Below, piece after piece: positions 1 to 64,000 of a stretch of 64,000 bases of DNA. The stretch covers positions 68,013-132,012 of the forward strand of contig LCHW01000001.1 of NCBI GenBank assembly GCA_001000675.1, written 5' to 3'. Every line of letters begins with the position of its first letter. Within the stretch, counting starts at the first letter, position 1. The notes beneath the pieces are model-generated. The model did not search any database. It was not told where the DNA came from and saw only the letters and a list, made by a program, of their open reading frames with translations. The translations under genes were made by a program, and so were the position numbers. The DNA comes from Candidatus Wolfebacteria bacterium GW2011_GWE2_44_13 (lineage in GTDB: Bacteria; Patescibacteriota; Minisyncoccia; UBA6257; UBA9933).

Positions 1-318
1 TTTTGGTGTTATGTGACAACCCAAAACTCCTTCTTGCAGCCTACATACTTTTCGCTTCTTGGCTTTATTAATATTCAGAAAAAGGGGACCCCTGTTGGAA
101 TGGAATATCTTCATTTCAGCGTCCAGATGGAGAATTTAATAGGGTCGATGGTGTTTTACGAGGACTATCACCACTTCTCTAAAGGGACTAACTTCTGTAT
201 TGATGGAGGAAAGCTGAAGATACTGGATTATGGCAGTTCTTGCACGGGAGGCATCGTCTTGAAGAGCGGGGCTTCAATCCAAAAGAACTTCAACCCACAG
301 TATCGGTGCGACGAATAA
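1..318 (+). CDS. C-terminal fragment of a protein-kinase-like fold protein (RIO/Kdo-kinase-like); the frame is open from the window start
   Basis: The frame is open from nt 1 and the GTG at 13 is probably internal. Motifs ...HHFSKGTNFCIDGG and KLKILDYG resemble a kinase catalytic loop and a DFG-like DYG. Confidence 0.3.
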   Translation, partial: FWCYVTTQNSFLQPTYFSLLGFINIQKKGTPVGMEYLHFSVQMENLIGSMVFYEDYHHFSKGTNFCIDGGKLKILDYGSSCTGGIVLKSGASIQKNFNPQYRCDE

Positions 319-324
319 CCACCC

Positions 325-352
325 ATGGCCCTGCGGGGCCATTTTTATACCC
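325..352 (+). terminator. Rho-independent terminator hairpin (atggccctgcggggccat + T-run)
   Basis: GC stem-loop followed by ttttta directly after the stop at 318. Confidence 0.5.
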
Positions 353-454
353 CATTTAGAAATACTTGACAAATGGTTTTGGGTATGATTGAGCTCGCTT
401 GACAGGGTTTGGAACCCCTGTTAGCCTTATATCAAGATCCTCGATAAGGGGATT

Positions 455-976
455 TTGTATTGCAACATGAGCAGTAGTAAACGATTTTTAATCGTATTCG
501 CCCTTCTGGGCGCCAATGCCCTCTTTGCAATGAAAGATCTTTCATTCGCTACCCAAGCGGCCAATCCTATCGGATTTAATCCGGTACAAGACATTTTGGC
601 ACTTGAAGGAGCGGTTGTCGCGCAGGCAGCAATGCCTCAACGAGAACCGATCGTTTATTCGAATGACACAAGCACGAGCGAACAGAAGTTCCGCAGTGTG
701 ACTGCCACCGGATATTCAAGTAGTGAGAATGAAACCGATAGCACCCCGTTTCTTACGGCCTCTGGTTCGTATGTACGGGACGGAGTTGCTGCTAGCAACT
801 TCATGCCATTCGGTACCAAATTCAAGTTGCCGAAACTTTTCGGTGACAAGGTATTCACCGTCGAAGACCGGATGAATGCCCGATATAACGGAACCAACTA
901 TGTAGATATTTGGTTTGCGGAGAAGTCGGATGCGATCCGTTTTGGAACGCTCCCGGCGCAAATGGAGATCTTGTAA
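455..976 (+). CDS. Secreted 3D-domain protein (MltA/YuiC-like cell-wall-binding fold)
   Basis: N-terminal signal peptide. The C-terminal segment GTKFKLPKLFGDKVFTVEDRMNARYNGTNYVDIWF matches the 3D (three-Asp) domain pattern. Confidence 0.55.
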   Translation: MYCNMSSSKRFLIVFALLGANALFAMKDLSFATQAANPIGFNPVQDILALEGAVVAQAAMPQREPIVYSNDTSTSEQKFRSVTATGYSSSENETDSTPFLTASGSYVRDGVAASNFMPFGTKFKLPKLFGDKVFTVEDRMNARYNGTNYVDIWFAEKSDAIRFGTLPAQMEIL

Positions 977-1015
977 GGAGGTAAAACATACCTAGTCATT
1001 AATTAGTTTGAGAAT

Positions 1016-1052
1016 AAAAAGAGTCGTGCGCCTAGGGCGTACGGCTCTTTTT
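1016..1052 (+). terminator. Rho-independent terminator
   Basis: Hairpin agagtcgtgcgcc-tagg-gcgtacggctct followed by tttttg. Confidence 0.55.
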
Positions 1053-1126
1053 GTTTGCAATTTTAAAAGGGTGGGTGTATGTTTGGGGTAGAATTTTAAT
1101 AGAGGCATTTCAAAGGAGATATTGCC

Positions 1127-1648
1127 ATGAAACAACCGTTTCGTTTATTTCAGCAACAGATTGATTTTGAGTTTGCTGCACGTGGGTGGCTGTACTGGTC
1201 GCCACTTTCGATTGGCGGACGTCTCATTGAGGAGAAAGGGGAATTGGCCCGGGAGGTTAATCACTGTTATGGCGATAAAAAGAAACGAACCGATGAAGCG
1301 GTGGGTAGTATCGAACTTGAAATCGGAGATGTCGCATATACGCTCTTCTGTCTTGCAAATTCGATGAATTATGTTATTTGCGCAAGCGGTGTGAGAACAA
1401 GCGGATACGGCAACGATCGAAATGACCCGATGTCCTTGCTTAATAGGCTGGATGGGCATGCGGGCAAGTTGAACCATTCACTAGATGAAGAACATACTCG
1501 CGCGACAATTTGTTCGAGGATTTCTATCACGATGAAGGTGCTTCGGGAACTGGCTGAATCGATGGGAGTTAATTTTGAGGATGCTATTAGTAAAAGCATC
1601 ACAAAATCTTTTTCTCGCGACAAAGAGCGGTTTCCTGCTGGGGTTTAA
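1127..1648 (+). CDS. MazG-like nucleotide pyrophosphohydrolase
   Basis: EEKGELAREV...ELEIGDVAYTLFCLA resembles the MazG EExxE/ExxD helical motifs. An SD (aaggagat) precedes the ATG. Confidence 0.5.
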   Translation: MKQPFRLFQQQIDFEFAARGWLYWSPLSIGGRLIEEKGELAREVNHCYGDKKKRTDEAVGSIELEIGDVAYTLFCLANSMNYVICASGVRTSGYGNDRNDPMSLLNRLDGHAGKLNHSLDEEHTRATICSRISITMKVLRELAESMGVNFEDAISKSITKSFSRDKERFPAGV

Positions 1649-1653
1649 AACCA

Positions 1654-1686
1654 AAGACCGTGCGCCTAGGCACACGGTCTTTTTTG
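1654..1686 (+). terminator. Rho-independent terminator
   Basis: Hairpin agaccgtgcgcctaggcacacggtct followed by ttttttg. Confidence 0.6.
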
Positions 1687-1693
1687 CATATAG

Positions 1694-2194
1694 TTATGCA
1701 GTATGGTTAAACGATACAGTGCGTGGATCTTCTCCTTTTAGTATTTTATCTACCATTTCGATTTCCCCGAGAATGCCATCAACAAGATCGTATTCCCTTG
1801 CTTCTTCGTACGTAACCCAAGCAAATTCAACGGCATCGGCGTCAAGTACTACTTCCCCTGAAGCATATGGGCAGTAATAGCTGAGAATGATAGCAGGTGT
1901 GCCATCAGGACGAATAAACGCCATGTCGAGTAGATAATCAACTTTACCAACTTCAAGGTTTACTTCTTCGCGTATTTCGCGGCGGAGAGAATTTTCAATC
2001 GCGAAGTACCAATGATCGGCAGTTGTCTTCGGTGTTTTTGTGTAGTCGTCTGTTTCGAGGCCGCCTCCTGGAACGGTCCACTTATTCGGAAATGCTTTTT
2101 TATGCGGGCTGCGTTTTGTGATTAAAAACTTACCATCTTTATGAATAATGGCAGTAGAAGTGATGCGATGATCTTCTCGGTTTTGTGGTTCCAT
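1694..2194 (-). CDS. NUDIX hydrolase
   Basis: Nudix box GGGLETDD...ENSLRREIREEVNLEVG (REx2EExGU). The likely start is MEPQNRED, 12 codons inside the track ORF. Confidence 0.75.
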   Translation of the reverse strand: MEPQNREDHRITSTAIIHKDGKFLITKRSPHKKAFPNKWTVPGGGLETDDYTKTPKTTADHWYFAIENSLRREIREEVNLEVGKVDYLLDMAFIRPDGTPAIILSYYCPYASGEVVLDADAVEFAWVTYEEAREYDLVDGILGEIEMVDKILKGEDPRTVSFNHTA

Positions 2195-2248
2195 GGATAT
2201 AGTATATAGGAAAAGCAAAAAACAGGTCAAAGGACCTGTTTTTGTTTG

Positions 2249-2322
2249 CGCACTCGGCCGGGCTCGAACCGGTAACCTCCCGCGTGACAGGCGGGTGCTC
2301 TAACCAATTGAGCTACGAGTGC
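2249..2322 (-). tRNA. tRNA-Asp (anticodon GTC)
   Basis: Reverse complement is GCACTCG TA GCTC AATTGGTTA GAGC A CCCGC CTGTCAC GCGGG AGGTT ACCGG TTCGAGC CCGGC CGAGTGC G. It folds as a cloverleaf with a 7-bp acceptor stem, anticodon loop CUGUCAC and a TTCGAGC T-loop. Confidence 0.85.
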
Positions 2323-2476
2323 ACTCTGTTTACACAGTGACACTATTGTATAGTAGAGTATGGCCTTTAGTCAATCGTGAAAGCTCGTAAGCTCGTAAGA
2401 AAAGAAGCTCATAAGGGAATGCAAAATTCGCATATATACTTGGCTATTAGGCTTGTTTGAGGGAATAATTATGGGG

Positions 2477-2511
2477 TTGACATACCCCCACGGGGTATGT
2501 AATATAGTGCT
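2477..2511 (+). promoter_or_regulatory. Sigma70-type promoter (TTGACA-17-TAATAT) with an embedded CsoR-type operator palindrome ATACCCC-CAC-GGGGTAT; the transcript is probably leaderless
   Basis: -35 at 2477-2482, -10 at 2500-2505, and the ATG at 2512 is only 6 nt downstream. A perfect 7-bp inverted repeat fills the spacer. Confidence 0.6.
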
Positions 2512-2754
2512 ATGGTACAGCAAAAAGGGGCGACAAATAAAAAAGATATTCTTGATCGGATTGCCCGTATCGAAGGGCAATTGCGTGGTGTTCGCAGTAT
2601 GATTGAGGAGGAGCGAGGATGCGTGGACGTTATTACGCAAATATCAGCCATTCGTCAGTCATTGTCGAGTACGGGAATAGAATTGCTAAAAGAAGATGCG
2701 CAGTGTAAAAATTTAGATGCAGAATACTTAAAAGCATTATTTAAAATAAGTTAA
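2512..2754 (+). CDS. csoR: CsoR/RcnR/FrmR-family metal-sensing transcriptional repressor
   Basis: LDRIARIEGQLRGVRSMIEEERGCVDVITQISAIRQSL matches the DUF156/CsoR signature RIEGQxRGxxRMIEEDRYCxDIL. Conserved Cys and a C-terminal Cys are present. Confidence 0.7.
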   Translation: MVQQKGATNKKDILDRIARIEGQLRGVRSMIEEERGCVDVITQISAIRQSLSSTGIELLKEDAQCKNLDAEYLKALFKIS

Positions 2755-2884
2755 CCTACCTATTTAACGAATTACTTTGTTGCGGGCCCCTGTTACCTCG
2801 GTCGTCGTACAATCAGCACGCCTTCCTCAGTAACCTTCCCGCGCCTCGTACTTCATTAAATATGTGAGTTAACTAAATATCGTT

Positions 2885-3226
2885 ATGAAAAAACCAATTG
2901 AAGTTACATTTGAAAATTTTAAGGAAGAAGTGCTTGAGTCAGATATGCCAGTGCTGGTAGATTTTTGGGCACCGTGGTGTGGGCCGTGTGTTATGATGAT
3001 CCCTGTGCTCGATGCGCTTTCCGCTGAGATGGGTGATCAGGTAAAAATCGCAAAGCTGAATGTGGATGATGCGACTGCGCATGAGATTGCATCAGAGTAC
3101 CATATTCAAAGCATTCCCAATATGCATTTGTTTAAGGGTGGAAAGTCGGTAAAAAGTTTTGTGGGATATCGACCAAAGGAAGTGCTTGCAGAAGAGCTGC
3201 GAGAGGCGCTCGCTAGCGACAGGTAA
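2885..3226 (+). CDS. trxA: Thioredoxin
   Basis: WAPWCGPC active site; about 110 aa. Confidence 0.9.
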   Translation: MKKPIEVTFENFKEEVLESDMPVLVDFWAPWCGPCVMMIPVLDALSAEMGDQVKIAKLNVDDATAHEIASEYHIQSIPNMHLFKGGKSVKSFVGYRPKEVLAEELREALASDR

Positions 3227-3250
3227 TAGGGAATGATGTAAAATCACTAT

Positions 3251-4189
3251 ATGGAAATTACGAAACAAGAACCACAGATATTTGATACGGCTATTGTTGG
3301 CGCTGGTCCTGCTGGGCTTTCTGCCGCAGTGTACCTTTCTCGCTACGCGTTAAAGCCAATTGTTATTGGTGAGCTATTTGGCGGTACTGCCACGAAATCA
3401 CATGAAATAGGAAACTGGCTGGGGGATGAAAAAATAGCTGGATTTGATTTTGCAAAAAAGGCTATTGAACATGCAAAGAGCTACGGTGTTCCGTTTGAAG
3501 TCGCTCGTGTGCGCGGAGTTGAGAAAGAGGATCTTTTATTCGCACTCGAGTTAGATAATGGAACAATGGTGCATGCTCGATCTGTTTTGCTTGCTACTGG
3601 CACAGAGCATAGACATTTGAATATTCCAGGAGAGCAAGAATTTTCAGGGAAAGGCGTTTCTTTTTGTGCAACATGTGACGGGTTTTTCTTTGGAGATAAA
3701 ACAGTTGTGGTTGTTGGAGGAAGTGACAGCGCTGCTATCTCTGCGTTGTATCTCGCCGATATTGCTAAAAAAGTGTACGTAATTTATCGCGGAGAAGAAC
3801 TGCGGGCGGAACCGTTTTGGAAAAAGCGCATAGCAGAAAATGAAAAAATAGAAGTTGTCTATAATACAAATATTACTGAAATAAAAGGGGAGGCAACTGT
3901 CAGTGAAATTGTGCTTGATCGGGAGTATGATGGAGCTCAGTCAATTGCAGTGGATGGTGTATTTGTTGAGATAGGAGCTGACCCGAAGATTGATTTTGCC
4001 GAGGCACTACAACTACAGATTGATAATGAAGGATATGTCGTTGTTGATAAGGGCTGTATGACTTCGGCTGATGGCGTTTGGGCTGCGGGCGATATTACGA
4101 CAGGGTCTAATAAGTTTAAGCAAATTGTCACTGCCGCTTCTGAGGGAGCGATCGCCGCAAATGGAATACAGATGTGGTTGAAAAGATAA
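3251..4189 (+). CDS. trxB: Thioredoxin-disulfide reductase
   Basis: FAD-binding GAGPAGLSAA, redox-active CATCDG, and NADPH-binding GGSDSA motifs. Confidence 0.85.
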   Translation: MEITKQEPQIFDTAIVGAGPAGLSAAVYLSRYALKPIVIGELFGGTATKSHEIGNWLGDEKIAGFDFAKKAIEHAKSYGVPFEVARVRGVEKEDLLFALELDNGTMVHARSVLLATGTEHRHLNIPGEQEFSGKGVSFCATCDGFFFGDKTVVVVGGSDSAAISALYLADIAKKVYVIYRGEELRAEPFWKKRIAENEKIEVVYNTNITEIKGEATVSEIVLDREYDGAQSIAVDGVFVEIGADPKIDFAEALQLQIDNEGYVVVDKGCMTSADGVWAAGDITTGSNKFKQIVTAASEGAIAANGIQMWLKR

Positions 4190-4239
4190 TGGGTAAGAGA
4201 CAAGAGATGAGAGGTGAGAGATAGGGGGGGAAAAGAAAA

Positions 4240-4265
4240 GGCCGGCGTAAGCGCCGGCTTTTTGT
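4240..4265 (+). terminator. Rho-independent terminator
   Basis: gccggcg-taa-gcgccggc followed by tttttg. Confidence 0.7.
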
Positions 4266-4272
4266 TGAGGGA

Positions 4273-4581
4273 TTATTTACGTTCCCCGATTTGGTAGGAG
4301 ATGGCACCGTCATGGCAGTTAACGCTAATGACCGGCATTCCCGTAATTAGTCCGATGAATTCAGCGACTTCGAGCGCAATGTGTTGCATGTCATCGACAC
4401 TCATTGTGCCAGGGTTTGTAAAGATGTATTTACGACAACCCTCGAGTGTTTCGAGGTAGCTGTCTCCTGGTCTCCGGATGTACACGCCGTCGATGTCGTG
4501 CTTAACGACATCGCCTGTACGAATAGCCGTTTTCCCGAGGAGTGCTGTTTTAAACGCCGCCCTTGTCCGAATTGGCTTCAT
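4273..4581 (-). CDS. Hypothetical protein
   Basis: 102-aa ORF with a 4-nt start/stop overlap with the downstream zinc-ribbon gene (operon-like). No family recognised. Confidence 0.4.
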   Translation of the reverse strand: MKPIRTRAAFKTALLGKTAIRTGDVVKHDIDGVYIRRPGDSYLETLEGCRKYIFTNPGTMSVDDMQHIALEVAEFIGLITGMPVISVNCHDGAISYQIGERK

Positions 4582-4775
4582 AGGTGTACGCTTTCCGGTA
4601 AGAGGTTTTTAAGCGGTTCTCCGCAGATAGGGCATTTGCCATCCGCGGGTGTGCATTGGACGCAAAAGCGATGTCCGTTTATGCATACCGTGCCAGTTCC
4701 CCGAGGTGACTCAGGGCAGAGCGCACATTGCAGAAGTACGGAAGAGTGGAACTCCTTTTCTTTACACTTTGCCAT
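4578..4775 (-). CDS. Small zinc-ribbon protein (three CxxC pairs)
   Basis: Likely start is MAKCKEKE, with a GGAGG SD 6 nt upstream (reverse complement of 4782-4786). CALC...CING...CVQC...CPIC Cys pairs. Confidence 0.5.
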   Translation of the reverse strand: MAKCKEKEFHSSVLLQCALCPESPRGTGTVCINGHRFCVQCTPADGKCPICGEPLKNLLPESVHL

Positions 4776-4854
4776 GTTGGCCTCCTCGATTGTAGAATAA
4801 TGATACTGATTATTGTATAGCAACTTCATTGACGGGTGTCAATAAAAAATGAAA

Positions 4855-4883
4855 TTGACATTGTTTGCCAATAGTTCTATATA
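4855..4883 (+). promoter_or_regulatory. Sigma70-like promoter TTGACA-17-TATATA, with an overlapping inverted repeat tgtcaat-N10-attgaca
   Basis: Consensus hexamers about 50 nt upstream of the 4935 start. Confidence 0.45.
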
Positions 4884-4934
4884 TGTATCAGTAACTACGT
4901 ATTTTAACCCACATAACGATTATGGGAGGCAGGT

Positions 4935-5339
4935 ATGCGACAGCGTTGGGTTTGGATTGCGGTAAAAGCTTTTTTGTTTAAACTAGTACTCGCTGAGCTG
5001 TTTGTTATTATTGCGGCGTTTGTGTCTACATGGGCGGTACTTCTCATAATCGCATGTATGCCGGCGCAAATTAATGTTCCCTATGGCATCCTGTACTTTG
5101 AGCTATGGCTTGTGCTAACAGTCTGCGCGCCCTTTTCAATTGGGTATGCCCTTTGGGATAAAGTCCTCCTGATTAAGCGGCTCGCTCAGGATTGGGATGT
5201 TCCCCGCGAAGACGTGGCGTATGCCATCTGTACGAAGTCGTTACACAAGGAAGAGGGCTTCGACGAATGGGATCGGGGCACATTTCTGCAGTGTTTGCAG
5301 AACGAGCGTGATAGGGACAAGCGGCGAAAAAAATGCTAG
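4935..5339 (+). CDS. Hypothetical membrane protein (2 TM)
   Basis: GGGAGG SD. Hydrophobic N-terminal half and basic C-terminus. Confidence 0.45.
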   Translation: MRQRWVWIAVKAFLFKLVLAELFVIIAAFVSTWAVLLIIACMPAQINVPYGILYFELWLVLTVCAPFSIGYALWDKVLLIKRLAQDWDVPREDVAYAICTKSLHKEEGFDEWDRGTFLQCLQNERDRDKRRKKC

Positions 5340-5356
5340 CGTCCTCTCTCTGGATT

Positions 5357-5384
5357 ACGGCCCCGCAACGCGGGGCTTTTTTTG
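5357..5384 (+). terminator. Rho-independent terminator
   Basis: cggccccgc-aa-cgcggggc followed by ttttttt. Confidence 0.7.
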
Positions 5385-5426
5385 CTGCTTTATTAATGCC
5401 GCCACTCAGTTTATAATGAAACAACT

Positions 5427-7259
5427 ATGATGAAATTTTTAACCAAGAATATACTATGGGCTGTGGGAATCTTTTTTGTAATTGCGATGTTATTTTCGCT
5501 TGCATACAAAGAAACAAAAGAGCCGATACAGATGACGCTCGATCAGGTTGCAACGAAAATTAATGCAAGTGAAGTTTCACAACTTGTGGTTAGTGGAGAC
5601 GCGCTTGAAATTGAATTAAAAAATGGCGATAAGGGAGTCTCGAAAAAAGAAGCAGAAGCAGGACTTACAGAAACGCTCACAAATTACGGCGTTACTCCTG
5701 AAGCGCTGCAACAAATTAGCTTCTCGGTAAAAGATGAATCTGGATTTAAATTTTGGATGGCTGCATTGCTTCCAATCTTACTCCCCATCCTTATTATTGG
5801 CGTAATCTTCTTCTTTGTATTTCGCCAAGCAAAAGGTGGTGCGAACCAAGCGTTTATGTTTGGAAAGGCAAAGCTGAAAATGTTCACACCGTTTAAGGGG
5901 ACGGTTTCGTTTGAAGATGTTGCCGGATTGAAAGAAGCAAAACAGGAGTTGATGGAAGTTGTGGATTTCTTAAAAAATCCAAAAAAATATCTTGCAATGG
6001 GGGCGAAGATTCCTCGAGGAGTTTTGTTGCTCGGTGCACCAGGATGTGGAAAAACATTATTAGCACGAGCAGTTGCTGGACAAGCGGGCGTACCATTTTT
6101 CCATATATCTGCTTCTGAGTTTGTTGAAATGTTTGTTGGTGTTGGAGCTTCGCGTACACGTGATGCTTTTGAAACCGCTAAAAAGGCAGCTCCTTCTATT
6201 TTGTTTATTGATGAAATTGATGCGATAGGGCGAGAGCGTGGTTCGGGCATGGGCGGAGGACATGATGAGCGAGAACAGACACTCAACCAGATTCTTGTAG
6301 AAATGGATGGGTTTGAAAAGGACACCAATGTTATAGTGCTTGCGGCCACTAACCGACCAGATATTCTTGATGCAGCATTACTCCGCGCTGGGCGATTCGA
6401 TCGACGTGTTGTTGTAGACCTTCCGACGATTGAAGATCGGGAAGCCATCTTGGCAATTCATGGGCGAGGAAAGCCACTCGCAAAAGATGTTGATCTAAAA
6501 CAAATCGCTACGAGAACACCAGGATTCTCTGGAGCAGACTTAGAAAATATCATGAATGAAGCTGCTATTCTTGCGGCACGAAAAGGAGAGAAGACAATTA
6601 TTCAACTTGATTTGTATGAGGCAGTTGAAAAAGTTTTGCTTGGACCTGAACGAAAGAGCAAAGTTATTTCACAGCGAGAAAAAGAAATTACTGCATATCA
6701 TGAAGCAGGACATGCGCTTGTGGGGTCTTCGTTGAAGCATGCAGATCCGGTACATAAAATATCAATTATTGCTCGTGGACATGCGGGGGGGTATACATTG
6801 AAGTTGCCTACCGAGGAGATGTTCTTAAAAACGCGACAGCAATTCTTAGCGGAAATCGCAACGTTGTTCGGCGGCTATGTTGCTGAACAAGTTATGTTTG
6901 GTGACAACTCAACAGGTGCGTCAAACGATTTGCAGCGTGCATCAGATATGGCGCGCCGATTGGTTACGAAATACGGTATGAGTGATAAGCTTGGTCCGCA
7001 AACATTCGGGAAAACGCACGAGTTGATGTATCTCGGAAAAGAAGTTGGCAATGAAAAGAATTATTCCGAAAAGACCGCAACTGATATCGATGCAGAAGTA
7101 AAAGGTTTTATCGATCGTTCATATTTGGTTGCAAAAAAGATTGTCGCTTCACGAAAAGATGCACTTGAAGCAATCGCAAAACGCCTTATTGAAAAAGAGA
7201 CACTTGAGAAAGAAGAATTCGATGTTATGTTAAAGGAGCTGAAGGTGAAGAAGGCATAA
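5427..7259 (+). CDS. ftsH: ATP-dependent zinc metalloprotease FtsH
   Basis: N-terminal TM, Walker [12 protein letters not shown] region, and the HEAGHAL zinc motif. Confidence 0.95.
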
Positions 7260-7299
7260 ATGCGAGATGCGAGATGAGAGGTAAGAGATGAGGAATTAA

Positions 7300-7330
7300 A
7301 AAGCGGTTCGCCTTGGCGAACCGCTTTTTG
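7300..7330 (+). terminator. Rho-independent terminator
   Basis: gcggttcgcc-ttg-gcgaaccgc followed by tttttg. Confidence 0.7.
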
Positions 7331-7352
7331 AGTATCCCCAAGTTTTTAGTAT

Positions 7353-7576
7353 TGTCATTCCGGCCTATGCCTGCCTGCCGGTAGGCAGGAGCCGGAATCT
7401 AGTATTCCGCATTGTCATCCTGAGCTTGTCGAAGGATCTGTAGTATGTAAATCATATTCCTCGATAAACTCGGGATGACAGCGCTTCCGGATTGTCATCC
7501 CGTACACAGTTTACGCTGGGTTTATCGAAGTGATACGGGATCCAGGACCCTGTCATTCCCGCGGAGGCGGGAATCC
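7353..7576. repeat. Tandem array of four different hairpin repeats, each led by TGTCAT (7353-7400, 7413-7438, 7493-7543, 7551-7576)
   Basis: Each unit is TGTCAT + stem + loop + complementary stem + C, with unrelated stem sequences. The last unit is the canonical tgtcattcccgcggaggcgggaatc. Confidence 0.7.
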
Positions 7577-7875
7577 ATCTTTTCGTACTTTTTCAAAAAA
7601 GTACGTCAAAAACTTCGAGCGCCGAAAATGGCGGAATAGGCTCGAAAATTTCTAACAAAACTACGAACTCGCTCCTGCGCACCGCTCAGACACCGCAGTT
7701 TTTGAGGAAATTTTTGTCGCCCATTTTGTCCGCCATTTTTACGGATGCTCGGGGGATGTGGGTAAAGAAGGTGGTTTTTGATCCGAAATATTCCCATGTT
7801 CGTAAAAGAGGGGACGCTCTTTCGGAGGGCGTTTTTACAGGCTCATGCGTAAAATACAAAAGAAGGGCACTTGAA
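7577..7875. repeat. Composite roughly 300-bp intergenic repeat element (variant b); related copies at 49267-49590 and elsewhere
   Basis: Shares long identical blocks with 49330-49590 (cgccgaaaatggcggaataggct...ctaacaaaactacgaactcgctcctgcgcaccgctcagaca) and the 3' end atccgaaatattcccatgttcgta with copies at 47.8, 51.2 and 54.3 kb. Confidence 0.7.
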
Positions 7876-7907
7876 GATTATTTTCAAGTAAAGTATAAAT
7901 AAGAGGC

Positions 7908-7980
7908 GCGCCTATAGCTCAGTTGGTAGAGCATCTCGCTTATACCGAGACGGTCCTAGGTTCGAGTCCTAGTGGGCGCA
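7908..7980 (+). tRNA. tRNA-Ile (anticodon TAT)
   Basis: GCGCCTA TA GCTC AGTTGGTA GAGC A TCTCG CTTATAC CGAGA CGGTC CTAGG TTCGAGT CCTAG TGGGCGC A folds as a clean cloverleaf with anticodon loop CUUAUAC. Confidence 0.8.
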
Positions 7981-7984
7981 CAGT

Positions 7985-8335
7985 ATGCAATTATATCTTG
8001 CAATTTTGGCAAAATTTCCTGTGGGCGTGCTTTTAACGCTAGCCGCTGGTTCGGTTATTGTGGGGGATTATTTTGGGAAATTATGGTCCACGCAGCAAAG
8101 GCCGTTATTTTTAGTAATTGCTTTTCTGGGTTATTTTGGATCGGGATTTTTTTATCTCCCTACGCTTTTGCGCGAAGGACTTTTAGTTACTTCAATTATT
8201 TGGAGCCTTCTATCTATTGTTGGGTTTATGGTTATCGGGTTGCTTATTTTTAAGGAAACATTAACCGGTATACAAGCCGTTGGAGTTGGATTTGGAGTAA
8301 TCTCTTTGGTTATTCTTGCTTTTGCATCTCACTGA
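7985..8335 (+). CDS. Small 4-TM membrane protein, SMR/DMT-like
   Basis: 116 aa with four hydrophobic helices; size and topology typical of the SMR/EamA half-transporter family. Confidence 0.4.
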   Translation: MQLYLAILAKFPVGVLLTLAAGSVIVGDYFGKLWSTQQRPLFLVIAFLGYFGSGFFYLPTLLREGLLVTSIIWSLLSIVGFMVIGLLIFKETLTGIQAVGVGFGVISLVILAFASH

Positions 8336-8355
8336 TGTGCGACGTACAATAGAAG

Positions 8356-8391
8356 CATATGGATATATTTTCCCATGGGCTTTGGGCGGGG
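8356..8391 (+). repeat. 36-bp direct repeat (copy 1), identical to 9339-9374; it is a truncated duplicate of the 5' end of the 9341 gene
   Basis: catatggatatattttcccatgggctttgggcgggg occurs twice. Copy 1 encodes MDIFSHGLWAG and hits a stop after 7 further codons. Confidence 0.8.
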
Positions 8392-8561
8392 ACGAATACA
8401 CAAATTTGTTTTAATTTATAAACTTTTTATAACAATGAAATTGCCACTCTGGGGTTTAAGGAGCTTCTAAGGCAAGCGATAAATTTCCATTGACATTCTT
8501 TGTAAGAAATGGTTACATCACATCAGTACTACATATAAAAAATATCTTAGTGGAGGTTGTC

Positions 8562-9260
8562 ATGGCGCTTATTCTGTGGTTCGTGTTCCTGATCGTTGTT
8601 GGCGTAGCCTGTATCAATTTGTATCCGTCTGCGTGTGATTCCGGCAAGATTGGGAATTTCTGGAAGAGAAGACATGCGAAGGTTGTGGCTATCGGTAAAA
8701 GCGCTTTATGGACTCTGTGGGGGATCGCCGTCCTTTCGCCGGTGTACTACGAATTTCCAGCCCACAATTCGGTGGTAGTGACGTTCGATAGGGACCATGT
8801 TGTCGAACATCGGCTTGGTAAGTTCTGTTGGGAGTGGGGGGAATTTTCCAATCTTCCTACTGGCGATATGGCGATTTCAAGTGGCGTGACGTTCCTTACG
8901 GAAAATCCAAAGGTCAGGCATTTGCGGTATTCGCTTAATGCCGGCATCTCGAACCCGGAAGCCTTTTATTCGGTCCCGCTTCGACGTATTAATGCGTCAG
9001 ACGTGGATAGTGAACATGGCGCGGATGCGGCAAGCTTCACGTATTCCCCTGGACGTTCAGTGAAGGAGGAGGTTGAAGCGCTGGTCATCACACAACTATT
9101 CGAATTCAATAACCGGTTTTCGAAGCAGCTCGTCGGGTTCTATAACCCGCTCGATAGTAAGCAGCAACAGGATTTTCGGGCTCTTATCGAACCGTGGCTC
9201 AATGACCAGCTTGCAAAGGATGGCGTCACGGTTGTTGCCAAAAACTTTAAGATCGATTAG
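8562..9260 (+). CDS. Hypothetical membrane-anchored protein, on a segment that looks inserted
   Basis: GGAGG SD before the ATG at 8562 (MALILWFVFLIVVG...). Single N-terminal TM. Higher GC than its neighbours. Confidence 0.45.
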   Translation: MALILWFVFLIVVGVACINLYPSACDSGKIGNFWKRRHAKVVAIGKSALWTLWGIAVLSPVYYEFPAHNSVVVTFDRDHVVEHRLGKFCWEWGEFSNLPTGDMAISSGVTFLTENPKVRHLRYSLNAGISNPEAFYSVPLRRINASDVDSEHGADAASFTYSPGRSVKEEVEALVITQLFEFNNRFSKQLVGFYNPLDSKQQQDFRALIEPWLNDQLAKDGVTVVAKNFKID

Positions 9261-9277
9261 TTCTACCATACAGTATC

Positions 9278-9307
9278 AAGCCGGCTCTCATAGCCGGCCT
9301 TTTTTTG
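9278..9307 (+). terminator. Rho-independent terminator
   Basis: gccggct-ctcat-agccggc followed by ctttttttg. Confidence 0.65.
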
Positions 9308-9340
9308 TTTGGAATTTACGGAACTGCTATACTTATCCAT

Positions 9341-9859
9341 ATGGATATATTTTCCCATGGGCTTTGGGCGGGGGCTGCGGCTCACGCGGTGAATCTTAAA
9401 ACAAAAACAAAAGTTTCTGTTTTAAAAACATTTGGATGGGGTATGTTCCCCGATCTTTTTTCATTTACTATCGCATTTGTTTGGATGTTTGCTACAGGGG
9501 TACAATTCGACGCGAAAAATGCGGAGCCGTTTGGAGGGAATGGACATTTTATTTCGCAGTTAACAAGCACACTCTATAATGTGAGTCATAGCCTGGTTAT
9601 ATTCGCAATTGTTTTTGGATTAGTTTGGGTTTTGTTTAAGCGCCCTGTTTGGGAAATGGGTGGGTGGCTGTTGCATATGCTTATCGACGTGCCAACGCAT
9701 TCGTATGCGTTTTATCCGACACCAATTTTATGGCCAATATCAGGATGGAAGTTTAATGGATTTTCGTGGGACCAGCCATGGTTTATGGTTTTGGATATCG
9801 CAGCGCTTTCTATCGTGTATTTAATTATTTGGTATACATATCAGCAAAAGAAAAAATAA
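9341..9859 (+). CDS. Membrane-bound metal-dependent hydrolase, YdjM/DUF457-like
   Basis: Start MDIFSHGLWAGAAAH (His-rich N-terminus), several TM helices, and conserved His residues (HMLIDVPTHSYAF). Confidence 0.45.
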   Translation: MDIFSHGLWAGAAAHAVNLKTKTKVSVLKTFGWGMFPDLFSFTIAFVWMFATGVQFDAKNAEPFGGNGHFISQLTSTLYNVSHSLVIFAIVFGLVWVLFKRPVWEMGGWLLHMLIDVPTHSYAFYPTPILWPISGWKFNGFSWDQPWFMVLDIAALSIVYLIIWYTYQQKKK

Positions 9860-9861
9860 TC

Positions 9862-10134
9862 ATGGCAATTATCAAAAAGAAAGCTTGGCCGGATTATTAC
9901 GAGCAGGTAGTGAGGGGAGAAAAGAAGTTTGATATGCGCGTTGCTGATTTCCCTGTTGTTGCGGGGGATACTCTTGTGCTAGAAGAATGGAATCCAGAAA
10001 TAAAGGAATATACTGGGCGTAGTATTAGTAAAAAAGTCGGATATGTAGGGACATTTCCGCTTGATGCGTTCGGGCAGCGGGAGGCCCTAGAGAAACATGG
10101 TCTGCATGTGATACAGTTTGAGGATGACGAGTAA
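9862..10134 (+). CDS. DUF3850 / ASCH-like PUA-fold protein
   Basis: MAIIKKKAWPDYYEQVVRGEKKFDMR...GDTLVLEEWNPEIKEYTGR matches the DUF3850 consensus (KIWPEYFEAVxSGKKTFEIR...EW...YTGR). Confidence 0.65.
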   Translation: MAIIKKKAWPDYYEQVVRGEKKFDMRVADFPVVAGDTLVLEEWNPEIKEYTGRSISKKVGYVGTFPLDAFGQREALEKHGLHVIQFEDDE

Positions 10135-10939
10135 GAAGCAACTGGAACAATTCAAGAAAATGGTTTGGGATTATTATCACGCTAATCGGCGTGATTTTCC
10201 GTGGAGGAAAAATATTAATCCGTATCGGGTCCTGGTTTCCGAAATCATGCTGCAGCAGACGCAGGTTTCGCGTGGCATCATTAAGTACAAAGAATTTTTA
10301 AAAGCATTTCCGACGTTTCCCGCACTTGCAAAAGCGTCTAATGCGGATGTGCTTACGGTGTGGCAGGGGCTGGGCTATAACCGACGCGCGCTGTATTTGA
10401 AAAAAGCTGCCGAGGTCGTGGTGAGCGAATACAAAGGAAAGCTTCCGGATACACCGGAGCTCCTTGTGAAATTGCCGGGGATTGGTATCTATACTGCCGG
10501 CGCTGTGTGCGCTTTCGCATTTAACAAACCCGTCGTTTTTATTGATACGAATGTACGACGCATCTACATCCACCATTTTTTTAACGATAAGGAGGGAATT
10601 ACTGATGCAGAACTTATTCCCTATATTGAGGCGACATTAGATAAAGAGAATGCACGAGAATGGTATTCGGCGCTTATGGATTATGGATCTATACTGGGTC
10701 TTAAAGAAGATAATGCGAATAAGAGAAGTGCGCATTATGTAAAGCAATCAAAATTTGAGGGTTCATTGCGACAAATTAGGGGGAAAATTCTTAAGCTTGT
10801 AACGAATAATAAACAGGTCACAAGAAAAGAATTGCAGAAAGTTTTAAACGAAACACCAGAGCGGATTGAAGAAGCTATTAAGGGGTTGGAGAAAGACGGA
10901 ATGCTAATTGTTAAAAAGAATACCATTGCAATTGCGTAA
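10118..10939 (+). CDS. HhH-GPD DNA glycosylase, MutY-like (no 4Fe-4S cluster loop)
   Basis: WRKNINPYRVLVSEIMLQQTQV matches the MutY N-terminus. HhH-GPD with LPGIGIYTAGAV and a catalytic Asp in VFIDTNV. No Cys-x6-Cys-x2-Cys-x5-Cys. Confidence 0.7.
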   Translation: MRMTSKKQLEQFKKMVWDYYHANRRDFPWRKNINPYRVLVSEIMLQQTQVSRGIIKYKEFLKAFPTFPALAKASNADVLTVWQGLGYNRRALYLKKAAEVVVSEYKGKLPDTPELLVKLPGIGIYTAGAVCAFAFNKPVVFIDTNVRRIYIHHFFNDKEGITDAELIPYIEATLDKENAREWYSALMDYGSILGLKEDNANKRSAHYVKQSKFEGSLRQIRGKILKLVTNNKQVTRKELQKVLNETPERIEEAIKGLEKDGMLIVKKNTIAIA

Positions 10940-10946
10940 TGGTATA

Positions 10947-11531
10947 ATGACGAATATGCGTATTGGAATAGATATAGATGATGTGTTGGCTGATACAGTA
11001 AATGCCGTCTGCACATTTCATAATGAAACGTATGGAACAAGCCTGAAGAGAGACGATTTTTTAAGTCGTCAGCTTTGGAAAGTATTAGGAGAATCAAAAG
11101 AGGATGCTTCCCAGAAGATGCAGCTGTTTTCCAAGACAGGACACGCCCTATCAAGGAGTGTTATTGATGGTGCATTTTTTGCACTTAGTGCATTTAAAAA
11201 ATCCGGGCATGAGTTATTTGGTGTGACTGCACGACCCCACTATATGGTTGATCAGACGGAAGTGTGGGTTGCTACTTATTTTCCAAATATATTTTCCGAA
11301 ATTCTATTTTGTGATACGGGGAAGGAGGGGGTCATAAAAGAGAAGAAATCAGACATTTGTAAAAGATTAGGTATTGGTATGATGATTGAGGACGATATTG
11401 ATCATGCGCTCGACTGTGCTGAGAATGGAATAGAAGTTATTTTATTGGATTGTCCCTGGAATCAAGGAGAATTACCGGAAAATGTCCATCGAGTTTCTTC
11501 ATGGACTGAGGCACTTCGATTAGTTCCGTGA
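10947..11531 (+). CDS. HAD-superfamily 5'(3')-deoxyribonucleotidase-like (NT5C family)
   Basis: MRIGIDIDDVLAD is the HAD motif I (DxDxV) typical of NT5C. TATAAT at 10944. Confidence 0.55.
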   Translation: MTNMRIGIDIDDVLADTVNAVCTFHNETYGTSLKRDDFLSRQLWKVLGESKEDASQKMQLFSKTGHALSRSVIDGAFFALSAFKKSGHELFGVTARPHYMVDQTEVWVATYFPNIFSEILFCDTGKEGVIKEKKSDICKRLGIGMMIEDDIDHALDCAENGIEVILLDCPWNQGELPENVHRVSSWTEALRLVP

Positions 11532-11606
11532 ATGCAACGATGTTTAACACCGTTACGCATCACGCTTTAGGAATAGTTTTATGCTGGCGTGTGATATACT
11601 TATGCT

Positions 11607-11840
11607 ATGAAATTAATTCCTATTGGGCTTGTTGAGGGAGATATGATGGGTGAAATTATTAAAGGGCGCCTTATTGCCGAAGGTATAGAATGTGAAATTA
11701 CATCACCGAGCAGAGCACATGCTTCTTCGGGAGCTGCGACCAAGGATCCGTATAGTTCTGAAATCTATGTTGCGGAAGACAAGAAGGATGAAGCTGCACA
11801 ACTTATAAAAGAAATCGATTCGACTGCAGTAATTTATTAA
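11607..11840 (+). CDS. DUF2007-like small protein
   Basis: MKLIPIGLVEGDMMGEIIKGRLIAEGIECEI... fits the DUF2007 pattern (MKLVxV...EAxxxKxxLExEGI). Confidence 0.4.
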   Translation: MKLIPIGLVEGDMMGEIIKGRLIAEGIECEITSPSRAHASSGAATKDPYSSEIYVAEDKKDEAAQLIKEIDSTAVIY

Positions 11841-11852
11841 TATCCAGTATTT

Positions 11853-14399
11853 ATGGGCCCTAAATTACTTGATAAACGGAAAAAGAAAGCTCTTAAGATT
11901 ATTAAAAAGCTGAAAGAGCTTTTTCCGGTTTCAAAAATTGCACTAAACTATTCCAATAATTGGGAGCTGCTCGTTGCGGTTGAACTGTCGGCACAATGCA
12001 CTGACAAAAAAGTGAATGAAGTAACGGAGATATTGTTTAAAAAATATAAAACATTGAATGATTACGTGCATGCTGATCCGCGTGCATTTGAAAAAGATAT
12101 TCATGCGACGGGGTTTTATCATAATAAAACGAAAAATATTCTTGCTGCGGCGAAGATGGTGCAAGGCCAATTTGGAGGAGTTGTGCCAAAGACGATGCAG
12201 GAAATGTTAGAGATTCCCGGGGTAGCGCGCAAGACGGCTAATGTTGTACTGGGAAGCGCGTATGGAGTTGTAGAAGGAATCGCGGTTGATACACATGTGA
12301 TACGACTCACGCGATTGTTAGGGCTTACAAGCGAATCGAACCCCGTAAAAATAGAGCGCGATTTAATGGAGATTTTACCGAAAGAAGAGTGGCTCGAATT
12401 CACGTATCGGTTGATCGATTACGGAAGGGCCTATTGCCCTGCTCGAGCACAAAAACTCTCTATAATCATCCCCCTCTTTCTCTTTTTATTACTACCGAAT
12501 AGTTCTTTTGCGCAGCAGCAGGTGTATTCGTATGATGCAATCAATACGACAATTACTGTTAACGGCGATGCAACGTTTACGGTTGAAGAGCAGCAATTGT
12601 TTAATTACGAGGCAGGAACGTTTCATCAAGGGTGGCGCGCTATTTCGCTTGATAAAATAAGCCGCATTACGGATGTGCAGGTTATTGATGGTGCAACAGG
12701 ACAACCATTACAACACAGTAGCCAACGGCTTAATAAAACCGATCCTGATAGCTGGGGAAAATATACAGGGTATACACAGGATGGGAATGTAAACATCGAA
12801 TGGTATTACGACCTTGCTAATACAAAGCACTTGTGGGTATTGCGGTATGTGGTGCACGGCGGGTTCTCGTTCTACAAAGAAAACGATCGATTATATTGGA
12901 ACGCATTAACTGACTATAGCAGTCCTATTGGACTCGCTTCTGTAAAAGTCTTATTCCCTGAGAATGCAGATCTATCTTCTATGCAGTTTGATGCGTATCG
13001 AGAAGATAGTTATGCGATAAATAAAATAGTACAGGGGAATAATAGTATCTATTTTGAAACTCCGTTTATTCAGCCATACGAAGCGTTTACCATAGACATC
13101 GCTTTTCCAAAAGGAATCATAAGTGAATCTGCATTTTGGAAAGAATGGCTTACTGCGTATTGGGGATACGTAGGCTCTGGTATTGCCGCTGTGCTTGGGG
13201 TATTGTTTTCATTATTGTATTGGTATCGCACGGAGCGCTATGGAAAAGGACGTGGCGTTATTATTGCGCAGTACGAGCCGCCGCAGCAATTGCGCCCAGC
13301 GATGGCCGAAGTTTTAGTTAAGGAAAAGATTACGGAAAAAACATGGCCGGCAACAATTATTGACCTTGCGGTTAGAGGGTATATTGCAATCAAAGAAGAG
13401 CCTGAAGATAAACTCGTTGTATTTATACGCCTTTCTCTTGCTGTGATTTTAGTGGGTATCTTAGGAGCTATTAGCGTCCTGGTGCTTTTTGTCGACGTTC
13501 CGTTTGAAGGGAGAATGCCGTTGGTTCTATTTATAGCGGCCCCAATCCTTGTCCTTATTATTGCTTATCGGAAGGAGGGCAGTATTAAAAAATCATTTGC
13601 ACCGAAGAGTTACATTTTAGAAAAAGTAAAGGAATACGAAAACGATCCTAGCCTTGAAGAGTATGAAGTTAAATTCCTGCGGATTATTTTTTCTGGCATC
13701 GACCTAGTAACTAAAGAAAAGAAAAACCATTTTTCGTTAAAAGAGATAAAAAAGAGCTCCTCGTCTCAGAGAGAGCTTGCGCGATTACTTAACCTTCTAA
13801 AGGATGATTTGTATAAGGAGACTGATAAAGACACAAAGGCATTCGAAAAAGCGATACATAAGGAAAAATATTTTATGTTTGTGCTGTTCGGCCTCACCTT
13901 TTTCTTCGCAATGCTTAATAAGATACAAATCATTGATTTGGAAAATCAGCTGCATTTCCTCGTGTTTGTGTGCGCCATTGTTGTAGCTGTTGTGATTGCA
14001 TTTATAAAATTTGAATCGCGGCTTTCGCATGAAGGATATCTCTTAAAAGAAGATTGGCTTGGGTTTAAGCTGTATTTAGAAACGGCAGAAAAATATCGTA
14101 TGCAGAATCTTACGCCTGATATTTTTGAAAAATATCTTCCGTACGCAATGATATTTGGTATTGAAAAAAAATGGGCAAAATCGTTTGAAGGTATACATAT
14201 GCAACCTCCGAGTTGGTACGGATCTTCTTCTGTCGGTATGGCTGCGGGGATTTCTTCTGGCACATCTTTTTCCCCAGTTGGTTTTAGCTCAAGTTTCTCG
14301 TCTTCTTTTTCAAGTGCCTTTGCGTCGGCAGGGGGAGGCGGGGGAGGAGGTGGATCTGCGGGCGGAGGAGGTGGAGGCGGAGGAGGTGGTGCGAGCTAG
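11853..14399 (+). CDS. Apparent in-frame fusion: endonuclease III-like HhH-GPD domain (aa 1-215, no FeS loop) + DUF2207 membrane protein with a C-terminal poly-Gly/Ser tail
   Basis: N-terminus is Nth-like (LLVAVELSAQCTDKKVN, GVARKTANVVL, AVDTHV). After ...DYGRAYCPARAQK it runs straight into a signal-peptide-like LSIIIPLFLFLLLPNSSFAQQ. TM helices follow, then WLGFKLYLETAEKYRMQ...FEKYLPYAMIFG and a SSSFSSSFSSAFASAGGGGGGGGSAGGGGGGGGGGAS tail typical of DUF2207. Confidence 0.6.
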   Translation: MGPKLLDKRKKKALKIIKKLKELFPVSKIALNYSNNWELLVAVELSAQCTDKKVNEVTEILFKKYKTLNDYVHADPRAFEKDIHATGFYHNKTKNILAAAKMVQGQFGGVVPKTMQEMLEIPGVARKTANVVLGSAYGVVEGIAVDTHVIRLTRLLGLTSESNPVKIERDLMEILPKEEWLEFTYRLIDYGRAYCPARAQKLSIIIPLFLFLLLPNSSFAQQQVYSYDAINTTITVNGDATFTVEEQQLFNYEAGTFHQGWRAISLDKISRITDVQVIDGATGQPLQHSSQRLNKTDPDSWGKYTGYTQDGNVNIEWYYDLANTKHLWVLRYVVHGGFSFYKENDRLYWNALTDYSSPIGLASVKVLFPENADLSSMQFDAYREDSYAINKIVQGNNSIYFETPFIQPYEAFTIDIAFPKGIISESAFWKEWLTAYWGYVGSGIAAVLGVLFSLLYWYRTERYGKGRGVIIAQYEPPQQLRPAMAEVLVKEKITEKTWPATIIDLAVRGYIAIKEEPEDKLVVFIRLSLAVILVGILGAISVLVLFVDVPFEGRMPLVLFIAAPILVLIIAYRKEGSIKKSFAPKSYILEKVKEYENDPSLEEYEVKFLRIIFSGIDLVTKEKKNHFSLKEIKKSSSSQRELARLLNLLKDDLYKETDKDTKAFEKAIHKEKYFMFVLFGLTFFFAMLNKIQIIDLENQLHFLVFVCAIVVAVVIAFIKFESRLSHEGYLLKEDWLGFKLYLETAEKYRMQNLTPDIFEKYLPYAMIFGIEKKWAKSFEGIHMQPPSWYGSSSVGMAAGISSGTSFSPVGFSSSFSSSFSSAFASAGGGGGGGGSAGGGGGGGGGGAS

Positions 14400-14471
14400 C
14401 CTATCTTTCTTTGGTTGTGCATCAGGCGTATACTTAAAGAAATATTCATTGTAAATAATTAATTATTAATT

Positions 14472-14915
14472 ATGAAAGAAAAGTATACATTGATGGGCGT
14501 CATCCTCATTGCAATGCTTGTGGTTGGCGCTGTTGCGTATCGAACTGCATATCAGGAAAACGCATATCCTGAACGAGGAGAAGATGGGTGTTTCGGAGGA
14601 TGCCCAACGGGAGCGACTGTGGACGTGGAAGGTGGCGTAGCGCAATCAACTGTGACTTATACCGCTACCGGATTTTCTCCTGCACCACTTACGGTAAAAA
14701 TCGGAGAAACAGTTATGTTTAAAAATGAAAGCGTAAATCCAATGTGGGTTGCATCCGCACCACATCCAGCGCACACTGACTATCCGGAATTTGATGCAAT
14801 GAAAGCGATCATGCCAGGGGAATCTTACTCGTTCACCTTTAATAAGATTGGCACATGGAAATATCATAACCATATGAATGCCACCCAATACGGATCGATC
14901 ATGGTTACTGAATAA
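14472..14915 (+). CDS. Secreted cupredoxin-like domain protein (no canonical Cys ligand)
   Basis: Signal anchor and a single beta-sandwich-sized domain. TVKIGETVMFKNES...PGESYSFTF.KIGTWKYHNHM resembles the plastocyanin/EfeO cupredoxin fold. Confidence 0.45.
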   Translation: MKEKYTLMGVILIAMLVVGAVAYRTAYQENAYPERGEDGCFGGCPTGATVDVEGGVAQSTVTYTATGFSPAPLTVKIGETVMFKNESVNPMWVASAPHPAHTDYPEFDAMKAIMPGESYSFTFNKIGTWKYHNHMNATQYGSIMVTE

Positions 14916-14927
14916 TATAAAGATACA

Positions 14928-14956
14928 ACGGCTTGCCAACTGGCAAGCCGTTTTGG
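14928..14956 (+). terminator. Rho-independent terminator
   Basis: cggcttgcca-ac-tggcaagccg followed by ttttgg. Confidence 0.7.
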
Positions 14957-14976
14957 TGTATACTTAAGAGAGATAT

Positions 14977-15465
14977 ATGTATATGAAAATGAAGAAGGGG
15001 ATTATTTTATCAATATTGTTCTTGGGCTCGATGGTACTGTCTGTGGTTATTTTTCTATTACACCCGAGCTTCTTTTTAAGTCGCAAACAGATTGGCAATA
15101 GCGTTTCTTTCCCTGAGAAAAATATTACTGTTTCAGTTGAGCTTGCCGTAACGCCCTATCAATGGAGTAAGGGGCTTATGTTTCGCGAAGAACTTGCTTC
15201 GGGAGCGGGGATGCTCTTTGTATTTCCGAATGAAGAAATACGCTCGTTTTGGATGAAAAATACACTCATACCGCTTGATATCCTATTTATCAATGCAGAT
15301 AAAAAAATAGTGACTATGCATAAAGATGTGCAGCCATGCACAACGCTGCTTTGCCCACAGTATGCTTCGACGGTGAAGGCTATGTATGCGCTTGAGGTGA
15401 ATGCTGGGTTCGTTGATGCGCATGTTATACATGAAGGGGATACACTAGTGATCGCAAAGAAGTGA
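14977..15465 (+). CDS. DUF192 family protein (COG1430)
   Basis: VELAVTPYQWSKGLMFREEL..GMLFVFP.....FWMKNTLIPLDILFI..D.KIV matches the conserved DUF192 core. Confidence 0.75.
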   Translation: MYMKMKKGIILSILFLGSMVLSVVIFLLHPSFFLSRKQIGNSVSFPEKNITVSVELAVTPYQWSKGLMFREELASGAGMLFVFPNEEIRSFWMKNTLIPLDILFINADKKIVTMHKDVQPCTTLLCPQYASTVKAMYALEVNAGFVDAHVIHEGDTLVIAKK

Positions 15466-15505
15466 CAATCGACTTATTTTTAGATATGCTGCTACATACA
15501 AATAT

Positions 15506-16834
15506 ATGAAGATGCAAAAGAATAAAGTATTAATACAGGGAATGCATTGTGAATCCTGCGCAATTCGAATCGAGCAGGCGCTTAATGCTATTGAGGGGAT
15601 TGAGCAGGTTTCGGTCAATCGTGAGAAGGGCGAGGCAATTATCGGTTTTAACGGACCCGCTCCTACATACGAGCAAATAGAAAAGGCTATTTGCGACGTT
15701 GGCTATTCTATAGGAAGCGCAGAAGATGTGCCATGGATATCAAAAAGAGCTAAAGATTACACACACCTTCTTATTGGAGGGGTTATTTTAGGGGCCCTTT
15801 ATTTGATTGCGCGAATGACTGGACTGCTTGATTTACGCTTAGATACTACCGGAGAGAATATTTGGGTTGCGCTTCTCGTCGGACTTACTGCTGGAGTTTC
15901 TTCTTGTATGGCACTCATCGGAGGACTTACGCTTGGTTTTTCCGCTCGACATGCTGAGCTGCATCCGGAAGCAACTCCTTTGCAGAATTTTAGGCCACAT
16001 TTATTTTTTAATGCGGGGAGGCTTTTGGGATATGCCTTGTTAGGAGGTTTTATTGGGTTGATCGGTTCGGTTATTAGTATTTCGACAACGATACTTAATC
16101 TTATGGCATTTGCCGTGGGAATTGTTATGGTTTTCCTCGGATTAAAATTGATTGATATTTTTCCTATATTAAAAAATAAAACAATAACACTCCCAAAGGC
16201 ACTCTCAAATGTTTTGGGTCTGCGCGATAGTGATAAAGAATATAGTCATTCGGGCGCGTTTATCGCGGGGTCGTTAACATTCTTTTTACCGTGCGGCTTT
16301 ACACAAGCAATGCAGTTGTATGCTGTGAGCACGGGTGATTTTGGTAAAGGAGCTTTGGTGATGTTTTTGTTTGCTGTTGGTACGACGCCGGGGCTATTGG
16401 GTATCGGTTGGCTCTCTTCTGTGTTTAAGGGCTTGCGGGCGCGTATATTTTTTGCAACCGCTGGGCTTGTTGTTATTGTGATGGGGAGTATTACCATCGC
16501 GAATGCGCTTCCTCCGCTGCCATCGCTTACTCAGCAGCATCCTGCGGTCACTGAAAGTATTTTAAATGGAGGAGCGCAAGAAGTGCGTATGACGCAAGGA
16601 CCTAATGGATATAGCCCTAATCAATTTATACTCAAAAAAGGAGTTCCCGTACGATGGATTGTTGATTCGACCAGTCAGTATTCATGCGCTAATTATCTTG
16701 TCATGTCTGACTATGATGTAAGACAAACATTAAAGCCTGGAGAAAATGTAATCGAATTTACTCCGACAGAGGATGGCAAGATACCGTTTGCGTGCTCTAT
16801 GGGTATGTATCGAGGTACGTTCATCGTGCAGTAA
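15506..16834 (+). CDS. Heavy-metal-associated (HMA) domain + polytopic DsbD_2/CcdA-like membrane domain + C-terminal cupredoxin-like domain protein
   Basis: N-terminal GMHCESCAIRIEQAL is the MxCxxC HMA motif. The 6-8 TM region has Cys in TM segments (GVSSCMALIGG, FFLPCGFTQ). The C-terminal roughly 90 aa are beta-rich and end ...ACSMGMYRGTFIVQ. Confidence 0.55.
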   Translation: MKMQKNKVLIQGMHCESCAIRIEQALNAIEGIEQVSVNREKGEAIIGFNGPAPTYEQIEKAICDVGYSIGSAEDVPWISKRAKDYTHLLIGGVILGALYLIARMTGLLDLRLDTTGENIWVALLVGLTAGVSSCMALIGGLTLGFSARHAELHPEATPLQNFRPHLFFNAGRLLGYALLGGFIGLIGSVISISTTILNLMAFAVGIVMVFLGLKLIDIFPILKNKTITLPKALSNVLGLRDSDKEYSHSGAFIAGSLTFFLPCGFTQAMQLYAVSTGDFGKGALVMFLFAVGTTPGLLGIGWLSSVFKGLRARIFFATAGLVVIVMGSITIANALPPLPSLTQQHPAVTESILNGGAQEVRMTQGPNGYSPNQFILKKGVPVRWIVDSTSQYSCANYLVMSDYDVRQTLKPGENVIEFTPTEDGKIPFACSMGMYRGTFIVQ

Positions 16835-16908
16835 GGGGAATTTATTGACCCTCGATAGATTCCTCGCTAGTATGTACGTATACGGTACTCACTATAACGA
16901 ACAATAGT

Positions 16909-17454
16909 ATGGCAGGACATTCCCACGCAGCAAACGTAAAACATAAAAAGGCAGCAAACGATAAAAAACGGGCAAAAGTATTTTCCAAGCTTATTAAGGC
17001 TATCTCTATAGCTGCCCGTGACGAGGCAAATCCTCAGTTTAATCCAAGGCTTCGTACTGCTATTGATACTGCTGTCGAAAGCCAAGTACCAAAAGAAAAT
17101 ATCGATCGTGCAATTAAGAAAGCATCTGAGCCGGGGGAAGAACTTGAAGAACTTACAATGGAAGCCTATGGGCCAGAAGGTTCTGCGCTTATTATTACTG
17201 CGATTACCGATAATAAAAACAGAACAGTAAGTGAGGTGAAGTTGATTCTTAAAAAACAGGATGCTAAATGGGCTGACCCAGGGAGTGTGCTTTGGGCGTT
17301 TGAAAAAGATGGGGATGGATGGAACGCAAAGTTTCCGCAAGCTATTTCTGCAGAAGGAATGGAAAAATTAGAAACACTTATCGAGGCACTTGATGATCAT
17401 GATGATGTTGATGATATTTACGTGAATTGTAATATGTCAGAAGGGGAGGAGTGA
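16909..17454 (+). CDS. yebC: YebC/PmpR-family transcriptional regulator (short form)
   Basis: MAGHSHAANVKHKKAANDKKRAKVFSKLIKAI matches the YebC N-terminus [32 protein letters not shown]. 181 aa, shorter than canonical. Confidence 0.8.
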   Translation: MAGHSHAANVKHKKAANDKKRAKVFSKLIKAISIAARDEANPQFNPRLRTAIDTAVESQVPKENIDRAIKKASEPGEELEELTMEAYGPEGSALIITAITDNKNRTVSEVKLILKKQDAKWADPGSVLWAFEKDGDGWNAKFPQAISAEGMEKLETLIEALDDHDDVDDIYVNCNMSEGEE

Positions 17455-17504
17455 GAGATGGGGTATAAGAAATGACAATTCTTTAATAGAAGAAATATAT
17501 ATGT

Positions 17505-17981
17505 ATGAAAATATTAGGAATTGATCCAGGAACAACGCGTGCAGGGTATGGCGTTATAGAATCGCAAGGCAATTCTATAACATTGCTCGATAGTGGTCTA
17601 TTATCGGTAACTGCAAAAGAAACAGCGCAGCGCCTTGTTGAGCTTGCGAATTCATATCGTGAGCTACTTCGAAAAACAAATCCCGAACTCGTTGCTTTTG
17701 AAAAGTTATTTTTTGCGAAAAATGTAAAGACGGGCATGGACGTCGCCCAGGCGCGTGGAGTGCTGCTGCTCATCACTGCTGAAGCGGGAATACCATTTCT
17801 CGAATTGTCTCCTTCAGAAATTAAATTGCATATAGCGGGCAACGGCTCCGCTGACAAGCAAGCGGTAGCAACAATGGTAAAGCGTATTACGGGGCTTAAA
17901 ATTATCACTGGGCCTGACGACGTAACAGATGCCATCGCTATTGCTATTGTAGGGGCAAATTATTGGAAGTTCTCTGTTTAA
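17505..17981 (+). CDS. ruvC: Crossover junction endodeoxyribonuclease RuvC
   Basis: MKILGIDPGTTRAGYGVIE. Conserved yebC-ruvC synteny. Confidence 0.85.
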   Translation: MKILGIDPGTTRAGYGVIESQGNSITLLDSGLLSVTAKETAQRLVELANSYRELLRKTNPELVAFEKLFFAKNVKTGMDVAQARGVLLLITAEAGIPFLELSPSEIKLHIAGNGSADKQAVATMVKRITGLKIITGPDDVTDAIAIAIVGANYWKFSV

Positions 17982-18049
17982 TTTTGGGTGGTATATTTTA
18001 GTTGCAGCGAAGGCATATGCAGTTTTTTATTTATAGCAATAGTGTGATA

Positions 18050-18142
18050 AAATAAATGTGGTAAAATAAGTATCCTTACTCTAGTAGTCGCTTTTCTAAC
18101 GACACAGTAAATAGCCTCCTCGATTCGATGAGTGCCTAGTAA
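18050..18142 (+). pseudogene. Decayed remnant of a 19411-like small gene (3' end and intergenic leader), left by a tandem segmental duplication
   Basis: 18097-18176 aligns with 19696-19780, including ...aatagcctcctcgattcgatgagtgcctagtaa, which encodes NSLLDSMSA-stop, the C-terminus of the 19411 protein. The atgtggtaaaataa leader at 18054 matches 19392. Confidence 0.5.
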
Positions 18143-18154
18143 TTACTACACCCT

Positions 18155-19237
18155 ATGAAATCATCAAAATCACTCTCAATACTCCTATCCGTTATTGTTA
18201 CTACACTTACTGTTGTCTTTATTGTATCTGCGGACAATTGGACTCCACCTGCTGGAGAGCCTACGGCAAATAACACACCTGCGCCTATTCATGTTGGAGG
18301 GAATGCCCAATCTAAGTCAGGAGGGCTTATTGTGGGGGCTGGACTTTCTGCTTCGCAAAATGCATTGATTGTTCCTACGGGGAATGTGCTTGTGGGGACT
18401 ATTAATGGGCAAACGGCTCCTAATGGAGGGGGTGGAAATGTGGTTGCAAATGATTTCTATATTACAAGTATCGGTAAATGGGTGAGTCAGCTCTCTACTA
18501 ATGCACCTTTTTCGCAGGGAACACAGGTGTTTAATGAGACTGGAACATTCACTGTTCCTGAAGGCGTATACTCAGTTGAGGTAACCGCTTGGGGTGGAGG
18601 GGGAGGAGGGTTAGCTGCCTGCTTCGAAGCAGACCGGAATTCGCGTGACACGGGTGGGTCTGGAGGAGGTGGCGGGGCGTGGGCAAAAAAGGTTATCGCT
18701 GTTACGCCTACGGTTACCTATGATGTGGTAGTTGGCGGAGGAGGGGCAGGAGGAATAAGAGGAGGAAGTCGTGGTTGTGCCACAGGGGGGTCTGGGGGAA
18801 AAAGTTCATTCGGCGCTGATTTGCTCGTCGTAAAAGGAGGGGGTGCTGCGTCTTATGATGGGGGTCCAAACAATGACATCCTGAGGGGTGGAGCGGGAGG
18901 GGCTGCTACTGCCGGGGACGGCGAATCTTTGGCTGGAGAAAATGGAGGAGATGCAGATGGATTACCAGAGGGTGCGAGAGGCGGATCTTCTCCAAATGGA
19001 GGGGCTAAAACATCAAGGTCAACTGGCGTGGGGTCTTCAGGCTTTACTCCAGGAGGTGGCGGAGGTGGCGGAGCACTAACTGTTTTGACAGCCGGCTATT
19101 ATAATTCTGTAGAGAATGCCGATGTCCCTGGGTACTACAACCAAGAATGGGTTGCTCCTACATATACTTATCATGTAGGAGGCGCCGGTGCAAAAGGTAA
19201 GGTGATCGTTACTTGGGGCGGTGCAGTAGCACCGTAG
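18155..19237 (+). CDS. Secreted Gly-rich protein, paralog A of the NWTPP/NNTPAPINVG N-terminal-domain family
   Basis: Signal peptide with AxA cleavage (VSA/DNW). The mature N-terminus DNWTPPAGEPTANNTPAPIHVGGNAQSKSGGLIVGAGL...ALIVPTGNV is shared with 19760 and 24430. The rest is Gly-rich (GGGGG runs). Confidence 0.55.
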   Translation: MKSSKSLSILLSVIVTTLTVVFIVSADNWTPPAGEPTANNTPAPIHVGGNAQSKSGGLIVGAGLSASQNALIVPTGNVLVGTINGQTAPNGGGGNVVANDFYITSIGKWVSQLSTNAPFSQGTQVFNETGTFTVPEGVYSVEVTAWGGGGGGLAACFEADRNSRDTGGSGGGGGAWAKKVIAVTPTVTYDVVVGGGGAGGIRGGSRGCATGGSGGKSSFGADLLVVKGGGAASYDGGPNNDILRGGAGGAATAGDGESLAGENGGDADGLPEGARGGSSPNGGAKTSRSTGVGSSGFTPGGGGGGGALTVLTAGYYNSVENADVPGYYNQEWVAPTYTYHVGGAGAKGKVIVTWGGAVAP

Positions 19238-19351
19238 GAAACGGTGTTTCTAATGAAGCCGGTGGCTTTAAAAAAGGAATCGGCGGAAAAGTTGCAAATG
19301 GAAAAGTTATTTTGCAATGGTAACTAGCTAGAAGCGTTTTACTGCAAAACA

Positions 19352-19382
19352 AAAACACCAGCGCTCGCTGGTGTTTTTGTTT
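19352..19382 (+). terminator. Rho-independent terminator (family aacaccagcgc-N-cgctggtgtt, repeated three times in the island)
   Basis: Hairpin followed by tttttgttt. Near-identical copies at 20719 and 23390. Confidence 0.7.
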
Positions 19383-19410
19383 ATGCTCTCAATGTGGTAA
19401 AATAATTGCA

Positions 19411-19746
19411 ATGAGTTTTAAGGAAATAATAATAAAATATCGTATTGCTATCGTGATTGTAATAGTCGCGGTTACGCTTGCCATTTTTGGTATATATGTG
19501 ATGACGGGACGTAACGTTGCGCCGCCTATAGAAGAGCCCCCTCAATCTTCTGAACCCATTATTCTTACTCCTGAATTAACAAAAGTATTAATCAAGGAGA
19601 TGAGTGTTCCTACGACAACAGAGGTTCAAATGCCTAAAAATAAAATAGAGGAAGTTAAAAAAGAAATGTCAGTTGATCCTAAGAAAACTCCGCCAGTTTC
19701 TAGCGACACAATAAATAGCTTGCTCGATTCGATGAGTGCAAAGTAA
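19411..19746 (+). CDS. Small membrane-anchored hypothetical protein
   Basis: 111 aa with an N-terminal TM and a Pro/Glu-rich tail. A remnant paralog lies upstream at about 18.05-18.14 kb. Confidence 0.45.
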   Translation: MSFKEIIIKYRIAIVIVIVAVTLAIFGIYVMTGRNVAPPIEEPPQSSEPIILTPELTKVLIKEMSVPTTTEVQMPKNKIEEVKKEMSVDPKKTPPVSSDTINSLLDSMSAK

Positions 19747-19759
19747 TTATCACATCCTT

Positions 19760-20704
19760 ATGAAATCACCAAAACTACTTTCTCTTATATTATCAATTAT
19801 CATCACTACACTTGTAGTGTTTCTCGGTGTTTCTGCTGATTGGGCAGGTCCTGTAAGTGAACCACCAGATGGAAACGTAGCGGCTCCGATTAATATTGGA
19901 GGCAATGCACAATCAAAGTCTGGAGGTCTTATTGTTGGAGCAGGACTTACTGCTGCACAGACTGCACTTATTGTTCCTGCGGGGAATGTAGTCATCGGAA
20001 CGCTTACCCCAATAAATTCTGCTCCTAATGGAGCGGGAGGTAATGCGAGCGTAAACGATCTCTATATCCGCAGTATCGGTAAATGGGCTTCGCAGCTTTC
20101 TGTGGGTCCAGTTGCAGGGCCAGCTGCCTATTGCGGAGGAGTTGCATATGATGCGGAAAATGCGTATTGTCAAAACGACATTATTTATAACGTAGGGGAT
20201 TGGATTCCGCTCGACAACGACTCGAGCAACCAAACAGATCCAGCTGGAAATTGGTCAACACTTATAACAAAACAAGTAACATTTCCTGTTAAAACCTGTA
20301 AGCTAAAAGCACAGGCCGGCTTTAATGATGGAGGATTCGTTGCTGTTTTTGATGGCGCAGCTCGACTTGCCCTTTGGGAAAAGAATTTTACGATTGAAAA
20401 TATGGAAGCAGGTATCGGGCGGTTTTCTGTAAAAGATCAAAATAACCAAGCTTGCGGAGTTTCCGGTTTTGTTGACGGAGGGGACTATACACAGACTTTC
20501 TATACTTCCACTGCGCCCTATGTTGAGGGAGGGGTTTTGAAATGGTGCGGTTATGTTGCTTGGAGGAGTTCGGGAAGCGCTAATACGAATGAGTATACTG
20601 TTAGCAAAGCAAAGGGGACGACGGCAACTGTGTATTCGACGCATGCATTGGGGGATAGTGGAGATAATCATTCATACACGCTTTACGGCAAATATTGCAA
20701 TTAA
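19760..20704 (+). CDS. Secreted protein, paralog B of the conserved N-terminal-domain family
   Basis: Start MKSPKLLSLILSII by homology to MKSSKSLSILLSVI of paralog A. Mature N-terminus DWAGPVSEPPDGNVAAPINIGGNAQSKSGGLIVGAGLTAAQTALIVPAGNV. Unrelated Cys-containing C-terminal domain. Confidence 0.55.
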   Translation: MKSPKLLSLILSIIITTLVVFLGVSADWAGPVSEPPDGNVAAPINIGGNAQSKSGGLIVGAGLTAAQTALIVPAGNVVIGTLTPINSAPNGAGGNASVNDLYIRSIGKWASQLSVGPVAGPAAYCGGVAYDAENAYCQNDIIYNVGDWIPLDNDSSNQTDPAGNWSTLITKQVTFPVKTCKLKAQAGFNDGGFVAVFDGAARLALWEKNFTIENMEAGIGRFSVKDQNNQACGVSGFVDGGDYTQTFYTSTAPYVEGGVLKWCGYVAWRSSGSANTNEYTVSKAKGTTATVYSTHALGDSGDNHSYTLYGKYCN

Positions 20705-20718
20705 AGCGAGCTATAGCA

Positions 20719-20746
20719 AAACACCAGCGCGCGCTGGTGTTTTTTA
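20719..20746 (+). terminator. Rho-independent terminator (same family)
   Basis: aacaccagcgcgcgctggtgtt followed by ttttttat. Confidence 0.7.
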
Positions 20747-20948
20747 TCCGATTCGATTGCCATTACTATTGTAGGGGCAAATGGTGCAAAACTACGTGCG
20801 GTTCCATAAAAAGAGCCTAGAGCTCTTTTTATGAGGGGCGATTGTATATTCTACTCGGAAGATTTAAAATTAACAGTATTAACTAAAACATATAGCATCC
20901 TGTCGATTTAGCCACTAATTATAGGCTAAGTGCTCGATACCTCAAAAA

Positions 20949-21398
20949 ATGAAAAAAAATATAATCTTATCTATAGTAGGAGTACTCGTTGTAATCGGTA
21001 GCTTTCTTTTGGGAGCGTATATGATGACTCGATCGGCAGAAAATGCCCCAGCTGCTTCCGAGGAGACTGTAAATCAGAAATTTTCTGAAGAACAAATAAG
21101 TTCAATTACGGCGTTGACTCCGGGTAATATTGTATCCGGTCAGGTGATTACGATAGGAAGTAATGAATTAGATATTTCTGTCGCGATAGAAAATGTGTTT
21201 GATGAGTTAGCAGACCCACAGATGACCACGGTAAAAGTGCCTGTTAATAAACAGGATGTGATTAGTAGGCTCGTGAATGATCCAGAAGCCTTCATTTTTA
21301 AGCAAACCATCATGCCGCTTAGCGAAATAAAAATCGGGGACTATGCAACGGTGAAGGTACTTGATGACAAAAAAGTAATTTTTGTAACCTCACAATAA
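20949..21398 (+). CDS. Membrane-anchored hypothetical protein
   Basis: 149 aa, N-terminal TM. The stop overlaps the next start (ATGA). Confidence 0.4.
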   Translation: MKKNIILSIVGVLVVIGSFLLGAYMMTRSAENAPAASEETVNQKFSEEQISSITALTPGNIVSGQVITIGSNELDISVAIENVFDELADPQMTTVKVPVNKQDVISRLVNDPEAFIFKQTIMPLSEIKIGDYATVKVLDDKKVIFVTSQ

Positions 21399-23281
21399 TG
21401 AAAAAATATACTATATCATTTCTATTAGTAGCTCTGACGGTTACGATGATACCCGTAACGTCTTTTGCTGCTATTGATTGGTTCCAGAGTCCTTCTCTTG
21501 TGTACCCGACCAGGCCCGGCCATTTTATTAATAGCGATTTATTAAAAGATAAGGCGAGCTTGCCGTTAGACACACCGCTAACAACTACGCGCGTGGTTAA
21601 TTTACTGAATAGTATACCGAGTACGAATGGAGTTGATGGGGTAACTCCTATTATATCGAAGATGGTAGGTGTTTCCTCTGCAACTCCTGATGCGGTATCG
21701 TTTTTTCGAAAAACATATGGATTTAAAAATAACCAAGCGGCGTATTTGCCTATAGAGGCTACGGATACAGAGGGAATTGCTTATTTATACCAACCACCTT
21801 TGCCAGCTCCAAAGGCTGATACTACGGAGCTTATTACGGCAACCTCATCTATTAGGGTTAACGGGAAGGACAAAGTTGTTACAAAGTATTATCTTAAGCA
21901 GACGTTTATTAAAAACGATTTAACTAAAATAGTTAAAAAGGAAAAGAATCTTTTTATTAAATATAAGGACGAAAATAATGTAGATATTATTGATTATCGC
22001 AATATCTTACAAGAAATAACCTCGTTTACCTATACACGGTATACGCCTGTTACGGAGATACTTAAAGGAGATAAAACCCCCACTCCAACATGCGTAGTGA
22101 CGGGGTATGATGATAGTGGGGAGATCACGGAATGTACTAGCCCTGATGTAGTGGCATACGTCGATGGGAAAACATATGCCGGTTATGCAGTGACTGGTTT
22201 GGTGTGGAAGCGTAATGCGGATAAAAAAGCGCTTGACCCGTTGCTTCCTTTTGGAATCCCCTTTGGGATTACGGAAGCATTTTCCCCTACGTACTCCACG
22301 GTTGCCTCTCCGCAGGCTCCTGAAATGACCGCATCAATTACGAGACCGCTTAATAGTGATATCATATGGCGGGGAAATCCTAATTGCGTTACAGATACAG
22401 ATAAAGATTGGAATAAAACAACTGTTACTATCGCCTGCACTATGCGTGCAATAGCTGCCGATGGGCGTATTGGGTCTGGTAATTTCTATCAGAGAGAAAG
22501 CAGTGGGGGCTTTCTGGGTGGATGGATGGGGGATATATTCTCTCTCTCGTTTACGGCAGGGCTAGCAGAAATCGCAGGGCTGCCTCCATTTGGTGGATTT
22601 GTGACTGGGGACTTCTTTTCTAACGACCCCTTTATACAACTAGCAGGTATCCCAAGGGCACTGGGGACAGTCCAATCCTTGTATAATGTTGGAGGGGTGC
22701 CTTGGACATGGACGTGGACTAGCCGGTTTAATGTGCAGGAGGATAAGGATATTCCACAAGTCACACTTCGAGCTAGGGGACAATTGTCAGATCTTGATGT
22801 TTGGGTGCCAAATAATGCGGTTGTGTTAGATTGGACATCGCAGAATGTTAAACCAACGTGTAACGTTTCCGGAAATTGGTCTGGAACGAGAGCGAATAAG
22901 GGTACGCAGTTATTAGGAAAATTGCCGAGAACAGGTGCTAAGCCAAATGAGGCAAAGCAGTATACCTATACAATAAGTTGTGTAGATATAAATTCAACCG
23001 CAACCGTTTCGTCGAGTGTTTCGGTCAATGTTTGGCCGGCTACCCTCAAGCTTCCTATACCAACTAATGGTTCTTGTGGGGATTCGCATAAAAAAGTTAT
23101 TGCTTCTACTCCCGTTTCTGGTCTTTGTGTGGTTGGGTCTGCCTCGTCTGTAACTGGTACTGACCCGTGGACTTGGACTTGTTATGGGGCAGATGGAGGC
23201 TCGGACGCTTCTTGTGAGGCTTCATCATCTAATTCGACTTCTACTAAAGTGCGTATTATCGAGACAAACCCTGGAGAATAA
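21398..23281 (+). CDS. Large secreted hypothetical protein with a C-terminal 4-Cys domain ending ...KVRIIETNPGE
   Basis: 627 aa with a signal peptide (SFA/AIDW). The C-terminal tail motif is shared with the 23479 protein. Confidence 0.45.
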   Translation: MKKYTISFLLVALTVTMIPVTSFAAIDWFQSPSLVYPTRPGHFINSDLLKDKASLPLDTPLTTTRVVNLLNSIPSTNGVDGVTPIISKMVGVSSATPDAVSFFRKTYGFKNNQAAYLPIEATDTEGIAYLYQPPLPAPKADTTELITATSSIRVNGKDKVVTKYYLKQTFIKNDLTKIVKKEKNLFIKYKDENNVDIIDYRNILQEITSFTYTRYTPVTEILKGDKTPTPTCVVTGYDDSGEITECTSPDVVAYVDGKTYAGYAVTGLVWKRNADKKALDPLLPFGIPFGITEAFSPTYSTVASPQAPEMTASITRPLNSDIIWRGNPNCVTDTDKDWNKTTVTIACTMRAIAADGRIGSGNFYQRESSGGFLGGWMGDIFSLSFTAGLAEIAGLPPFGGFVTGDFFSNDPFIQLAGIPRALGTVQSLYNVGGVPWTWTWTSRFNVQEDKDIPQVTLRARGQLSDLDVWVPNNAVVLDWTSQNVKPTCNVSGNWSGTRANKGTQLLGKLPRTGAKPNEAKQYTYTISCVDINSTATVSSSVSVNVWPATLKLPIPTNGSCGDSHKKVIASTPVSGLCVVGSASSVTGTDPWTWTCYGADGGSDASCEASSSNSTSTKVRIIETNPGE

Positions 23282-23389
23282 AAATAATTAATCTTGTGTT
23301 CCGTAAGGTGGGGTAGTCATAGATATTTTGTTCCTATGTAGTGTGTTGTATCTAGTTTGGTCGATAGAAGTCATAAAATTAAAAACAAA

Positions 23390-23423
23390 CCTTAAAACAC
23401 CGGCGCATGCTGGTGTTTTAAGG
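23390..23423 (+). terminator. Rho-independent terminator (same family)
   Basis: ccttaaaacaccggcgcatgctggtgttttaagg. Confidence 0.65.
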
Positions 23424-23478
23424 TTGAGGGGTTTTATGGTAGAATAAATGTAGTAATCATATATAGTATTTAATCATT

Positions 23479-24387
23479 ATGAAAAAAATTGATATCCGAA
23501 AAAACAGTTATCTTTTGTTCGGATTTGCTTGTGGTGTCACGCTTTTTGCGGCATACATAATAGCATTTGGTGGTTTTGAAGCACGTAACGATGGGCCTCT
23601 TGCTTCTGCACAAGAAGCCCCGTTTGTAGTTCCTCCAACCGACCCCTCTGTGCGTGGATGGATGTGGTCTTCAAATATCGGATGGATTAGCTTTGATTGT
23701 CGAGATGGAGGACGGTGCGGTACCGGAGCTGGTCAGGCTAATTATGCGTCGCCTATCAATCTGACTACGGGGGTAGTGTCGGGATATGCATGGTCTTCGA
23801 ATATTGGATGGATTAAAATGAACCCAACGGGAGCGTATCCTTCTGCGCCTAACCATGGATTGCAGGCGGACATAAATACGGGGGTTTTATCTGGTTGGAT
23901 GCGTGCCTGTAGCGGCGCGGCAAATGCTAACTGTACTGGAGGAGCTGTCGATGGATGGGACGGGTGGATTAAAGTGTATGATGCAAAAATTTCTAGTGGA
24001 GGGTACATTACGAACACCGTAGGTACTAGTGGGGGATGGATGTGGGGCGGCGATGTTGTCGGTTGGGTAAAAACCTCTGACATTATTGGAACTATTGGGA
24101 CTTCGTTCCCTGTTGCAGATTGTGCATTTAGAGCAACGCCTCCTTCAATCATGCCCCCACAATCAGTTAAATTGGAGTGGATTTGTAATGATGCTACGCA
24201 GCAAAATTCGTGCAGCATCGATAATGGTGGTGGATCTAATTTACCAACATCGGGAAACGTTGTTATGCGCCCAACTGAAACAACTCCTTACGTATTAACA
24301 TGCCAAGGATTTGGTGGTCCAGTGATAAAGAATTTGCCAGTTACTATAACAAAAACAAAGATTATTGAAGTGCGTCCTGGGCAGTAA
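23479..24387 (+). CDS. Membrane-anchored protein with SSNIGWI / GW-containing repeats and a C-terminal Cys domain ending ...KIIEVRPGQ
   Basis: Repeats GWMWSSNIGWISFDC / GYAWSSNIGWIKMNP / GWDGWIKVYD / GWMWGGDVVGWVKTSD. C-terminal tail similar to the 21398 protein. Confidence 0.45.
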   Translation: MKKIDIRKNSYLLFGFACGVTLFAAYIIAFGGFEARNDGPLASAQEAPFVVPPTDPSVRGWMWSSNIGWISFDCRDGGRCGTGAGQANYASPINLTTGVVSGYAWSSNIGWIKMNPTGAYPSAPNHGLQADINTGVLSGWMRACSGAANANCTGGAVDGWDGWIKVYDAKISSGGYITNTVGTSGGWMWGGDVVGWVKTSDIIGTIGTSFPVADCAFRATPPSIMPPQSVKLEWICNDATQQNSCSIDNGGGSNLPTSGNVVMRPTETTPYVLTCQGFGGPVIKNLPVTITKTKIIEVRPGQ

Positions 24388-24429
24388 GATTCTTTTCGAA
24401 ACACAGCCGTAATCTAAAGTTACTAATAT

Positions 24430-25422
24430 ATGCATACATCAAAATTTATTACGTATTTCATAGCAGTGGTCCTTACGGTCGGTATCGGTGCTGCGCTTGC
24501 TACTGCAGCAAATTGGACGCCACCTACTCAAGAGCCTCCGGCAAATAATACTCCTGCGCCAATTAATGTTGGGCCTACTGCTCTACAAACAATAGACGGC
24601 GCACTTACGGTGAAGGGGCTTATCGAAACAACAACAGCCTTAGGAGGTATTAAATTTCCCGACGGAACGATTCAAAAAACAGCTGCTGTTACAACAAATG
24701 TGGGCGGAGAGGGTTGCTATCCGATGGCCGGGAATAACTGTCTCGTAGGATATTATATGAGTGGTATTGCTACGTGCTGTCCCCTTGATGCAAATAAAGC
24801 ATTCACTCCGGGGGTTTGGTTCCTTAATAAGCTTGCCGTTTCTTATCCACGTGAACAAACGTATAACAATGTATGGTCTCCTAAGAAAACTGATTCGTTT
24901 GTCGCACAATATGCGATTAATAAAATTCGTATAAAGGGTTCCGCTGATGACGGTGGCTATTGTTACGCGTATTGGGGCACTGGACATGCACAAACAAGTC
25001 GTAATACTGGCGCAAGCGGATTGTTTACGGTAGATGGTAAATGGTATGGAGCTCCAAATGCGGGGCAATGGTTCAGCAACACTGTGAATGGTGCCTGTCC
25101 GCAAAGTTTAAATCCATATCCGGGCAGCCCTCATTTTACGAAGATTCCTGTGTGTGATAATGTCGACTGGGAAGGCTATTGCACGGACCCTGAGCAAGCC
25201 TACGGTTGTGGATTTACTCGCTGTCCGTTTGGAGCAAATACATTTGACGATACAGGAAATGCGAAAATATGCGCAACAAACTATGATTCTGGTAATATGA
25301 CGACGATTGTCGAAGATGTTGTTATCCCTGCTGGGGCAACGGTTACTTTGCAAGGGCGACATGCAAACGGGTGGCGACATGGCTATCTTAGCTGCGCACT
25401 TGATTTCCAATACACTCCTTAA
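24430..25422 (+). CDS. Secreted protein, paralog C of the conserved N-terminal-domain family, with a Cys-rich C-terminal domain
   Basis: Mature N-terminus ANWTPPTQEPPANNTPAPINVG matches paralog A almost residue for residue. About 16 Cys downstream. Confidence 0.55.
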   Translation: MHTSKFITYFIAVVLTVGIGAALATAANWTPPTQEPPANNTPAPINVGPTALQTIDGALTVKGLIETTTALGGIKFPDGTIQKTAAVTTNVGGEGCYPMAGNNCLVGYYMSGIATCCPLDANKAFTPGVWFLNKLAVSYPREQTYNNVWSPKKTDSFVAQYAINKIRIKGSADDGGYCYAYWGTGHAQTSRNTGASGLFTVDGKWYGAPNAGQWFSNTVNGACPQSLNPYPGSPHFTKIPVCDNVDWEGYCTDPEQAYGCGFTRCPFGANTFDDTGNAKICATNYDSGNMTTIVEDVVIPAGATVTLQGRHANGWRHGYLSCALDFQYTP

Positions 25423-25448
25423 TAATTAGTATTTTACTATATAACGAT

Positions 25449-25964
25449 ATGGAACAAAAATTAGTAAATAAAATTTTGATTGTCGGTGTTGTTTTGAGTT
25501 GCCTTGTTTCGATAGGATTAATTATATTTGTGCTGAGGGCATATCAAAAAGAGGCGACAGTGGTGGAAACAAAAGAAGATACTACGCCAATAACCACTCA
25601 AATTGTTGATTCGGGCCCAGTATCATTCGTTGGTTTTGTTGGCAAGCCTGTATCGACTACGGTGGGGCTGGATAACGGAAACAAGATAATCGAATTACGA
25701 GGACATACTACGCAAAATACAAATAAGGCGTATGAATCTGTTTTAGATACAGATATGATGACGCGTAGAATTATTATTAATCCAGATACGCAAGTACGCC
25801 GCATTACTCAAAAGAACCAAATACCAGAGGTTAATGGTATTGAATTTAATGAGCTTACTTCTGCCGTGACTACAGATGTGTACATCGCTTCATATGAGGC
25901 AAAAGAAGGGGAGGAAATAACGGAAACAACCCCAGCCCATTCTATTGTCATCTTTGCCAAGTAA
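25449..25964 (+). CDS. Membrane-anchored hypothetical protein
   Basis: 171 aa with an N-terminal TM helix. Confidence 0.4.
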   Translation: MEQKLVNKILIVGVVLSCLVSIGLIIFVLRAYQKEATVVETKEDTTPITTQIVDSGPVSFVGFVGKPVSTTVGLDNGNKIIELRGHTTQNTNKAYESVLDTDMMTRRIIINPDTQVRRITQKNQIPEVNGIEFNELTSAVTTDVYIASYEAKEGEEITETTPAHSIVIFAK

Positions 25965-25978
25965 GGACTTATAAAAGG

Positions 25979-26037
25979 TTGACTCTTCCACAGAGTGTGG
26001 TATAGTAGTTATAGAAATTCCGCACTTGTGCGGTTTT
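25979..26037 (+). promoter_or_regulatory. Promoter (TTGACT-16-TATAGT) followed by a leader hairpin-terminator (ccgcacttgtgcgg + TTTTT); possible attenuator upstream of nusA
   Basis: Hexamers at 25979-25984 and 26001-26006. Stem-loop 26020-26032 plus a U-run lies inside the predicted leader, before the nusA ATG at 26095. Confidence 0.4.
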
Positions 26038-26094
26038 TCTATTATACGGATAAAAGCGTATAATAAAGTAATAATTAAATAACAATTAAATAAC

Positions 26095-27339
26095 ATGTTA
26101 GATTTAAAATCATTAAATTACGCAATTAAACAGATCTCCGAAGAGAAATCTCTTCCGGAGGAACAGATTTTGTCGGCCGTAGAGTCGGCAATCGCAGCTG
26201 CTTATAAAAAGGAGTACTGCGAACGAGGAGAAATAGTGCATGCAAAGATCGATACCAATAGCGGTCAATTTACGTTCTGGAAAACAAAGACCGTCGTTGA
26301 TGAATCAACGGTGCGCATAATTGAAGAGGAAGAAATTGTTGAACCTGAGCCAGGAGCTCCTGTGAAAAAAGAAGAAGTTGTTATTGAGGAGGAAGACGAA
26401 GATTTGCTCCCTCGTTACAATCCAGACCGACACATTTTAATCGATGAAGCTCGTGCAATAAAAAAGAATGCGGAATTAGGCGAAGAGCTTTCATTCCCGC
26501 TTGAAGAGCGACAAGATTTCGGTCGCATTGCTGCGCAGACTGCAAAGCAAGTTGTATTACAAAAAATTCGCGAAGCAGAACGTGATTCTGTGCGAAAAGA
26601 ATATCAAGGAAAAGAAGGTGAAATCGTAAGCGGTATTATCCAGCGTGTTGAACGAGGTAATACCTTTATTGACCTTGGTCGCGCGATGGGTGTTATGTTA
26701 TATAACGAAGTCATTCGCGGAGAACACTACAACATCGGAGAGCGCATGCGCTTTTACGTTGTTGCCGTGCAAGACGAAGAAGGCAAACGCCCTGGAATTA
26801 TCTTGTCTCGCTCACACCCTAAGTTTGTAGCAAAGTTGTTTGAGATCGAAGTTCCTGAAATTTTAGAAGGACTTGTTGAAATAAAATCAATTGCTCGTGA
26901 ACCGGGGAGCCGCACAAAGATGGCCGTACATAGCACAGAAGAAGGTATTGACCCGATTGGTGCATGTGTCGGACAGCGCGGAACGCGTGTCATGACCGTT
27001 ACTACGGAATTGGGAAATGAAAAGATTGATATTATTCAGTGGTATGAAGATCCTGCTCAGTTTATCGCTGCAGCACTTTCGCCCGCAAAGGTAACCCATG
27101 TCGAAATTCGTGATCGTCGTGAAGCAAAGGTACTTGTGCCAGAAGATCAGTTGAGCCTTGCTATTGGTAAGGATGGACAGAATGCGCGCCTTGCAGCTCG
27201 TTTGACGGGTTGGAAGATCGATATACGATCACAGGCACAGCCAGACGCCCCACAGGCCGGCGGTGTGTTTGGAAAATCAGAAGACGAAGAAGGTGTTGAT
27301 TTTGGAGGTACTGAACCAACTGTTTCTACTGAAGAATAA
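26095..27339 (+). CDS. nusA: Transcription termination/antitermination factor NusA
   Basis: N-terminal domain, S1, and two KH domains (GxxGxNxRLAARLTGWKIDI). There is an acidic insertion in the N-terminal domain. Confidence 0.85.
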   Translation: MLDLKSLNYAIKQISEEKSLPEEQILSAVESAIAAAYKKEYCERGEIVHAKIDTNSGQFTFWKTKTVVDESTVRIIEEEEIVEPEPGAPVKKEEVVIEEEDEDLLPRYNPDRHILIDEARAIKKNAELGEELSFPLEERQDFGRIAAQTAKQVVLQKIREAERDSVRKEYQGKEGEIVSGIIQRVERGNTFIDLGRAMGVMLYNEVIRGEHYNIGERMRFYVVAVQDEEGKRPGIILSRSHPKFVAKLFEIEVPEILEGLVEIKSIAREPGSRTKMAVHSTEEGIDPIGACVGQRGTRVMTVTTELGNEKIDIIQWYEDPAQFIAAALSPAKVTHVEIRDRREAKVLVPEDQLSLAIGKDGQNARLAARLTGWKIDIRSQAQPDAPQAGGVFGKSEDEEGVDFGGTEPTVSTEE

Positions 27340-27417
27340 TTTAAAAATAATTTCTAATAACATATTTCTAATTACCAATGCACTGCATTAATAATTAGAA
27401 ATTAGTTATTTCACACT

Positions 27418-27939
27418 ATGAACTTTGAAGCACTAGGAGCGGGCGAAAAAGCCCCTGAAATCGTTACCGTTGTCGTTGAAATCCCAAAAGGAAGTCATAA
27501 TAAATATGAATACGACGAAGAGACAGGCGTATTTAAACTCGACCGCGTTTTGTATTCTCCAATGCACTATCCGCTCGACTACGGATTTATTCCGCAGACT
27601 CGATCTGAAGATGGAGACCACTTGGATGCATTAATTATCGGCAGCGACCCTGTATTTACCGGATGCGTTGTGAACATGCGACCAATCGCTGTATTTCATA
27701 TGGTGGATTCTGGAGAAGCTGACGCAAAAATTCTTGGGGTACAGGCAAACAATCCTCGCTTCGATTCTATTAAGGACTTAGCAGATGTGGAGTTGCATAG
27801 CCCTCACTTGCTGAAAGAAATTTCTCACTTCTTTAAGGTCTATAAGGATCTCCAAGGGAAAGAAGTGCACATTCAAGGATGGGAAAATAAGGCCGCAGCA
27901 ATTGCGGAAATTGAAAAGTCTCAAAAGGCTTATAAATAA
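27418..27939 (+). CDS. ppa: Inorganic pyrophosphatase (family I)
   Basis: [11 protein letters not shown] and DGDHLDALI motifs; 173 aa. Confidence 0.9.
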
Positions 27940-27965
27940 AAATAGCTAACAATAGTAAATACATA

Positions 27966-28553
27966 ATGAACTTAATTCCAACGGTAATTGAAAAAAGCAC
28001 GTATGGAGAGCGGGCATACGATATTTACTCTCGTTTGTTGCGTGATCGCATTATATTTCTTGGTGGTATTATCGATGATAATGTTGCTAATACGGTAATT
28101 GCGCAGCTCTTGTTTCTTGCACATGAAGACCCAAAGAAGGATATTCAAATATATTTGAATTCTCCAGGGGGATCAGTGACTGCAGGACTCGCCATCCTTG
28201 ATACAATGAACTACATTAAGCCCGATGTATCGACTATCTGTGTAGGTATTGCCGCTTCGATGGGTGCAGTACTGCTTGCGGGTGGGAAGAAGGGAAAGCG
28301 TTTTGCACTTCCTAACTCCGAAGTTATGTTGCATCAAGTTATGGGTGGATATGAAGGGCAGGCCTCGGACATTGAAATCAATGCGAAGCATATCCTTAAA
28401 ACAAAAGAAAAGTTGAACCAATTCCTTGCAAAAGCGACTGGACAACCAATGAACCGCGTTGAAAAAGACTCAGATAGAGATTTTTACTTGTCTGCTGCAG
28501 AGGCAAAAGAATATGGGTTGATTGATGAGGTAATGAAGACAGTGAAGAAATAA
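27966..28553 (+). CDS. clpP: ATP-dependent Clp protease proteolytic subunit ClpP
   Basis: [14 protein letters not shown], and the catalytic Ser in [13 protein letters not shown]. Confidence 0.9.
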
Positions 28554-28593
28554 AGAGTAATCGCGAATATACAAATCAGATAAATATACAAAT

Positions 28594-28622
28594 AAAACTG
28601 CGCCATATGGCGCAGTTTTTGG
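28594..28622 (+). terminator. Rho-independent terminator
   Basis: aaactgcgcc-atat-ggcgcagttt followed by ttt. Confidence 0.7.
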
Positions 28623-28635
28623 TATACTTAACAAA

Positions 28636-29040
28636 GTGAATAATAATCAAGTTATCTATCCAGAGGAAAGCTATGATATTGTCGGCGCTGCGTACGCTAT
28701 TTTTAACGAGCTTGGATATGGGTTTAAGGAAGTTGTTTATCAAAAAGCATTTGCACAAGAATTAAAAAAACGAAATTATAATTTTGAAAATGAGAAAGAA
28801 ATAGAAGTGAAGTACGATAATGTTATACTCGGAAAATATCGGCTTGATTTCATAGTGGATGAGAAAATCGTTGTGGAGTTAAAAGTGCGGCATGCTCTCG
28901 GGTACGCTCACATTAAACAGGTTATGGGGTATTTGAAGGCTGGAAATTATAAACTCGCAATATTGATCTATTTTACTGAAGAAGGGGTTAAGTTTAGAAG
29001 AGTTTTAAATTCTTATAAGGATGTTGGAGTGGGAATTTAA
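28636..29040 (+). CDS. GxxExxY family protein (GTG start)
   Basis: FNELGYGFKEVVYQKAFAQEL carries the GxxExxY signature (PF13366). Confidence 0.65.
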   Translation: MNNNQVIYPEESYDIVGAAYAIFNELGYGFKEVVYQKAFAQELKKRNYNFENEKEIEVKYDNVILGKYRLDFIVDEKIVVELKVRHALGYAHIKQVMGYLKAGNYKLAILIYFTEEGVKFRRVLNSYKDVGVGI

Positions 29041-29097
29041 CGAGTTTTTTGTTACCATGTTTGTATATTAGCTTAATTTGTATATTCGCGATTACTT

Positions 29098-30117
29098 ATG
29101 AAAATAGCATTCTTTCAAATAGAAGACTGGGAAATAGAACACATCAAAGAGCAGTTAGCGGGGCATGAATTATTTTTTACAAAAGATAAGTTGTCTGCAG
29201 AAGCCCTTCCTGCGGATCGTGATTTTGATATTGTGTCCGTGTTTGTCGGTTCAAAAATAGACCAGGCGGTTCTTGCGGCCTTGCCGAATCTTAAGCTCGT
29301 TACGACGCGTTCAACCGGGTTTGATCATATCGACCTTGCATTAGCGCAAAGCATGAATATTGCTACTGGCTATGTGCCAGGGTATGGTGAAAATACTGTT
29401 GCTGAATTTGCATTCGGCTTAATTCTCGCGCTTTCTCGTAAGATTTATGAGTCAGTCGATCGGCTAAAAGAAACTGGAGTGTACTCGTACGTCGGATTGC
29501 GTGGGTTTGACCTACAAGGGAAAACACTTGGCGTTGTGGGTACAGGACGTATTGGGCAGCACGTTATTCGTATTGCAAAAGGGTTTAGTATGAATGTTAT
29601 TGCATACGATGCATTCCCAAAGCCAGAGCTTGCAACAGAACTTGGATTCACCTACGCCACGTTTGATGAGTTGCTTGGCAAGTCAGATGTCATTACGCTG
29701 CATGTTCCGTATCTTCCATCAACACACCATCTTATCAATATGGAAAATATTGGGAAGATTAAGAAAGGGGCATTGTTGGTAAATACTGCTCGCGGAGCAG
29801 TTGTGGATACCGCTGCATTGGTAAAAGCGCTTGCAGATGGAATCTTGGGAGGCGCAGGGCTTGATGTATTGGAAGAAGAAGGCGTGCTTGCGGATGAAAA
29901 AACATTGGTATTGTATGGACATCCAGAAGAGCATAATCTAAAAACAGTTTTGGAAAATCATGTGCTGATTGATTTGCCGAATGTGTTGGTAACACCGCAT
30001 AACGCGTTCAATACACAAGAAGCATTACAACGTATTCTTGATACAGATATCTGTAACATTCAGGAGTTTATTGGACAGGGAGTTGCGAAGTGTCCGATTC
30101 CAGTGGCGAAGGCATGA
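29098..30117 (+). CDS. D-isomer-specific 2-hydroxyacid dehydrogenase (D-lactate/glycerate dehydrogenase family)
   Basis: NAD-binding GVVGTGRIGQ; catalytic R...E...H region (TARGAVVD, VTPHNA). Confidence 0.8.
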   Translation: MKIAFFQIEDWEIEHIKEQLAGHELFFTKDKLSAEALPADRDFDIVSVFVGSKIDQAVLAALPNLKLVTTRSTGFDHIDLALAQSMNIATGYVPGYGENTVAEFAFGLILALSRKIYESVDRLKETGVYSYVGLRGFDLQGKTLGVVGTGRIGQHVIRIAKGFSMNVIAYDAFPKPELATELGFTYATFDELLGKSDVITLHVPYLPSTHHLINMENIGKIKKGALLVNTARGAVVDTAALVKALADGILGGAGLDVLEEEGVLADEKTLVLYGHPEEHNLKTVLENHVLIDLPNVLVTPHNAFNTQEALQRILDTDICNIQEFIGQGVAKCPIPVAKA

Positions 30118-30150
30118 GATATGAGATTAGAGATGTGAGATAAGGAAAAC

Positions 30151-30182
30151 AAACCCCGCTTCGAAAGAAGCGGGGTTTTATA
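30151..30182 (+). terminator. Rho-independent terminator
   Basis: aaaccccgcttcgaaagaagcggggttt followed by tat. Confidence 0.7.
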
Positions 30183-30200
30183 TTGCGTGGGTAGTTCGCA

Positions 30201-30578
30201 TTACTCGGCGGGTTTGGTGAGGACGAATTTGATCCACTCCTCGACACTCTCATTGAATATAGGCACGCTTGAGAAGAACTTATTGCTCGCGCGCAAGTCA
30301 GCGTGCCCTTCCCAGTGCACTGAGCCAAATAGAAGCATTGGGGTTACTTCCCCGACGAGGCCAGTTAATGTCCGGCGGAGCTCCTTTTGTGCGGGGTCTG
30401 AGGCTTCTGCAAAAATGACTGCCTCTGGCTGAAATACCGCGAGTACTCCCGCGAATTCTTCGGGAGAACCGGCTACTGGACGATGATGAACGATGAGCCC
30501 ACAGTTAAGTAGATATACCGCCAGCGAGGAACTCCCTGCTGAAATTCTGGGAATCCCAACAACAAGAATTCTTTTCAT
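30201..30578 (-). CDS. Hypothetical protein (receiver-like fold lacking the phospho-acceptor Asp pair?), GC-rich
   Basis: MKRILVVG... has a CheY-like start, but the DD pair is absent. Its GC content is clearly above that of flanking genes. Confidence 0.3.
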   Translation of the reverse strand: MKRILVVGIPRISAGSSSLAVYLLNCGLIVHHRPVAGSPEEFAGVLAVFQPEAVIFAEASDPAQKELRRTLTGLVGEVTPMLLFGSVHWEGHADLRASNKFFSSVPIFNESVEEWIKFVLTKPAE

Positions 30579-30736
30579 TTTTAAAATTCCTTTCTCTAGA
30601 GAGTGAGGGCGAGAATGCCCTGTATGGTTCTGATTAATGTATATACTAGGCGCTATGGAATGTCAATTTTCTGAAACATTTATTAAATTAATCAATTATT
30701 GCTATAATACCAGTATTCACTAGTTACTATATATTT

Positions 30737-31765
30737 ATGAAAAAAGTTGCCATCAATGGATTTGGTCGTATCGGACGACTCTTTCTTAGAAAAACATTAG
30801 GAAATCCGAATTTTGAAATAGTCGCTATTAACGACTTAGGAGATGTTGAGAATCTTGCCTATCTATTAAAGTACGACACGGTGTATGGGCGGTATGAAAA
30901 AGAAGTTTCCTTTATTAAGACAGAGGGAAAGAATGCTATCGTCGTGGACGGAAAGGAAATCGCATTTATTTCTGAAAAAGATCCAACCTTGTTGCCCTGG
31001 GGAACGATGGGAATTGATTTAGTTGTCGAGTCTACGGGAGTCTATGAATCATTTGAGAAAAATCAGGCACACATTACTGCGGGTGCGAAGCGCGTTGTTA
31101 TTTCTGCTCCTGCAAAAGATGCTGATGGTGCAATTGGGCAAACGGTGTTGATGGGGATTAACGAAGATAAGATGAGTGTATGCCCAATCACTTCAAACGC
31201 GTCGTGTACAACAAATGGCATTTCTCCGGTGGTGGCGGTGCTTTCTGAGAAGCTTGGTATTGTAAAGGCGATGATGACGACTGCGCATGCATATACGAAC
31301 ACACAGACAATGGTAGATAGCCCAGTAAAGGGAGCTGATTTTCGCCGAGGACGGGCAGGTGCGCAGAATATTGTTCCTTCTACAACGGGCGCAGCAATTG
31401 CAGTAACGCGAGCATTTAAGGAGCTAGAAGGGAAATTTGATGGCATTGCATTGCGTATTCCCGTGCCATCTGGATCGGTTGCTGATATTACGTTTCTCGC
31501 GGCACGTCCAACTACTGTTGAAGAAGTGAATGCTATTTTGACCGAAGCTGCGCAGACGGAGCAGTGGAAAGGAATTTTAACAGTGACTGACGAACAAATT
31601 GTTTCCAGCGATGTCTTGCGACAAGAAACGGGTGCGCTCGTTGACTTGCGTATGACAAAAGTGGTGGCTGGAGATCTTGTAAAAGTTCTTTCCTGGTATG
31701 ACAATGAATGGGGATATGTTGCTATGCTTGAAAAGCATGTCACAAAATCAATTTTACTTGCATAA
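30737..31765 (+). CDS. gap: Glyceraldehyde-3-phosphate dehydrogenase
   Basis: NGFGRIGR Rossmann motif; active-site SNASCTTN. Confidence 0.95.
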   Translation: MKKVAINGFGRIGRLFLRKTLGNPNFEIVAINDLGDVENLAYLLKYDTVYGRYEKEVSFIKTEGKNAIVVDGKEIAFISEKDPTLLPWGTMGIDLVVESTGVYESFEKNQAHITAGAKRVVISAPAKDADGAIGQTVLMGINEDKMSVCPITSNASCTTNGISPVVAVLSEKLGIVKAMMTTAHAYTNTQTMVDSPVKGADFRRGRAGAQNIVPSTTGAAIAVTRAFKELEGKFDGIALRIPVPSGSVADITFLAARPTTVEEVNAILTEAAQTEQWKGILTVTDEQIVSSDVLRQETGALVDLRMTKVVAGDLVKVLSWYDNEWGYVAMLEKHVTKSILLA

Positions 31766-31773
31766 TATAGTAT

Positions 31774-32289
31774 ATGATTATTTATATCGGAGCAGATCAT
31801 CGAGGATTTGCATTAAAAGAAGTACTAAAAGGGCATTTAATTGATGCCGGACAAGAGGTGGTTGATATGGGGAACGATATCTTAGAAGAGGGTGATGACT
31901 ACCCTGTATTTGCAACTGCCGTTGCAGATGCTGTTTCAGATAATCCTTTTGAAGATCGTGGGATTCTTATCTGCGGCTCGGGTGTTGGTGTTGATATTGT
32001 TGCGAATAAATTTATTGACTTGCGCTGCGCACTCACTGCGAGCGTTGAGCAAATAAAGGCGGCTCGCACAGATGATGATGTAAATGTGCTTGCGCTTGCT
32101 GCTGATTTTATCGAAGAAGAAACTGCAAAAAATATCGCAACTGCCTTCATTGAAACACCGTATGATGGAGCGGAAAATCATCAACGAAGAATCGACATGA
32201 TAACTGAGCTTGAGATTGGCTCTGTTGGAGAGGAAGCACCCGAGGAAGAAACTGAACCTGTAACTGAAGAAGACGAAAAAGTTGGATAA
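31774..32289 (+). CDS. rpiB: Ribose-5-phosphate isomerase B (RpiB/LacAB family)
   Basis: IYIGADHRGFALK, ICGSGVGV; acidic C-terminal tail. Confidence 0.8.
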   Translation: MIIYIGADHRGFALKEVLKGHLIDAGQEVVDMGNDILEEGDDYPVFATAVADAVSDNPFEDRGILICGSGVGVDIVANKFIDLRCALTASVEQIKAARTDDDVNVLALAADFIEEETAKNIATAFIETPYDGAENHQRRIDMITELEIGSVGEEAPEEETEPVTEEDEKVG

Positions 32290-32293
32290 TAAG

Positions 32294-32326
32294 AAATGCC
32301 TCGAGTAACTATCGAGGCATTTTTTG
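32294..32326 (+). terminator. Rho-independent terminator
   Basis: aaatgcctcga-gtaact-atcgaggcattt followed by tttg. Confidence 0.7.
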
Positions 32327-32436
32327 TAGAGAGATGAGGGTAGGACAGAGAGGTGCATTATTTGACATTATTTTATATATAGTATATAAAGTATCCAGCA
32401 CCATAAAATCTGTAGGAAAGAAGAGGAGTAGCAAGG

Positions 32437-33120
32437 ATGAAGAGATTTCTGGTTTTGGCGGCGCTGGCGTTGACGATTGGTTTGGCTGGTTGTGCCGGCG
32501 ATGTCTATATTGAGGCGCCGGCCGCGGCTATCCAGCCACCCACAGAAGAGCAGCCCCCGCCGATTGTGGCGGGAACGGCGTACGTTTCGATGGTCGGCGG
32601 TGGCAATTTGTCACAGGTCGTACCGTTCTGGTCGACGAAGGTGACGCTGCTTACTTTCATCGTCGCGATGGATGGTAAGGAGGATGGCATTCTGAAGATG
32701 GTTCTTCCAGAATTCTACGCCTACTCGTACCAAGAGTTACTTCCGACGGGGTTGTTGCAAAACATTACCCTTATCGCGGAAGATAACACTCAAGTCGGAA
32801 TTGTCGCGACGATGCTGATGCAACGGCCGGCGGCTCCTGAGAACGGCTGGAAGGACACGACGTACACCGCTATTCCTTCTGAGGCCGTTATTACTAAGGG
32901 TACGATGCGGACCTTCCGAATCGTTGCCGACACGGGCTGGTCCTGGAGTTACCAGCTTACGACCACGCTCCCCAATGCGGGAAGTGGAATGTTCGCTGGC
33001 GGCATCGGCGACCATATCATTATCCGTGGGGCTTCGAGCGGAGAGCTGCTCGAAGTTCGCGGGGAAGCCCTTGGCAGCCCCACTTTCTTTTATGACCCCT
33101 ACCTTGGGGGTAAGGGGTAA
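32437..33120 (+). CDS. Lipoprotein (lipobox LAGC), GC-rich hypothetical
   Basis: MKRFLVLAALALTIGLAGCAGD has a signal peptide and lipobox. Codon usage is GC-rich relative to the window. Confidence 0.55.
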   Translation: MKRFLVLAALALTIGLAGCAGDVYIEAPAAAIQPPTEEQPPPIVAGTAYVSMVGGGNLSQVVPFWSTKVTLLTFIVAMDGKEDGILKMVLPEFYAYSYQELLPTGLLQNITLIAEDNTQVGIVATMLMQRPAAPENGWKDTTYTAIPSEAVITKGTMRTFRIVADTGWSWSYQLTTTLPNAGSGMFAGGIGDHIIIRGASSGELLEVRGEALGSPTFFYDPYLGGKG

Positions 33121-33146
33121 ATTACGCACCCCCACTCAATGCGTAC

Positions 33147-33220
33147 GGCCCCTCGAGCGATCGAGGGGCCTTTTTTATATCAAATAAAATATCTCTCCTG
33201 GTGAGGAGAGATATTTTTGT
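33147..33220. terminator. Two convergent terminators (33147-33177 for the plus-strand gene; 33187-33220 bidirectional hairpin serving trpS on the minus strand)
   Basis: ggcccctcga-gcga-tcgaggggcc followed by tttttt; and atatctctcc-tggtg-aggagagatat flanked by A/T runs. Confidence 0.65.
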
Positions 33221-33222
33221 AA

Positions 33223-34236
33223 TTATTTTGGTAACTTTTTGGTAACTTTTTTTGAAAGTCCCATCGTTTCTTTTACCTGGTTCATTTTTTCAGTTGCCTT
33301 CTTCTGTGCTTTCTTACGACCCTTTTCTATAATGCGATCAATTTCTCCTGACTTTTTCATGAGCAATTTCTTGCGTACCTGAAACGGTCGCAAGCCCTCT
33401 ACAATCACCTCCGCGAGCTCTCGCTTAAATACGCCATAATTTGCATCTGCGTATTTTCGTTCGATTTCTTTTACGGAAAGATTAGTAAAGCCACGGTAGA
33501 TGCGAATAAGGTTTGCAACGCCTGGCTTCTTTGTTGGATTATATACCACCTTTGCTTCCGAATCGGTCACCGCGCGCTTTACCTTGTCGCGAATAATGTC
33601 TGGCGCGTCATCAAGGAATAAACATCCCTCGGGCATCGACTTGGACATTTTTCGTAGTGGATCGCTCAAACTCATGAGTCGAGGCACTTCGGTAAGTAGT
33701 GGCTCGGGCTCTTGCATGATCTTCTTAAACTGACTATTGAACTTTCGTGCAATCGTGCGGGTAAGCTCAAGATGTTGTAGCTGGTCGTCGCCTACGGGGA
33801 CAAAGCTTGTGTCGTAGAGTAATACATCGGCTGCCATAAGGACAGGATAATCGAACAAGCCAATGTTGATATTTTCTGATTGGCTGGCCGATTTATCTTT
33901 GAACTGTGTCATACGACGCAATTCTCCAAACGGTGTGATGCAGTTGAGTACCCATGCAAGTTCGCTATGCTCAGGTATTTGTGACTGTACAAAGATAACC
34001 GATTTCTCTGGACTGATACCTGCGGCAATATAATCCGCAACAACTTCAACGGTTTGCTTGTATTTTTGCGCTGGGTCAAACTCGGCGGTAATAGAATGCA
34101 AATCTGCTACAAAGAAATAACATTGATAACGGCCTGAATTTTGTAATTCAACCCAATTTTTCAACGCACCAAAATAATTTCCAATATGCAGTTTTCCGGT
34201 TGGCTGCATTCCGGAGAAGAGGACGGGTTTAGACAT
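33223..34236 (-). CDS. trpS: Tryptophan--tRNA ligase
   Basis: HIGN (TGKLHIGNYFG) and KMSKS motifs; 337 aa. Confidence 0.95.
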   Translation of the reverse strand: MSKPVLFSGMQPTGKLHIGNYFGALKNWVELQNSGRYQCYFFVADLHSITAEFDPAQKYKQTVEVVADYIAAGISPEKSVIFVQSQIPEHSELAWVLNCITPFGELRRMTQFKDKSASQSENINIGLFDYPVLMAADVLLYDTSFVPVGDDQLQHLELTRTIARKFNSQFKKIMQEPEPLLTEVPRLMSLSDPLRKMSKSMPEGCLFLDDAPDIIRDKVKRAVTDSEAKVVYNPTKKPGVANLIRIYRGFTNLSVKEIERKYADANYGVFKRELAEVIVEGLRPFQVRKKLLMKKSGEIDRIIEKGRKKAQKKATEKMNQVKETMGLSKKVTKKLPK

Positions 34237-34283
34237 AAATTACTAATTCTTAATTTCTGATGGGACTCAGTATCGTGCAAACA

Positions 34284-36437
34284 TCAGACGTAAATGATTA
34301 CAGGAAGGATCATCGGCCTTCTCTTTGTCTTAGTATATAGGAATTGTCCTATCTGGTCACGCATAAGGGATTTAAGATAATCCATATCCACTTCTTTATG
34401 TACTGGCATTTGGACCAATATCCCCTTTATCTTTTTGCGCATTTCTTCAACGATATTCGTATTCTCCTTGAGGTAAATAAATCCACGAGAAATAATATCT
34501 GGGTTCTTAATGATCGAACCAGTCTTTTTATCGATCGTTGCAACAATAACAACCATACCTTCTTCGGCAAGCATCTTACGATCGCGCATAACAATTTCTC
34601 CTACATCACCAACGCCCAATCCGTCAACCATAACGTAGTGTGCTGGAAGTTGGTGATCCATATCAACCTGATATCCCGTCTTTGAAAATTCAACAGGAAG
34701 TCCGTTGTCTAATACGATGGTATTTTCTTTCAACACGCCTGCTTCTTGTGCAAGGATTGCGTTCGTTGAGCGCATGAAATAATATCCATGAATCGGCATA
34801 AAGTATTTCGGCTTTACTGCTCGAATAATAGCCTTTAATTCATCTGATGTTGCGTGACCACTTGAATAAATATCAGAATTTTTAGAGTGATAAATGATAG
34901 CACCCTGTCGAGCAAGTGCATCCTTAACGGTTTGCACGGCGCGTTCGTTTCCAGGAATGATGGATGAGGAGAACATGATCGTATCTCCTGGGCGCACTTG
35001 GAACGAGCGGTTTTCACCCGTTGAGATCTTCATAAGGCTTGCATTCGATTCACCCTGTGCTCCTGTAGAGAGGACGATAATCTGATCGTCTTTGTACTTA
35101 TGAATATCGTCGAGTGGGATAACGGTGCCCTGCTTTATTTTTATGTAGCCCAAGTTCTGTGCAATTTGCACGTTTGTTTTCATGGATAAACCAGAGAAGG
35201 CAATTTTCTTGCCATGCTTTTCTGCGAGGGCAATTACTTCACCGACGCGGGTAAGCATGGATGCGAACATGGCAATAACCATACGCCCCTTTGTCTTGAG
35301 AAATATTTGTTCAATATTGTCCATGATGATTTCACCGGACAATGATTTTCCTTCTACCTCCGCGTTAGTACTTTCTAAGCAGAGCCCAAGGATACCTTGT
35401 TCAGAAATGCGCTTAAACTCATCGAGTCCATGTTCTACTCCTTTCGCATCGTACTCAACTTTTACGTCAGTTGCGTATACGAAATTTCCAACCGGAGTTT
35501 TTATAAGGATGCTTATGGAATCTGGAATACTATGGATGATGTTGAAGAACTCAAGCGTAAGGTTGTCGGATACTTTAATAACATCGCGATTCTTTACGAT
35601 TTCAAAATCAAGCTTCGGGGTGTTTGGATATTCGCTCTGACGCTTGCTAATAATTTCTTTTGCGAGCGGTGTTGTGTAAATAGTCGGATTGCCGAGCTTT
35701 TCCATGATATGTGGAATAGCCCCGATGTGATCGTAGTGTGCGTGGGTAACAACCATACCACGGATTTTGTGCTTGTTCTGTTCGAGGTAGGTTACGTTCG
35801 GGATGATATAATCAACTCCTGGGTTTTCTTCACCGGCAAATTCAAGGCCAGCATCAAAGATGACAATCTCATCTCCGTATTCAAAGAACGACATGTTTCT
35901 GCCGATTTCTTCAAGTCCACCGAGTCCGCAAAAACGAACGATTTCTTTGTTTGCTTCGCGGAAGCCTGCTTTCTTGCCATGCTCAGCTCGTCGAACGGTT
36001 CCCATTGGGCGTTCTGGCTTTAGTGGCTGATCAGTTGTCGTTGGAAGCATTGCGGGGTCGTGTTCGTGCTTCTCACGTCCTCTGCGTGGAACGTATTGTC
36101 CACCGATGCTTTGTGTGCGCGGTCGCTGTGGACGATCTGATCCATATTGTGGTCTATCTGTTCGTGGACCTTGCGTGGATCGCTGTGCTGGATGCGCTGA
36201 TGGGCGTTGTCCCGCGCCAAAAGGACGTGTAGGGCGCTGCGATGGTGTGCTCGGACGACTTACTGGACGTGAAGCAGGCCCTTCACTCGGCGATTTTGCT
36301 GGAGCTACTGGACGCGTAGGGCGTTGTCCGATGCTGTGTGTTTTTGGAACTCCGTTTTGCGGTGCTCCTTGTGGCCTAAAGGCCGGTCTTCGTTGTCCTC
36401 CTGGTTGGGAAGACGGTGTGTTGTTTTTATTTTCCAT
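34284..36437 (-). CDS. rnj: Ribonuclease J (metallo-beta-lactamase/beta-CASP) with a roughly 170-aa Pro/Arg/Gln-rich N-terminal low-complexity extension
   Basis: VVTHAHYDHIGAIPHI is the HxHxDH motif, with beta-CASP motifs downstream. The N-terminus is RPTRP/QRP repeats. Confidence 0.85.
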   Translation of the reverse strand: MENKNNTPSSQPGGQRRPAFRPQGAPQNGVPKTHSIGQRPTRPVAPAKSPSEGPASRPVSRPSTPSQRPTRPFGAGQRPSAHPAQRSTQGPRTDRPQYGSDRPQRPRTQSIGGQYVPRRGREKHEHDPAMLPTTTDQPLKPERPMGTVRRAEHGKKAGFREANKEIVRFCGLGGLEEIGRNMSFFEYGDEIVIFDAGLEFAGEENPGVDYIIPNVTYLEQNKHKIRGMVVTHAHYDHIGAIPHIMEKLGNPTIYTTPLAKEIISKRQSEYPNTPKLDFEIVKNRDVIKVSDNLTLEFFNIIHSIPDSISILIKTPVGNFVYATDVKVEYDAKGVEHGLDEFKRISEQGILGLCLESTNAEVEGKSLSGEIIMDNIEQIFLKTKGRMVIAMFASMLTRVGEVIALAEKHGKKIAFSGLSMKTNVQIAQNLGYIKIKQGTVIPLDDIHKYKDDQIIVLSTGAQGESNASLMKISTGENRSFQVRPGDTIMFSSSIIPGNERAVQTVKDALARQGAIIYHSKNSDIYSSGHATSDELKAIIRAVKPKYFMPIHGYYFMRSTNAILAQEAGVLKENTIVLDNGLPVEFSKTGYQVDMDHQLPAHYVMVDGLGVGDVGEIVMRDRKMLAEEGMVVIVATIDKKTGSIIKNPDIISRGFIYLKENTNIVEEMRKKIKGILVQMPVHKEVDMDYLKSLMRDQIGQFLYTKTKRRPMILPVIIYV

Positions 36438-36712
36438 AATTATATATATATAAATTATTTGATCAGTTATTTCGGCATACCATGTCGGGTCGGGGAATTA
36501 CTATGCGCATGTTGTACTTCATCCGGCCCGATACGGTATGCACTAAACAAAAAATGCCTTACGTTCCCCAAAAGGGATTTTAAAAAACATGTTTTGCCGA
36601 TACGCTGTTCGTATGGTTATTGTTCTATTGTGTTTTACCGACGGAATATCCCGTCGTTTGTTATGTTCTTCGACAGTATCACAACTCTCTTATGTAACAC
36701 TACTGAAAGATG

Positions 36713-36796
36713 TGCCGAGAAGAGGACTCGAACCTCCACACTGTTGCCAGCGCTAGAACCTGAATCTAGTGCGTCTACCAATTTCGCCATCTCGGC
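36713..36796 (-). tRNA. tRNA-Leu (anticodon CAG), type II with a long variable arm
   Basis: Reverse complement is GCCGAGA TG GCGAAATTGGTAGACGC ACTAGA TTCAGGT TCTAG CGCTGGCAACAGTGTG GAGGTTCGAGTCCTC TTCTCGGC A. Anticodon loop UUCAGGU. Confidence 0.85.
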
Positions 36797-36879
36797 TGAG
36801 ATATATCCCTCGCTACTGTGAGCGGGGGAGTTGAAGCAATGCCTCAACTAACTCCTGTATCCTACATACTTTCCTCTTA

Positions 36880-37683
36880 TTATGCAAGTTTTCCCTGCCA
36901 ATTCACCTCAAATAATGGAGTTTTCTTAACAATGCTTACTTCGTCCTTCTTTTTTGTGAGAAAGCTGAAGCGCTTTGGATCTTCTACAAAAAGCGTATAC
37001 AGCGGAGTGTTGAACGGAATATTAAGTGAAGATAATTCCGCAGGAACGCCAAAAGACGTTTCTCCGACATTTTTATACGCTGTGTTTTCTGCAAGTGTAA
37101 AGCCAGTTTGTTCCCACGCTGGAGGGAGAACCCAATACGCTACGCCACGGTTCTTCTTCGTATCAGAATAATCAGACTGTACGAAGTCTGCAAAAAGATC
37201 CGCAAGAATAAGAGGCTCACTTCCTATGTTAATAGTGATGTGCGTATATTGCGATGGGATCAACACTTTCTCCCCTTTATTTGCTGCGATATAGAAAACA
37301 TCGTTTGTTTTCTTTCCTGTTTGTTGTAATGCAAATAATGCATTTCCGCTTAAGACCTCATAGACTTCTGCTGCTGGATGCGTGTGCCCAATCGTTCGAA
37401 TATATTCCCCATCTTTCCCGCCAATTGTGCCAGGGAAAATTACTGTGATATCATACCGAATTTTATTGGTTCGAAAAATCTGCTCGTCCTTCTGCTGATG
37501 TACATCGCGGTACATGAGATAGAGGTTTTTTCTGCGGGATGTCGCCTTTTTGTCCATTAGGTATGGACGCGCGTCTTCCAATGAACGTGCATGCATGGGC
37601 TCGGACACAACACCCTTTCCAAGAGAAATAGTATCGGTGTCGAAGGTGATCCCTAAGCCGCTTTGTTTCTTAAGATTTTTCAT
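36880..37683 (-). CDS. Cupin-type glucose-6-phosphate isomerase (archaeal-type cPGI)-like
   Basis: TIGHTHPAAEVYEVLSGNALFALQ matches the cPGI metal-binding motif (TxGHxH...AEVYxxLxG). About 267 aa. Confidence 0.55.
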   Translation of the reverse strand: MKNLKKQSGLGITFDTDTISLGKGVVSEPMHARSLEDARPYLMDKKATSRRKNLYLMYRDVHQQKDEQIFRTNKIRYDITVIFPGTIGGKDGEYIRTIGHTHPAAEVYEVLSGNALFALQQTGKKTNDVFYIAANKGEKVLIPSQYTHITINIGSEPLILADLFADFVQSDYSDTKKNRGVAYWVLPPAWEQTGFTLAENTAYKNVGETSFGVPAELSSLNIPFNTPLYTLFVEDPKRFSFLTKKKDEVSIVKKTPLFEVNWQGKLA

Positions 37684-37685
37684 AG

Positions 37686-39323
37686 TTAGTCTTTAAATGT
37701 TCGCACAGTTTTTATGTACCATGTGTCGATTGCAGTAAAGCGATCGCTCGGAACAGAAAGTGATTGCGCAGTAAAGCCCTTTAACGATTTATTACTTACG
37801 TAGAGATAATACGGGGAGTAGAGAAATACTGCTGGCCTATCTTCTCGAATTATATCGCGTAATTGATTGAGGCCATTTTCACGACTCTCTGCATTGAAAT
37901 CGGTACGTACGTAATTGATGAGCTTATCAACGTCTTTGTTTTCGTAGAGAGAAAGGTTTAGCCCTGGGTCAAGTTTTTGGCTTGATTCCCAGAAAGAAAA
38001 CGGATCAAGATTTTTTCCGTAACTGTTGCCAAAAAGAAGCAATTCATAATCGCGTGGTTTGATAACTGTTTTGCTAAAGTCGCTTATTGAAGCAATATGA
38101 ATTCGAACGCCAATACCAGCGGCTTTCCACTGGGCTTCGAGCATCTTTGCGGTTTCTTGGAGAAACGGTGTTGGATATACCGTAAGAACAAATTCAAGTT
38201 TTTTGCCATCGCGCTCTCTAATACCGGAATCGGTCATCACCCAATCATTCTCTTCTAACCATGCGATTGCGCGCTCGAGAGAATATTCGGGTATGCCTTG
38301 TACTTCTGGAGTGAATGCAGGGATAGGGCTTGTGATTGCAACTGCATTATCACCAAAGATTGCCTTCGTTATTGCTGCGTTGTCTGTTGCTAAAGAAAGC
38401 GCCTTTTTCATACTGTCAGTCCGCAGGGTTTCATTCGCAAATGGATTTGAGAAAACAGCATAGTAGCGAGGCATTGTTATCTTGCGCACTTGATGGGGGA
38501 TTGAGATAGACTCGAGTACACTTGGTTCGACAATAGCCATGCCGTCAATATCTCCGTCATTCAGTGCTTCTACGGCATCTGACTCGTTCTGATAAAAGCG
38601 CACCATTAAGGTGTCGATATATGCCTTTGGTCCAAAATAGCGTTCATTTCGCTTTAATAAAATTTGCGTAACAAATCCGTCGCGGCGTTTTTCAAATGAT
38701 TCAAATATGTATGGGCCACTCCCGATAGGTTCTCGGTTGTAATCGGACAAACGAATGTTTGCCGTAGGAACGCTTGCAAACAAATGTTTTGGTACTGGCT
38801 GGAGTGATAATACTGCGTTTTCGAAGAACGAATACGTAACAGGGGTAATTATTTTTAGCTCGCGTTCGCTAATGCGCTCTACTTGAACGCCTTTCCATAG
38901 TGGTGCAAGCGGTGAAGCGATAGCCTGGTCTTGGATAAGCTGAATGGTAAAAATAATATCGTCTGTTGTAATAGGTTGATTATCTTGCCAAACGATATCG
39001 CCTTTAATGCGAATGTCGAATACCTTGCCGTCATCTGCGAGCGTTATTGTTTCTGCCATTGCGCGTATATTTGCAAATAAAAGTTGTGACAAATCATTGT
39101 CTGGGTTGTTACTTTCTGCAAAGAGCGGGTTGATAAAAATCGGTTGCCCTACGATACCCTCGACATATTCACCGCCTGCTACGGGGGAGAGGATTGTGTT
39201 TAACTGAATAATACTTATCAACAGGAGGAGTGATGTAATTACGAGAATAAAAAACGCCGCAATAAACGTAATACGTTCTTTGCGGGAAAATAGTGTAAAA
39301 AGATTGAAAATCGCTTTTAACAA
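37686..39323 (-). CDS. ABC transporter substrate-binding protein, family 5 (oligopeptide/dipeptide-binding-like), membrane-anchored
   Basis: N-terminal TM anchor. Size and sequence style match the SBP_bac_5 fold (545 aa). Confidence 0.55.
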   Translation of the reverse strand: MLKAIFNLFTLFSRKERITFIAAFFILVITSLLLLISIIQLNTILSPVAGGEYVEGIVGQPIFINPLFAESNNPDNDLSQLLFANIRAMAETITLADDGKVFDIRIKGDIVWQDNQPITTDDIIFTIQLIQDQAIASPLAPLWKGVQVERISERELKIITPVTYSFFENAVLSLQPVPKHLFASVPTANIRLSDYNREPIGSGPYIFESFEKRRDGFVTQILLKRNERYFGPKAYIDTLMVRFYQNESDAVEALNDGDIDGMAIVEPSVLESISIPHQVRKITMPRYYAVFSNPFANETLRTDSMKKALSLATDNAAITKAIFGDNAVAITSPIPAFTPEVQGIPEYSLERAIAWLEENDWVMTDSGIRERDGKKLEFVLTVYPTPFLQETAKMLEAQWKAAGIGVRIHIASISDFSKTVIKPRDYELLLFGNSYGKNLDPFSFWESSQKLDPGLNLSLYENKDVDKLINYVRTDFNAESRENGLNQLRDIIREDRPAVFLYSPYYLYVSNKSLKGFTAQSLSVPSDRFTAIDTWYIKTVRTFKD

Positions 39324-39463
39324 GGTAGTAAACCGTAAGTAATATACGGATTGTTATTCGAGCCTTTCGACAGGCTTGGAGAAGGACTTTGACTTGAATC
39401 CAGTGGGTATAAACATTTTTCCCCCTTGCTGGTGGGCAGAGGGGGAAAAGAATGAGGCGAAGC

Positions 39464-39682
39464 TTATTGAGATAGGCTGATGAGCGATAACACTGCAAAT
39501 GCTACTGCAATAACAACAGTTGCTCCGAAAATAATGCGTTCAAATCCACGACGAGTCTGGTATGTGCCACCGTCTGCTCCTCCACCAAATGCGCCTGAGA
39601 GGCCGGATGAGCGTTCCTGCAATAAGATGAGGACGATCAATACAATCGATAGAATGACTTGGGCTAGGGATAAATAGTTCAT
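39464..39682 (-). CDS. secG: Preprotein translocase subunit SecG
   Basis: 72 aa. Pattern LLILLQERSSGLSGAFGGG....RRGFE, with two TM helices, is typical of SecG. Confidence 0.75.
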   Translation of the reverse strand: MNYLSLAQVILSIVLIVLILLQERSSGLSGAFGGGADGGTYQTRRGFERIIFGATVVIAVAFAVLSLISLSQ

Positions 39683-39693
39683 AAAGGTAAAGG

Positions 39694-40059
39694 TTAATCC
39701 GCGTACGTTTTACGCGCTGTTACAGTAATAATAACGTTAACGGCACTTATAATGAGTGTCGCATAGGCGAGAGGCTCAAGTCCCTGTATCGTAACATTTT
39801 CCGAGAAATAATCAAGTAGATACAGCATTAATGCGTTTACAATCAGTAAACCGAGGCCCATCGTAAGGATGATGAAAGGGGTGAGAATGAGCTTCAAAAT
39901 AGGCCGAATAAGGGTGTTGATGGCTGTGAAAATCGCTACGACGATGAGTAATTCTTTAAGGTCGCCAGACACAAGGAAGCCAGTGATAAACTTTTCTGCA
40001 ACAATGAATGCAAGAAGGTTTGAAAATAGTGAAAAAATGATTCGGGATAGGAATTTCAT
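39694..40059 (-). CDS. 4-TM membrane protein, phage-holin-4/DUF360-like
   Basis: Start MKFLSRIIFS. GFLVSGDLKELLIVVAIFTAINTLIRPILKLILTPFIILTMGLGLLIVNA matches the PF04020 pattern. Confidence 0.5.
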   Translation of the reverse strand: MKFLSRIIFSLFSNLLAFIVAEKFITGFLVSGDLKELLIVVAIFTAINTLIRPILKLILTPFIILTMGLGLLIVNALMLYLLDYFSENVTIQGLEPLAYATLIISAVNVIITVTARKTYAD

Positions 40060-40094
40060 ATGGATATAGTATACCATAAAAGCGCGTAAGCGCG

Positions 40095-40240
40095 TAAACG
40101 AATGGGCTGTCATTCCCGCGGCCTGCTTCGTGTAAGAATAAATACTCCGCAGGCATTTCGGCACGTTGCACGCTCGCTCTACTCGCTAGCAACGCCAAGT
40201 CAAGGCGGGAGTCCATTTCCATTTTTAAAAATATCTTTTC
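40095..40240. repeat. Degenerate copy of the composite intergenic repeat (partial R1 hairpin + cggcacgttgcacgct...ctagcaacgccaag module)
   Basis: gctgtcattcccgcgg... and cggcacgttgcacgctcgctctactcgctagcaacgccaag match modules of the 51.0 and 54.1 kb copies. Confidence 0.6.
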
Positions 40241-40341
40241 GTTCCACTTTTTTACGTATTTTGCGAGAACGGCCCATTTTTGGTATACTGTTCCTAATTG
40301 AAAGGTCGAAAACATAATATGTCATTCACTGTTTTTGGATA

Positions 40342-41040
40342 GTGCATGGCAATAAAAAAATGTTTGTACAAAATTTAACTAGCACACTTTACGGTTCTCT
40401 GGCGAGTGTGTGGCTCGGAGTAATGGCATTCATGCCTAAATTTATTGGAGCACTTATCGTGTTGATTATTGGTTTGGTCATCGCTTCCGTTTTTGGATCG
40501 GTTATCGAACAGATCATCAAGTCTGTTAAGTTGGATGGATTGTTGAAGAAGATTGGCGTATCACAATACATCGATCGTTCTGGCGTACGTCTTGATTCAG
40601 GAAGATTCTTGGGTCGTATCGTATACTGGTTCTTTGCTATCGTTTCAATCTTGGCGGTATCTAATATCTTGGGATTGGACGTGTTCTCTGATTTCTTGAA
40701 GCAAGTACTATTGTATGTTCCGAATATCGTTGTTGCAGCATTGATCATGCTTGCTACTTTGGTAGTCGCACGATTTTCTAAGACATTGGTAGTAGCTTCT
40801 GTTGCAACTGCAAAATTGCACGCAGCAAATTTCCTCGGATCTTTTGTTTGGTGGATTATCGTTGTTTTCGGACTCATCACTTCGTTGATGCAGCTTGGAA
40901 TTAATGTATATGTCTTGCAGACAGTTATCACAGGTGTTGTTGCAATGCTTGCAATCGCAGGTGGCATCGCTTTCGGCCTTGGCGGAAAGGATTATGCCGC
41001 TTCTTTGATAGAAAAATTGCGAAAGGACACCGCAGAATAA
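40342..41040 (+). CDS. Membrane protein with conserved-TM-helix repeats (MscS-N-terminal-like TM_helix repeats)
   Basis: Two or three repeats of the hydrophobic-helix-plus-LGLD motif; 232 aa. Confidence 0.35.
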   Translation: MHGNKKMFVQNLTSTLYGSLASVWLGVMAFMPKFIGALIVLIIGLVIASVFGSVIEQIIKSVKLDGLLKKIGVSQYIDRSGVRLDSGRFLGRIVYWFFAIVSILAVSNILGLDVFSDFLKQVLLYVPNIVVAALIMLATLVVARFSKTLVVASVATAKLHAANFLGSFVWWIIVVFGLITSLMQLGINVYVLQTVITGVVAMLAIAGGIAFGLGGKDYAASLIEKLRKDTAE

Positions 41041-41059
41041 AAATCATTATTGATTTACA

Positions 41060-41090
41060 AAAAGCACCGCAAATGCGGTGCTTTTTGTTT
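41060..41090 (+). terminator. Rho-independent terminator
   Basis: aaagcaccgc-aaat-gcggtgcttt followed by ttgttt. Confidence 0.7.
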
Positions 41091-41169
41091 GGTGGACTGA
41101 AATACTATATACTGATTAGTATTAGGTATACGGTATACAGTATACGGTATACGAACTACCATTTTTCGT

Positions 41170-41547
41170 ATGGATATCTTCCTTATCTACCTCTTCGATC
41201 GTTTTATCTACCGCATCTCGCATTTCATGCGCCACTGGTATGTGGATAGTTTTGTGCATTACAGCCGATTTGTTATTGCGCGCTTGGAAGATATGGATCA
41301 AACAATTGCATTAAAAGTTACATGGCGAAATATATTCCAGCCATTGTACCAAGAGCGTAACGTTGCAGGGTATCTTCTCGGATTTATTTTTCGATCCATA
41401 CGATTGGTTATGGGGGGAGTTATTTATACGGTCGTGATTATTATAGCCGCCGCACTCTTCTTGGTATGGGCTGGTATTATCCCTTACATCTTGCTAAAAA
41501 TTGCTGGGCAGACACCCGCTGGGCTGATTTATAAATCAACACTATGA
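41170..41547 (+). CDS. Small membrane hypothetical protein; stop overlaps the ClpC-like start
   Basis: 125 aa with a TM helix near the C-terminus and an ATGA overlap at 41544. Confidence 0.35.
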   Translation: MDIFLIYLFDRFIYRISHFMRHWYVDSFVHYSRFVIARLEDMDQTIALKVTWRNIFQPLYQERNVAGYLLGFIFRSIRLVMGGVIYTVVIIIAAALFLVWAGIIPYILLKIAGQTPAGLIYKSTL

Positions 41548-44096
41548 CAGAGCGAATTGTTACTCCTATGGAATCAAACCTATCTGTAGAAAAATTGCTG
41601 TTTTCTGACCCACGACTTGAGTTTTCTGCCTCCCTTCGTTTTTTGTGGGGGTTGGTTACTTATTCGTTTTATAGCATTTTTACTATCGGCACTATTCTTG
41701 CTGTTATTTCTGATATTGAATGGCTACGTTGGTTCGGTATTTTGTGTACGTTCGTATTAATTGATCGCGCACTTCATATTAATACGCCATTGCATATGAT
41801 CACCTCGTTGAAACCGGAAGGAGTTGCTGGCGTCAATATTACCGAATTCCTACTTCCAAAAACATTTCGTTCTATTATTCGCGCGCTCGATAAGACAGGT
41901 ATCGCGGGAGGAAATTTTTATCTGCACCTTATGAAAACGTTGATTCGCGATGCGGGTATTCGTGGCGCACTCTATCGATTAGAGATATCTCCAGAAGAGT
42001 TTGAACATAAAATTGACGAAGAGATTGAAAAGTTTAAAAGTAATAGTCCCTATGCGCATGGAGAATTGCTTTCGCGCATTCACATGCTTGTAAAAACAGC
42101 ATTCCTTGATGCATATGCAAACGGTGATAAATATATTGCGCCAAATGACATATTTGCTGCATTGCGTACCGTTGATGATGCTGCAGTGCGACGAGTATTT
42201 TATTTGTTCTCACTCGATGCAAACGACTTGCAAAAAGCACTTATCTTTAGCCGTTATCGACAGAAGTTCTCTTGGATGAAGCTTATCCCGGAGACAATCG
42301 GAGGGTTTGCGCATAAAGGGCCGCGCCATCGTGTCATGAATCGTGCATGGACCGCACGACCAACGCCGACGCTTGATATGTATAGCGATGATTTAACCGA
42401 TCTTGCTCGCGAACAGCGGGTGGGGTTCCTTGTAGGACACCAACAAGAATATGGAACAATAGTAAATATCCTTTCCCGCGGTGCAAAGCAAAACGTGATG
42501 CTTATTGGCGAACCGGGGAGTGGAAAAGAAGCTATTATTAGCCACCTTGCACACAATATTGTAAAAGATAAAGTGCCGGATGCGTTGTTTGATAAACGGC
42601 TCGTGTCACTTTCAATCGGAGAACTGGTTTCTGGCGCAGGGCCAGAAGAAATTTCCACTCGCGTACGCGTGGTAACAAACGAGCTTATCGGAGCAAAGAA
42701 TATTATCCTGTACATTCCCGATATCCATAATTTGTTTAAAACAGCAGGCGAAGGATTTATGAATGTTGCGACGCTGATGTTGCCGGCTATTGCGGGCGAT
42801 GCGTTTCAAGTAATCGGCTCGACCTACCCTCGAGAAATGAAAACGGAAATAGAAACCCACTCCGATTTTTTGAGTGTTTTTGAAACGGTACGTGTTGAAG
42901 AAATATCCGAAGACGATGCAATTCGGTTACTTACGTACGCGGTTGTTATCTTGGAAAAACAATACAATATCGTAGTTAGTTTTGAGGCTATTAAAGCATC
43001 TGTTTCTATTGCGCATAAATATTTCAAACAAAAATTATTACCTTCAAGCGCAGAGGATTTATTAAAAGAAGCGCTTGCTGATGCAACGCAGCGAGGAGAA
43101 AAAATGCTAACTGATGAGTTGGTTATTGCTGTTGCAGAGCGTAAGGTAAATATTCCAATTCATAAAACAACAAAAGAAGAAGCGGATAAACTCCTTAATC
43201 TTGAAGACATCATTCATACAAACATGGTTGATCAAGAGCAAGCAGTGAGCGCGGTTGCGCGCGCGTTGCGTCAATATCGCAGTGGACTTGCGCGATCAAG
43301 CGGACCAATTGCCACGTTTTTGTTTGTTGGGCCAACGGGTGTTGGTAAAACAGAATTGGCAAAGATTTTAGCAACAACACAGTTTGGCTCTGAACAGATG
43401 TTATTGCGCTTTGATATGTCGGAATATCAAGATAAGCAAAGCATTTTTCGATTTATCGGGACGCCGGACGGGAAAATGAGCGGCACGCTTACGGAATCGG
43501 TTATTCAAAAACCGTATAGCCTTATTTTGTTGGATGAATTTGAAAAAGCGCATCCGGATGTGCTCAACCTATTCTTACAGGTGCTTGATGATGGACGCAT
43601 TACTGATAACGTGGGTCGCGTTGTTGATTTTCATAATACGATTGTCATCGCCACTTCGAATGCAAATTCGGAATTTATCAAAGATGCAATTGAATCGGGA
43701 CGTAGTATCGAGGACATCAAAGACGAATTTAAGAAAAAGTTGACCGCACATTTCCGTCCCGAATTGTTGAATCGATTCTCGGACGTTATCTTGTTTAAAA
43801 ATTTGTCCGTTGATGATACGATTGCAATTGCGCGCATGCAAATAAAGAAGTTGACAAAGACGCTCGGAGAAGACCAGGGGATTAATCTTGTGATTGATGA
43901 TGCCGTCGTGCAACATCTTGCACGCATAGGACATGACCCGGTATTCGGTGCCCGTCCATTGCGCACCGTCATCAATGATCGTATTAAGAGCCAACTTGCC
44001 GAAATGATTTTGCGAAGAGAGATTACGCAAGGAAGTCATCTACAATTGAGCATGGAAGGTGACGATGTGCGATTCGTAATAAAGGAAGAAGAATAA
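41544..44096 (+). CDS. Class I AAA+ Clp ATPase (ClpC/ClpA-like, two NBDs, short linker without a long M-domain) with an N-terminal membrane segment
   Basis: NBD2 has a canonical Walker A (GPTGVGKTELAK), and a sensor/ClpB_D2-small domain follows. NBD1 Walker A is atypical (GEPGSGKEA). Two predicted TM helices lie near the N-terminus (LWGLVTYSFYSIFTIGTILAVI, FGILCTFVLI). Confidence 0.75.
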   Translation: MTERIVTPMESNLSVEKLLFSDPRLEFSASLRFLWGLVTYSFYSIFTIGTILAVISDIEWLRWFGILCTFVLIDRALHINTPLHMITSLKPEGVAGVNITEFLLPKTFRSIIRALDKTGIAGGNFYLHLMKTLIRDAGIRGALYRLEISPEEFEHKIDEEIEKFKSNSPYAHGELLSRIHMLVKTAFLDAYANGDKYIAPNDIFAALRTVDDAAVRRVFYLFSLDANDLQKALIFSRYRQKFSWMKLIPETIGGFAHKGPRHRVMNRAWTARPTPTLDMYSDDLTDLAREQRVGFLVGHQQEYGTIVNILSRGAKQNVMLIGEPGSGKEAIISHLAHNIVKDKVPDALFDKRLVSLSIGELVSGAGPEEISTRVRVVTNELIGAKNIILYIPDIHNLFKTAGEGFMNVATLMLPAIAGDAFQVIGSTYPREMKTEIETHSDFLSVFETVRVEEISEDDAIRLLTYAVVILEKQYNIVVSFEAIKASVSIAHKYFKQKLLPSSAEDLLKEALADATQRGEKMLTDELVIAVAERKVNIPIHKTTKEEADKLLNLEDIIHTNMVDQEQAVSAVARALRQYRSGLARSSGPIATFLFVGPTGVGKTELAKILATTQFGSEQMLLRFDMSEYQDKQSIFRFIGTPDGKMSGTLTESVIQKPYSLILLDEFEKAHPDVLNLFLQVLDDGRITDNVGRVVDFHNTIVIATSNANSEFIKDAIESGRSIEDIKDEFKKKLTAHFRPELLNRFSDVILFKNLSVDDTIAIARMQIKKLTKTLGEDQGINLVIDDAVVQHLARIGHDPVFGARPLRTVINDRIKSQLAEMILRREITQGSHLQLSMEGDDVRFVIKEEE

Positions 44097-44111
44097 CATT
44101 AAAAAAATATT

Positions 44112-44801
44112 ATGCGCATTAACGTAAACATTGATACAACAGGGCTTAAAATAAATCGAATTATAAAGTTTTTTGTTATCTCTGATTTGATGCTGTGGGG
44201 TGGATGGGGTCTTATTGGACCAATTTTTTCCATCTTTCTAGTTAGTACAATTGAAGGCGCAACTGTCGCAACGGTTGGCGGTGTTGTTGCAACTTACTGG
44301 ATCACAAAGTCACTAATACAACTTCCTGTCGCTGTTGCATTAGATAGGCATGAAGGTGAGCGTGACGATTTTTATACCCTTATTCTCGCATTACTCCTTG
44401 CTGGTTTTACTGCCCTTTCCTATCTTCTTGTGGAGGATATTGCAACACTATATCTCGTTGCGTTCTTACAGGGACTTTCGTTTGGTTTGTATGCGCCGTC
44501 ATGGGCTGGCATTTTTTCGCGCCATTTGGATAAAGAGCATTACGCGTTTGATTGGTCGTTGGATAGTACTACTATCGGAATGGCTTCTGGTGTTGCAGCA
44601 TTTGCGGGAGGCGCATTAGCGAATGCATTTGGATTTGACGTTGTGTTTATTCTTGCGAGTGTATTCTCATTCTTTAGTGCAATATTATTGCTTATGGTCC
44701 CAGATTTAGTAATGCCAAAAGCAACGATTACAATTCCCTTTCGTTTCCCTGGGTTTATGAAAATGAAAACTCCGATTGAGGTGGAGAAGAAGGGACAATA
44801 A
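44112..44801 (+). CDS. 6-TM membrane protein, MFS-half-like
   Basis: 229 aa with six hydrophobic segments. Confidence 0.35.
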   Translation: MRINVNIDTTGLKINRIIKFFVISDLMLWGGWGLIGPIFSIFLVSTIEGATVATVGGVVATYWITKSLIQLPVAVALDRHEGERDDFYTLILALLLAGFTALSYLLVEDIATLYLVAFLQGLSFGLYAPSWAGIFSRHLDKEHYAFDWSLDSTTIGMASGVAAFAGGALANAFGFDVVFILASVFSFFSAILLLMVPDLVMPKATITIPFRFPGFMKMKTPIEVEKKGQ

Positions 44802-44872
44802 TACAAGCTCGACAGCTCGTTAGAAGGGAAGCTTGTTAGCAAATATGAGATATAAAAAAAGGAATCACTCGT

Positions 44873-45802
44873 GTGGTCCTTTTTTATAGCATTCCCAGTA
44901 CCTCTTATCTCAAGCCTCCCTTTTTGCTATACTTAATGCATATGGAGCAATTGCACGCACGGAAGTTAAAAGTTTTGGAAGAGACGGCGAATTTGATTCG
45001 ACAAGATATTGTTGAAATGCTTGAGCATGCTGGTTCAGGGCATAGCGCGGGGCCACTTGGTATGGCGGATATTTTTACAACATTATATTTTCATTTATTG
45101 AACCACGACCCAAAGAATCCCAATTGGGCTGATCGCGACCGCGTCGTACTTTCTAACGGACACATTTGCCCTGTTTTATATGCAACGCTTGCACGCGCAG
45201 GCTATTTCCCTGTTGAAGAATTAAAAACATTACGCAAACTTGGCTCTCGATTGCAAGGGCATCCGCATCGTGGTCCATTGCCTGGCGTTGAAACAACGTC
45301 TGGACCACTTGGATCTGGCTTGTCGCAAGCTATTGGTATGGCGCAAGCAGCAAAGCTTGATGGGAAAAAACATCGCATCTATTGTTTGATGTCAGATGGA
45401 GAACACAACGAAGGCAATACATGGGAAGCTATTTTGTATGCAGGGAAAAATAAGATGAGTAACGTCACTGCTATTATCGATCGAAATAATATTCAGATTG
45501 ATGGATTTACAGAAGATACGATGCCACTTGAACCGTTGCGCGATAAATATGAAGCATTTAATTGGCATGTTATTGATGTGAGTGGGCATAATTATATGGC
45601 GATCGCTGGAGCGGTTATGGAAGCGCAGGCAATTCATGAGCGACCGACGGTTATCATTGCCCATACGATCCCAGGGAAGGGAGTGAGCTTTATGGAAAAC
45701 AATTATGTTTGGCATGGCATGCCGCCCAATAAAGAGCAGGCTACGGCTGCTATTCGAGAGTTGCGAACACTGTGGGGGAAGATACGTGCCGAACATGATT
45801 AA
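44873..45802 (+). CDS. Transketolase, N-terminal (TPP-binding) subunit of a split transketolase
   Basis: GHSAGPLGMADIFTTLY...DRDRVVLSNGH and GSLGQGL-like SGPLGSGLSQAIGMA motifs. The probable start is at the internal MHMEQL (about 44936-44942). No C-terminal subunit gene is adjacent. Confidence 0.8.
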   Translation: MVLFYSIPSTSYLKPPFLLYLMHMEQLHARKLKVLEETANLIRQDIVEMLEHAGSGHSAGPLGMADIFTTLYFHLLNHDPKNPNWADRDRVVLSNGHICPVLYATLARAGYFPVEELKTLRKLGSRLQGHPHRGPLPGVETTSGPLGSGLSQAIGMAQAAKLDGKKHRIYCLMSDGEHNEGNTWEAILYAGKNKMSNVTAIIDRNNIQIDGFTEDTMPLEPLRDKYEAFNWHVIDVSGHNYMAIAGAVMEAQAIHERPTVIIAHTIPGKGVSFMENNYVWHGMPPNKEQATAAIRELRTLWGKIRAEHD

Positions 45803-45820
45803 TTTTTAAACTGCAATTAT

Positions 45821-46330
45821 ATGGAAGCAATCCCAACGAACAACAAAGAACAAGAACTTTCTACTACTAAGGAAGCTCCGCGCAATCCCAATAGTATCGG
45901 TGAGGTGCTGAGTATTGGAAAGGATTTGCCGACACATCCTGATAAAGTGTATCGCAGTGTTCGTGAGGAGGCAGCGGTAGAAGATTTATTTACGAGCGGC
46001 ATTGTGCGCAATGCACAAGCTGCTGGAGTAAAAGAAAAAAGCAGATGGGATGATAGAGTTTTCTGGAGCAGGGGCGCAGATGGAAAATTTCATAATGTAC
46101 AGCAAGGAGGATTTGTTATTGAAGCTCCCTACGCCGTTGCTACCGAACGCGTTGTTACAAAAGATGATGTATCTGCAATTTATAAAAAAGAAACGGATGG
46201 AGTTGTCGATATCCTTCCAATCAAACGAGACGGCGTTGATGCGCACCATACTATTGAGCAAGAGCAAAGCGAAGCGCATAAAGAAGATCGTCTCGCAGAA
46301 TTAAGAAAAGAATTAGGAATATCAAAATAA
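45821..46330 (+). CDS. Hypothetical protein
   Basis: 169-aa ORF with typical composition; no recognisable family. Confidence 0.35.
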   Translation: MEAIPTNNKEQELSTTKEAPRNPNSIGEVLSIGKDLPTHPDKVYRSVREEAAVEDLFTSGIVRNAQAAGVKEKSRWDDRVFWSRGADGKFHNVQQGGFVIEAPYAVATERVVTKDDVSAIYKKETDGVVDILPIKRDGVDAHHTIEQEQSEAHKEDRLAELRKELGISK

Positions 46331-46354
46331 TATAACCACTATTCACACCTAATC

Positions 46355-47572
46355 ATGTTTAATCTATTCAAAAAAAATCCCGAAACCATATCGCGCACTA
46401 CTCCTGGATTCGAAGAAGCAGAGCGACGCACGCCAACGGTAGGTATTATCCTACTCATCCTTATGTTTATCGCAGGTATTTATTTTGGCTTGTTTGCAAT
46501 GAGCGATATTGCAAATATTCCTGATAGACCAGCGTCGCTATCGAGCTGTTCGTATAAATATCAAACGGACACAACCGGGCGCACAATATATGACGCAAAA
46601 TATCCAACATATTACGAAGAGGATGTTATTAATTCGCTGGCATATGAAAATTCAAAAAATTGTGCAGTTCAATTGAGCCCACTTGAAGATACTGCGGGTG
46701 TCAGTGCGCTCTTCACTAAGCGTATTGCAATCGAAGCAAAAATCGACCCGATTGCATCTGAATATGTTGATCTACAACAGCAAGTAAACAAGATTCAAAG
46801 TCAGATTCAACGTGCAACAGGAGAGTATGGCGTTGGGTTGCAGGAAAAAGAAGCGGGAATTACAGAGCCAGTATTCCCGACAGCTCCATCACAGCAGTCA
46901 ATTGTTGAGCTGCGAAAACAAGAAGCGCCGATGCTTGCGCGCATGAGTGTGTTGAAGGGGCAGGTGGATGCGCTAAAGCCTTCGCTTGATGCAGTTGATG
47001 CTGAATTAGTTACCGCATACAAACCAGTATTCAAAGCATTTGAACGCGCAATGCGATGGTATGAATTTAAAGTATTCTTGCTACAGTTCTTATTGCTCAT
47101 CCCATTCTTCTTCCTTGCGCTTCGTAAATATCTCGAATTACATCGCAAGAACAGTCCGTATACTGTTATTCTTACCACGATTGTTGCGGTGCTAGGATTG
47201 CTTCTTTTAAAAACGATTCTCTTCTGGTTCTGGGGATTGTTCCTTGAAGAAATATTGCGTGTCCTTGTTGTGTGGTTTGGGAAATACAACATTTTCCGAT
47301 CACTACTATTCTACTTTGGCATGTTCTTCTCCTTTGCGATTTTCGGTGGCGCTGTGTATTTCTTGCAAAAGAAAATATTTGACCCTCGTCGTGTGACGAT
47401 TCGTCGATTCCGTTCTAAGGAATGTCCACAGTGTCAGACAAATCTTGATTTGTCTGCTGAATACTGTCCGAATTGTGGAGCCCATATTCGCACCACCTGT
47501 GCACATTGCAGTAAAGATCGCTATATTGGATTGCCGTTTTGTCCGCATTGTGGGGATAAGAGTGAGGTGTGA
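46355..47572 (+). CDS. Membrane protein with coiled-coil region and a C-terminal double zinc ribbon
   Basis: TM near the N-terminus, a coiled coil (QQQVNKIQSQIQRATG), four TM helices, then CPQC...CPNC...CAHC...CPHC. Confidence 0.45.
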   Translation: MFNLFKKNPETISRTTPGFEEAERRTPTVGIILLILMFIAGIYFGLFAMSDIANIPDRPASLSSCSYKYQTDTTGRTIYDAKYPTYYEEDVINSLAYENSKNCAVQLSPLEDTAGVSALFTKRIAIEAKIDPIASEYVDLQQQVNKIQSQIQRATGEYGVGLQEKEAGITEPVFPTAPSQQSIVELRKQEAPMLARMSVLKGQVDALKPSLDAVDAELVTAYKPVFKAFERAMRWYEFKVFLLQFLLLIPFFFLALRKYLELHRKNSPYTVILTTIVAVLGLLLLKTILFWFWGLFLEEILRVLVVWFGKYNIFRSLLFYFGMFFSFAIFGGAVYFLQKKIFDPRRVTIRRFRSKECPQCQTNLDLSAEYCPNCGAHIRTTCAHCSKDRYIGLPFCPHCGDKSEV

Positions 47573-47589
47573 AAATGAAATAGAAAACA

Positions 47590-47618
47590 AAAGGGACGCA
47601 TATGCGTCCCTTTTGTTA
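47590..47618 (+). terminator. Rho-independent terminator
   Basis: aaagggacgcatatgcgtccctt followed by ttgttatttt. Confidence 0.65.
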
Positions 47619-47639
47619 TTTTCGTGAATACGGGGATCT

Positions 47640-47865
47640 ATTTCCTTGTTCTTTTTTAAAAAAGAACCAAAAATCACGAACCGAAAATATTTTGGGGTCG
47701 CCTCCAAAACGGCTGAAGCTCGGAACTCGCACGCCAAGAGTAGGCTCGCTCAAACACCGAGCTTCTTTCGATATTTTTCCAGCGCCCTTGATCCGAAATA
47801 TTTCCATGTTCGTACGAAGGGGGAAGTCCCTATCTTTGTCATTCCCGCGGAGGCGGGAATCTATT
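47640..47865. repeat. Composite intergenic repeat element (variant a) ending in the R1 hairpin tgtcattcccgcggaggcgggaatc (47837-47861)
   Basis: Shares ccgaaaatatttcgg...gaagctcggaactcgcacgccaag...caccgagcttctttcgatatttttccagcgccct.gatccgaaatatttccatgttcgta with 51.05-51.19 kb and 54.19-54.33 kb. Confidence 0.7.
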
Positions 47866-47927
47866 TAATAAAATCAATATAGGTGATATTTGGCCAACTG
47901 AGGCTATCTACTGTATAATGAATTATT

Positions 47928-49184
47928 ATGAAATCATACGAAAAGATAGCAAAAATATTGCGCACCGATCAGGACACAATCCGCGTCGTGGAAGAGCGCC
48001 TCTCCGCTTTAACGGGGAAGGTTGGTGTGCTTGATAAAGTCATGGAAGAAAACTGGACTGCAATCCAGGGAAGGTTGAATATTCTTGGACTCACGCGCGA
48101 GTCTTCTGCAAAAGAAATTTATGATGCGCTTATTAGTAAGATAGAAGCCGATGACGCGAGCTTTTATAATGCGCTTGGCAAGCCGCAAGTAACTGAGCCA
48201 GATGATTGGCAGCGTGTTTTGAATATTATCGTCGAGGCCATCAAACCGCCTAAGGGATTTTTCTTAAAAAAAGAAAAAGCGATAGAGTTTTTGCGTGCCG
48301 AGCCTCCGACGAAGGTTATTGAGGCACTCGGGTATGATACCGTAGATCAATTGATTGAGCAGGAGGATCTTATGGAAATATATTGTGCGTTGCGATTCTT
48401 ACAGGGAGGAGAGTGGCTCAATACTGTATTCTTCAAACAATACGAGAAAGTAACCCCTGAGGACTTCGAAGAGCGTGATATTACGCCTATTGCATTGCAA
48501 AAGAAATGGGGAGTGCTTGCGGAGGGCTTCATGAAAAAGAAGTACCATAACATCAGCCACTTAAAGGAAATGGGAATTATTTATGTTATCCCATTGCCGC
48601 TTGAAATCTCTGGGGAAACATTGCGCAACCTCGCGTTGCTATTGCACTACTTTAACGAAATTCCTTTCTATACAAGTATTATCAAGAAGTTTTCAGGCAA
48701 TCCGGAAACGTTTGTAGAAAACTTAAAATCGCTCTTGCGTGGAGATGTGCTTGACGTGCAACCAGTAGCAGAAGGGGATAAAATGCCGTGGATGGTTGTG
48801 CAACGATACCTTGCAAAAGATGATGAATTTGACTGGCGCTTGTTTGCCCCTCATATCAATCCAGAAGCTTTGCATTGGGAGAAGGCCGAACATCAGCTTA
48901 TGGCAGTTGCCCGTTCAATTGATGGATTTTCTACCGACCTCGCATTTTGGAAGAATTTAAACTGGGTTGGTGATTACTTCAAGAGTGATGCCGGCATTGA
49001 TGTGTTGGTAAGTTTTAACCTTGTTGATACTGCTATGGCATTGGTACAGCAGAAAGAGATGGTTAAATACCTGTATCACCACCAAGAATCCATGTGGAAC
49101 AAAATATTTTTGGAATATTTCGGACAAGAAGAAATGGAAGAAATGATGAAGGAATATATTGTGAAGGGGTATATGGAGATATAA
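47928..49184 (+). CDS. Hypothetical cytoplasmic protein
   Basis: 418-aa ORF; no motif recognised. Confidence 0.4.
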   Translation: MKSYEKIAKILRTDQDTIRVVEERLSALTGKVGVLDKVMEENWTAIQGRLNILGLTRESSAKEIYDALISKIEADDASFYNALGKPQVTEPDDWQRVLNIIVEAIKPPKGFFLKKEKAIEFLRAEPPTKVIEALGYDTVDQLIEQEDLMEIYCALRFLQGGEWLNTVFFKQYEKVTPEDFEERDITPIALQKKWGVLAEGFMKKKYHNISHLKEMGIIYVIPLPLEISGETLRNLALLLHYFNEIPFYTSIIKKFSGNPETFVENLKSLLRGDVLDVQPVAEGDKMPWMVVQRYLAKDDEFDWRLFAPHINPEALHWEKAEHQLMAVARSIDGFSTDLAFWKNLNWVGDYFKSDAGIDVLVSFNLVDTAMALVQQKEMVKYLYHHQESMWNKIFLEYFGQEEMEEMMKEYIVKGYMEI

Positions 49185-49215
49185 GAGAGAGCTCGCTAGC
49201 TCGTAAGGAAAGCAC

Positions 49216-49665
49216 AAAGGAGCGCGTACGCGCTCCTTTGTCATTCCCGTGAAAACGGGAATCCATCTCCTCTGCACTTTTTCAAAAAAGTGTATCCGTC
49301 GGATTCGGAATGGAATAAGCGAATCCGACAGCCCGGCACGTTGCACGCTTGCTTCGCTCGCTAGCAACGCCAAGGGCAAAACTTCGAGCGCCGAAAATGG
49401 CGGAATAGGCTCTAAAATTTCTAACAAAACTACGAACTCGCTCCTGCGCACCGCTCAGACAACGTAGTTTTTGACCTGCCTGCCGGTAGGCAGGGGAAAT
49501 TTTTATCGCCTATTTTGTCCGCCATTTTTCGGATGCTCGGGGGATACAGATTAATACAGTTTATTAATCCGAAATATTTCCATGTTTGTACATAGAATGC
49601 GCTACCGTTGTCATTCCCGTGCATTGCCTTGTCGTAGCTTTACGCGAAGACAGGAAAACGGGAAT
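49216..49665. repeat. Composite intergenic repeat: hairpin, R1 (49239-49266), variant-b module (49267-49590), and a long-loop R1 (49603-49665)
   Basis: Near-identical to 7577-7875 over more than 150 bp, and to the 50.94-51.05 / 54.10-54.19 kb modules (gtcggattcgg...cgaatccgacagcccggcacgttgcacgctt). Confidence 0.7.
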
Positions 49666-49706
49666 CCATATATCGCAATATATGCTAATTTTGGTATACT
49701 AAACGC

Positions 49707-50381
49707 ATGAACTTTCTGGTACTTCTTCTCGGGTTAATTCCTAGCTTTATTTGGCTTAGTTTTTTCTTGCAAGAAGATATTCATCCTGAGCCACGAAAGA
49801 TGATTTTTGCCGTTTTTATTACCGGAGCGCTTGCAGCGTTGGGTGCATATTTTATTCAGTTATGGCTAAGTGGTTATTTCCCTGCGGGCAGCGAGTTTAC
49901 GCATTCCTTACTCTATATTGCTGCATTTGCAGGAGTGGAAGAGTTTGTTAAATTTCTAGCCACATATACCGTTATTTGGCGAAGTGCCTATTTTGATGAG
50001 CCAATCGATGCAATGGTGTATATGATGACGGCTGCAATGGGCCTTGCTGCTGTTGAAAATATTGCAATCGCATTTGATACAGGCATTGCGGCGATTACGG
50101 TTGGTTCGCTTATGTTTCGTTTTCTTGGAGCAACGCTTTTACATGCATTAAGTTCACTCGTGATGGGATATTATTGGGGCAGAGGTATTATTAAAAAGCA
50201 TACTGCCATCTATCTTATGTGGGGTTTTATTATGGCAACGTTATTACATACCATCTTCAATTATCTTATTGTTGTATTTGACGCTGGTATTTTATATGCC
50301 ATTGGCGTGTTAATTCTTGCCGCATTCTTTGTATTTTATGATTTTGAAAAGCTTAAGAAAAATGATACTATTACCGTATGA
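49707..50381 (+). CDS. PrsW-family intramembrane metalloprotease
   Basis: EEFVKF, FDEPIDAMVY, AAMGLAAVEN and a conserved His (LHALSS) match PrsW (PF13367) motifs. Confidence 0.7.
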   Translation: MNFLVLLLGLIPSFIWLSFFLQEDIHPEPRKMIFAVFITGALAALGAYFIQLWLSGYFPAGSEFTHSLLYIAAFAGVEEFVKFLATYTVIWRSAYFDEPIDAMVYMMTAAMGLAAVENIAIAFDTGIAAITVGSLMFRFLGATLLHALSSLVMGYYWGRGIIKKHTAIYLMWGFIMATLLHTIFNYLIVVFDAGILYAIGVLILAAFFVFYDFEKLKKNDTITV

Positions 50382-50866
50382 ACAATGATACTAAAAAATT
50401 CTTTGAGAAACTGGCGGGAGTATCCGAACAGGAGGAATTTGAACCTCGATTGGCAAAGGTTGCTGCGGTAACCCCAACACAAGAAGAGGATGAGGAAATG
50501 GAAGATGAAGAGCAAGAAGGGGATTTCGAAGAAGGAGAAGGACAGCTTGCAATCGACGTGTACCAAATGGGAAATGATATTATCATTGAAGCCCCTGTTG
50601 CAGGAGTTGGTATGGACGACCTCGACCTTGAAATATCGCCCGAGTCTGTTGCAATTCGTGGAAAACGAGATCAACGCGAAAAAATAGCAGATAACGATTA
50701 TCTCTATCAGGAATGTTATTGGGGTAAGTTTTCTCGATCAATTATTCTTCCACAAGAAATTAATCCTGATCATGCAACCGCAACATTCAAAAATGGCGTT
50801 TTGCGCATTACCTTGCCTAAGGTGAATAAACAAAAGATGAAGAAGGTGAAGGTGAGATTTGAATAA
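50378..50866 (+). CDS. Hsp20/alpha-crystallin family small heat-shock protein
   Basis: C-terminal ATFKNGVLRITLPK (AxxxxGVLxxxxPK) plus an ACD beta-sandwich region. Start overlaps the PrsW stop. Confidence 0.8.
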   Translation: MNNDTKKFFEKLAGVSEQEEFEPRLAKVAAVTPTQEEDEEMEDEEQEGDFEEGEGQLAIDVYQMGNDIIIEAPVAGVGMDDLDLEISPESVAIRGKRDQREKIADNDYLYQECYWGKFSRSIILPQEINPDHATATFKNGVLRITLPKVNKQKMKKVKVRFE

Positions 50867-50873
50867 GAACGAT

Positions 50874-50900
50874 TAAAAAACCGACGTACGTCGGTTTTTT
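50874..50900 (+). terminator. Rho-independent terminator
   Basis: aaaaaaccgacgtacgtcggttttttt. Confidence 0.75.
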
Positions 50901-50907
50901 TGTAGTG

Positions 50908-51195
50908 TTATCCCCGTGAAAACGGGAACCCAGGTTTTCGCACTTTTTCAAAAAAGTACCTCCGTCGGATTCGGAATGGAATAATCGAATCCGACAGCCC
51001 GGCACGTTGCACGCTTACTTCGCTCGCTAGCAACGCCAAGGGCAAAACTTCGAACCGAAAATATTTCGGGGTCGCCTCCAAAACGGCAGAAACTCGGAAC
51101 TCGCACGCCAAGAATAAGCGTGCTCAAACACCGAGCTTCTTCCGATATTTTTCCAGCGCCCTTTATCCGAAATATTCCCATGTTCGTAAATAAAG
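50908..51195. repeat. Composite intergenic repeat (degenerate R1, palindrome gtactttttcaaaaaagtac, hairpin gtcggattcgg..cgaatccgac, variant-a 3' module)
   Basis: Collinear with 54070-54330 at high identity. Confidence 0.7.
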
Positions 51196-51275
51196 AATAT
51201 TATTTTTTGCTTGTGCGAGGATAACGTACTGTGCAGTATAAAAAACGATTCACTGAGTGAATCGCTTTTTCTTGT

Positions 51276-51357
51276 GTGCCCAGGAGAGGAATCGAACCTC
51301 CACTGATTTCTCAACACGATTTTGAGTCGTGCGCGTCTACCAATTCCGCCACCCGGG
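51276..51357 (-). tRNA. tRNA-Leu (anticodon CAA), type II
   Basis: Reverse complement is GCCCGGG TG GCGGAATTGGTAGACGC GCACGA CTCAAAA TCGTG TTGAGAAATCAGTG GAGGTTCGATTCCTC TCCTGGGC A. Confidence 0.85.
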
Positions 51358-51440
51358 CTTCATAAAACTATACGTATAGTATAGGGGAATTTATTTTTTT
51401 GTCAAAAACGCCCCGTATCGTGTGATACGGGGCTGTAGAT

Positions 51441-52274
51441 CTATCCTTCGAGCGCGTCCGGGGGGTGCGTAATCGGAGTGATTGAGAGAAATTGCTCAAA
51501 GCCCAAGGCTTCAAAGTAGTTCTGGATTTCCGTTCCGGCCGCTGACAGACACATCTGATGTGCATATGGCATATATGCGTCGATGGTAAGTATATTGCCG
51601 GCGGCAAAGTTTCTGTTGACCGCCGCCGCAACCATTCGGCTTAATGATGGAATCGATAGCGACTTAAAACTGAACTGCAAGTTTCGATCGTCGTCGAGAA
51701 GGAGGTATTGCGGTAATCCGTGTTGCTCCGCAATGATCGCTCCGAGCCGGTGATGGTGGAGACTAATGAAACGGCTCCGTAGCTTGGTATCTGCCTTGTG
51801 CTGATAGAGTGCTCCGACGAGGCGCCCGATGGGCAGGAATAATCCGCTAACCTCTGCTTTCCAGACATCTTCCGGCGGTAACTGCATCTGACGAGCCATG
51901 ATGCGTGAGATAACAGCCATGGCACAGCATTTTGCGCCAAGGATTTTCGTATTTGGATACTCGTGTGATGCACACAGGATGCTGATACCAACAAGCAGCG
52001 CTTTGCACTCATCGATTCCCATCGCATTCGCGATGTCCTGCAGCTCCTGCGGGCCTACAGATTTTTTCATGGGGAGCGCCGTTCGCATGATCCCCAAGAG
52101 GCGATCCGAGGTATTAAGGCAAACAATCTTCTTTAGCTCGACCAGCCACATTGCTCGTTCGCGTGCCTGCTTAAGGGCATTTACCGCGTGTTGTGCGCAT
52201 TCTGGATGCGCCTGCGTTACAATCTCGCGCAATTGCTTGTCGATTTGAGGCGTAGGGGCACTTATCTTCTTCAT
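51441..52274 (-). CDS. HDOD-like (HD-related output domain) signalling protein
   Basis: Start MKKISAPT with an SD (aggaaagga) upstream. Helical HD-like region with HHHRLGAIIAEQHGLP. Confidence 0.4.
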   Translation of the reverse strand: MKKISAPTPQIDKQLREIVTQAHPECAQHAVNALKQARERAMWLVELKKIVCLNTSDRLLGIMRTALPMKKSVGPQELQDIANAMGIDECKALLVGISILCASHEYPNTKILGAKCCAMAVISRIMARQMQLPPEDVWKAEVSGLFLPIGRLVGALYQHKADTKLRSRFISLHHHRLGAIIAEQHGLPQYLLLDDDRNLQFSFKSLSIPSLSRMVAAAVNRNFAAGNILTIDAYMPYAHQMCLSAAGTEIQNYFEALGFEQFLSITPITHPPDALEG

Positions 52275-52740
52275 AACTAGTTCCTTTCCTTTGCATAATT
52301 GTGGGGTACTAATTTCATATATACTCCTGTCGGAGGTATTTTTCAATACCCTAATGTGGAACAAATTGTCAAATATATCGTTATATCTAGTATTAGCACT
52401 ATATTCGCTATGAAACACATGCAATCACAACAATCTTATGTGCTCGGCAATAACCAGCCTATTACCTTCTTTGCAAAAGGTAATACTTTTTGCTTACTGG
52501 TTGGCCAAGGCTGTGTTTCTCGATATTGTGCACACTATCTTCCTATATAGTACGTGCGTGTATTGTGCGAAGACGATCTCGGCCAAATAGAAAGCCGAGA
52601 TTTTTTGTACGCAATCTATTTGGGGATAGCACATTGATAACTATATATAGGAAGGCTTGTTTGAGAAGGGGAGTGTTTCACATATTGCTTGGCGGATAAG
52701 ATTTATTAACCAGCAGCATAACCAAGAAAGAGGTGCAACC

Positions 52741-53958
52741 ATGAAAGGAAGTGAACTGAAGAAGCGGGTTTGTCGATTGATGTGGCTGTATTTTTTCATC
52801 ACGTTTACGTTTGGGTTTGGCCACGCATTTTTCTTCTCCACCTACTCCATCTACCTTATGAGTAAGGGGTTGGACCTGTTACAGATCAACGTCGTTAACT
52901 GCGTATTCATGGCCTCGGTATTCTTGTTGGAAATTCCAACGGGAGCATACGCCGACTTGTTTGGTCGCAAGCGTTCGTTTGTGACAAGCTGCTTCGTGTA
53001 TGGGCTTGCTATGATTATCTATTGGCAGGCTGATTCATTCTGGATCTGTATTGTTGCAGAATTGTTTGCTGCTCTTGGGGCGGCGCTACACTCGGGGGCT
53101 ATGGAAGCTTGGATCGTCGATTCAATGCGCATCGCAGGGCATCGCGGAGGATTGCGAACCCTTTTTCGCAGAGAGCATTACGTATCGCAAGTCGGTATTG
53201 TGGGAGGAAGTCTACTGGGTGCATATATTGCCCAATATGATCTCTCGCTTCCATGGCTTGTTGCGGGGGTATCGATGATTTTAGTTGGCATCTTTGCATC
53301 GTATGCTATGCAAGAAACTCCCATAACTGCACGAAAGACTCTGTCTGGTTTTGCATCTATAGGGCTCATTACTCGGGATAGCATTACCTACGGTGTGCGA
53401 CACAAAGGCGTCTTGTACATTATTTTATTTGGTAGTGTTTGCGCACTCTGTGTTCAGACAATGAACATGCAATGGCAAATACGCTTCATGCAGGATTTTT
53501 CTTTTAACCCGCGTCACCTTGGATGGACCTTTGTTGGCATCTCCCTCTTCATCATGATTGGCAATCGGCTTTCGACGAAACTCTCCTCACGATTTGGAAA
53601 GGGTCGGCGAGCGATTGTGCTATCACAATGCTTTACCGCAGGAGGCATTATTGCCGCCGGTTGGTTTACCTCAGTCGCTCCTGTCTTGATTGCATTTTAT
53701 GTGCACGAGATGGGGCGGGGTATGTTCGCACCACTCAAACGTGCGTACATGAACGAACGTATTCCGAGTGCGACACGCGCAACCATTTTATCGTTCGATT
53801 CGATGGTTGCGCATAGCGGAGCTTTTCTCGGATTACTCGGTAGTGGGCTTATTGCGAAACATTGGTCCATTGCCACTTCTTGGATGACTTCCGGCCTTTT
53901 GTTGATCGTTGCCATTCCCGTTTTCCTTTTCTTGAAGAATGGAGATGGAAACAAGTGA
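52741..53958 (+). CDS. MFS transporter (12 TM)
   Basis: Start MKGSELKK. Motif A-like GRKRSF (LFGRKRSFV) between TM2 and TM3. Twelve hydrophobic segments. Confidence 0.75.
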   Translation: MKGSELKKRVCRLMWLYFFITFTFGFGHAFFFSTYSIYLMSKGLDLLQINVVNCVFMASVFLLEIPTGAYADLFGRKRSFVTSCFVYGLAMIIYWQADSFWICIVAELFAALGAALHSGAMEAWIVDSMRIAGHRGGLRTLFRREHYVSQVGIVGGSLLGAYIAQYDLSLPWLVAGVSMILVGIFASYAMQETPITARKTLSGFASIGLITRDSITYGVRHKGVLYIILFGSVCALCVQTMNMQWQIRFMQDFSFNPRHLGWTFVGISLFIMIGNRLSTKLSSRFGKGRRAIVLSQCFTAGGIIAAGWFTSVAPVLIAFYVHEMGRGMFAPLKRAYMNERIPSATRATILSFDSMVAHSGAFLGLLGSGLIAKHWSIATSWMTSGLLLIVAIPVFLFLKNGDGNK

Positions 53959-53999
53959 GTACATAATGGCACCCAATACGGGTGCCATTTTTTTACATT

Positions 54000-54410
54000 G
54001 GCATTCCTGCCCGTTCGACAGGTTTAGGGTAAACTGCGGCGGGAATCCATTACCACTTCTAAGACAATATTCTTTCATACTTTTTAAAAAAGTACTTCCG
54101 TCGGATTCGTGTCGGAGTAATCGAATCCGACAGCCCGGCACGTTGCACGCTTACTTCGCTCGCTAGCAACGCCAAGGGCAAACCTTCGAACCGAAAATAT
54201 TTCGGGGTCACTTCCAAAACGGCTGAAGCTCGGAACTCGCACGCCAGGGGTAGGCGTACTCAGACACCGAGCTTCTTTCGATATTTTTCCAGCGCTCTTA
54301 ATCCGAAATATTTCCATGTTCGTAGATACAAGAGAGTAATTCTGTCATTCCCGCGGAGGCGGGAATCTATTTAATTCTGGATTCCCGCCTCCGCGGGAAT
54401 GACAGAAAGC
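54000..54410. repeat. Composite intergenic repeat, plus a 68-bp perfect palindrome formed by two inverted R1 hairpins (54343-54410)
   Basis: tgtcattcccgcggaggcgggaatctatttaattctggattcccgcctccgcgggaatgaca is self-complementary. The module at 54070-54330 matches the 47.6 and 51.0 kb copies. Confidence 0.75.
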
Positions 54411-54490
54411 ATTCGCCCTTTACTTTTGTGTGGGCTCGTAGGTATAGTAGAGACAGCAGTTACACAACGAGGAGGGGAGTGGAGGTGCGT

Positions 54491-54892
54491 ATGAATAAAA
54501 GGATGTTGTTTTTCGTTGCATTCGCAATGGAGGATCAAAATCGACGGGCTGTATATGCTGTCGAGGATATCGGCGGGTGCATAACCCTGAGCGAAAAGAT
54601 GGCGAAGGGAAGAAATCCGGCTGGTCTCTTGGGAACAAAGGTTCCGCTTAGCCTGGTCGCATTTGATCGGGGGCGGGTATTTTTTCACCTGAGTAGCGAA
54701 ATCGTTGAAAGTCCTGTTGCAGGCATCTTTGCCTCACTTGAACAGGCAATCCCGTGCTTTGATGCCGAACAGCTCGAAGTGCTCGATATGCGGTGGCTCG
54801 AGGAGACGATGCGCTGCGTTGTAACGATGCAGAAGCCTTTTCCGCAAGCGGGGCAATGCCGCGGAAATTGTGGACAGGCTGGTTGTTTGTAA
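54491..54892 (+). CDS. Hypothetical protein, GC-rich
   Basis: Start MNKRMLFFVAF. Composition unlike its neighbours. Low confidence that it is a real gene. Confidence 0.3.
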   Translation: MNKRMLFFVAFAMEDQNRRAVYAVEDIGGCITLSEKMAKGRNPAGLLGTKVPLSLVAFDRGRVFFHLSSEIVESPVAGIFASLEQAIPCFDAEQLEVLDMRWLEETMRCVVTMQKPFPQAGQCRGNCGQAGCL

Positions 54893-54989
54893 AGCAGGAT
54901 ACGGGGCGCTTATTGCGCCCCTTTTTAATTCGGCAATCTAGTATTCATGCGGTATTATCCTATTCGGCAATAATACTATTGCCTAATAT

Positions 54990-55100
54990 GTTTTATCTAT
55001 TGCCGAATAAAAAGACTCTGGGTTCCTGTTTTCACGGAAATGACAATACAAAAGAATATAGCGAAAAATTCTGACATTCCCGCGCAGGCGGGAATCTAGC
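54990..55100. repeat. Two R1 hairpin copies (one inverted: ttcctgttttcacggaaatgaca; one direct: tgacattcccgcgcaggcgggaatc)
   Basis: Sequence match to the R1 consensus. Confidence 0.6.
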
Positions 55101-55171
55101 GCAACACACACTTCCCCCCCCTGCCGAACCCATGGTTGACACCTTGCCGAATTACCCTGTATCATACCCCC

Positions 55172-56173
55172 ATGATTAGTAACTACGAGTTTATCAAGAC
55201 GCAGGCATTCGAAGTTTCGTCTGCACTATTTCGGTGCACCGAATTATTTTCTCAAGACAAATTGCGCGCAGAAATTGAAGCTGCTGCAGTTGATATGGTC
55301 GCAGATTATGAAACAATACACAGCACAATAGGGGATGAATTTCCTCGTATTGAGAAGTTGATTGCACTTATCCGATTAGCGGAATCTACCGGACAAATTG
55401 CATCCATTAATGCGAACGTACTGTATCGAGAACTTGATAACCTTACTAAGGCGATTCGGTTAGAAGTTGTTGACCGCCGCGAACGGAAAAACATCACGGC
55501 ATCTTTGGAAAAGATGTTCACAAATTCCGAATATGCAAAGAAGCTCGCCACTACTGCAACGGTACTAAGTGAGCCAGTTAATTCGGCAACTACACCTTCT
55601 CCTACTCCTGTCATTCCCGTGAATATGGCAATCCAGAGCCCTGATAATTCGGCAAAACAAAAATTAAGCGATACTCAGTTCGGCAATATTGAATCCCTGC
55701 TTTCTGCAGCGGTCCAATCGAGTCAGGCAATGGAAGCCTTAGCAGCTCCTGTTAATCCGGCAACAGTTCCTGTACACGAAACGCTTAACGCGTTTTTGCG
55801 ACAAGACGTTCCGGCAAACGCGACACAGGGGGCTTCGGCAACTACCGAACCCACTCTTGCTAAACAGGGAAATGCAATCCAGCAGGCAACGGCGACCACG
55901 GCCGTTCGTCCGGCAATTGCTCCTGTGCAAGCTACTTCGGCAAACCCAGCGCAAGTCGGTTCGGCGAGCTCACCACAAGTAGGTTCATGGCAGCATGTCA
56001 TTTTACAAAAAGTGAAGGAGCTCGGCCAAACAACAACAAAAGAGTTAACTGCCAGCTTCCCAGAAATCAGCGAACGAACTATTCGTTTCTATCTGCAAAA
56101 GCTTGTTGATAACCAGGCAATAGATCGTATTGGTTCAACTGGTCCAGGAGCAGCATATCGAGCTAAAATATAA
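55172..56173 (+). CDS. Hypothetical protein with a C-terminal winged-helix DNA-binding domain and a central Ala/Pro/Thr/Gln low-complexity region
   Basis: C-terminal ...LGQTTTKELTASFPEISERTIRFYLQKLVDNQAIDRIGS resembles DeoR/MarR-type wHTH. The start is probably MISNYEF. Confidence 0.4.
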   Translation: MISNYEFIKTQAFEVSSALFRCTELFSQDKLRAEIEAAAVDMVADYETIHSTIGDEFPRIEKLIALIRLAESTGQIASINANVLYRELDNLTKAIRLEVVDRRERKNITASLEKMFTNSEYAKKLATTATVLSEPVNSATTPSPTPVIPVNMAIQSPDNSAKQKLSDTQFGNIESLLSAAVQSSQAMEALAAPVNPATVPVHETLNAFLRQDVPANATQGASATTEPTLAKQGNAIQQATATTAVRPAIAPVQATSANPAQVGSASSPQVGSWQHVILQKVKELGQTTTKELTASFPEISERTIRFYLQKLVDNQAIDRIGSTGPGAAYRAKI

Positions 56174-56214
56174 CCATCAAAAATCCGCCAAAAGGCGGAT
56201 TTTTGATACCATGA

Positions 56215-56245
56215 CATTGTCATTCCCGCGGAGGCGGGAATCCAG
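56215..56245. repeat. R1 hairpin repeat
   Basis: ttgtcattcccgcggaggcgggaatccag. Confidence 0.7.
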
Positions 56246-56374
56246 TATTCCCTAGTATATTACAGGGTATCCTCGCCTTCGGGAGGATAACGCCTTCTTG
56301 CTGTGAAACAATCCGCAAATACCCACGTTATCTTGTAGTATGGATGCATACTAGTCACAAACTGGTCTCAGTTG

Positions 56375-56402
56375 TTGACAAAGTGCATACATACTTTACA
56401 AT
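56375..56402 (+). promoter_or_regulatory. Strong sigma70-type promoter TTGACA-16-TACAAT
   Basis: Consensus -35, and a near-consensus -10 at 56397-56402. It lies roughly 400 nt upstream of the large surface-protein gene. Confidence 0.5.
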
Positions 56403-56409
56403 AAGTATA

Positions 56410-56700
56410 ACTGGTTTGGAGTGAGGCTAAACCAAGATTCTAACACCCTGCCTATCGCAGGCAGACACAAGGTCATTTTTTGCCCTTGTGTCTCTTCTTT
56501 GGAATTTTGTTTAGCCTCGCTCCGGCGAGGCTTTCGCGTACTTACTAGATGAACTTCTAGTAGATGCGAGGAAAGATCAGAGTCGTCCTTTAATCAAACC
56601 GCCACCTTACCTCACACCGGTTCGGCTGTTGGTCGATTGATGGAGCCGATGACTTTCTGAGACCGAACAAACAAAAATTGAAATTAACTATTCAGAATTA
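56410..56700 (+). ncRNA. Candidate structured RNA: long structured 5' leader of the surface-protein mRNA, or an independent sRNA
   Basis: A 10-bp long-range helix (gaggctaaac 56427-36 / gtttagcctc 56509-18) encloses hairpins ctgcc-tatcgca-ggcag and gacacaagg-N11-ccttgtgtc. Further hairpins follow: agcctcgc-tccg-gcgaggct, ctag-atgaactt-ctag, ggttcggct...agccga...ccgaac. Confidence 0.35.
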
Positions 56701-56740
56701 CTGAAAAAACGAAAAGCGAACAATGAATGATTGGATTGGT

Positions 56741-56775
56741 ATTCCCGTGAAAGCGGGGATTCATCCCCATGAATC
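56741..56775. repeat. R1-like hairpin variant (attcccgtgaaagcgggga-ttcatccccatgaatc)
   Basis: Match to the R1 family, with a second small hairpin. Confidence 0.5.
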
Positions 56776-56805
56776 TCGTTGCCGCTGAAAACGAAAAAAA
56801 TTAAA

Positions 56806-59800
56806 ATGAGCATAGTATTTAAAAAGCTTTCTATCGTTGCTCTCTCGCTCGCCCTTTTGGCAGGCGTTGTTTCAACTCCGGTTGCAAACGGCGCTACGAA
56901 CGAGGAATTACAGGCACAGATCTCTGCTATGACAGCGCAGATCAATGCCCTCCTCGCTCAGCTTGCTGGAACTCCGGCGACAGTAGCAACAACCCCAGCA
57001 ATGTCTTCATACACGTTTACCCGCAACCTCACTGTTGGGTCAACTGGTGCAGATGTTATGGAACTCCAGAAGTTCCTCGTTTCCTCAGGGCACTTGGTCC
57101 TTGCAAATCCAACCAACTATTTTGGTAACATGACCAAGGCAGCGTTGGCAAAGTTCCAGGCAGCTAATGGCATTTCGCCAGCAGTTGGATACTTCGGACC
57201 ACTCACCCGTACTTCAGTGAACGGAATGATGACCCCAGTAACTCCAGTAACTCCAGTTACTCCAGTAACTCCAGTAACTCCAGTAACTCCAGTTGTAACG
57301 TCTGGCGCAGTATCTCTTGCTTCTACTAACCCAGCAGCAGGATACATCGTAGCAGGACAGGCAGGAGCACGTTTGGCAGCTATCCAGTTCTCAGGAGCAG
57401 GATCAGTAACCAGCCTTGTTCTTAAGCGCACTGGTCTTTCGACCAATGACGTATTGACCAATGTCTACTTGTATGATGGAAATACTCGCATCACCGATGC
57501 AGCTTCTATCAATGCAGAAGGCGTAATCACTTTCAACAATCCTTCAGGGCTGTTCACAGCTCCTAAGACCGTTGAAGTTCGTGCAGATGTAACCTCGACC
57601 GCTACTGGACAGACCACAGTTGCAATTGAAGTTTCTTCATACACTATGTCAGGTGGAACTGCGACTGCAGTTACCGGCATAGTTGGAAACACGATGCAGA
57701 TGTCAACCGCAGCTTTGGCCACGGTTACTATGCAGACCAATAACCAAAATCCGAACAACACTACTTCCTTGAGCGTTAATGCTGGTACAGTTAACCAGAA
57801 CGTTTGGGATGTAACCTTGAACGTCGGAACTCGTGCAGTATCGTTGAAGGGACTTACATTTAAATATGTAGGATCAGCTTCATCTGATGCAGTAGGAAAC
57901 CTTGGCGTTTACGTTGACGGAGTAAAGGTTGGTTCAACTGCAACCGTAAATGCCATGGGCCTTGTTGCCTTTGACTTTACTGCAGCCCCAGTAACTCTTA
58001 CGACAGGAGCACGCACTATTCAGTTGCGCGGTGACTTCGTAAAGGGTTCGAACCGATCTGCTCAGTTCTACGTACAGAACTTGGCTGACTACATGATTGA
58101 AGATACGCAGGTTATGGGAGCATTTATTTCCCCAACCAGCGGAGCAAACGTCTATGGTTACAACTTTAACATCCAGTCAGGATCTATCGTTGTAAATCAG
58201 GATCAAACCTACTCAGCTACTCAGGTAGTTGGTGGATCTTCAAACGTTAACCTTGGTAAGTTTACCTTCAAGGCATATGGTGAAGATGTAAAAATCGAAA
58301 CCTTGGTCTTGACCCCGTCAGGAACTTTCACTGGATGGACTTCTGGTGCAAATATCCAGAATGTAACCTTGTATGTAAATGGTGCAGCTGTTGGTTCTTC
58401 ACAGAACTGGAGCCCAACCACTTCAGCAACACTTACTTTCAATCCAGGTGCAAACATGATCATTCCAGCTGCAGGAGTTTCTACTCTTGAAGTACGTGGA
58501 GATCTCCGCGATGGAGCTGGTGTGAACTACACTGGAGGAACCGTACAGGTTGACGTAACTTCCTTTGTTGGACGAGGACAGCAGTCACAGGCAACTGTTA
58601 CAAGCGCCTCTGCAACAGGACGAAACTTGACCATTGGTTCAGCCACAGTTAGCTTCTCAAAGACTGGTGGATTCTTGGGTTCAACTGTTACTCCAAATGC
58701 AAACGCAAAGATTGGTTCATTTACACTTTCAAACTCAAACTATGAGGATGTACGCGTAACGAACTTGTCTGTTGGCTTGCTCTTTGGTGCAGGTATGACC
58801 ATCACCAACGTTTCAAACCTTCGCGTATCTGACTCAGCAACTATCGTTGCTCAGCCAACCGCAGACAGCAACTTCTCTATGGATGTTGTTGTTCCTATGA
58901 ACTCAACTAAGGTATTCGAGATCACTGCTGACCTCGGTTCAACTGCCTCTACAACGGCAACTGTTACCGCAAATGCAACCTCTTCATACCGTGGCGTAAG
59001 TTCAGGAGTTTCTACAACTGCAGGTGCAGCTGGTGTAGCTATGACAGCTAACACCGCTACTCTTGTAGCAGCAGATGTTACCAAGTTGTCTTCATCAGCT
59101 CCTTCTCAACTTGTTGTTGGAGGAACTGTTATGCCAACCGTTATTTATAACGTAAAGTCATCAACTGCTCCAGTAACAATCACGGAATTGACCTTTGACG
59201 CCGCTACTTCAACCGATGCAATCACTGCTATTAAGGTTGGTGGTGTTACAAAGACAATCACTGCTTTGACTGGAAACGTTGTCACTGGTTTGAACATTGC
59301 TGTTCCAGCTGGTGCGTCAGGATTGAACATTCCAGTTGATGTTACTTTTGGAACTGTAAACACAAATGGTGGAATCGCTTCGCAGCCTACTGCGGTCGAC
59401 ACTATTACGCTTACTGCCGTTAAGTACACCAGTGGAAACACTACTGATACCGTGACCACAGCTTCTACTACGCTTGTTTCTAACGCTATGCAGCTTGTTG
59501 CTTCTAAGCCAAGCTTGACCGTTAATGGAACACAGCAGGGTGGATTGTTGCTTGGTTCTGAGAATAAGATTGGTGAAGTTACCGTTATTGCAGATGCAAA
59601 GGGTGACATCAAGTTGAATCTCTTGACATTCAATATTGGATACTCAGGATTCTCAACTGGTCCAGCTCTTTCAGGTGTTCGCATCGCAGATGGTTCAACA
59701 ACTATCAGCGGAACAACTGCTACGACAACAACGTCAACGACCTCACCAGTTATTACTGTTGACTTCGGTGATGCCGCAACCAGCAGCGATGGATACTCTA

Positions 59801-60003
59801 TCCCAGCTGGAACCTCGAAGACCTTTAGCCTCTTCGCAACCAACACTGGTGGCGTAGTATCTTCAGGTGCAACTGCTGCAGTTTCTGCACAGGTGCAAGG
59901 TGCTGCATTGTTTAAGTGGGATGATGTAAACGGAGGTGGGCTCGGTTTGACCGCTGCTAACATCTACAACTTCCCAACACAGAGCTACTCAGTACGACAA
60001 TAA
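56806..60003 (+). CDS. Giant cell-surface protein: signal peptide, coiled coil, peptidoglycan-binding domain (PG_binding_1-like), (TPV)x7 linker, and roughly 850 aa of Thr/Ser/Gly/Val/Ala-rich beta-rich repeats (S-layer/adhesin-like)
   Basis: Probable start at the ATG at 56806 (MSIVFKKLSIVALSLALLAG, a signal peptide); the track ORF begins at the TTG at 56779. FTRNLTVGSTGADVMELQKFL....MTKAALAKFQAANGISPAVGYFGPLT matches the PG-binding domain. Nine-bp tandem repeats actccagta x7 sit at 57235-57297. Confidence 0.6.
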   Translation: MSIVFKKLSIVALSLALLAGVVSTPVANGATNEELQAQISAMTAQINALLAQLAGTPATVATTPAMSSYTFTRNLTVGSTGADVMELQKFLVSSGHLVLANPTNYFGNMTKAALAKFQAANGISPAVGYFGPLTRTSVNGMMTPVTPVTPVTPVTPVTPVTPVVTSGAVSLASTNPAAGYIVAGQAGARLAAIQFSGAGSVTSLVLKRTGLSTNDVLTNVYLYDGNTRITDAASINAEGVITFNNPSGLFTAPKTVEVRADVTSTATGQTTVAIEVSSYTMSGGTATAVTGIVGNTMQMSTAALATVTMQTNNQNPNNTTSLSVNAGTVNQNVWDVTLNVGTRAVSLKGLTFKYVGSASSDAVGNLGVYVDGVKVGSTATVNAMGLVAFDFTAAPVTLTTGARTIQLRGDFVKGSNRSAQFYVQNLADYMIEDTQVMGAFISPTSGANVYGYNFNIQSGSIVVNQDQTYSATQVVGGSSNVNLGKFTFKAYGEDVKIETLVLTPSGTFTGWTSGANIQNVTLYVNGAAVGSSQNWSPTTSATLTFNPGANMIIPAAGVSTLEVRGDLRDGAGVNYTGGTVQVDVTSFVGRGQQSQATVTSASATGRNLTIGSATVSFSKTGGFLGSTVTPNANAKIGSFTLSNSNYEDVRVTNLSVGLLFGAGMTITNVSNLRVSDSATIVAQPTADSNFSMDVVVPMNSTKVFEITADLGSTASTTATVTANATSSYRGVSSGVSTTAGAAGVAMTANTATLVAADVTKLSSSAPSQLVVGGTVMPTVIYNVKSSTAPVTITELTFDAATSTDAITAIKVGGVTKTITALTGNVVTGLNIAVPAGASGLNIPVDVTFGTVNTNGGIASQPTAVDTITLTAVKYTSGNTTDTVTTASTTLVSNAMQLVASKPSLTVNGTQQGGLLLGSENKIGEVTVIADAKGDIKLNLLTFNIGYSGFSTGPALSGVRIADGSTTISGTTATTTTSTTSPVITVDFGDAATSSDGYSIPAGTSKTFSLFATNTGGVVSSGATAAVSAQVQGAALFKWDDVNGGGLGLTAANIYNFPTQSYSVRQ

Positions 60004-60275
60004 GCTAACGCTTACTGTTTGATTGAATTCTCTACCCTTGAGACACTTCGGTGGCTCAAGGGAAAACATAAAATTTTTGTATCGGTCTCACTACTCCTGT
60101 AATAGGTGTGTGTGACTCGGCTAGCCTCCTCTTGTCTTTCCGCCCAAGGCGGACAGGTAGGGGAGGGTGGTCCGAGAAAAGCTGATGCAATAACAAAAAC
60201 ATTGAATCTTTTATCGAAAAGGATAAAAGAATAAAAATTATTGGTCCGTTGATTCACGCAAGCCTTCGAGACCTG

Positions 60276-60300
60276 CCATTCCCGTGAAAACGGGAATCCA
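60276..60300. repeat. R1 hairpin (ccattcccgtgaaaacgggaatcca)
   Basis: Match to the R1 consensus with a GAAA loop. Confidence 0.7.
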
Positions 60301-60460
60301 GAGCCCTTAAAGGGAATCGCGATAAACCAATCAAATCCCATGTATTACATTCACCAGGTGTGAATGGAAAACGAAAAAATTTCATGGTCGACGCAAGACA
60401 TTTTCATGACTGCGTAGGCAGGCTCATGTGAATGATGACCATGATCAATAAAATACTTTC

Positions 60461-60490
60461 AAAAGCCCCGCACTTAGTGCGGGGCTTTTG
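60461..60490. terminator. Bidirectional rho-independent terminator
   Basis: aaaagccccgcac-tta-gtgcggggctttt, with an A-run and a T-run on either side. Confidence 0.6.
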
Positions 60491-60535
60491 TTTCACCAGT
60501 CCGTAGCTTTATGCGTAGGATGGTTTGTGTTTTTT

Positions 60536-60600
60536 GGGGGTGCCCGCCGTACGGCGGGCACCCCCCTCATGTATTGTCATTCCCGCGCAGGCGGGAATCC
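60536..60600. repeat. GC-rich 14-bp-stem hairpin (gggggtgcccgccg-tac-ggcgggcaccccc) followed by R1 hairpin 60575-60600
   Basis: Perfect inverted repeat, then ttgtcattcccgcgcaggcgggaatcc immediately upstream of the GIY-YIG gene. Confidence 0.65.
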
Positions 60601-60616
60601 AGTACAATAAAATAAT

Positions 60617-60902
60617 GGACCGATACTACTATGTGTATTTATTGGCGAGCAGGAAAAATGGAACTCTTTACGTAGGGGTTACTAATAATTTAAAAAGAAG
60701 AATAGCTGAACATAAGGATGGATGGGTTGGAGGATTTACAAATGATTACGGCGTAAATAGATTGGTATATTTTGAGCAAACAACAGACGTACGAAGTGCT
60801 ATAGCGCGTGAGAAGGCTATAAAGAAATGGAATAGACGATGGAAGATAGATTTAATTGAACAAGAGAATAAAGAATGGAATGATTTGTTTGAAATAATAT
60901 GA
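60617..60902 (+). CDS. GIY-YIG nuclease family protein (small URI-domain endonuclease, COG2827-like)
   Basis: YYVYLLASRKNGTLYVGVTNNLKRRIAEHK has the GIY-YIG core (YxYxL...GxxYxGxT.NL.RR...H). 95 aa. Confidence 0.85.
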
Positions 60903-60917
60903 AATGAATTCTAGCGC

Positions 60918-60948
60918 ATTGTCATTCCCGTGAAAACGGGAATCCAGA
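60918..60948. repeat. R1 hairpin (ttgtcattcccgtgaaaacgggaatccagag) immediately downstream of the GIY-YIG gene
   Basis: Match to the R1 consensus. Confidence 0.7.
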
Positions 60949-61000
60949 GTGCGAGTTCTTTGTATTGTACGGCATCTTTTTGCAGTATCGTCTTTACATT

Positions 61001-61038
61001 TTGTTACAATATTTCGCGACCGCGAAATATTGTAACAA
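61001..61038. repeat. 38-bp near-perfect palindrome ttgttacaatatttcgcg-ac-cgcgaaatattgtaacaa (copy 1)
   Basis: The 18-bp arms are exact reverse complements. An identical copy lies at 61788-61825. An extra half-site gattgttacaaaaatc is at about 61074. Confidence 0.85.
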
Positions 61039-61163
61039 TCGTTTATTTATAATTGTGTAATTAGATAATAACGAAAAGATTGTTACAAAAATCTTTCTGA
61101 ATTAGTATGCAATACGGGGTAGTTATGTGATATACTTTTAACAGTTTTTATCACACGCATTTT

Positions 61164-61748
61164 ATGTATACCGACGACATATTAGGCATGATAGAAGAGT
61201 TTGATGATATCACCACGGGTGGCCTCTTTTCTTTGTTATTTTCGTCTTATTCCGATCTTCGTAAAAGAGGTAATGATTGGTTGCCTCCAGATGAGTTTAA
61301 AGCCGCGCAGGAGCGCTCAGAGCGCGATATACGGCGCAAGCGCTACCAACGGATGGTAAATTTAGTCTGCTATTTAAAGCGACAAGGCCTTGTTGAGCAA
61401 AAGGAAAATAGTATTTTAAAGTTAACGGAAAAGGGGCTTTTGCGATTACAGAAAAACGCGACTGTTTCAAGATACGTTCCCCTTTCTAAGGGATATAAAA
61501 CAGAAGACGATCATCTAAAGGTTGTTATTTTTGATGTGCCTGAGAAGCGGAGAAAGCATAGGGAATGGCTTCGCTTCAGTTTGCAGAATCTTGGTTTCAA
61601 GTTGCTTCAAAAGAGTGTTTGGATTGGAAAAACAAAATTACCACAAGAGTTTTTTGATCAATTACATGGGTGGGAATTATTACCGCATGTACATATTTTT
61701 GCGGTGCAAGAAACTGGATCAATTGGATTTGAAGATAGGGAGCATTAA
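61164..61748 (+). CDS. PaaX-like transcriptional regulator (N-terminal winged helix + C-terminal Cas2/VapD-like fold)
   Basis: wHTH-like VNLVCYLKRQGLVEQKENSILKLTEKGLLRL. C-terminal LKVVIFDVPEKRRKHREWLRFSLQNLGFKLLQKSVWIGK resembles the PaaX C-domain / Cas2-like beta-alpha-beta-beta pattern. Confidence 0.45.
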   Translation: MYTDDILGMIEEFDDITTGGLFSLLFSSYSDLRKRGNDWLPPDEFKAAQERSERDIRRKRYQRMVNLVCYLKRQGLVEQKENSILKLTEKGLLRLQKNATVSRYVPLSKGYKTEDDHLKVVIFDVPEKRRKHREWLRFSLQNLGFKLLQKSVWIGKTKLPQEFFDQLHGWELLPHVHIFAVQETGSIGFEDREH

Positions 61749-61787
61749 TGATACCCGAGTATTTTTTGAAAGAATGCTATTATTTAT

Positions 61788-61825
61788 TTGTTACAATATT
61801 TCGCGACCGCGAAATATTGTAACAA
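61788..61825. repeat. 38-bp palindrome, copy 2 (identical to 61001-61038)
   Basis: Exact sequence identity with copy 1. Together they bracket the PaaX-like gene. Confidence 0.85.
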
Positions 61826-62071
61826 AATGATAAATAGATGTGATATTTTAAAAATAGAAAAAGCGATATTTGTATACTGCTAATAAGGTTATGTATAAAA
61901 AGTTGCAGAATATTTTCTGTGTGTTAAAATGAATTCACTTGCGTCGCGTTATGTTCACTTTGTTTCGATATGATCGATGAATATGATCGACAATAATTAC
62001 ATAGCATAATATACATCATATTCTTACGAGCGGGGTCTTTGACACCCGTTTTTATTTTTATAAAAACTGAT

Positions 62072-62692
62072 ATGGAAGAATTAGAAAAAAACGATATTGC
62101 TCAACAATATTTTGAGAAAGATGCGGAGATTTTAGGAGATAACGGCGTACACCCGAAGGATGTTAGTGAGCAGGGAGGTGGAGTGATAAAGAGCAGCTAC
62201 TGGAAATTTATCGGTGGTTTTTTTGCGCTATTACTTGTTGGGTTTATCGGCATACCGTTTATTGGAAATTATGTGCAGGAGCAAGAAGATAAGGCACAAG
62301 AAGAAAAGTTTGCCGCTGGTGTGCAGTATATGCAAGAAATGCAGGAACGTTTGAAAAACGATACTGATGGTGGCGCAACCGCACAGGAAACGTTGGCGTT
62401 ATTTACAGCTGCGCTTAAAAAAGGAGATATTGAGCAAGCAAACAAATATTTTGTTATTGAGCCAAAAGATCGACAGGAGGGCTTGATTGATGTTTTAAAA
62501 AATATACAGGAATCCGGAAGGTTTGAAGAGTTTGTGGGGTATGTGGAAGACGTAGATTTTATGTCCAACAGCTCTAGCGGATCCGTTGCTATTTTTAGGA
62601 ACATAAATAAAGAAGGCATAGCTGATGTGTCTCTAGAAATAACCAAAGATAATTATTCTACTGTATGGAAAATAGAAGGACTTATGTTTTAA
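62072..62692 (+). CDS. Membrane-anchored hypothetical protein
   Basis: Start MEELEKND. One TM (FIGGFFALLLVGFIGIPFIG). The C-terminal soluble domain is unassigned. Confidence 0.4.
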   Translation: MEELEKNDIAQQYFEKDAEILGDNGVHPKDVSEQGGGVIKSSYWKFIGGFFALLLVGFIGIPFIGNYVQEQEDKAQEEKFAAGVQYMQEMQERLKNDTDGGATAQETLALFTAALKKGDIEQANKYFVIEPKDRQEGLIDVLKNIQESGRFEEFVGYVEDVDFMSNSSSGSVAIFRNINKEGIADVSLEITKDNYSTVWKIEGLMF

Positions 62693-64000
62693 GCGCTGCA
62701 TTTGTTGCAGCGTTTCTTTTTAGTGCGTTGCCTACATATGCATATCAAGTAAATACACATGCCTATTTAACGAGCGAGGCTATTGAATTTTATAACAAGA
62801 CCGCCAAAGAAAATACAATTTCCAGTAACTGGAAGCGCTTTATGATTGACGGGGCTATTAATGAAGATAATGACCCGCGTTACTTGAATCATTTCTATGA
62901 TCCTATTAATAACGAAGGGCTTGATGACGGGTGGTTTGGTGGGCAATCGGTAAAAGAGTGGGCAAATGATAGCGAACATCAAGGGAAGCTGGGATATACG
63001 CTACTCTCTGATTCATTGCTTGCGTCGGTTGATAAGCAAAAGATTGAACAGTTTTATCCGACGTCGGACTTTACGTGGGATGCGGGTATTCGCTACTGGC
63101 TTAATGGGGATAAAGAAATGGCTATGGTGGTGCTGGGACACATATTGCATTTAGTGGAAGATATGGGTGTACCGGAGCACACGCGCAACAATAGCCATTC
63201 GGACGGGAGTGAGTATGAGGAGTACGCTTCTCGGTACAACGCGAACACTCCGGATGAGCAGTTGCGAACACGAACAGGCGATAAGCCCTTTTTTATTGAA
63301 GGCTCACTCGGCGATTATTTTGACGGGTTGGCTAAATATTCGAATAAATATTTTTATAGTCCGGGGTCAATTAGTACATATGGATATCCTGAATTGGATT
63401 ATCGCACTGCGGAGGTAAAAGATCGTGTTTATTTTATTTCTAATAAGGATGACGAGGGAAATAAATATTATGTTGCTGCAAAAAAGAACATCGCTAATAT
63501 TGCAATAGGCAATTTTGATGTTTCTGTTGCTGATGATGCGATTAAGGAATCCTATTGGAACCTCCTCTCCGTGCGCACGGTGCGCTATAGTGCAGGAGTG
63601 ATTGATTTGTTTTTTAGAGATGTGGAGCGAAGAAGTGGCGACGCGAGCTTCTTAAAGGAAAAGCAAACAAACGCGACTATTTTAGGAAGTGTATCAACGC
63701 TGACGAGCTCACTATGGAGTGGTATGAAAAGTGTTGCTGTAAAAACAGGAACGTTTTTCGGAAATGTGTTTAGTGCTATTGGAGATGGGCTTGTTTCTGC
63801 GGGAAGTTTTGTAGGTGGGCTATTTACTAACGATAGTGGCTTAACCGAAGTGGACGGTGTTGATGTAAATGATTCCGCAAGTTTTGACGTAAATACTGGC
63901 GATGCTGCATCTGCACCTGCAGCACCAACTGCAGAGGCAATCAAGAAAGATGCGCTCGCAAAAAAGAATGCAGAAATTGCTGCACTGGAAATGCAACTCG
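62665..64000 (+). CDS. Secreted zinc-dependent phospholipase C / S1-P1 nuclease superfamily protein (5' part; the ORF runs off the window end)
   Basis: Not in the ORF track because there is no in-window stop. ATG at 62665 (MENRRTYVLSAAFVAAFLFSALPTYA signal peptide) overlaps the upstream gene end by 28 nt in another frame. HLVEDMGVPEHTRN fits the zinc-PLC signature H-Y-x-[GT]-D-[LIVM]-[DNS]-x-P-x-H-[PA]-x-N closely. NTHAYLTSEAI resembles the N-terminal zinc-ligand region. More than 440 codons are open. Confidence 0.5.
   Translation, partial: MENRRTYVLSAAFVAAFLFSALPTYAYQVNTHAYLTSEAIEFYNKTAKENTISSNWKRFMIDGAINEDNDPRYLNHFYDPINNEGLDDGWFGGQSVKEWANDSEHQGKLGYTLLSDSLLASVDKQKIEQFYPTSDFTWDAGIRYWLNGDKEMAMVVLGHILHLVEDMGVPEHTRNNSHSDGSEYEEYASRYNANTPDEQLRTRTGDKPFFIEGSLGDYFDGLAKYSNKYFYSPGSISTYGYPELDYRTAEVKDRVYFISNKDDEGNKYYVAAKKNIANIAIGNFDVSVADDAIKESYWNLLSVRTVRYSAGVIDLFFRDVERRSGDASFLKEKQTNATILGSVSTLTSSLWSGMKSVAVKTGTFFGNVFSAIGDGLVSAGSFVGGLFTNDSGLTEVDGVDVNDSASFDVNTGDAASAPAAPTAEAIKKDALAKKNAEIAALEMQL

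Follow-up and report, generated by a model that had tools for sequence, protein, structure and literature searches.

The window analysed here is a 64-kb stretch of DNA from Candidatus Wolfebacteria GW2011_GWE2_44_13, an uncultivated groundwater bacterium of the lineage referred to below as UW32. Within it, two copies of a 36-nt direct repeat bound a segment with a single gene, the left copy belonging to a gene stub and the right copy to an intact YdjM-like membrane protein gene. The locus is made up of the following features:

7908..7981, forward strand: tRNA-Ile(tat), found by ARAGORN and scoring 72.9 bits as an Rfam tRNA
7985..8335, forward strand: upstream flanking gene, whose product is a small membrane protein of 116 aa that weakly resembles EamA/SMR proteins
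8321..8350, forward strand: promoter-like site upstream of the stub, TTTGCA-18-TACAAT, from a consensus scan and sequence check
8356..8391, forward strand: left repeat copy, left over from the ydjM 5' end and comprising codons 1-11 with the 3 nt before them
8359..8421, forward strand: stub ORF of 20 codons, reading MDIFSHGLWAGTNTQICFNL and then a stop, in which ydjM codons 1-11 are joined to insert sequence
8392..9337, forward strand: inserted segment X, 946 nt, missing from the syntenic locus of GWB1_47_1-type genomes
8490..8518, forward strand: insert gene promoter, TTGACA, a 17-nt spacer and TGgTTACAT (extended -10), from a sequence check
8562..9260, forward strand: insert gene, encoding a 232-aa membrane-anchored protein with a predicted, distant SPFH/Band-7 fold
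9280..9308, forward strand: the insert gene's intrinsic terminator, GCCGGCTCTCATAGCCGGC with a T run after it, from a terminator scan
9305..9333, forward strand: promoter-like sequence at the insert end, TTGTTT-17-TATACT, 7 nt before the ydjM ATG
9338..9373, forward strand: right repeat copy, the true 5' end of the ydjM-like gene
9341..9859, forward strand: gene for the YdjM-like membrane protein, the insertion target; intact, 172 aa, ATG at 9341

The 36 identical nucleotides, CATATGGATATATTTTCCCATGGGCTTTGGGCGGGG, occur exactly twice in the window, both times on the forward strand. No third copy was found in the window when up to three mismatches were allowed, and the repeat was absent from all 100 dinucleotide-preserving shuffles. 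The left copy sits in the ancestral upstream context, directly after the 116-aa gene, and the right copy contains the ATG at 9341, which bears out the view of an earlier note on this DNA that the second copy is the functional gene start and the first a truncated stub. That note placed the first copy correctly at 8356-8391, but its second copy, given as 9339-9374, was one base off and lies at 9338-9373. The insert (8392-9337) therefore measures 946 nt and not the 947 bp originally reported.

The repeat is present in at least four independent assemblies. A 541-kb MEGAHIT contig assembled at k = 127 (L001) and a 59-kb contig assembled at k = 141 from a different sample (L002) contain an identical repeat-insert-repeat block, with k far greater than the repeat length, and separate JGI contigs cross the left (L008) and the right (L006) junction. 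We considered the possibility that an assembly graph had looped through the short repeat or that a chimeric join had been made. Logan contigs built at k = 31 do break within the repeat, the unitig covering exactly 8362-9367 as expected from a 36-nt repeat, and LCPN01000016, a public contig from another bin, is chimeric, changing from one genome type to another inside ydjM. However, the k127, k141 and JGI contigs all agree on the structure, and a diverged sister lineage has the same architecture in six assemblies. Assembly artefact is therefore ruled out, and we give it practically no credence.

The insert contains a promoter, a single gene whose 232-aa ORF (8562-9260) has GGAGG as its ribosome-binding site, and a terminator. 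The promoter motif and a 5' UTR block, CAGTACTACA...ATATCTTA, are conserved upstream of homologues in three loci (L009, L014 and L016), and the terminator hairpin proper (9280-9298, with the T run next to it) is conserved at the equivalent position in the homologue loci. Promoter, 5' UTR, ORF and terminator are thus homologous to the chromosomal loci of the homologues. This homology covers only ~8488-9306; the outermost ~97 nt on the left and ~30 nt on the right had no counterpart in any of the ~180 loci compared. A likeness between the last ~30 nt and the region downstream of the L009 homologue was dropped, as 28% of shuffles scored equally. The insert ORF is a moderate compositional outlier, with a GC content of 0.499 compared to 0.439 ± 0.035 for window genes (z = 1.7) and a GC3 of 0.567 compared to 0.393 ± 0.073 (z = 2.4). 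With this GC value and the hairpin at 9280-9298, the earlier description of a GC-richer gene with its own terminator holds. A structured RNA in the 170-nt insert leader was rejected: fold z-scores were -0.19 and +0.58, and Rfam gave only sub-threshold matches, around the terminator.

The TTTGCA-18-TACAAT site is probably the original ydjM promoter, which would now read into the stub and the insert. The TTGTTT-17-TATACT sequence scored under the threshold of the scan tool and was found by sequence check; judged by its motifs, it is a candidate replacement promoter for ydjM.

The genes that flank the insert are housekeeping genes. The YdjM-like protein matches Pfam YdjM (PF04307) at E = 2.6e-4 and 21 bits, against a cut-off of 29; the match spans positions 1-145 of the 176 in the profile and residues 1-156 of the protein. 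Its UniRef name is membrane-bound metal-dependent hydrolase, and we found 69 relatives in genomes and 135 in metagenomes. The 116-aa protein matches Pfam EamA at E = 0.036, below the cut-off, and its orthologue (67.5% identical) lies directly before ydjM in the empty-site genome described below. The flank order FtsH - tRNA-Ile - 116-aa gene - ydjM is conserved, being found also in L017 and L176.

The insert protein matched no Pfam family at E ≤ 0.1 and no PHROG, and its PADLOC matches were at noise level only; a defence-system or phage-family identity was rejected on these grounds. UniRef names the protein a Band 7 domain-containing protein, and its family comprises 350 cluster representatives. 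An AlphaFold2 model based on 88 sequences had a pLDDT of 91.7 and N-terminal helices at residues 3-20 and 39-57 (an earlier model from four sequences, with a pLDDT of 49, was unusable). When this model was compared to the PDB with Foldseek, the 28 best matches were all SPFH proteins (stomatin, HflK/C, prohibitin and flotillin), with a best E of 1e-4 and probabilities of 0.99-1.00 for the top 16, at TM-scores of only ~0.4. A profile match to HflK was weak (E = 0.055). Pfam PF01145 (Band_7) gave no match for the insert protein, and 2 of the 88 family members reached E < 0.01. The model and its matches show a distant SPFH alpha/beta fold behind an N-terminal membrane anchor, in a protein that does not reach the Band_7 gathering threshold. 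The likeness to SPFH/Band-7 proteins concerns the insert protein only and lies in the order of its parts, with a membrane anchor at the N-terminus and, after it, an SPFH-like alpha/beta domain and helices; in contrast to HflK, the protein is much shorter (232 aa) and lacks a long coiled-coil region.

The insert protein is 52% identical to its closest homologue, compared to 67-74% for the products of the flanking genes, and the dN/dS of its gene against the sister lineage UT41 is ~0.19. In UW32 the gene now lies ~1.3 kb downstream of ftsH. Elsewhere, FtsH is known to partner with SPFH proteins, and any functional link between the insert gene and the nearby ftsH is speculation.

An empty syntenic site is found in Wolfebacteria GWB1_47_1 (L017, L086-L090), whose YdjM is 74% identical to that of UW32. 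In this genome the order is FtsH - tRNA-Ile(tat) - 116-aa gene - 21-nt spacer - ydjM - DUF3850, without the insert and without the repeat. Because the gene order is the same and the site is empty, the segment is an insertion, as the earlier note had proposed. Homologues of the insert gene occupy a UvrD/ComM/DksA neighbourhood in four other genome types, and GWB1_47_1 has an SPFH-like gene at a ComM/DksA-adjacent position. In UT41's own assembly (L170), the UvrD/ComM/DksA position holds only a tRNA-Glu. The same is true of L169, a 99.5%-identical contig from the window's own sample; what ties it to the window genome is not assembly but its sample, its composition and the repeats that the two share. 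No flanking repeats were found around the homologues in L009, L014, L016 and L166-L168.

One further resemblance was seen near the canonical site. The upstream region and start of ydjM (GTACAATAGAAGCATATGGATAT) resemble the start of a 135-aa gene beside that site in L169 (GTATAATAGAGCATATGGATAT). This likeness was not used as evidence, since CATATGGATA is a recurrent motif with four plus-strand copies in the window.

UT41 (GCA_000993695.1 and five other assemblies) carries the same insertion with the same junctions. Its nucleotide identity to the window is 87-89% in the flanks, and the insert as a whole is ~96.6% identical between the two lineages. The UT41 stub ORF is equal in length to that of UW32 (MDIFSHGLWVVAGTQICFNL, then a stop), and the stub matches UT41's own functional copy at 27 of 36 positions. 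Repeat positions 3-23 are free of mismatches, which all fall at positions 1-2 and 24-36 (Fisher p = 3e-4). In UW32, stub and functional copy agree at 36 of 36. Only two of the next eight nucleotides match in UW32, and four of eight in UT41, so an original duplication of 48 nt is not supported. The synonymous base at repeat position 12 is A in the UW32 stub and T in the UT41 stub, in each case the allele of the lineage itself. The earlier note had named, as evidence against its reading, related genomes that show the same arrangement without repeats; UT41 has the arrangement, and its repeat is no longer exact (27/36 in the stub).

The insertion is old, because UT41, which is ~12% diverged, has the same insertion with a decayed stub. 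The perfect repeat in UW32 does not indicate recency, because the UT41 stub has decayed and the stubs carry their own lineage's alleles. The identity of the 36 nt in UW32 is most likely due to gene conversion and not to a recent event, judging from the two stub sequences. A point against conversion is that 36 nt is close to the minimum repeat length for the RecA-dependent process. Over its 5' half, the insert gene has a dS of 0.19, similar to the flanking genes (FtsH, 0.12; TrxR, 0.22; 116-aa gene, 0.31) and therefore consistent with its presence since the lineages split. UW32 and UT41 show 27 differences across the 96 nt of 8302-8397 and none across the 178 nt of 8398-8575, a drop that coincides exactly with the stub/insert junction, and the insert leader is 100% conserved from 8398 on. 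On the right, the high-identity tract runs ~125 nt into ydjM, where dS is 0.08 for codons 1-41 and 0.97 for the remainder. Simple vertical descent does not predict the drop at the junction, which calls for extra gene flow between the lineages or else favours independent insertions.

Direct repeats that bound a segment, with the right copy restoring the start of ydjM, recall the layout of attL and attR sites. The insert could thus be a non-autonomous site-specific cassette, moved by an integrase in trans or by a transposase that makes long duplications, which would have entered the ydjM site independently, long ago in UT41 and recently in UW32. Such independent entry would fit the lineage-specific allele at repeat position 12 of each stub, the fall to 0/178 differences exactly at the insert boundary, and the ~96.6% identity of the insert against 87-89% in the flanks; the promoter-like TTGTTT-17-TATACT that the insert end gives to its target also fits a cassette. 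Variable long target duplications of 8-514 bp are known for IS1634 and IS1549 (PMC2266710), and in a related genome a GIY-YIG gene upstream of tRNA-Glu shows the same layout, 45 nt from the 5' part of the tRNA being duplicated. However, searches with Pfam, PHROG and PADLOC found neither a recombinase nor a transposase in the 946 nt, and there was no recombinase among the 10 unassigned window ORFs scanned. The inverted-repeat search found no terminal inverted repeats and gave only a CATATG-centred palindrome at the right junction (TATCCATATGGATA); the insert ends, ACGAATAC... and ...CTTATC, do not pair, and the insert has no attC-like imperfect inverted repeat. With its own promoter (TTGACA/TGnTTACAT) and terminator, no attC and housekeeping neighbours, the insert does not qualify as an integron cassette, nor does it resemble an IS or MITE, which would have inverted repeats and a transposase or multiple copies. 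No second copy was found in the window or in the ~180 loci compared. Of 151 ydjM loci tested, only the five copies of the window's own region have a ydjM 5' duplication; two lineages have the site filled, with identical junctions, and a third has it empty, with no other occupied site among the 151 and no insert-family gene adjoining ydjM elsewhere among the ~150 loci. Neither the repeat nor the protein had a match in IMG/VR, and the GenBank phage and PLSDB plasmid collections contained no relative of the insert; a phage or plasmid origin was rejected on these results. Moreover, the promoter, ORF and terminator are homologous to those of an ordinary chromosomal gene in a conserved neighbourhood, the dS of 0.19 over the gene's 5' half agrees with co-divergence of gene and host, and the 8 nt beside the stub differ at four positions between the lineages even though they would be part of the element. 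We consider a cassette unlikely, and the gene-cassette option of the earlier note is not borne out: recombinase, inverted repeats, attC, second copy and phage or plasmid relative are all missing from the searches above. A more specific proposal is an undescribed kind of CPR cassette that inserts just inside the 5' end of its target, regenerates it through a 35-50-nt duplication and brings an outward promoter. The ydjM site would have been entered independently in two Wolfebacteria lineages, and the GIY-YIG/tRNA-Glu case would be a second example; we think this quite improbable.

Alternatively, the segment may have arrived through homology-facilitated illegitimate recombination in natural transformation, from a donor with an SPFH-like gene upstream of ydjM. 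The right side would have paired within ydjM and the left side would have joined illegitimately at the GC-rich ...GGGCGGGG, 36 nt into the recipient ydjM, leaving the recipient's first 36 nt as the stub. The ~125-nt high-identity tract into ydjM looks like a recombination tract, the left junction is the most GC-rich spot of an AT-rich region, and a ComM homologue is encoded both in the UT41 assembly and in a contig from the window's own sample; the mechanism itself is documented in naturally competent bacteria (PMC3240628). Yet no SPFH-like gene adjoins ydjM among the ~150 loci, and the donor arrangement was not found. Transformation also shifts the gene's arrival before ydjM to the donor, and still needs gene conversion or parallel change to account for the allele at repeat position 12, so we regard this route as doubtful. 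It is very unlikely that the filled state is ancestral and that the empty site of GWB1_47_1 arose by precise deletion. Recombination of the 36-nt direct repeats would leave a clean empty site, and just one syntenic outgroup lineage is available, but GWB1_47_1 and more distant genomes hold the SPFH-like gene near ComM/DksA, and the gene is absent from that position in UT41 and in the near-identical contig from the window's sample. This scenario needs the gene to have been both gained and lost at ydjM, besides having a separate canonical-site copy, and the original insertion event remains anyway.

We lean towards a single duplicative insertion without a recombinase in the common ancestor of UW32 (GWE2_44_13) and UT41, with relocation of the gene and later conversion of the stub. 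A chromosomal module of ~0.95 kb, consisting of promoter, SPFH-like gene and terminator, would have entered the ydjM-like gene a single time, at a point 33 nt into it. The mechanism would be duplicative illegitimate or short-homology recombination with no dedicated recombinase. It could have run through a template switch during replication, through single crossover with a fragment that had become circular, or through illegitimate joining of foreign DNA as it was taken up. When a circular molecule integrates by single crossover, the segment of homology is known to be duplicated, and no site-specific recombinase is needed (PMC3240628). The duplication here would have covered the ydjM 5' end over at least 34-36 nt, and because of it the downstream copy would have kept the gene intact while the upstream copy became the 20-codon stub. 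The SPFH-like gene would have moved, or been replaced, from the UvrD/ComM/DksA neighbourhood to its position ~1.3 kb downstream of ftsH, and the UW32 stub would later have been overwritten by gene conversion from the functional copy. Because the closest homologue is only 52% identical and GC3 is high, the gene may have been acquired from an unsampled lineage instead of moving within the genome. Against a single insertion, a fresh target duplication in each lineage would also give each stub its own allele.

Elements with att flanks but no integrase of their own, such as cis-mobilisable elements (CIMEs) and decayed genomic islands, are likewise flanked by direct repeats, one of which lies inside a gene and restores its reading frame, and the insert also resembles them in carrying a single accessory-looking gene with a promoter and terminator. 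In contrast to CIMEs, this locus has no integrase, no partner element at the site and no evidence of excision. The target of CIMEs and islands is a tRNA 3' end, whereas here it is the 5' end of a protein gene, and the cargo is homologous to an ordinary gene of the clade. IS1634 and IS1549 are alike in making target duplications of tens of bp (PMC2266710), but here a transposase and terminal inverted repeats are missing and the segment is present as one copy. The closest parallel to the favoured single insertion is duplicative illegitimate recombination, with which the locus shares a one-off insertion, the lack of a recombinase gene, a short duplication confined to the target, and ends without element-specific signatures. 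Documented duplications in E. coli are 109-950 bp (PMC3240628), compared to ~36 bp here, and the event at this locus differs in being ancient, with a repeat that has apparently been re-homogenised. Illegitimate recombination, which the earlier note had offered as its other option, is the reading that we favour. The locus is a real and fairly ordinary rearrangement scar, and an active mobile element is not supported.

These results close a lead, in that the exact repeat looked like a fresh mobile insertion and the locus is instead an old, fixed rearrangement. It provides a clean, dated case of gene relocation or replacement in a small-genome CPR bacterium without recognisable mobile machinery. 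The perfect identity of a short flanking repeat is an unreliable clock: because the sister lineage shows the decayed state, the UW32 copy appears to have been refreshed by gene conversion or gene flow. Finally, the structural model assigns a predicted SPFH/Band 7 fold to ~350 clusters of unannotated small membrane proteins.

The window contains two, and only two, exact copies of the 36-nt sequence CATATGGATATATTTTCCCATGGGCTTTGGGCGGGG (8356-8391 and 9338-9373). Near-copies were found neither in the window nor in 100 shuffles, and identity between the two copies falls from 36/36 to 2/8 over the following 8 nt. An exact repeat flanking a one-gene segment, as described in an earlier note, was thereby confirmed; the second copy had been placed one base off (9339-9374), and the intervening segment is 946 nt (8392-9337) rather than 947 bp. 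The locus is laid out as follows.

Features of the ydjM insertion locus
8321-8350, old promoter-like site, TTTGCA-18-TACAAT, from a consensus/sequence check
8356-8391, left repeat copy, opening a 20-codon stub with its stop at 8421
8562-9260, insert gene, a 232-aa ORF with a GGAGG ribosome-binding site
9280-9298, intrinsic terminator of the insert gene, a hairpin with a T run after it
9338-9373, right repeat copy, holding the ATG of the YdjM-like ORF
9341 (ATG), intact YdjM-like ORF of 172 aa, the target gene

The composition of the insert ORF deviates moderately from that of 46 window genes, with a GC content of 0.499 vs 0.439 ± 0.035 and a GC3 of 0.567 vs 0.393 ± 0.073. Exact protein matches, with locus tags UW32_C0001G0066 and G0067, assign the window to Candidatus Wolfebacteria bacterium GW2011_GWE2_44_13 and come from groundwater metagenomes. 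An assembly artefact was ruled out, because a 541-kb k127 contig and a k141 contig of another sample reproduce the whole repeat-insert-repeat block without a difference, two JGI contigs span one junction apiece, and a Logan k=31 unitig spans exactly 8362-9367, the expectation for a 36-nt repeat.

With the YdjM-like protein as query, about 150 loci were retrieved from genome and metagenome collections. Among them the gene order of the window recurs in only one other genome type, Wolfebacteria GWB1_47_1 (CP011209), whose YdjM shares 74% identity with that of the window. Its locus runs FtsH, tRNA-Ile(tat), a 116-aa gene, a 21-nt spacer, ydjM and DUF3850, and this syntenic locus contains neither insert nor repeat. 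The proposed comparison with related genomes thus bore out the insertion. Judged by this empty order, the left copy in the window stands where the upstream surroundings are ancestral, and it is the right copy that runs on into the ancestral gene.

A cluster look-up found a variant of the insert protein, with a ydjM variant immediately after it, in the sister lineage UT41. The insertion is present in six UT41 assemblies and has identical junctions there, even though identity to the window (whose lineage is UW32) is no higher than 87-89% over the surrounding 20 kb. Barring a double acquisition, shared junctions at this divergence make the insertion older than the split between the lineages, which are distinct at species level.

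Matches over the 36-nt repeat
UW32 stub and UW32 functional copy, 36/36
UT41 stub and UT41 functional copy, 27/36
UW32 functional copy and UT41 functional copy, 35/36
UW32 stub and UT41 stub, 26/36

In the UT41 stub, positions 3-23 are perfect and mismatches are confined to 1-2 and 24-36 (Fisher p = 3e-4). The functional copies differ only by a synonymous A/T at position 12, which is mirrored in each stub. Given one ancestral insertion, this pattern clearly points to gene conversion of the UW32 stub by the functional copy, and probably to conversion over a shorter tract in the UT41 stub. The main rival is that UW32 and UT41 acquired independent insertions, with the target duplicated afresh each time, which would likewise give the observed match pattern. 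Repeat identity is not a clock.

Differences between UW32 and UT41 along the locus
8302-8397, 27
8398-8575, 0
8576-8974, 28
8975-9462, 8
beyond 9462, about 15% of positions

Divergence across the locus is a mosaic. Between UW32 and UT41, dS is 0.19 in the 5' half of the insert gene and 0.03 in the other half; in ydjM it is 0.08 for codons 1-41 and 0.97 for codons 42-172, and FtsH and the 116-aa gene give 0.12 and 0.31. These values fit co-divergence of the 5' half of the insert gene with the host, and the near-identical tracts are compatible with gene flow, at a later time, between two populations that co-occur. The sharp step in divergence lies exactly at the stub/insert junction, a departure from simple vertical descent: 178 nt of mostly non-coding insert (8398-8575) are invariant and adjoin the 27 differences in 96 nt. 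Recent gene flow ending at the insert edge appears the likeliest cause, and the conserved 170-nt insert leader gave no signal of RNA structure. Separately, the public contig LCPN01000016.1 (positions 1-850; GCA_001003645.1, bin GW2011_GWE1_48_7) opens with the last 78 codons of a window-type insert gene, followed by a ydjM with 144 window-type residues and a last 32 of GWB1_47_1 type, and then GWB1-type genes. Either the assembly made a chimera by way of a conserved stretch (the bin has 7x coverage), or the contig is a genuine inter-species recombinant.

The insert ORF had no family match in Pfam or PHROG and no credible one in PADLOC. A word-indexed search found only three homologues (52-53% identity), and a full HMMER search with their profile extended the family to 350 cluster representatives, about 200-240 aa long. 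An AlphaFold2 model built with 88 representatives as alignment was confident (pLDDT 91.7), and its 28 best PDB matches were all SPFH proteins (stomatin, HflK/C, prohibitin, flotillin), with a best E-value of 1e-4 and TM-scores of about 0.4; the top 16 reach probabilities of 0.99-1.00. These matches agree with a weak HflK profile match (E = 0.055), two weak Band_7 matches among family members and the UniRef name. The protein search proposed earlier for 8562-9260 therefore leads to an SPFH-fold family, and the product is a short, divergent, membrane-anchored protein. With dN/dS of about 0.19 vs UT41, the gene is evidently under purifying selection.

Homologues of the insert gene usually reside elsewhere. 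The GWB1_47_1-type homologue adjoins a 134-aa gene, DksA and ComM, with tRNA-Glu and RecG alongside, and in three more distant genomes its neighbours are UvrD on one side and ComM or an SNase gene on the other. Homology with the insert covers about 8488-9306, comprising promoter (TTGACA-17-TGnTTACAT, shared), conserved 5' UTR block, ORF and terminator; nothing among the sequences compared corresponds to the outermost ~97 nt at the left end of the insert or to the outermost ~30 nt at its right end. In UT41 (GCA_000993695.1, contig 3, L170), only tRNA-Glu lies between a 497-aa gene and the 135-aa/DksA/ComM genes. L169, a contig of the sample that yielded the window, has this arrangement too; it matches L170 at 99.5% identity there and shares G+C content and a hairpin repeat family with the window. 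Presence at ydjM and absence from the usual place mean either relocation or loss plus gain.

Several other features were seen around this canonical site. In the GWB1_47_1-type locus (L009, 8915-9345, minus strand), tRNA-Glu(ttc) has an 84-aa GIY-YIG ORF immediately upstream; ahead of that ORF come a 45-nt duplicate of the tRNA 5' part (84% identity) and a GC-rich hairpin. This layout of 5'-end stub, one gene and intact target is that of the ydjM insertion, and tRNA-Glu lacks the GIY-YIG insert in L169 and L170. Between ComM and UvrD, L170 (9534-10471) and L169 (9530), from strains 98-99.5% identical, differ by an insertion/deletion of ~940 bp that holds a 134-aa ORF and terminates in a hairpin repeat of the TGTCATTCCCGCGGAGGCGGGAATCC family. 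The native ydjM upstream/start sequence GTACAATAGAAGCATATGGATAT (window 8344-8367) closely resembles GTATAATAGAGCATATGGATAT (L169 7036-7058), from around the start of the 135-aa gene that borders the canonical site. Since CATATGGATA has four plus-strand copies in the window, this likeness is possibly chance or a shared promoter/leaderless-start motif.

Within the insert we found no second ORF with a family match and no terminal inverted repeats, and the window holds no second copy of it. None of the ten unassigned window ORFs is a recombinase, and viral, phage and plasmid collections gave no match. The other ydjM loci among the roughly 150 retrieved have no 5' duplication and no neighbouring insert-family gene, and no repeats flank the insert-gene homologues elsewhere. 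The gene-cassette reading of the earlier note finds no support in these results. Transposases such as those of IS1634 and IS1549 make long target duplications (8-514 bp; PMC2266710), but the other features that define such elements are missing here. The best-supported account is the note's other option, illegitimate recombination, as a single duplicative insertion without a dedicated recombinase. A replication template switch could have copied the gene module, with re-entry into ydjM some 36 nt further upstream; a circularised fragment could have integrated by single crossover, a route that has yielded duplications of the homologous segment experimentally (PMC3240628); or DNA uptake could have ended in an illegitimate join.

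Other repeats occur in the window. The hairpin family TGTCATTCCCGCGGAGGCGGGAATCC, also present in L170, has 13 copies at 7300-7860 and 47500-61000, together with larger shared intergenic modules (7609-7705 and 49378-49474, 97% identical over 97 nt; a 261-nt unit in three copies), and looks like a REP/MITE-like family active in the UW32 lineage. The ftsH to tRNA-Ile block is missing from UT41, where 186 nt separate the FtsH stop from the 116-aa gene vs 725 nt in the window. Two identical copies of the 39-nt perfect palindrome TTTGTTACAATATTTCGCGACCGCGAAATATTGTAACAA (61000-61038 and 61787-61825) bracket a 194-aa ORF (61164-61748) with a PaaX_M (Cas2-like) domain (E = 5.7e-14). Here too, exact repeats enclose one gene; the palindromes may be operators or terminators, or may mark the ends of an element. 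About 7 tandem copies of the 9-nt unit ACTCCAGTA (57232-57294, within the 1065-aa ORF 56806-60003) would encode a short repeated peptide. At 12451 (ORF 11853-14399) the window has 48 nt fewer than the k127 reassembly of the same population (L001, L007), so that EndoIII-like (211 aa) and DUF2207 (663 aa) genes appear fused in an 848-aa ORF. A third assembly's contig stops near this point, and the discrepancy is probably an assembly or gap-closure difference.

The insertion would also have rewired transcription. Judging from the motifs, the old promoter-like site would now drive the stub and read into the insert, and the insert gene would retain its own promoter. Its terminator stands ahead of ydjM, and the insert end makes a weak promoter-like TTGTTT-17-TATACT 7 nt before the ydjM ATG; ydjM may depend on read-through or on this weak site. 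Together, the repeat, the insertion and the single gene with its terminator stand as first described, and the insert is not demonstrable as a mobile cassette. The locus bears a genuine scar, old and fixed, of an insertion or relocation; its target duplication was kept or refreshed by conversion, and the event is a fresh instance of a type already known.

Follow-up and report, generated by a model that had tools for sequence, protein, structure and literature searches.

A very likely young deletion allele fuses nth to a DUF2207 gene in Candidatus Wolfebacteria

The genome of Candidatus Wolfebacteria GW2011_GWE2_44_13, a groundwater population, encodes two DNA glycosylases in one gene cluster within the window (the whole 64-kb stretch of DNA that was analysed), a MutY-like protein and an endonuclease III (Nth) homologue, with two other genes between them (Table 1). 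The second glycosylase gene does not end where an nth gene should. It runs on, in a single open frame without interruption, into a gene for a DUF2207 membrane protein, and the composite consists of nth codons 1-199 followed in the same frame by DUF2207 from codon 3 onward. Pfam recognises both halves of the product: the HhH-GPD domain at residues 45-177 (PF00730, 4.6e-19) with an HHH motif at 107-133 (PF00633), and the DUF2207 N-domain (PF09972) at 230-418 with DUF2207_C (PF20990) at 591-778.

Table 1. Features of the chimeric reading frame and of the genes upstream of it (window coordinates)
Feature	Coordinates	Strand	Remarks
MutYX-type clusterless adenine glycosylase gene	10118..10939	+	separate gene, same gene cluster as nth
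NT5C-family 5'(3')-deoxyribonucleotidase-like gene	10956..11531	+	191 aa, between mutYX and nth
DUF2007-like gene	11607..11840	+	77 aa, between mutYX and nth
Chimeric ORF, GenBank KKT43480.1	11853..14399	+	848 aa, annotated 'Endonuclease III'
nth-derived part	11853..12451	+	HhH-GPD core, catalytic Lys127 and Asp146, loop ligand Cys195
Deletion scar, hybrid codon CAA (Gln200)	12450..12452	+	from alignment to the intact allele
DUF2207-derived part	12452..14399	+	N-terminal extracytoplasmic domain, about 5-6 more hydrophobic segments, DUF2207_C
Former DUF2207 signal peptide	12456..12512	+	native MKKLSIIIPLFLFLLLPNSSFA, followed by QQQ; now an internal hydrophobic segment
Gly-rich C-terminal tail	14331..14396	+	GGGGGGGGSAGGGGGGGGGGAS

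The catalytic residues of the Nth part, in the motifs ARKTANV and AVDTH, align with GRKTANV and AVDTH of the solved structures 2ABK and 1ORN and correspond to K120 and D138 of the E. coli enzyme. Against the nth profile TIGR01083, residues 10-199 cover profile positions 1-189 of 192, with a score of 208.5 bits that lies slightly below the curated equivalog cut-off of 211.7 bits. Likeness to Nth stops at ...YGRAYCPARA, which is followed by QK, LSIIIPLFLFLLLPNSSFA and QQQ; the predicted junction peptide is ...CPARAQKLSIIIPL. In the loop region C195 is the sole cysteine, so that the Cys-x6-Cys-x2-Cys-x5-Cys pattern of a [4Fe-4S] cluster is absent, and the final 12 residues of the native protein (HNHAQCPLSTIT) are lost.

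The DUF2207 part makes up the C-terminal 647 residues and is 100% identical to a separate 650-aa DUF2207 protein encoded on sister contigs. With both Pfam domains and its transmembrane segments it belongs to the DUF2207 family, and the poly-Gly tail, which is kept in DUF2207 orthologues, is a feature of that family and no artefact. It has neither a start codon nor a signal peptide of its own, the ATG and first Lys codon having been deleted. The closest in-frame starts are an ATG at 12366 and a TTG at 12411, both within nth, and a GTG at 12522, past the signal peptide. Residues 202-220, the former signal peptide, form a hydrophobic segment (Kyte-Doolittle 1.97) with R192, R198 and K201 on its N-terminal side. 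Pfam, TIGR01083 and hydropathy thus agree with what a first, sequence-only reading had described, namely an in-frame Nth-like and DUF2207 frame with a signal-peptide-like segment, a poly-Gly tail and one remaining loop cysteine. That reading had also listed a search for alternative DUF2207 starts, answered by the three codons above, and had left undecided whether the frame was a genuine fusion or domain recruitment, an nth gene that had lost its 3' end and stop, or the result of a sequencing error or frameshift at the junction.

Comparison with close relatives distinguishes among these possibilities. nth and DUF2207 are separate genes in contig L001 (ACD_81), which is 100% identical, in three further contigs (L087, L086, L083) and in a sister genome (L002); in the unfused arrangement nth (211 aa, with its stop) and DUF2207 (starting MKKLSIII) lie on the same strand, in different frames, with a 7-nt spacer between them. 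Aligned to the intact allele, the window shows one 49-nt gap at 12451, flanked by 2,098 and 1,930 nt at 100.000% identity, and the background of the allele shows no further difference over 15 kb. The missing sequence, ATAATCATGCGCAATGTCCTCTCAGTACCATCACATAATATCTATATGA, comprises nth codons 200-211 with their stop, then the spacer and the initial 4 nt of DUF2207 (ATGA); the microhomology at the gap is 1 nt, and the junction reads GAGCAC followed by AAAAACTC. Since the deletion is 3n+1 nucleotides long and falls between genes in different frames, it brings nth and DUF2207 into one frame. Ancestrally the two genes were separate neighbours, and this single deletion joined them by taking the stop, the spacer and the start.

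The fused allele is real and not an assembly error, because its junction recurs in two independent Logan assemblies, built from separate SRA runs. Exact-pattern scans for the junction flanks in the metagenome_contigs and genome_contigs collections, in which this population is not represented, gave no match and hence no allele counts. One contig (L089, SRR29904088) matches the window over 15,056 nt at 100%, the junction included, and a second (SRR29904083) also encodes the 848-aa product; the support thus comprises the NCBI assembly and two Logan assemblies, the samples of which may be shared with the GW2011_GWE2 library. An error of assembly, scaffolding or sequencing could be suspected from the nature of the deposited genome, a curated metagenome scaffold, and from further assemblies of this population, in which the sequence is different or interrupted at this place. 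However, beyond the exact recurrence of the junction, the loss of 49 nt of unique sequence is atypical for short-read or de Bruijn-graph errors, and no long repeat is present that could have collapsed. We therefore regard an artefact as extremely improbable.

The unfused relatives also bear on whether the chimera is a functional protein in its own right, a membrane-anchored endonuclease III in which DUF2207 would hold the glycosylase at the cell envelope of an ultra-small organism. The intact open frame, the retention of Lys127 and Asp146, a plausible topology with basic residues ahead of the hydrophobic segment, and the presence of the allele in more than one dataset are all compatible with such recruitment. 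Yet the fusion is one allele in one population, and identical strains and all relatives are unfused; at 100% identity, fused and unfused forms fall into a single sequence cluster. No other DUF2207 or Nth/HhH-GPD homologue among the search matches combines both domains. Nor is the adjacency of the two genes kept beyond the window clade and L002: nth lies beside none of 80 distant DUF2207 loci, with flanks of up to 4 kb on each side (shorter on short contigs). The junction moreover removes three of four conserved loop ligands, and the alleles have not diverged since the event, so that there is no sign of selection on the fused form. Functional recruitment is accordingly very unlikely. The sequence-only reading had itself named two separate genes with a stop in orthologues as the finding that would speak against a genuine fusion, and this is the arrangement found in orthologues and even in 100%-identical strains; its other suggestion, an nth gene deprived of its 3' end and stop, is borne out by the alignment, and its concern about an error at the junction is dispelled by the Logan contigs. 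Altogether our results make it very probable that the 848-aa frame represents a recent deletion allele at strain level rather than an evolved multidomain architecture.

What the deletion removed belonged to a gene that was working until recently, because nth compared with L002 has a dN/dS of 0.10 (at dS 0.36) with an unchanged loop, and the native protein (P0098) scores 213.0 against TIGR01083, above the cut-off, whereas the product of a second allele with a 32-nt deletion scores 197.3. The native protein does not have a four-cysteine loop either. It carries C-x4-H-x-H-x2-C, with ligands that align with Cys1, Cys2 and Cys3 of the Geobacillus stearothermophilus endonuclease III (Bst EndoIII), has no fourth cysteine and ends 6 residues later. 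Of 163 homologues matching the loop pattern, 122 keep the motif, and variation among homologues takes the form of Cys/His swaps at ligand positions or of joint loss of all four. By sequence, then, this Nth belongs to a Cys2His2 subfamily that is widespread in Patescibacteria, and the conserved tetrad is probably a zinc site. The Pfam FeS domain PF10576 has no match in the native subfamily, and no solved structure shows a C-x4-H-x-H-x2-C loop. Neither a Cys2His2 nor a clusterless EndoIII is described in the literature that our searches covered, although the general statement that EndoIII variants without the ligands exist has been made.

The MutY-like protein encoded upstream lacks the four-Cys loop as well. 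It is 273 aa long (relatives are called as 271 aa from a Met at 10124) and has one cysteine overall, which lies outside the cluster region; the sequence-only reading had already observed that cluster cysteines are absent. Its match to the mutY profile ends at position 193 of 277, and it aligns with the 275-aa MutYX of Eggerthella sp. (8UUC) over residues 25-241 with an E-value of 5.1e-66. The features of the clusterless catalytic domain are present: KRSAHY aligns to RRSAHH, which holds Arg193-Arg194 of 8UUC, and in an ungapped alignment of VKQSKFEGSLRQ with TRQSTFEGSRRQ the residues for OG recognition, Gln201 and Arg209, are in register. By these sequence features the protein is a MutYX, a member of the clusterless MutY family with an X domain in which the roles of Gln201 and Arg209 have been described (Trasvina-Arenas et al., NAR 2025, PMC12631127). 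The absence of the four-Cys loop from both glycosylases is therefore a lineage trait unrelated to the fusion: the sequence-only reading was right that neither enzyme has the loop, but in Nth its absence was not caused by the fusion, the native form being Cys2His2. As to the minimal FeS biogenesis that the sequence-only reading had suggested, ten further open reading frames of the 64-kb window, picked by size or Cys content, gave no match to suf/isc or FeS proteins, and a search of the literature yielded nothing specific.

The deletion is one of several at the same place. Four alleles occur at this site, an intact one (L001, L086, L087) and forms with deletions of 3 nt (L083), 32 nt (L084) and 49 nt (the window and L089); apart from this site, the contigs that carry them show 100% identity over 1.9-15 kb. 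One common breakpoint at nth codon 200 (CACA^TAAT, within GCTCGAGCACATAATCATGCG) could account for all three deletions. Because two other deletions hit the same nucleotide in sister contigs, the event may not be a simple random accident, and the occurrence of three different deletions at one breakpoint, in a population that does not vary elsewhere, points to some local process of mutation or selection. These data raise the possibility, compatible with a young deletion allele and a refinement of it, that the fusion arose as one result of a process specific to this site, such as a recurrent double-strand break or nick (by a nuclease or as a mobile-element footprint) with variable one-sided deletion repair, or else strong selection that destroys the Cys2His2 loop or rewires DUF2207 expression. 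In addition to the four alleles and their common breakpoint, another assembly, the fifth, breaks in a fold-back 52 nt upstream of the site, and each of the three deletions disrupts the conserved metal loop despite purifying selection on nth. Against this, there are three events only and no mechanism was found. Slippage between direct repeats is rejected, as the local 8-nt repeats predict losses of 34 or 60 nt and not the observed lengths, and so is a hairpin or cruciform (DNA fold z = -1.2, no inverted repeats). Rfam returned no structured RNA or intron remnant at the site (E <= 1), with two weak matches more than 3 kb away; as for CRISPR self-targeting, the window contains neither an array nor any further copy of the site; and a sigma-70 scan of the + strand gave no promoter-like site, leaving CATAAT unsupported as a -10 box for DUF2207, though promoters of CPR bacteria are poorly known. 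We consider a site-specific origin of the fusion possible but rather doubtful. Equally tentative is the fuller proposal that CACA^TAAT is a true deletion hotspot, caused by a targeted break or by selection (against the Cys2His2 loop or on DUF2207 expression), with the fusion as one product, and that the loop destroyed there defines a widespread Patescibacteria lineage of EndoIII with a Cys2His2 zinc site in place of the [4Fe-4S] cluster.

How the fused allele behaves in the cell can be predicted in outline. The Nth core would retain its catalytic Lys and Asp and lose three ligands of the Cys2His2 loop, and since that loop sits where the 4Fe-4S loop normally sits, the glycosylase is probably destabilised or impaired. 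The former signal peptide, now internal and without its Met-Lys, most likely works as an N-in/C-out signal-anchor, because basic residues precede the hydrophobic segment, and the DUF2207 ectodomain would remain exported. Should signal peptidase still cleave after SFA, it would release a normal mature DUF2207 protein and leave the remnant of Nth tethered to the membrane. Translation of DUF2207 would now rely on the nth start codon. At least two or three datasets carry the allele, so it is not strongly deleterious, and its product could be neutral or even of use to the cell.

These findings carry a caution, as KKT43480.1, an 848-aa "Endonuclease III", could pass for a new domain architecture. 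They also provide a natural example of adjacent-gene fusion in the form of a polymorphic deletion allele caught at birth. The by-products of the analysis, the Cys2His2 Nth subfamily and the candidate deletion hotspot, are more interesting to us than the fusion itself. In particular, an EndoIII that is naturally free of FeS, if the native protein proves to be one, would be a useful test case for an old question, namely whether the cluster of these glycosylases serves structure, DNA binding or redox signalling.

Endonuclease III itself, as represented by 2ABK from E. coli and 1ORN/1P59 from G. stearothermophilus, has the HhH-GPD signature and the catalytic Lys and Asp in common with the window Nth, which is 45-50% identical to the Bst enzyme (E 2e-47) over the full length to the first cluster Cys. 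They part at the loop, where EndoIII has Cys-x6-Cys-x2-Cys-x5-Cys and the native window subfamily C-x4-H-x-H-x2-C, and the window allele further departs from EndoIII in missing its last residues and running on into a membrane protein. Zinc sites are known from other HhH glycosylases, among them the "zinc snap" of TAG and the zinc linchpin of MUTYH, where they replace FeS or structural elements. Like these, the native Nth has a Cys/His tetrad in an HhH-superfamily DNA glycosylase. Its loop, with zinc as the putative metal, is collinear with the EndoIII FeS loop and differs in position and spacing from the TAG and MUTYH sites (for zinc sites in HhH glycosylases see also reference 35 of PMC12631127).

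The window MutYX and that of 8UUC both lack cluster cysteines and have a basic pair in the Hw helix (K-R and R-R, respectively) and a short non-MutT C-terminal domain; the last ~30 residues of the window protein are left unaligned to 8UUC by phmmer, and its phylum, Patescibacteria, is missing from the clades listed in PMC12631127. DUF2207 proteins such as SMU.243 of S. mutans (PMC10457818) combine both Pfam domains with signal peptide, TM bundle and Gly-rich tail, as does the window sequence, which unlike the stand-alone members of the family is without a start codon and forms the C-terminal part of an nth frame. Finally, fusions of co-oriented neighbours through deletion of a stop and spacer follow the same route as the one described here, in which one small 3n+1 deletion takes both stop and start. 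Unlike such fusions generally, the window case is seen at a polymorphic stage in a natural clonal population, with a breakpoint common to two other deletions.

Domain matches and the hydrophobic segment after YC195PARA confirm the sequence-only description of the chimeric ORF as an Nth core running in a single frame into a signal-peptide-like segment and a full DUF2207 protein. TIGR01083, the NCBIfam nth equivalog profile, aligns residues 10-199 with profile positions 1-189 of 192, scoring 208.5 bits, slightly under the 211.7 cut-off. Past ...YGRAYC195PARA the protein reads QK-LSIIIPLFLFLLLPNSSFA-QQQ, with a hydrophobic segment at residues 202-220 (KD 1.97) and R192, R198 and K201 N-terminal to it. 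GenBank holds the exact 848-aa protein from Candidatus Wolfebacteria bacterium GW2011_GWE2_44_13 as "Endonuclease III" (KKT43480.1). Two kinds of single-gene product share its 90% cluster, a 211-aa Nth (EKD23646.1, ACD_81) and, at 645-663 aa, DUF2207 proteins that stand alone; each matches its half of the window ORF at 100% identity. On AMFJ01036445 (L001), a contig of the same population, nth encodes 211 aa ending ...YCPARAHNHAQCPLSTIT* and DUF2207 begins 7 nt on (MKKLSIIIPLF...), an arrangement shared by the sister genome GW2011_GWC2_39_22 (L002). Aligned to L001, the window DNA lacks 49 nt in one block, flanked by GCTCGAGCAC and AAAAACTCTC, with 1 nt of microhomology at the breakpoint and 100.000% identity over the 2,098 and 1,930 nt beside it. 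The deletion took out nth codons 200-211 together with their TAA stop, all 7 nt of the spacer, and ATGA from the start of DUF2207. Since the two genes are offset by +1 and 49 = 3n+1, the deletion joins them in frame, as is read straight off the sequence, and of the two alternatives proposed earlier it is the loss of the nth 3' end and stop that holds. Intact alleles also carry an in-frame ATG within the nth 3' end, 39 nt 5' of the DUF2207 start (L087:3605-3647; upstream of window 12452), which leads one pipeline to annotate a DUF2207 protein of 663 aa (P0102, MRNVLSVPSHNIYMKK...) overlapping nth.

The junction is a real allele. The 848-aa gene recurs in Logan contigs, assemblies of individual SRA runs, from SRR29904083 (10,057 bp) and SRR29904088 (30,815 bp), the latter 100% identical to the window across 15,056 nt including the junction; these are read-level assemblies without scaffolding, of runs that may or may not be separate from the original GWE2 library. 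Their agreement makes an assembly artefact very unlikely as its source. The other proposal, a genuine fusion or domain recruitment, does not survive the finding that the orthologues are two separate genes, the very result named with that proposal as refuting it. In a full-ORF search all DUF2207 matches (about 580-670 aa) lacked HhH-GPD, all HhH-GPD matches lacked DUF2207, and none combined the two, while a DUF2207 profile from 24 orthologues led to 80 Patescibacteria loci, none of which had nth within flanks of roughly 4 kb by tblastn with Nth. The adjacency is therefore local to a small clade and the fusion private to one allele. On these observations the ORF represents a deletion allele of recent origin, not an evolved Nth-DUF2207 architecture.

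Features of the chimeric locus, its neighbours and the population alleles
Feature	Location or source	Strand	Basis or state
Chimeric Nth-DUF2207 ORF, 848 aa	11853-14399	+	ORF reading, uninterrupted
HhH-GPD	residues 45-177 of ORF		Pfam
HHH motif	residues 107-133 of ORF		Pfam
DUF2207 N-domain	residues 230-418 of ORF		Pfam
DUF2207_C	residues 591-778 of ORF		Pfam
Native Nth loop, C-x4-H-x-H-x2-C-P	window 12435-12451; L087:3580-3612; P0098 (native Nth, 211 aa) residues 195-205		intact in L087
Shared breakpoint	window 12451; L083:3596-3600; L084:3569; L087:3596-3606		
L087	assembly of SRR1658471, PRJNA268031		intact allele
L086	SRR446575		intact allele
L083	ERZ28564033, SAMN03203003		3 nt missing, HNH to HH
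L084	JGI 3300025010		32 nt missing, frameshift, Nth stop at residue 189
L085	contig end 52 nt upstream of site		fold-back typical of assembler break
Predicted MutYX, clusterless adenine glycosylase with X domain	10118-10939	+	match to 8UUC
Cupredoxin-like protein, 147 aa	within 14472-16834	+	
DUF192 protein, 162 aa	within 14472-16834	+	
HMA, DsbD_2 and cupredoxin protein, 442 aa	within 14472-16834	+	

Allele-specific look-ups yielded further contigs of this population, which apart from their deletions are 100% identical across 1.9-15 kb. The deletions of 3, 32 and 49 nt can all be written from one breakpoint, CACA^TAAT, as read from the sequence, with 3 or 49 nt gone rightward and 32 nt leftward, and each destroys the Cys2His2 loop. 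L085 is a different case: at its end (3547-3587), 41 nt repeat the immediately preceding sequence (window 12365-12325) as its reverse complement. This fold-back puts a false stop in nth, giving the 182-aa "protein" P0105, and is an assembler artefact. A site-specific break followed by sloppy repair could lie behind this pattern, or else selection on the Cys2His2 loop or on DUF2207 expression, or coincidence. Slippage between local 8-nt repeats was checked and gave no mechanism; we found no significant hairpin or sigma-70-like promoter at the site, no Rfam element that would supply a mechanism, and, across the 64-kb window, neither a CRISPR array nor another copy of the site.

The loop itself is unusual. 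Native Nth lacks canonical FeS ligands. Its 120 closest homologues come from Wolfebacteria, Azambacteria, Colwellbacteria and other Parcubacteria, at 70-84% identity; of the 120 C-terminal tails classified, 117 contain two Cys and no more, in the motif YC-x-A-R-x-H-x-H-x2-C-P-L, about 6 residues from the C-terminus. Aligned to Bst EndoIII (1ORN), its first Cys, second His and last Cys fall on Cys1, Cys2 and Cys3; it has no counterpart of the fourth Cys and carries an additional His at +5. Across Patescibacteria the four positions are CHHC in 122 of 163 loop-matching homologues, while 24 have the canonical C-P-C-C with a further Cys downstream, alongside hybrid CHCH (3) and CHCC (1) loops and a few proteins retaining no ligand (SKDD, AYID, QKVT and others). 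Interchange of Cys and His together with all-or-none loss is how metal ligands behave, from which we infer that the loop is most likely a Cys2His2 metal site, with Zn favoured. No PDB entry has such a loop, and our literature search found nothing on it beyond a general remark that ligand-lacking EndoIII variants exist. A dN/dS of 0.10 at dS 0.36 against L002, in which the loop is unaltered, clearly points to constraint on nth until recently; the intact allele scores 213.0 bits on TIGR01083, above cut-off. In the window allele only Cys195 survives, the one Cys noticed from the sequence alone.

The fused Nth preserves catalytic Lys127 and Asp146 and has lost three of four ligands from the loop equivalent to the DNA-contacting FeS cluster loop, so that reduced stability or DNA binding is expected. 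The former signal peptide of DUF2207 retains its h- and c-regions (LSIIIPLFLFLLLPNSSFA/QQQ), with basic residues N-terminal to the segment, and should insert N-in/C-out as a signal-anchor that may still undergo cleavage; DUF2207 would then be essentially normal and Nth membrane-tethered. The sole in-frame alternative starts lie within nth (ATG 12366, TTG 12411) or past the signal peptide (GTG 12522), and DUF2207 synthesis would thus depend on nth translation or a putative internal start.

Directly 3' of the ORF lies a copper-flavoured trio of genes, in an order kept in L002. At 18155-25422 (+) is a run of signal-peptide proteins with no Pfam match recorded in sister loci save Gly_rich_2 at 18155-19237; three neighbours in this run, with 10, 9 and 12 Cys, stand out as Cys-rich within an otherwise very Cys-poor proteome. 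A 1,074-aa protein without Cys (56779-60003, +) has PG_binding_1 at residues 89-144 as its sole domain, and in its gene, at 57235-57293, the 9-nt unit CCAGTAACT is repeated in tandem 6.6 times. Up to about 33 kb nearly all genes are on the plus strand and GC skew is positive; in two stretches that bring minus-strand genes, ~33-37 kb and ~54-60 kb, the skew flattens or reverses (window 1-64000).

The MutY-like neighbour, already noted as devoid of cluster Cys, matches Eggerthella MutYX (PDB 8UUC) ungapped over residues 25-241 (E 5e-66). The basic pair of the Hw-helix is in register (K-R for Arg193-Arg194), as are the conserved OG-recognition residues Gln201 and Arg209, placing the product by sequence in MutYX, a published clusterless family (PMC12631127). 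This neighbour and an Nth subfamily without canonical ligands argue that the FeS-free state of both glycosylases is a lineage trait. On the suggested tie to minimal FeS biogenesis, ten further window ORFs contained no FeS machinery, which for 64 kb says little at genome scale. Two things merit follow-up: the Nth subfamily with the Cys2His2 loop, and the hotspot of deletions at CACA^TAAT. The predicted MutYX lies in Patescibacteria, a phylum that the 2025 MutYX paper (PMC12631127) does not mention in its list of clades.

Follow-up and report, generated by a model that had tools for sequence, protein, structure and literature searches.

Gene content of the island

The stretch of DNA analysed here (the window, 64 kb), from the genome of a groundwater CPR (Patescibacteria) bacterium, carries an island of eight open reading frames (ORFs), P1 to P8, at 18155-25964 on the plus strand, bounded by ruvC on one side and by nusA-ppa-clpP on the other.

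18155..19237, plus strand: P1, ORF, 360 aa, member of the fibre family (FIB)
19411..19746, plus strand: P2, ORF, 111 aa, small membrane protein with an N-terminal anchor
19760..20704, plus strand: P3, ORF, 314 aa, FIB member
20949..21398, plus strand: P4, ORF, 149 aa, small protein with an N-terminal anchor
21398..23281, plus strand: P5, ORF, 627 aa, predicted to be secreted
23479..24387, plus strand: P6, ORF, 302 aa, N-terminal anchor, P6-like family
24430..25422, plus strand: P7, ORF, 330 aa, minimal FIB member
25449..25964, plus strand: P8, ORF, 171 aa, N-terminal anchor
25979-26006: promoter-like site upstream of nusA (consensus scan)
26020..26033, plus strand: terminator-like hairpin between P8 and nusA (consensus scan)

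The promoter and terminator scan used consensus alone, and its counts did not clearly exceed the shuffled expectation. At its N-terminus, each of the eight proteins has a single segment of strong hydrophobicity (Kyte-Doolittle 17-residue maximum 2.06-3.22, against 0.62-1.40 in the flanking YebC, RuvC, NusA, PPase and ClpP), in agreement with the sequence-only reading of the island as a set of same-strand secreted or membrane-anchored proteins. The cleavage site which that reading had placed in P1, P3 and P7 was also recovered by a rule-based call (small residues at -3/-1), as VSA/D, VSA/D and ATA/A, respectively, where the slash marks the putative cut. A conserved Trp follows shortly after; since it stands at +2 or +3 and not at +1, the exact mature N-terminus is not conserved.

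Shared and individual parts of P1, P3 and P7

Within the window, copies of the N-terminal module occur only in P1, P3 and P7, which are organised as follows.

18155-18232, plus strand: P1 leader, residues 1-26
18233-18520, plus strand: P1 N-module, one fibre repeat and the neck NDxYIxSIGKWxSQLS, residues 27-~122
18539-19216, plus strand: P1 Gly_rich_2 tip, residues 129-354 (Pfam, E 2e-14)
Plus strand: P3 leader, residues 1-26
19838-20113, plus strand: P3 N-module, repeat and neck, residues 27-~118
Plus strand: P7 leader, residues 1-26
24508-24573, plus strand: P7 N-motif ANWTPPTQEPPANNTPAPINVG, residues 27-48
24643-24687, plus strand: P7 junction GGIKFPDGTIQKTAA, residues 72-86

Pairwise comparison gave 64% identity over 115 residues for P1 and P3 (E 1e-43). 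P7 has only ANWTPPxxEPPANNTPAPINVG in common with them, about 22 mature residues, and then departs to ...LGGIKFPDGTIQKTAA. On proper alignment, the near-identical module of about 60 residues described earlier for all three proteins therefore holds strongly for P1 and P3 and is reduced to this short motif in P7. The module of P1 and P3 is under purifying selection (dN/dS 0.22, dS ~1.1), and this value, together with the 1,151 clusters found elsewhere (see below), means that its likeness is not due to chance.

The C-terminal parts are mutually unrelated in pairwise comparison, as had been proposed. P1 is 23% Gly, ends in the Gly_rich_2 tip and matches phrog_863 ('tail fiber assembly') with residues 55-307 (E 5e-20). 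The tip of P3 is an orphan domain with 6 Cys and no match in Pfam, PHROG or NCBIfam, while that of P7 is modelled by AF2 as a beta-sandwich with 12 Cys (pLDDT 65-90), for which Foldseek returned no significant structural match. Mean pLDDT was 55 for the P7 monomer model and 52 for P3, the latter being confident only at the leader, where residues 4-24 form a single helix, and at residues ~100-120. P1 and P3 each contain one degenerate fibre repeat and P7 contains none.

A large protein family of the Patescibacteria

A profile search of a library of 1.84 billion proteins revealed 1,151 protein clusters with the module (E<=1e-3); counts out of 150 given here and below refer to the best 150 of these 1,151 clusters, used as family representatives. 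In nearly all clusters the module comes immediately after a hydrophobic leader, its start lying between about residues 20 and 65 in almost all of the 150, and the family consensus is leader-VxA/W-T-E-P-x3-P-P-x-G-N-x3-P-[LI]-N-x-G-x3-Q-x-K-x-G-G-L...GNVGIGTxxPxxKL, in which each of the positions W, P, PP, N, P, N, Q, K, G and L is kept in at least 131/150. Leader hydrophobicity is >=1.6 in 145/150 motif-bearing sequences. By BLAST, the N-modules (45 residues) all group into one cluster (92% of pairs similar) and the C-terminal parts into 64 (2.4% of pairs similar), which bears out the earlier view of a common module, for presentation, anchoring or assembly, with variable 'cargo'. Pfam detected Peptidase_S74 in 10/150 (~7%), Gly_rich_2 in 4/150, and collagen C4, YadA_head, Laminin_G_3 or Dockerin in single members.

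A search among CPR/Patescibacteria had been suggested along with the sequence-only reading, and our DNA-pattern scan of GTDB genomes revealed at least 120 loci, mostly in Patescibacteria MAGs. By record title, 93 carry the label of a CPR lineage and 8 that of another taxon; the latter are possibly mis-binned. Among the matches listed, a leader is present in 126/127 with an identifiable start, and the median length is ~270 aa; collagen G-X-Y runs were seen in 5/90 and S74 motifs in 6/90 members from these genomes. Overall, P1, P3 and P7 are members of a very large, hitherto undescribed family that is essentially restricted to the Patescibacteria (CPR).

Since CPR bacteria have a cell envelope without an outer membrane, and since no anchoring motif (LPXTG, SLH, lipobox) is present, the hydrophobic helix could itself remain uncleaved, so that the fibre would be a type II membrane protein held in the cytoplasmic membrane, with WTEP...PP as a juxtamembrane stalk. 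The confident AF2 helix at residues 4-24 and the position of the Trp in P1, P3 and P7 away from +1 would fit such an arrangement. We nevertheless regard it as unlikely: the leaders are short (~15-20 hydrophobic residues), and Ala at -1 (94/150) and Val or Ala at -3 (86/150) constitute a signal peptidase I signature, for which an anchor has no need. We also agree with the earlier exclusion of type IV pilins, sortase substrates and SLH proteins; no G/FTLIE, LPXTG or SLH motif was found.

Relationship to MAT fibres and phage tail fibres

From "QxKxGGL" on, at about residue 50, the module matches phage tail-fibre families, with phrog_9942 ('tail fiber protein') matched by 58/150 relatives. In the PDB, the family profile matched structures of the Bdellovibrio 'mosaic adhesive trimer' (MAT) fibres, namely 8OND (E 2e-8), 8OML (E 0.0033) and, weakly, 8OL4 (E 0.084). 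These matches run through GNVGIGTxxPTAKL repeats, whose motif is the one defined as the capping loop of MAT fibres (PMC10769870). Moreover, the P7-family profile matched Bdellovibrio Bd2133 (8OND, E 3.4e-5) via the junction motif, and GGIKFPDGTIQKTAA of P7 aligns to TSGGIKFPDGSVQTTAA, immediately ahead of the Bd2133 tip. The first ~29 mature residues (WTEP...PPxGN...PxNxG...QxK) match nothing known. Given the matches to phrog_863, phrog_9942 and 8OND from about residue 50, the module therefore extends a fibre architecture that is already known and is not an unrecognised fold. A match to a characterised domain such as a tail fibre had been named as refuting the earlier reading; such a match exists from about residue 50 and is lacking for the first ~29 mature residues.

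The closest characterised relatives are the MAT proteins of Bdellovibrio bacteriovorus (Bd2133, Bd1334, Bd2439, Bd3182; Caulton et al. 2024, PMC10769870; PDB 8OND, 8OML, 8OL4). In both families, a signal peptide is followed by an N-terminal region conserved among paralogues, a fibre stalk with the capping-loop motif GNVGIGTxxPxxKL, a GGIKFPDG[ST]xQxTAA junction and swappable tips. Both also comprise S74 and non-S74 subfamilies with many paralogues per genome, and the producers of both live by attachment to other bacteria. However, FIB proteins are far shorter (median ~270 aa in GTDB and, because of the single degenerate repeat in P1 and P3 and its lack in P7, 314-360 aa in the window) than MATs (~600-1,000+ aa). 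Their conserved N-terminal part consists of the ~29-residue Pro-rich motif and one repeat, in contrast to the ~130-residue beta-rich N-domain of MATs. Unlike MAT producers, FIB producers lack an outer membrane, and unlike MAT genes, FIB genes share a conserved cassette with genes for P6-like proteins and small anchored ones. The taxa named for MATs do not include CPR (PMC10769870).

S74-type phage tail fibres and tailspikes, such as the K1F endosialidase and the T5 L-shaped fibre, have repeat families in common with FIB proteins, as the PHROG matches indicate, and likewise combine a constant N-terminal attachment end with a variable receptor-binding end. The S74 domain, a C-terminal intramolecular chaperone of phage fibres, is the one found in ~7% of the 150 representatives, and the tip-specific small downstream genes of FIB recall the phage fibre chaperones Tfa and gp38. 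In view of the similarity to many PHROG tail-fibre families, the island might be a remnant prophage or tailocin with its tail-fibre genes left in the chromosome. We give this reading almost no credence and regard it as largely refuted. In contrast to phage fibres, FIB genes are chromosomal and lie among housekeeping genes, with a nusA-adjacent synteny conserved across CPR lineages, and the N-motif DNA pattern had 0 matches in the 2.9 million viral contigs of IMG/VR, whereas cellular genomes yielded at least 120 loci. The products carry a Sec-type leader, as the counts above show, and have no baseplate to attach to; because of this leader, folding must occur outside the cytoplasm. Furthermore, no capsid, terminase, integrase or baseplate genes were found around the island, and its GC content is like that of its surroundings.

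Neighbouring genes and the conserved cassette

P6 carries W[MA]WSSNIGWI repeats and, at the C-terminus, a PKD/Ig-like domain, and it ends in ...KIIEVRPGQ. The repeat of its family is GYAWSxNIGWISF; the repeat region matched no Pfam family, and PKD domains, which some P6-like members contain, were the only matches in a PDB profile search. P5 has a leader ending in ...VTSFA/A and the tail ...VRIIETNPGE. A common C-terminal region had been noted in these two larger secreted proteins, and we find the same: 32% identity over 59 residues (pairwise, E 0.017), with residues 436-612 of P5 matching a profile of P6-like proteins (E 4.7e-5), so that the C-terminal ~180 residues of P5 are related to the Ig/PKD-like end of that family.

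Among the at least 120 FIB loci, 24 of 120 have P6 relatives by clustering (phmmer gave 21 hits), and the P6-like genes listed always lie within two genes of a FIB gene; NusA is a neighbour in 14 loci, ClpP in 13 and Tig in 10. The island recurs after RuvC in the related contig L007. P2 ends 14 nt upstream of P3 and has its hydrophobic segment at residues 12-28. It matches ~110-aa anchors adjoining nusA in L114 and L108 (phmmer E 2e-4 and 3e-4), while its internal repeat is not significant (z = 1.65); it is a weak member of the 'three-repeat' family of small anchors, whose genes immediately precede FIB genes elsewhere in CPR. On the best reading, FIB genes together with genes for P6-like and small membrane-anchored proteins form a conserved CPR cassette, often adjoining nusA. 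The stop of P4 overlaps the start of P5, and P4 matched no family in Pfam, PHROG or NCBIfam and had no detectable homology to the P8 family.

In two other genomes, L007 (45% identity, E 9e-48) and L004 (30%, E 2e-18), the gene immediately after the P7-tip gene encodes a P8 homologue. A P8 homologue thus follows a P7-type tip in three genomes, even where the stalk differs, making P8 a candidate conserved downstream partner of such tips. A constant N-terminus, a variable C-terminus and a small downstream gene would also suit polymorphic toxins or effectors, with an N-terminal trafficking domain, C-terminal toxins and P2, P4 and P8 as immunity proteins. This is highly improbable in our view. The Pfam modules among the 150 representatives are exclusively of fibre and adhesin type (S74, Gly_rich_2, C4, YadA_head, Laminin_G_3, Dockerin, T7/T4 fibre); toxin domains of the nuclease, deaminase, ART or peptidase type were not detected among them. 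A small anchored gene follows only 15 of the 68 non-S74 FIB genes with a readable downstream neighbourhood, and phage fibre chaperones are just as typically encoded by a tip-specific gene downstream.

Some of the at least 120 loci contain type IV pilus genes (PilB in 7, pilins in 5, PilD in 4, PilC in 3), in the order PilC-PilB-FIB-tm-P6L beside a divergently oriented nusA in L083 and PilM, P6-like, FIB in L055. FIB proteins could accordingly belong to a CPR pilus, of type IV or of a Sec-dependent donor-strand kind like Pam, as its subunits or as adhesins at its tip, with the N-motif inserting into it; the pam operon is reported to be consistently accompanied by an uncharacterised 'tail fibre-like protein' (bioRxiv 10.64898/2026.03.03.709456). 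Like FIB proteins, type IV pilins are small and exported and combine a conserved N-terminal part with a variable C-terminal one; they abound in CPR, and their genes are in some cases close by. However, their conserved hydrophobic helix follows the G/F cut and is kept in the mature protein, whereas in FIB the conserved motif comes after the hydrophobic segment, and the class III (G/FTLIE) signal is absent. Pam pili (PamA/PamB; bioRxiv 10.64898/2026.03.03.709456) are, like FIB, a CPR-exclusive, Sec-dependent extracellular filament system with membrane-anchored helpers. Their Ig-like donor-strand-exchange subunits and PapD-like chaperones with C-terminal helix anchors have no counterpart among the folds seen in the FIB island, whose small partner proteins are anchored N-terminally, unlike PamC/PamD. 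Moreover, Pam is found mainly in Saccharimonadia and Microgenomatia and FIB mainly in Parcubacteria-type lineages, the window contains no pilus genes, and the S74 and collagen modules point to self-contained trimers. A pilus-associated role is thus rather improbable.

A model for FIB proteins at the cell surface

P1, P3 and P7 are probably exported through Sec and form trimeric, MAT-like fibres on the cell surface, in which the base is constant and the adhesive tips vary. The trimeric state, the signal-peptide cleavage, the anchoring and the ligand are what we infer here; trimers are implied by the S74 chaperone domains or collagen repeats of some members. The hydrophobic leader, which is observed along with the -3/-1 pattern, would take the chain through Sec and be cut off after the small-x-small site. 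The mature protein would then start with the near-invariant ~29-residue Pro-rich motif, visible in the sequences as W-x-x-P-x3-P-P-x2-N-x3-P-[LI]-N-x-G-x3-Q-x-K, followed by one or more predicted beta-helical fibre repeats with the MAT/S74 'capping-loop' motif GNVGIGTxxPxxKL. By homology and from the S74 and collagen G-X-Y members, three chains would assemble into a fibre outside the cytoplasm. By analogy with MATs and phage fibres, the constant N-terminal end would stay at the cell, docking to a conserved surface element, and the C-terminal tip, which is interchangeable (Gly_rich_2 in P1 and an orphan domain with Cys in each of P3 and P7), would bind a ligand that most plausibly sits on the surface of another cell, either a host or a partner. 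The same analogy suggests a role in host attachment, which makes FIB proteins good candidates for the recognition and holding of other cells by these tiny symbiotic CPR bacteria. From the gene neighbourhood, P6-like proteins and the small N-anchored proteins encoded upstream of FIB are candidate anchor or assembly factors of such fibres, and P8 is a candidate tip-specific partner of P7.

The fibre family and its members in the window

Among the explanations considered, the best supported is that three of the eight proteins of the island between ruvC and nusA, P1, P3 and P7, belong, as short members, to a family of Sec-exported, trimeric surface fibres found across the CPR (Patescibacteria), which resemble phage tail fibres and the "mosaic adhesive trimer" (MAT) fibres of Bdellovibrio. 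All eight genes lie on the same strand.

Genes of the island and its flanks (window positions)
16909-17454, YebC, on the RuvC side of the island
17505-17981, RuvC, the gene before the island
18155-19237, + strand, P1, ORF of 360 aa
19411-19746, + strand, P2, ORF of 111 aa
19760-20704, + strand, P3, ORF of 314 aa
20949-21398, + strand, P4, ORF of 149 aa
21398-23281, + strand, P5, ORF of 627 aa
23479-24387, + strand, P6, ORF of 302 aa
24430-25422, + strand, P7, ORF of 330 aa
25449-25964, + strand, P8, ORF of 171 aa
26095-27339, NusA, beyond the island and followed by inorganic pyrophosphatase and ClpP

Only one of the eight island ORFs carries a Pfam annotation. According to a hydrophobicity scan, P1 to P8 each have a single strongly hydrophobic segment, at the N-terminus, with none further on, and the flanking housekeeping proteins lack a segment of this kind. 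The GC content of the island does not differ from that of its surroundings, and the remainder of the 64-kb window consists of housekeeping genes without any phage or pilus genes. The Rifle groundwater metagenome is the origin of many CPR genomes. One of its contigs, 541 kb long (SRR1658471, PRJNA268031), includes the window sequence without a difference, and the island is also present in other assemblies.

The sequence-only reading had described P1, P3 and P7 as paralogs sharing an N-terminal domain of about 60 aa in front of unrelated C-terminal domains. This description holds for P1 and P3, which show 64% identity across the first 115 residues (E 1e-43) and are unrelated beyond them. P7 resembles these two in the leader and in no more than about 22 mature residues, ANWTPPTQEPPANNTPAPINVG, so that a motif of this length is all that unites the three proteins; it is followed in P7 by ...LGGIKFPDGTIQKTAA and then by a domain with 12 Cys. 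At the DNA level, the P1 and P3 modules differ by a dS of about 1.1 with a dN/dS of 0.22 and are therefore old copies whose similarity is kept by selection and does not stem from recent duplication or conversion. No copies of the module beyond P1, P3 and P7 were found in the 64 kb. The common C-terminal tail that had been noticed in P5 and P6 was recovered as part of a similar C-terminal region (profile E 4.7e-5).

By a rule-based reading, P1, P3 and P7 each carry one hydrophobic leader with small residues at positions -3 and -1. Type IV pilins are marked by a short basic leader, the class III signal G|[FM]TLIE and a hydrophobic helix in the mature protein, all of which are absent from P1, P3 and P7 and from the family consensus; the earlier distinction from type IV pilins was thus correct. 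The same applies to the distinction from sortase substrates, with their C-terminal LPXTG, TM helix and basic tail, and from proteins with S-layer homology (SLH) domains: the three proteins have no second hydrophobic segment, end in ...WGGAVAP (P1), ...YGKYCN (P3) and ...DFQYTP (P7), and gave no SLH or Gram_pos_anchor match in Pfam.

A large and mainly CPR family with a constant base and variable tips

The profile search proposed by the sequence-only reading was carried out with a profile of the three window modules, using HMMER against 1.84 billion cluster representatives (cut-off E<=1e-3). It matched 1,151 proteins, and in nearly all of the best 150 of these, which are 105-603 aa long, the match starts at about residue 20-65, right behind the N-terminal leader. 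At 50% identity, the fibre family defined by this N-terminal module comprises more than 1,000 clusters. Word-indexed homologue searches returned no matches for the P1 module alone and only 20 short proteins for a 52-sequence profile.

The family is restricted to cellular, mainly CPR, genomes. A degenerate DNA pattern for W..P...PP..N...P[LIV]N.....Q.K.G.L, validated on known loci, matched at least 120 stretches in GTDB species-representative genomes. By record titles, 93 of the 120 matches listed belong to Patescibacteria lineages, including Parcubacteria/Paceibacterota, Moran-, Nealson-, Yonath-, Kaiser-, Falkow-, Campbell-, Taylor- and Nomurabacteria as well as MAGs labelled "Saccharibacteria", and 19 are labelled only "bacterium". 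The other eight bear the labels Bdellovibrionales (2), Gammaproteobacteria (2), Hyphomicrobium, Planktophila, Thermoplasmata and Pacearchaeota (1 each); at least one of these, L055, is probably mis-binned, since it holds a typical CPR cassette. A hydrophobic leader precedes the motif in 126 of the 127 matches listed that have an identifiable start, which argues that they are not chance matches. The same pattern had 0 matches among the 2.9 million viral contigs of IMG/VR; together with the position of the island between housekeeping genes, this essentially excludes a prophage remnant.

We derived a consensus from 150 motif-bearing sequences registered on the conserved W. It begins W(148)-T-E-P(149)-x3-P(138)-P(142)-x2-N(143)-x3-P(148), where bracketed numbers are counts out of 150, continues [LI](140)-N(136)-x-G/S(147)-x3-Q(144)-x-K(144)-x-G(142)-G-L(131), and then runs on as ...GLIVxxGNVGIGT. 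A hydrophobic leader is present in 145 of the 150 sequences, with Ala at -1 in 94 and Val or Ala at -3 in 86 by the same rule-based reading. The leader is thus presumably cleaved, and we regard the main variant, in which it would remain as an uncleaved signal-anchor, as unlikely.

The tips are hypervariable, whereas the base is under purifying selection. The 45-residue N-terminal modules of all 150 sequences fall into a single BLAST cluster in which 92% of pairs are similar; the regions more than 100 residues beyond the W form 64 clusters with 2.4% of pairs similar (127 representatives). In P0003, a relative that came from another sample, the stalk is of the P1/P3 type and the tip of the P7 type, and this shows that modules are shuffled. 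Peptidase_S74 (S74) serves endosialidase and tail fibres as an intramolecular trimerisation chaperone, and both S74 and collagen G-X-Y runs are obligate-trimer modules. Pfam domains in the best 150 relatives include S74 in 10 and Gly_rich_2 in four, with collagen C4, YadA_head, Laminin_G_3, Dockerin, T7 fibre and T4 fibre domains in one member each. Complete GTDB members among the matches listed range from 77 to 2,211 aa (median 270), and collagen-like runs of 12-37 triplets occur in 5 and the S74 catalytic motif in 6 of 90 of them. That other family members carry S74 and collagen modules suggests that P1, P3 and P7 may likewise form trimers.

The collagen-like runs behind the WTEP module were seen at loci L011, L050, L079, L087 and L089, and the C4 domain of the one representative is of the type IV collagen (NC1) kind. 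One MAG, SRR6007446_bin.20, contains five separate 8-kb stretches with fibre genes (L025, L049, L060, L090 and L097), so that some CPR genomes hold many dispersed paralogues, as Bdellovibrio does with its 21 MATs.

Relation to phage tail fibres and MAT fibres

P1 belongs by sequence to known repeat families of phage tail fibres: its residues 55 to 307 match phrog_863, annotated "tail fiber assembly", it also matches phrog_6202, and residues 129 to 354 correspond to Pfam Gly_rich_2. The same holds for its relatives, with 58 of the best 150 matching phrog_9942 ("tail fiber protein"), 42 phrog_3269 and 36 phrog_18345. These PHROG and Pfam matches begin after about residue 48-70 and cover the sequence from "QxKxGGL...GNVGIGT" onward; none of them in the 150 relatives covers the WTEP...PPxGN...PxN part. 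In contrast to phage tail fibres, the island has no virion structural genes beside it, its neighbours being ruvC, yebC, nusA, ppa and clpP.

In the PDB, the profile retrieved one group of matches, led by Bd2133 of Bdellovibrio bacteriovorus (8OND, E 2e-8) and including "cell wall surface anchor family proteins" (8OML, E 0.0033, and, more weakly, 8OL4, 8ON4 and 8OJN, E 0.08-0.14). Profile positions from about 30 to 74 align to repeated ...GNVGIGTxAPTAKLxV... units of these proteins, and positions 1-29 have no match in PDB sequences, so that the profile searches placed the repeat part of the module and left its first 29 positions without a counterpart. All five entries are MAT fibres (Caulton et al. 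2024, PMC10769870). Bdellovibrio has 21 MAT paralogues with a signal peptide and a conserved N-terminal domain of about 130 aa; they are displayed on the predator surface and recognise prey, their stalk is a trimeric beta-helical fibre that meanders and bears "capping loops" (consensus V-G-G/N-pi-x-x-P-x-x-x-L, motif list in the supplement), and their tips are swappable, with S74 and non-S74 subfamilies (PMC10769870). The CPR consensus GNVGIGTxxPxxKL corresponds to the capping-loop motif, and the CPR family likewise has a leader with small residues at -3/-1 (rule-based), diverse exchangeable tips and members with and without S74. One degenerate copy of the repeat is left in P1 (GNVLVGT...) and in P3 (GNVVIGTLTP...). 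P7 lacks the repeat and keeps the pre-tip junction: the P7-family profile matches Bd2133 (E 3.4e-5) via TSGGIKFPDGSVQTTAA, a segment that directly precedes A910, the residue at which the tip-only construct of Bd2133 starts (PMC10769870). Based on both sets of matches, the CPR proteins appear to agree with MATs in the repeat, in the pre-tip junction and in their architecture as a whole, and profile similarity indicates that their stalk and junction are homologous to the solved MAT fibres and to phage fibres.

The two groups differ at the N-terminus, where, compared by description, the conserved region is about 130 aa long and beta-rich in Bdellovibrio and the specific part comprises about 29 residues in the CPR; the MAT entries in the PDB cover C-terminal fragments only. 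The table of MATs from other taxa contains no CPR (PMC10769870). Structure prediction, which had also been suggested, was informative for one tip only: the AF2 monomer of P3 (63-sequence alignment) reached a pLDDT of 52 and was uninformative, and that of P7 (6 sequences) was of moderate confidence for the tip. In a Foldseek search of the PDB, no match for the P7 tip reached E<1e-3, and what came up was generic noise of jelly-roll, C1q or phage-RBP-like type.

Conserved neighbourhood and candidate partners

We clustered the neighbours of fibre genes in the 120 GTDB loci listed and report raw counts. Members of a P6-like family lie in 24 loci, never more than two genes away from a fibre gene, and further neighbours are NusA (14 loci), ClpP (13), trigger factor (10) and pyrophosphatase (7). 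Beside nusA, a recurring order is a small anchored protein of about 97-117 aa, a P6-like gene and one or more fibre genes (L010, L046, L069, L081, L083, L095, L100). Because the same arrangement recurs at this position, the window site upstream of nusA-ppa-clpP is a conserved CPR locus, a hot spot on the chromosome rather than a mobile island. A related contig, L007, contains, in this order, RuvC, two P2-like genes, P0003 and homologues of P8 (45% identity) and P6 (52% identity).

In many divergent lineages of the CPR (L010, L023, L046, L069, L081, L083, L095, L100, L108, L112 and L114; compare window 18155-28553), the cassette adjoins nusA, often with ppa, clpP and tig nearby as well, and is either upstream and co-directional, as in the window, or divergently transcribed. 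At L083 the order is PilC, PilB, a fibre gene, a membrane-protein gene (tm) and a P6-like gene, with nusA adjoining in divergent orientation, and L055 (1130-7854, labelled Gammaproteobacteria) has a PilM-like gene, a P6-like gene (561 aa) and a 941-aa fibre-family member.

Type IV pilus genes occur in some of the 120 loci listed (PilB in seven, pilins in five, PilD in four, PilC in three), and the cassette may therefore be functionally tied to the pilus machinery. [quoted passage not shown] Pam pili are built from Ig-like donor-strand pilins with PapD-like chaperones that have C-terminal TM helices, whereas P2, P4 and P8 are anchored N-terminally and not C-terminally.

P6-like proteins consist of an N-terminal anchor, several "G[YW]AWSxNIGWISFN" repeats, for which no Pfam or PDB relative was found, and PKD/Ig-like C-terminal domains. 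Their extreme C-terminus is P-x-[FWY]-x-E-[FVI] or ...IEVxP, and three members (L016, L047, L101) continue beyond this tail with "PP[IV]I[WR]LK" and then a hydrophobic stretch, an arrangement that resembles a sorting signal. Since ColH PKD domains align through the tail, the P-x-[FWY]-x-E-[FVI] tail of P5 and the P6-like proteins may instead be the end of a PKD/Ig domain. Members were seen in the window (P6) and at L010, L016, L023, L047, L067, L081, L089, L100 and others.

The small proteins directly upstream of fibre genes (about 97-120 aa) are anchored N-terminally, and about 17 clear examples have exactly three tandem amphipathic repeats, the last of which ends 0-8 residues from the C-terminus (for instance EEILQSLTAP / AQILESLSAP / EDVLKSLSAP in L016:674-967). 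Three repeats beside a presumed trimer are suggestive. P2, with the candidates KVLIKEMSVP / EEVKKEMSVDP / NSLLDSMSAK, looks like a degenerate member; given its non-significant repeat score (z = 1.65), this assignment depends on weak phmmer matches (2e-4). Further three-repeat proteins were noted at L020, L027, L067, L099, L114, L117, L121, L125 and others.

P8 homologues follow P7-type tips in three genomes, whatever the type of stalk. This pairing would be as compatible with a tip-specific chaperone or anchor as with an immunity gene, and the gene order as such fits a polymorphic toxin/immunity system; the domain content does not, with no toxin domains among 150 representatives, and we regard such a system as very improbable. 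Comparison of the P4 and P8 families detected no homology (hhalign probability 0.4%). Among the loci listed, 15 pairs could be compared for co-variation of tip and downstream small gene, only one of them with similar tips, and of the six S74-bearing members checked for a downstream small anchored gene four lie at contig edges.

Proposed assembly and significance

[quoted passage not shown] Because Sec delivers unfolded chains, folding and trimerisation would take place outside the cytoplasm. Membrane-anchored chaperones have been proposed for the Pam pili of CPR (bioRxiv 10.64898/2026.03.03.709456), and by analogy with these and with the phage fibre chaperones Tfa and gp38, membrane-anchored helpers specific for tip or base would be expected to be encoded beside the fibres. 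Retention at the surface and a role in adhesion or host recognition are predicted, and P2-like, P6-like and P8 proteins are candidate partners. More tentatively, and with considerable doubt, the mature N-terminus of about 29 residues might define a CPR-specific, Sec-dependent system of fibre assembly or anchoring with two dedicated partners, the P6-like proteins with their "GYAWSxNIGWISF" repeats and the small N-anchored proteins directly upstream of the fibre genes, in which each repeat of the three-repeat ectodomain would clamp one chain of the trimer. Such a system would provide CPR cells with a modular, rapidly diversifying repertoire for host recognition.

It is not yet settled how CPR locate host cells and stay attached to them; recent literature has pointed to type IV pili and, in a 2026 preprint, to Pam pili (bioRxiv 10.64898/2026.03.03.709456). 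The fibre family has the traits expected of a recognition repertoire, being exported, largely confined to CPR, constant at the base and hypervariable at the tips, and it is homologous to fibres by which phages and Bdellovibrio recognise bacterial surfaces. Adhesive trimers that are secreted, resemble tail fibres and join a constant base to mosaic tips have been known from Bdellovibrio since 2024. What appears to be new is a very large and compact CPR branch of such fibres, an invariant short N-terminal motif without known counterpart, and a conserved cassette with two uncharacterised partner families; in our literature search no paper described the CPR family, and the Pam preprint mentions a "tail fibre-like protein" in passing. 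Should the reading be confirmed, MAT-type fibres would reach from Gram-negative predators to monoderm-like ultrasmall symbionts, and Sec-exported tail-fibre modules would be a general bacterial solution for cell-cell recognition. The short motif can be searched in any CPR genome, the cassette names candidate anchoring and assembly partners, and the proteins, at 300-360 aa, are easy to express.

Other features of the window

No Shine-Dalgarno-like purine-rich motif was found in the 20 nt 5' of any start codon of the 13 genes between 16909 and 28553, and the regions upstream of these genes are AT-rich. An 848-aa ORF at 11853-14399 is a fusion of HhH-GPD and DUF2207; the ENA assembly made from the same population has two gene calls (211 and 663 aa) in its place, and another assembly has the 848-aa form, reflecting either strain variation or a frameshift. 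In most bacteria AUA is decoded by a lysidine-modified CAU tRNA. The window encodes, at 7908-7981, an uncommon tRNA-Ile with the anticodon TAT (UAU).
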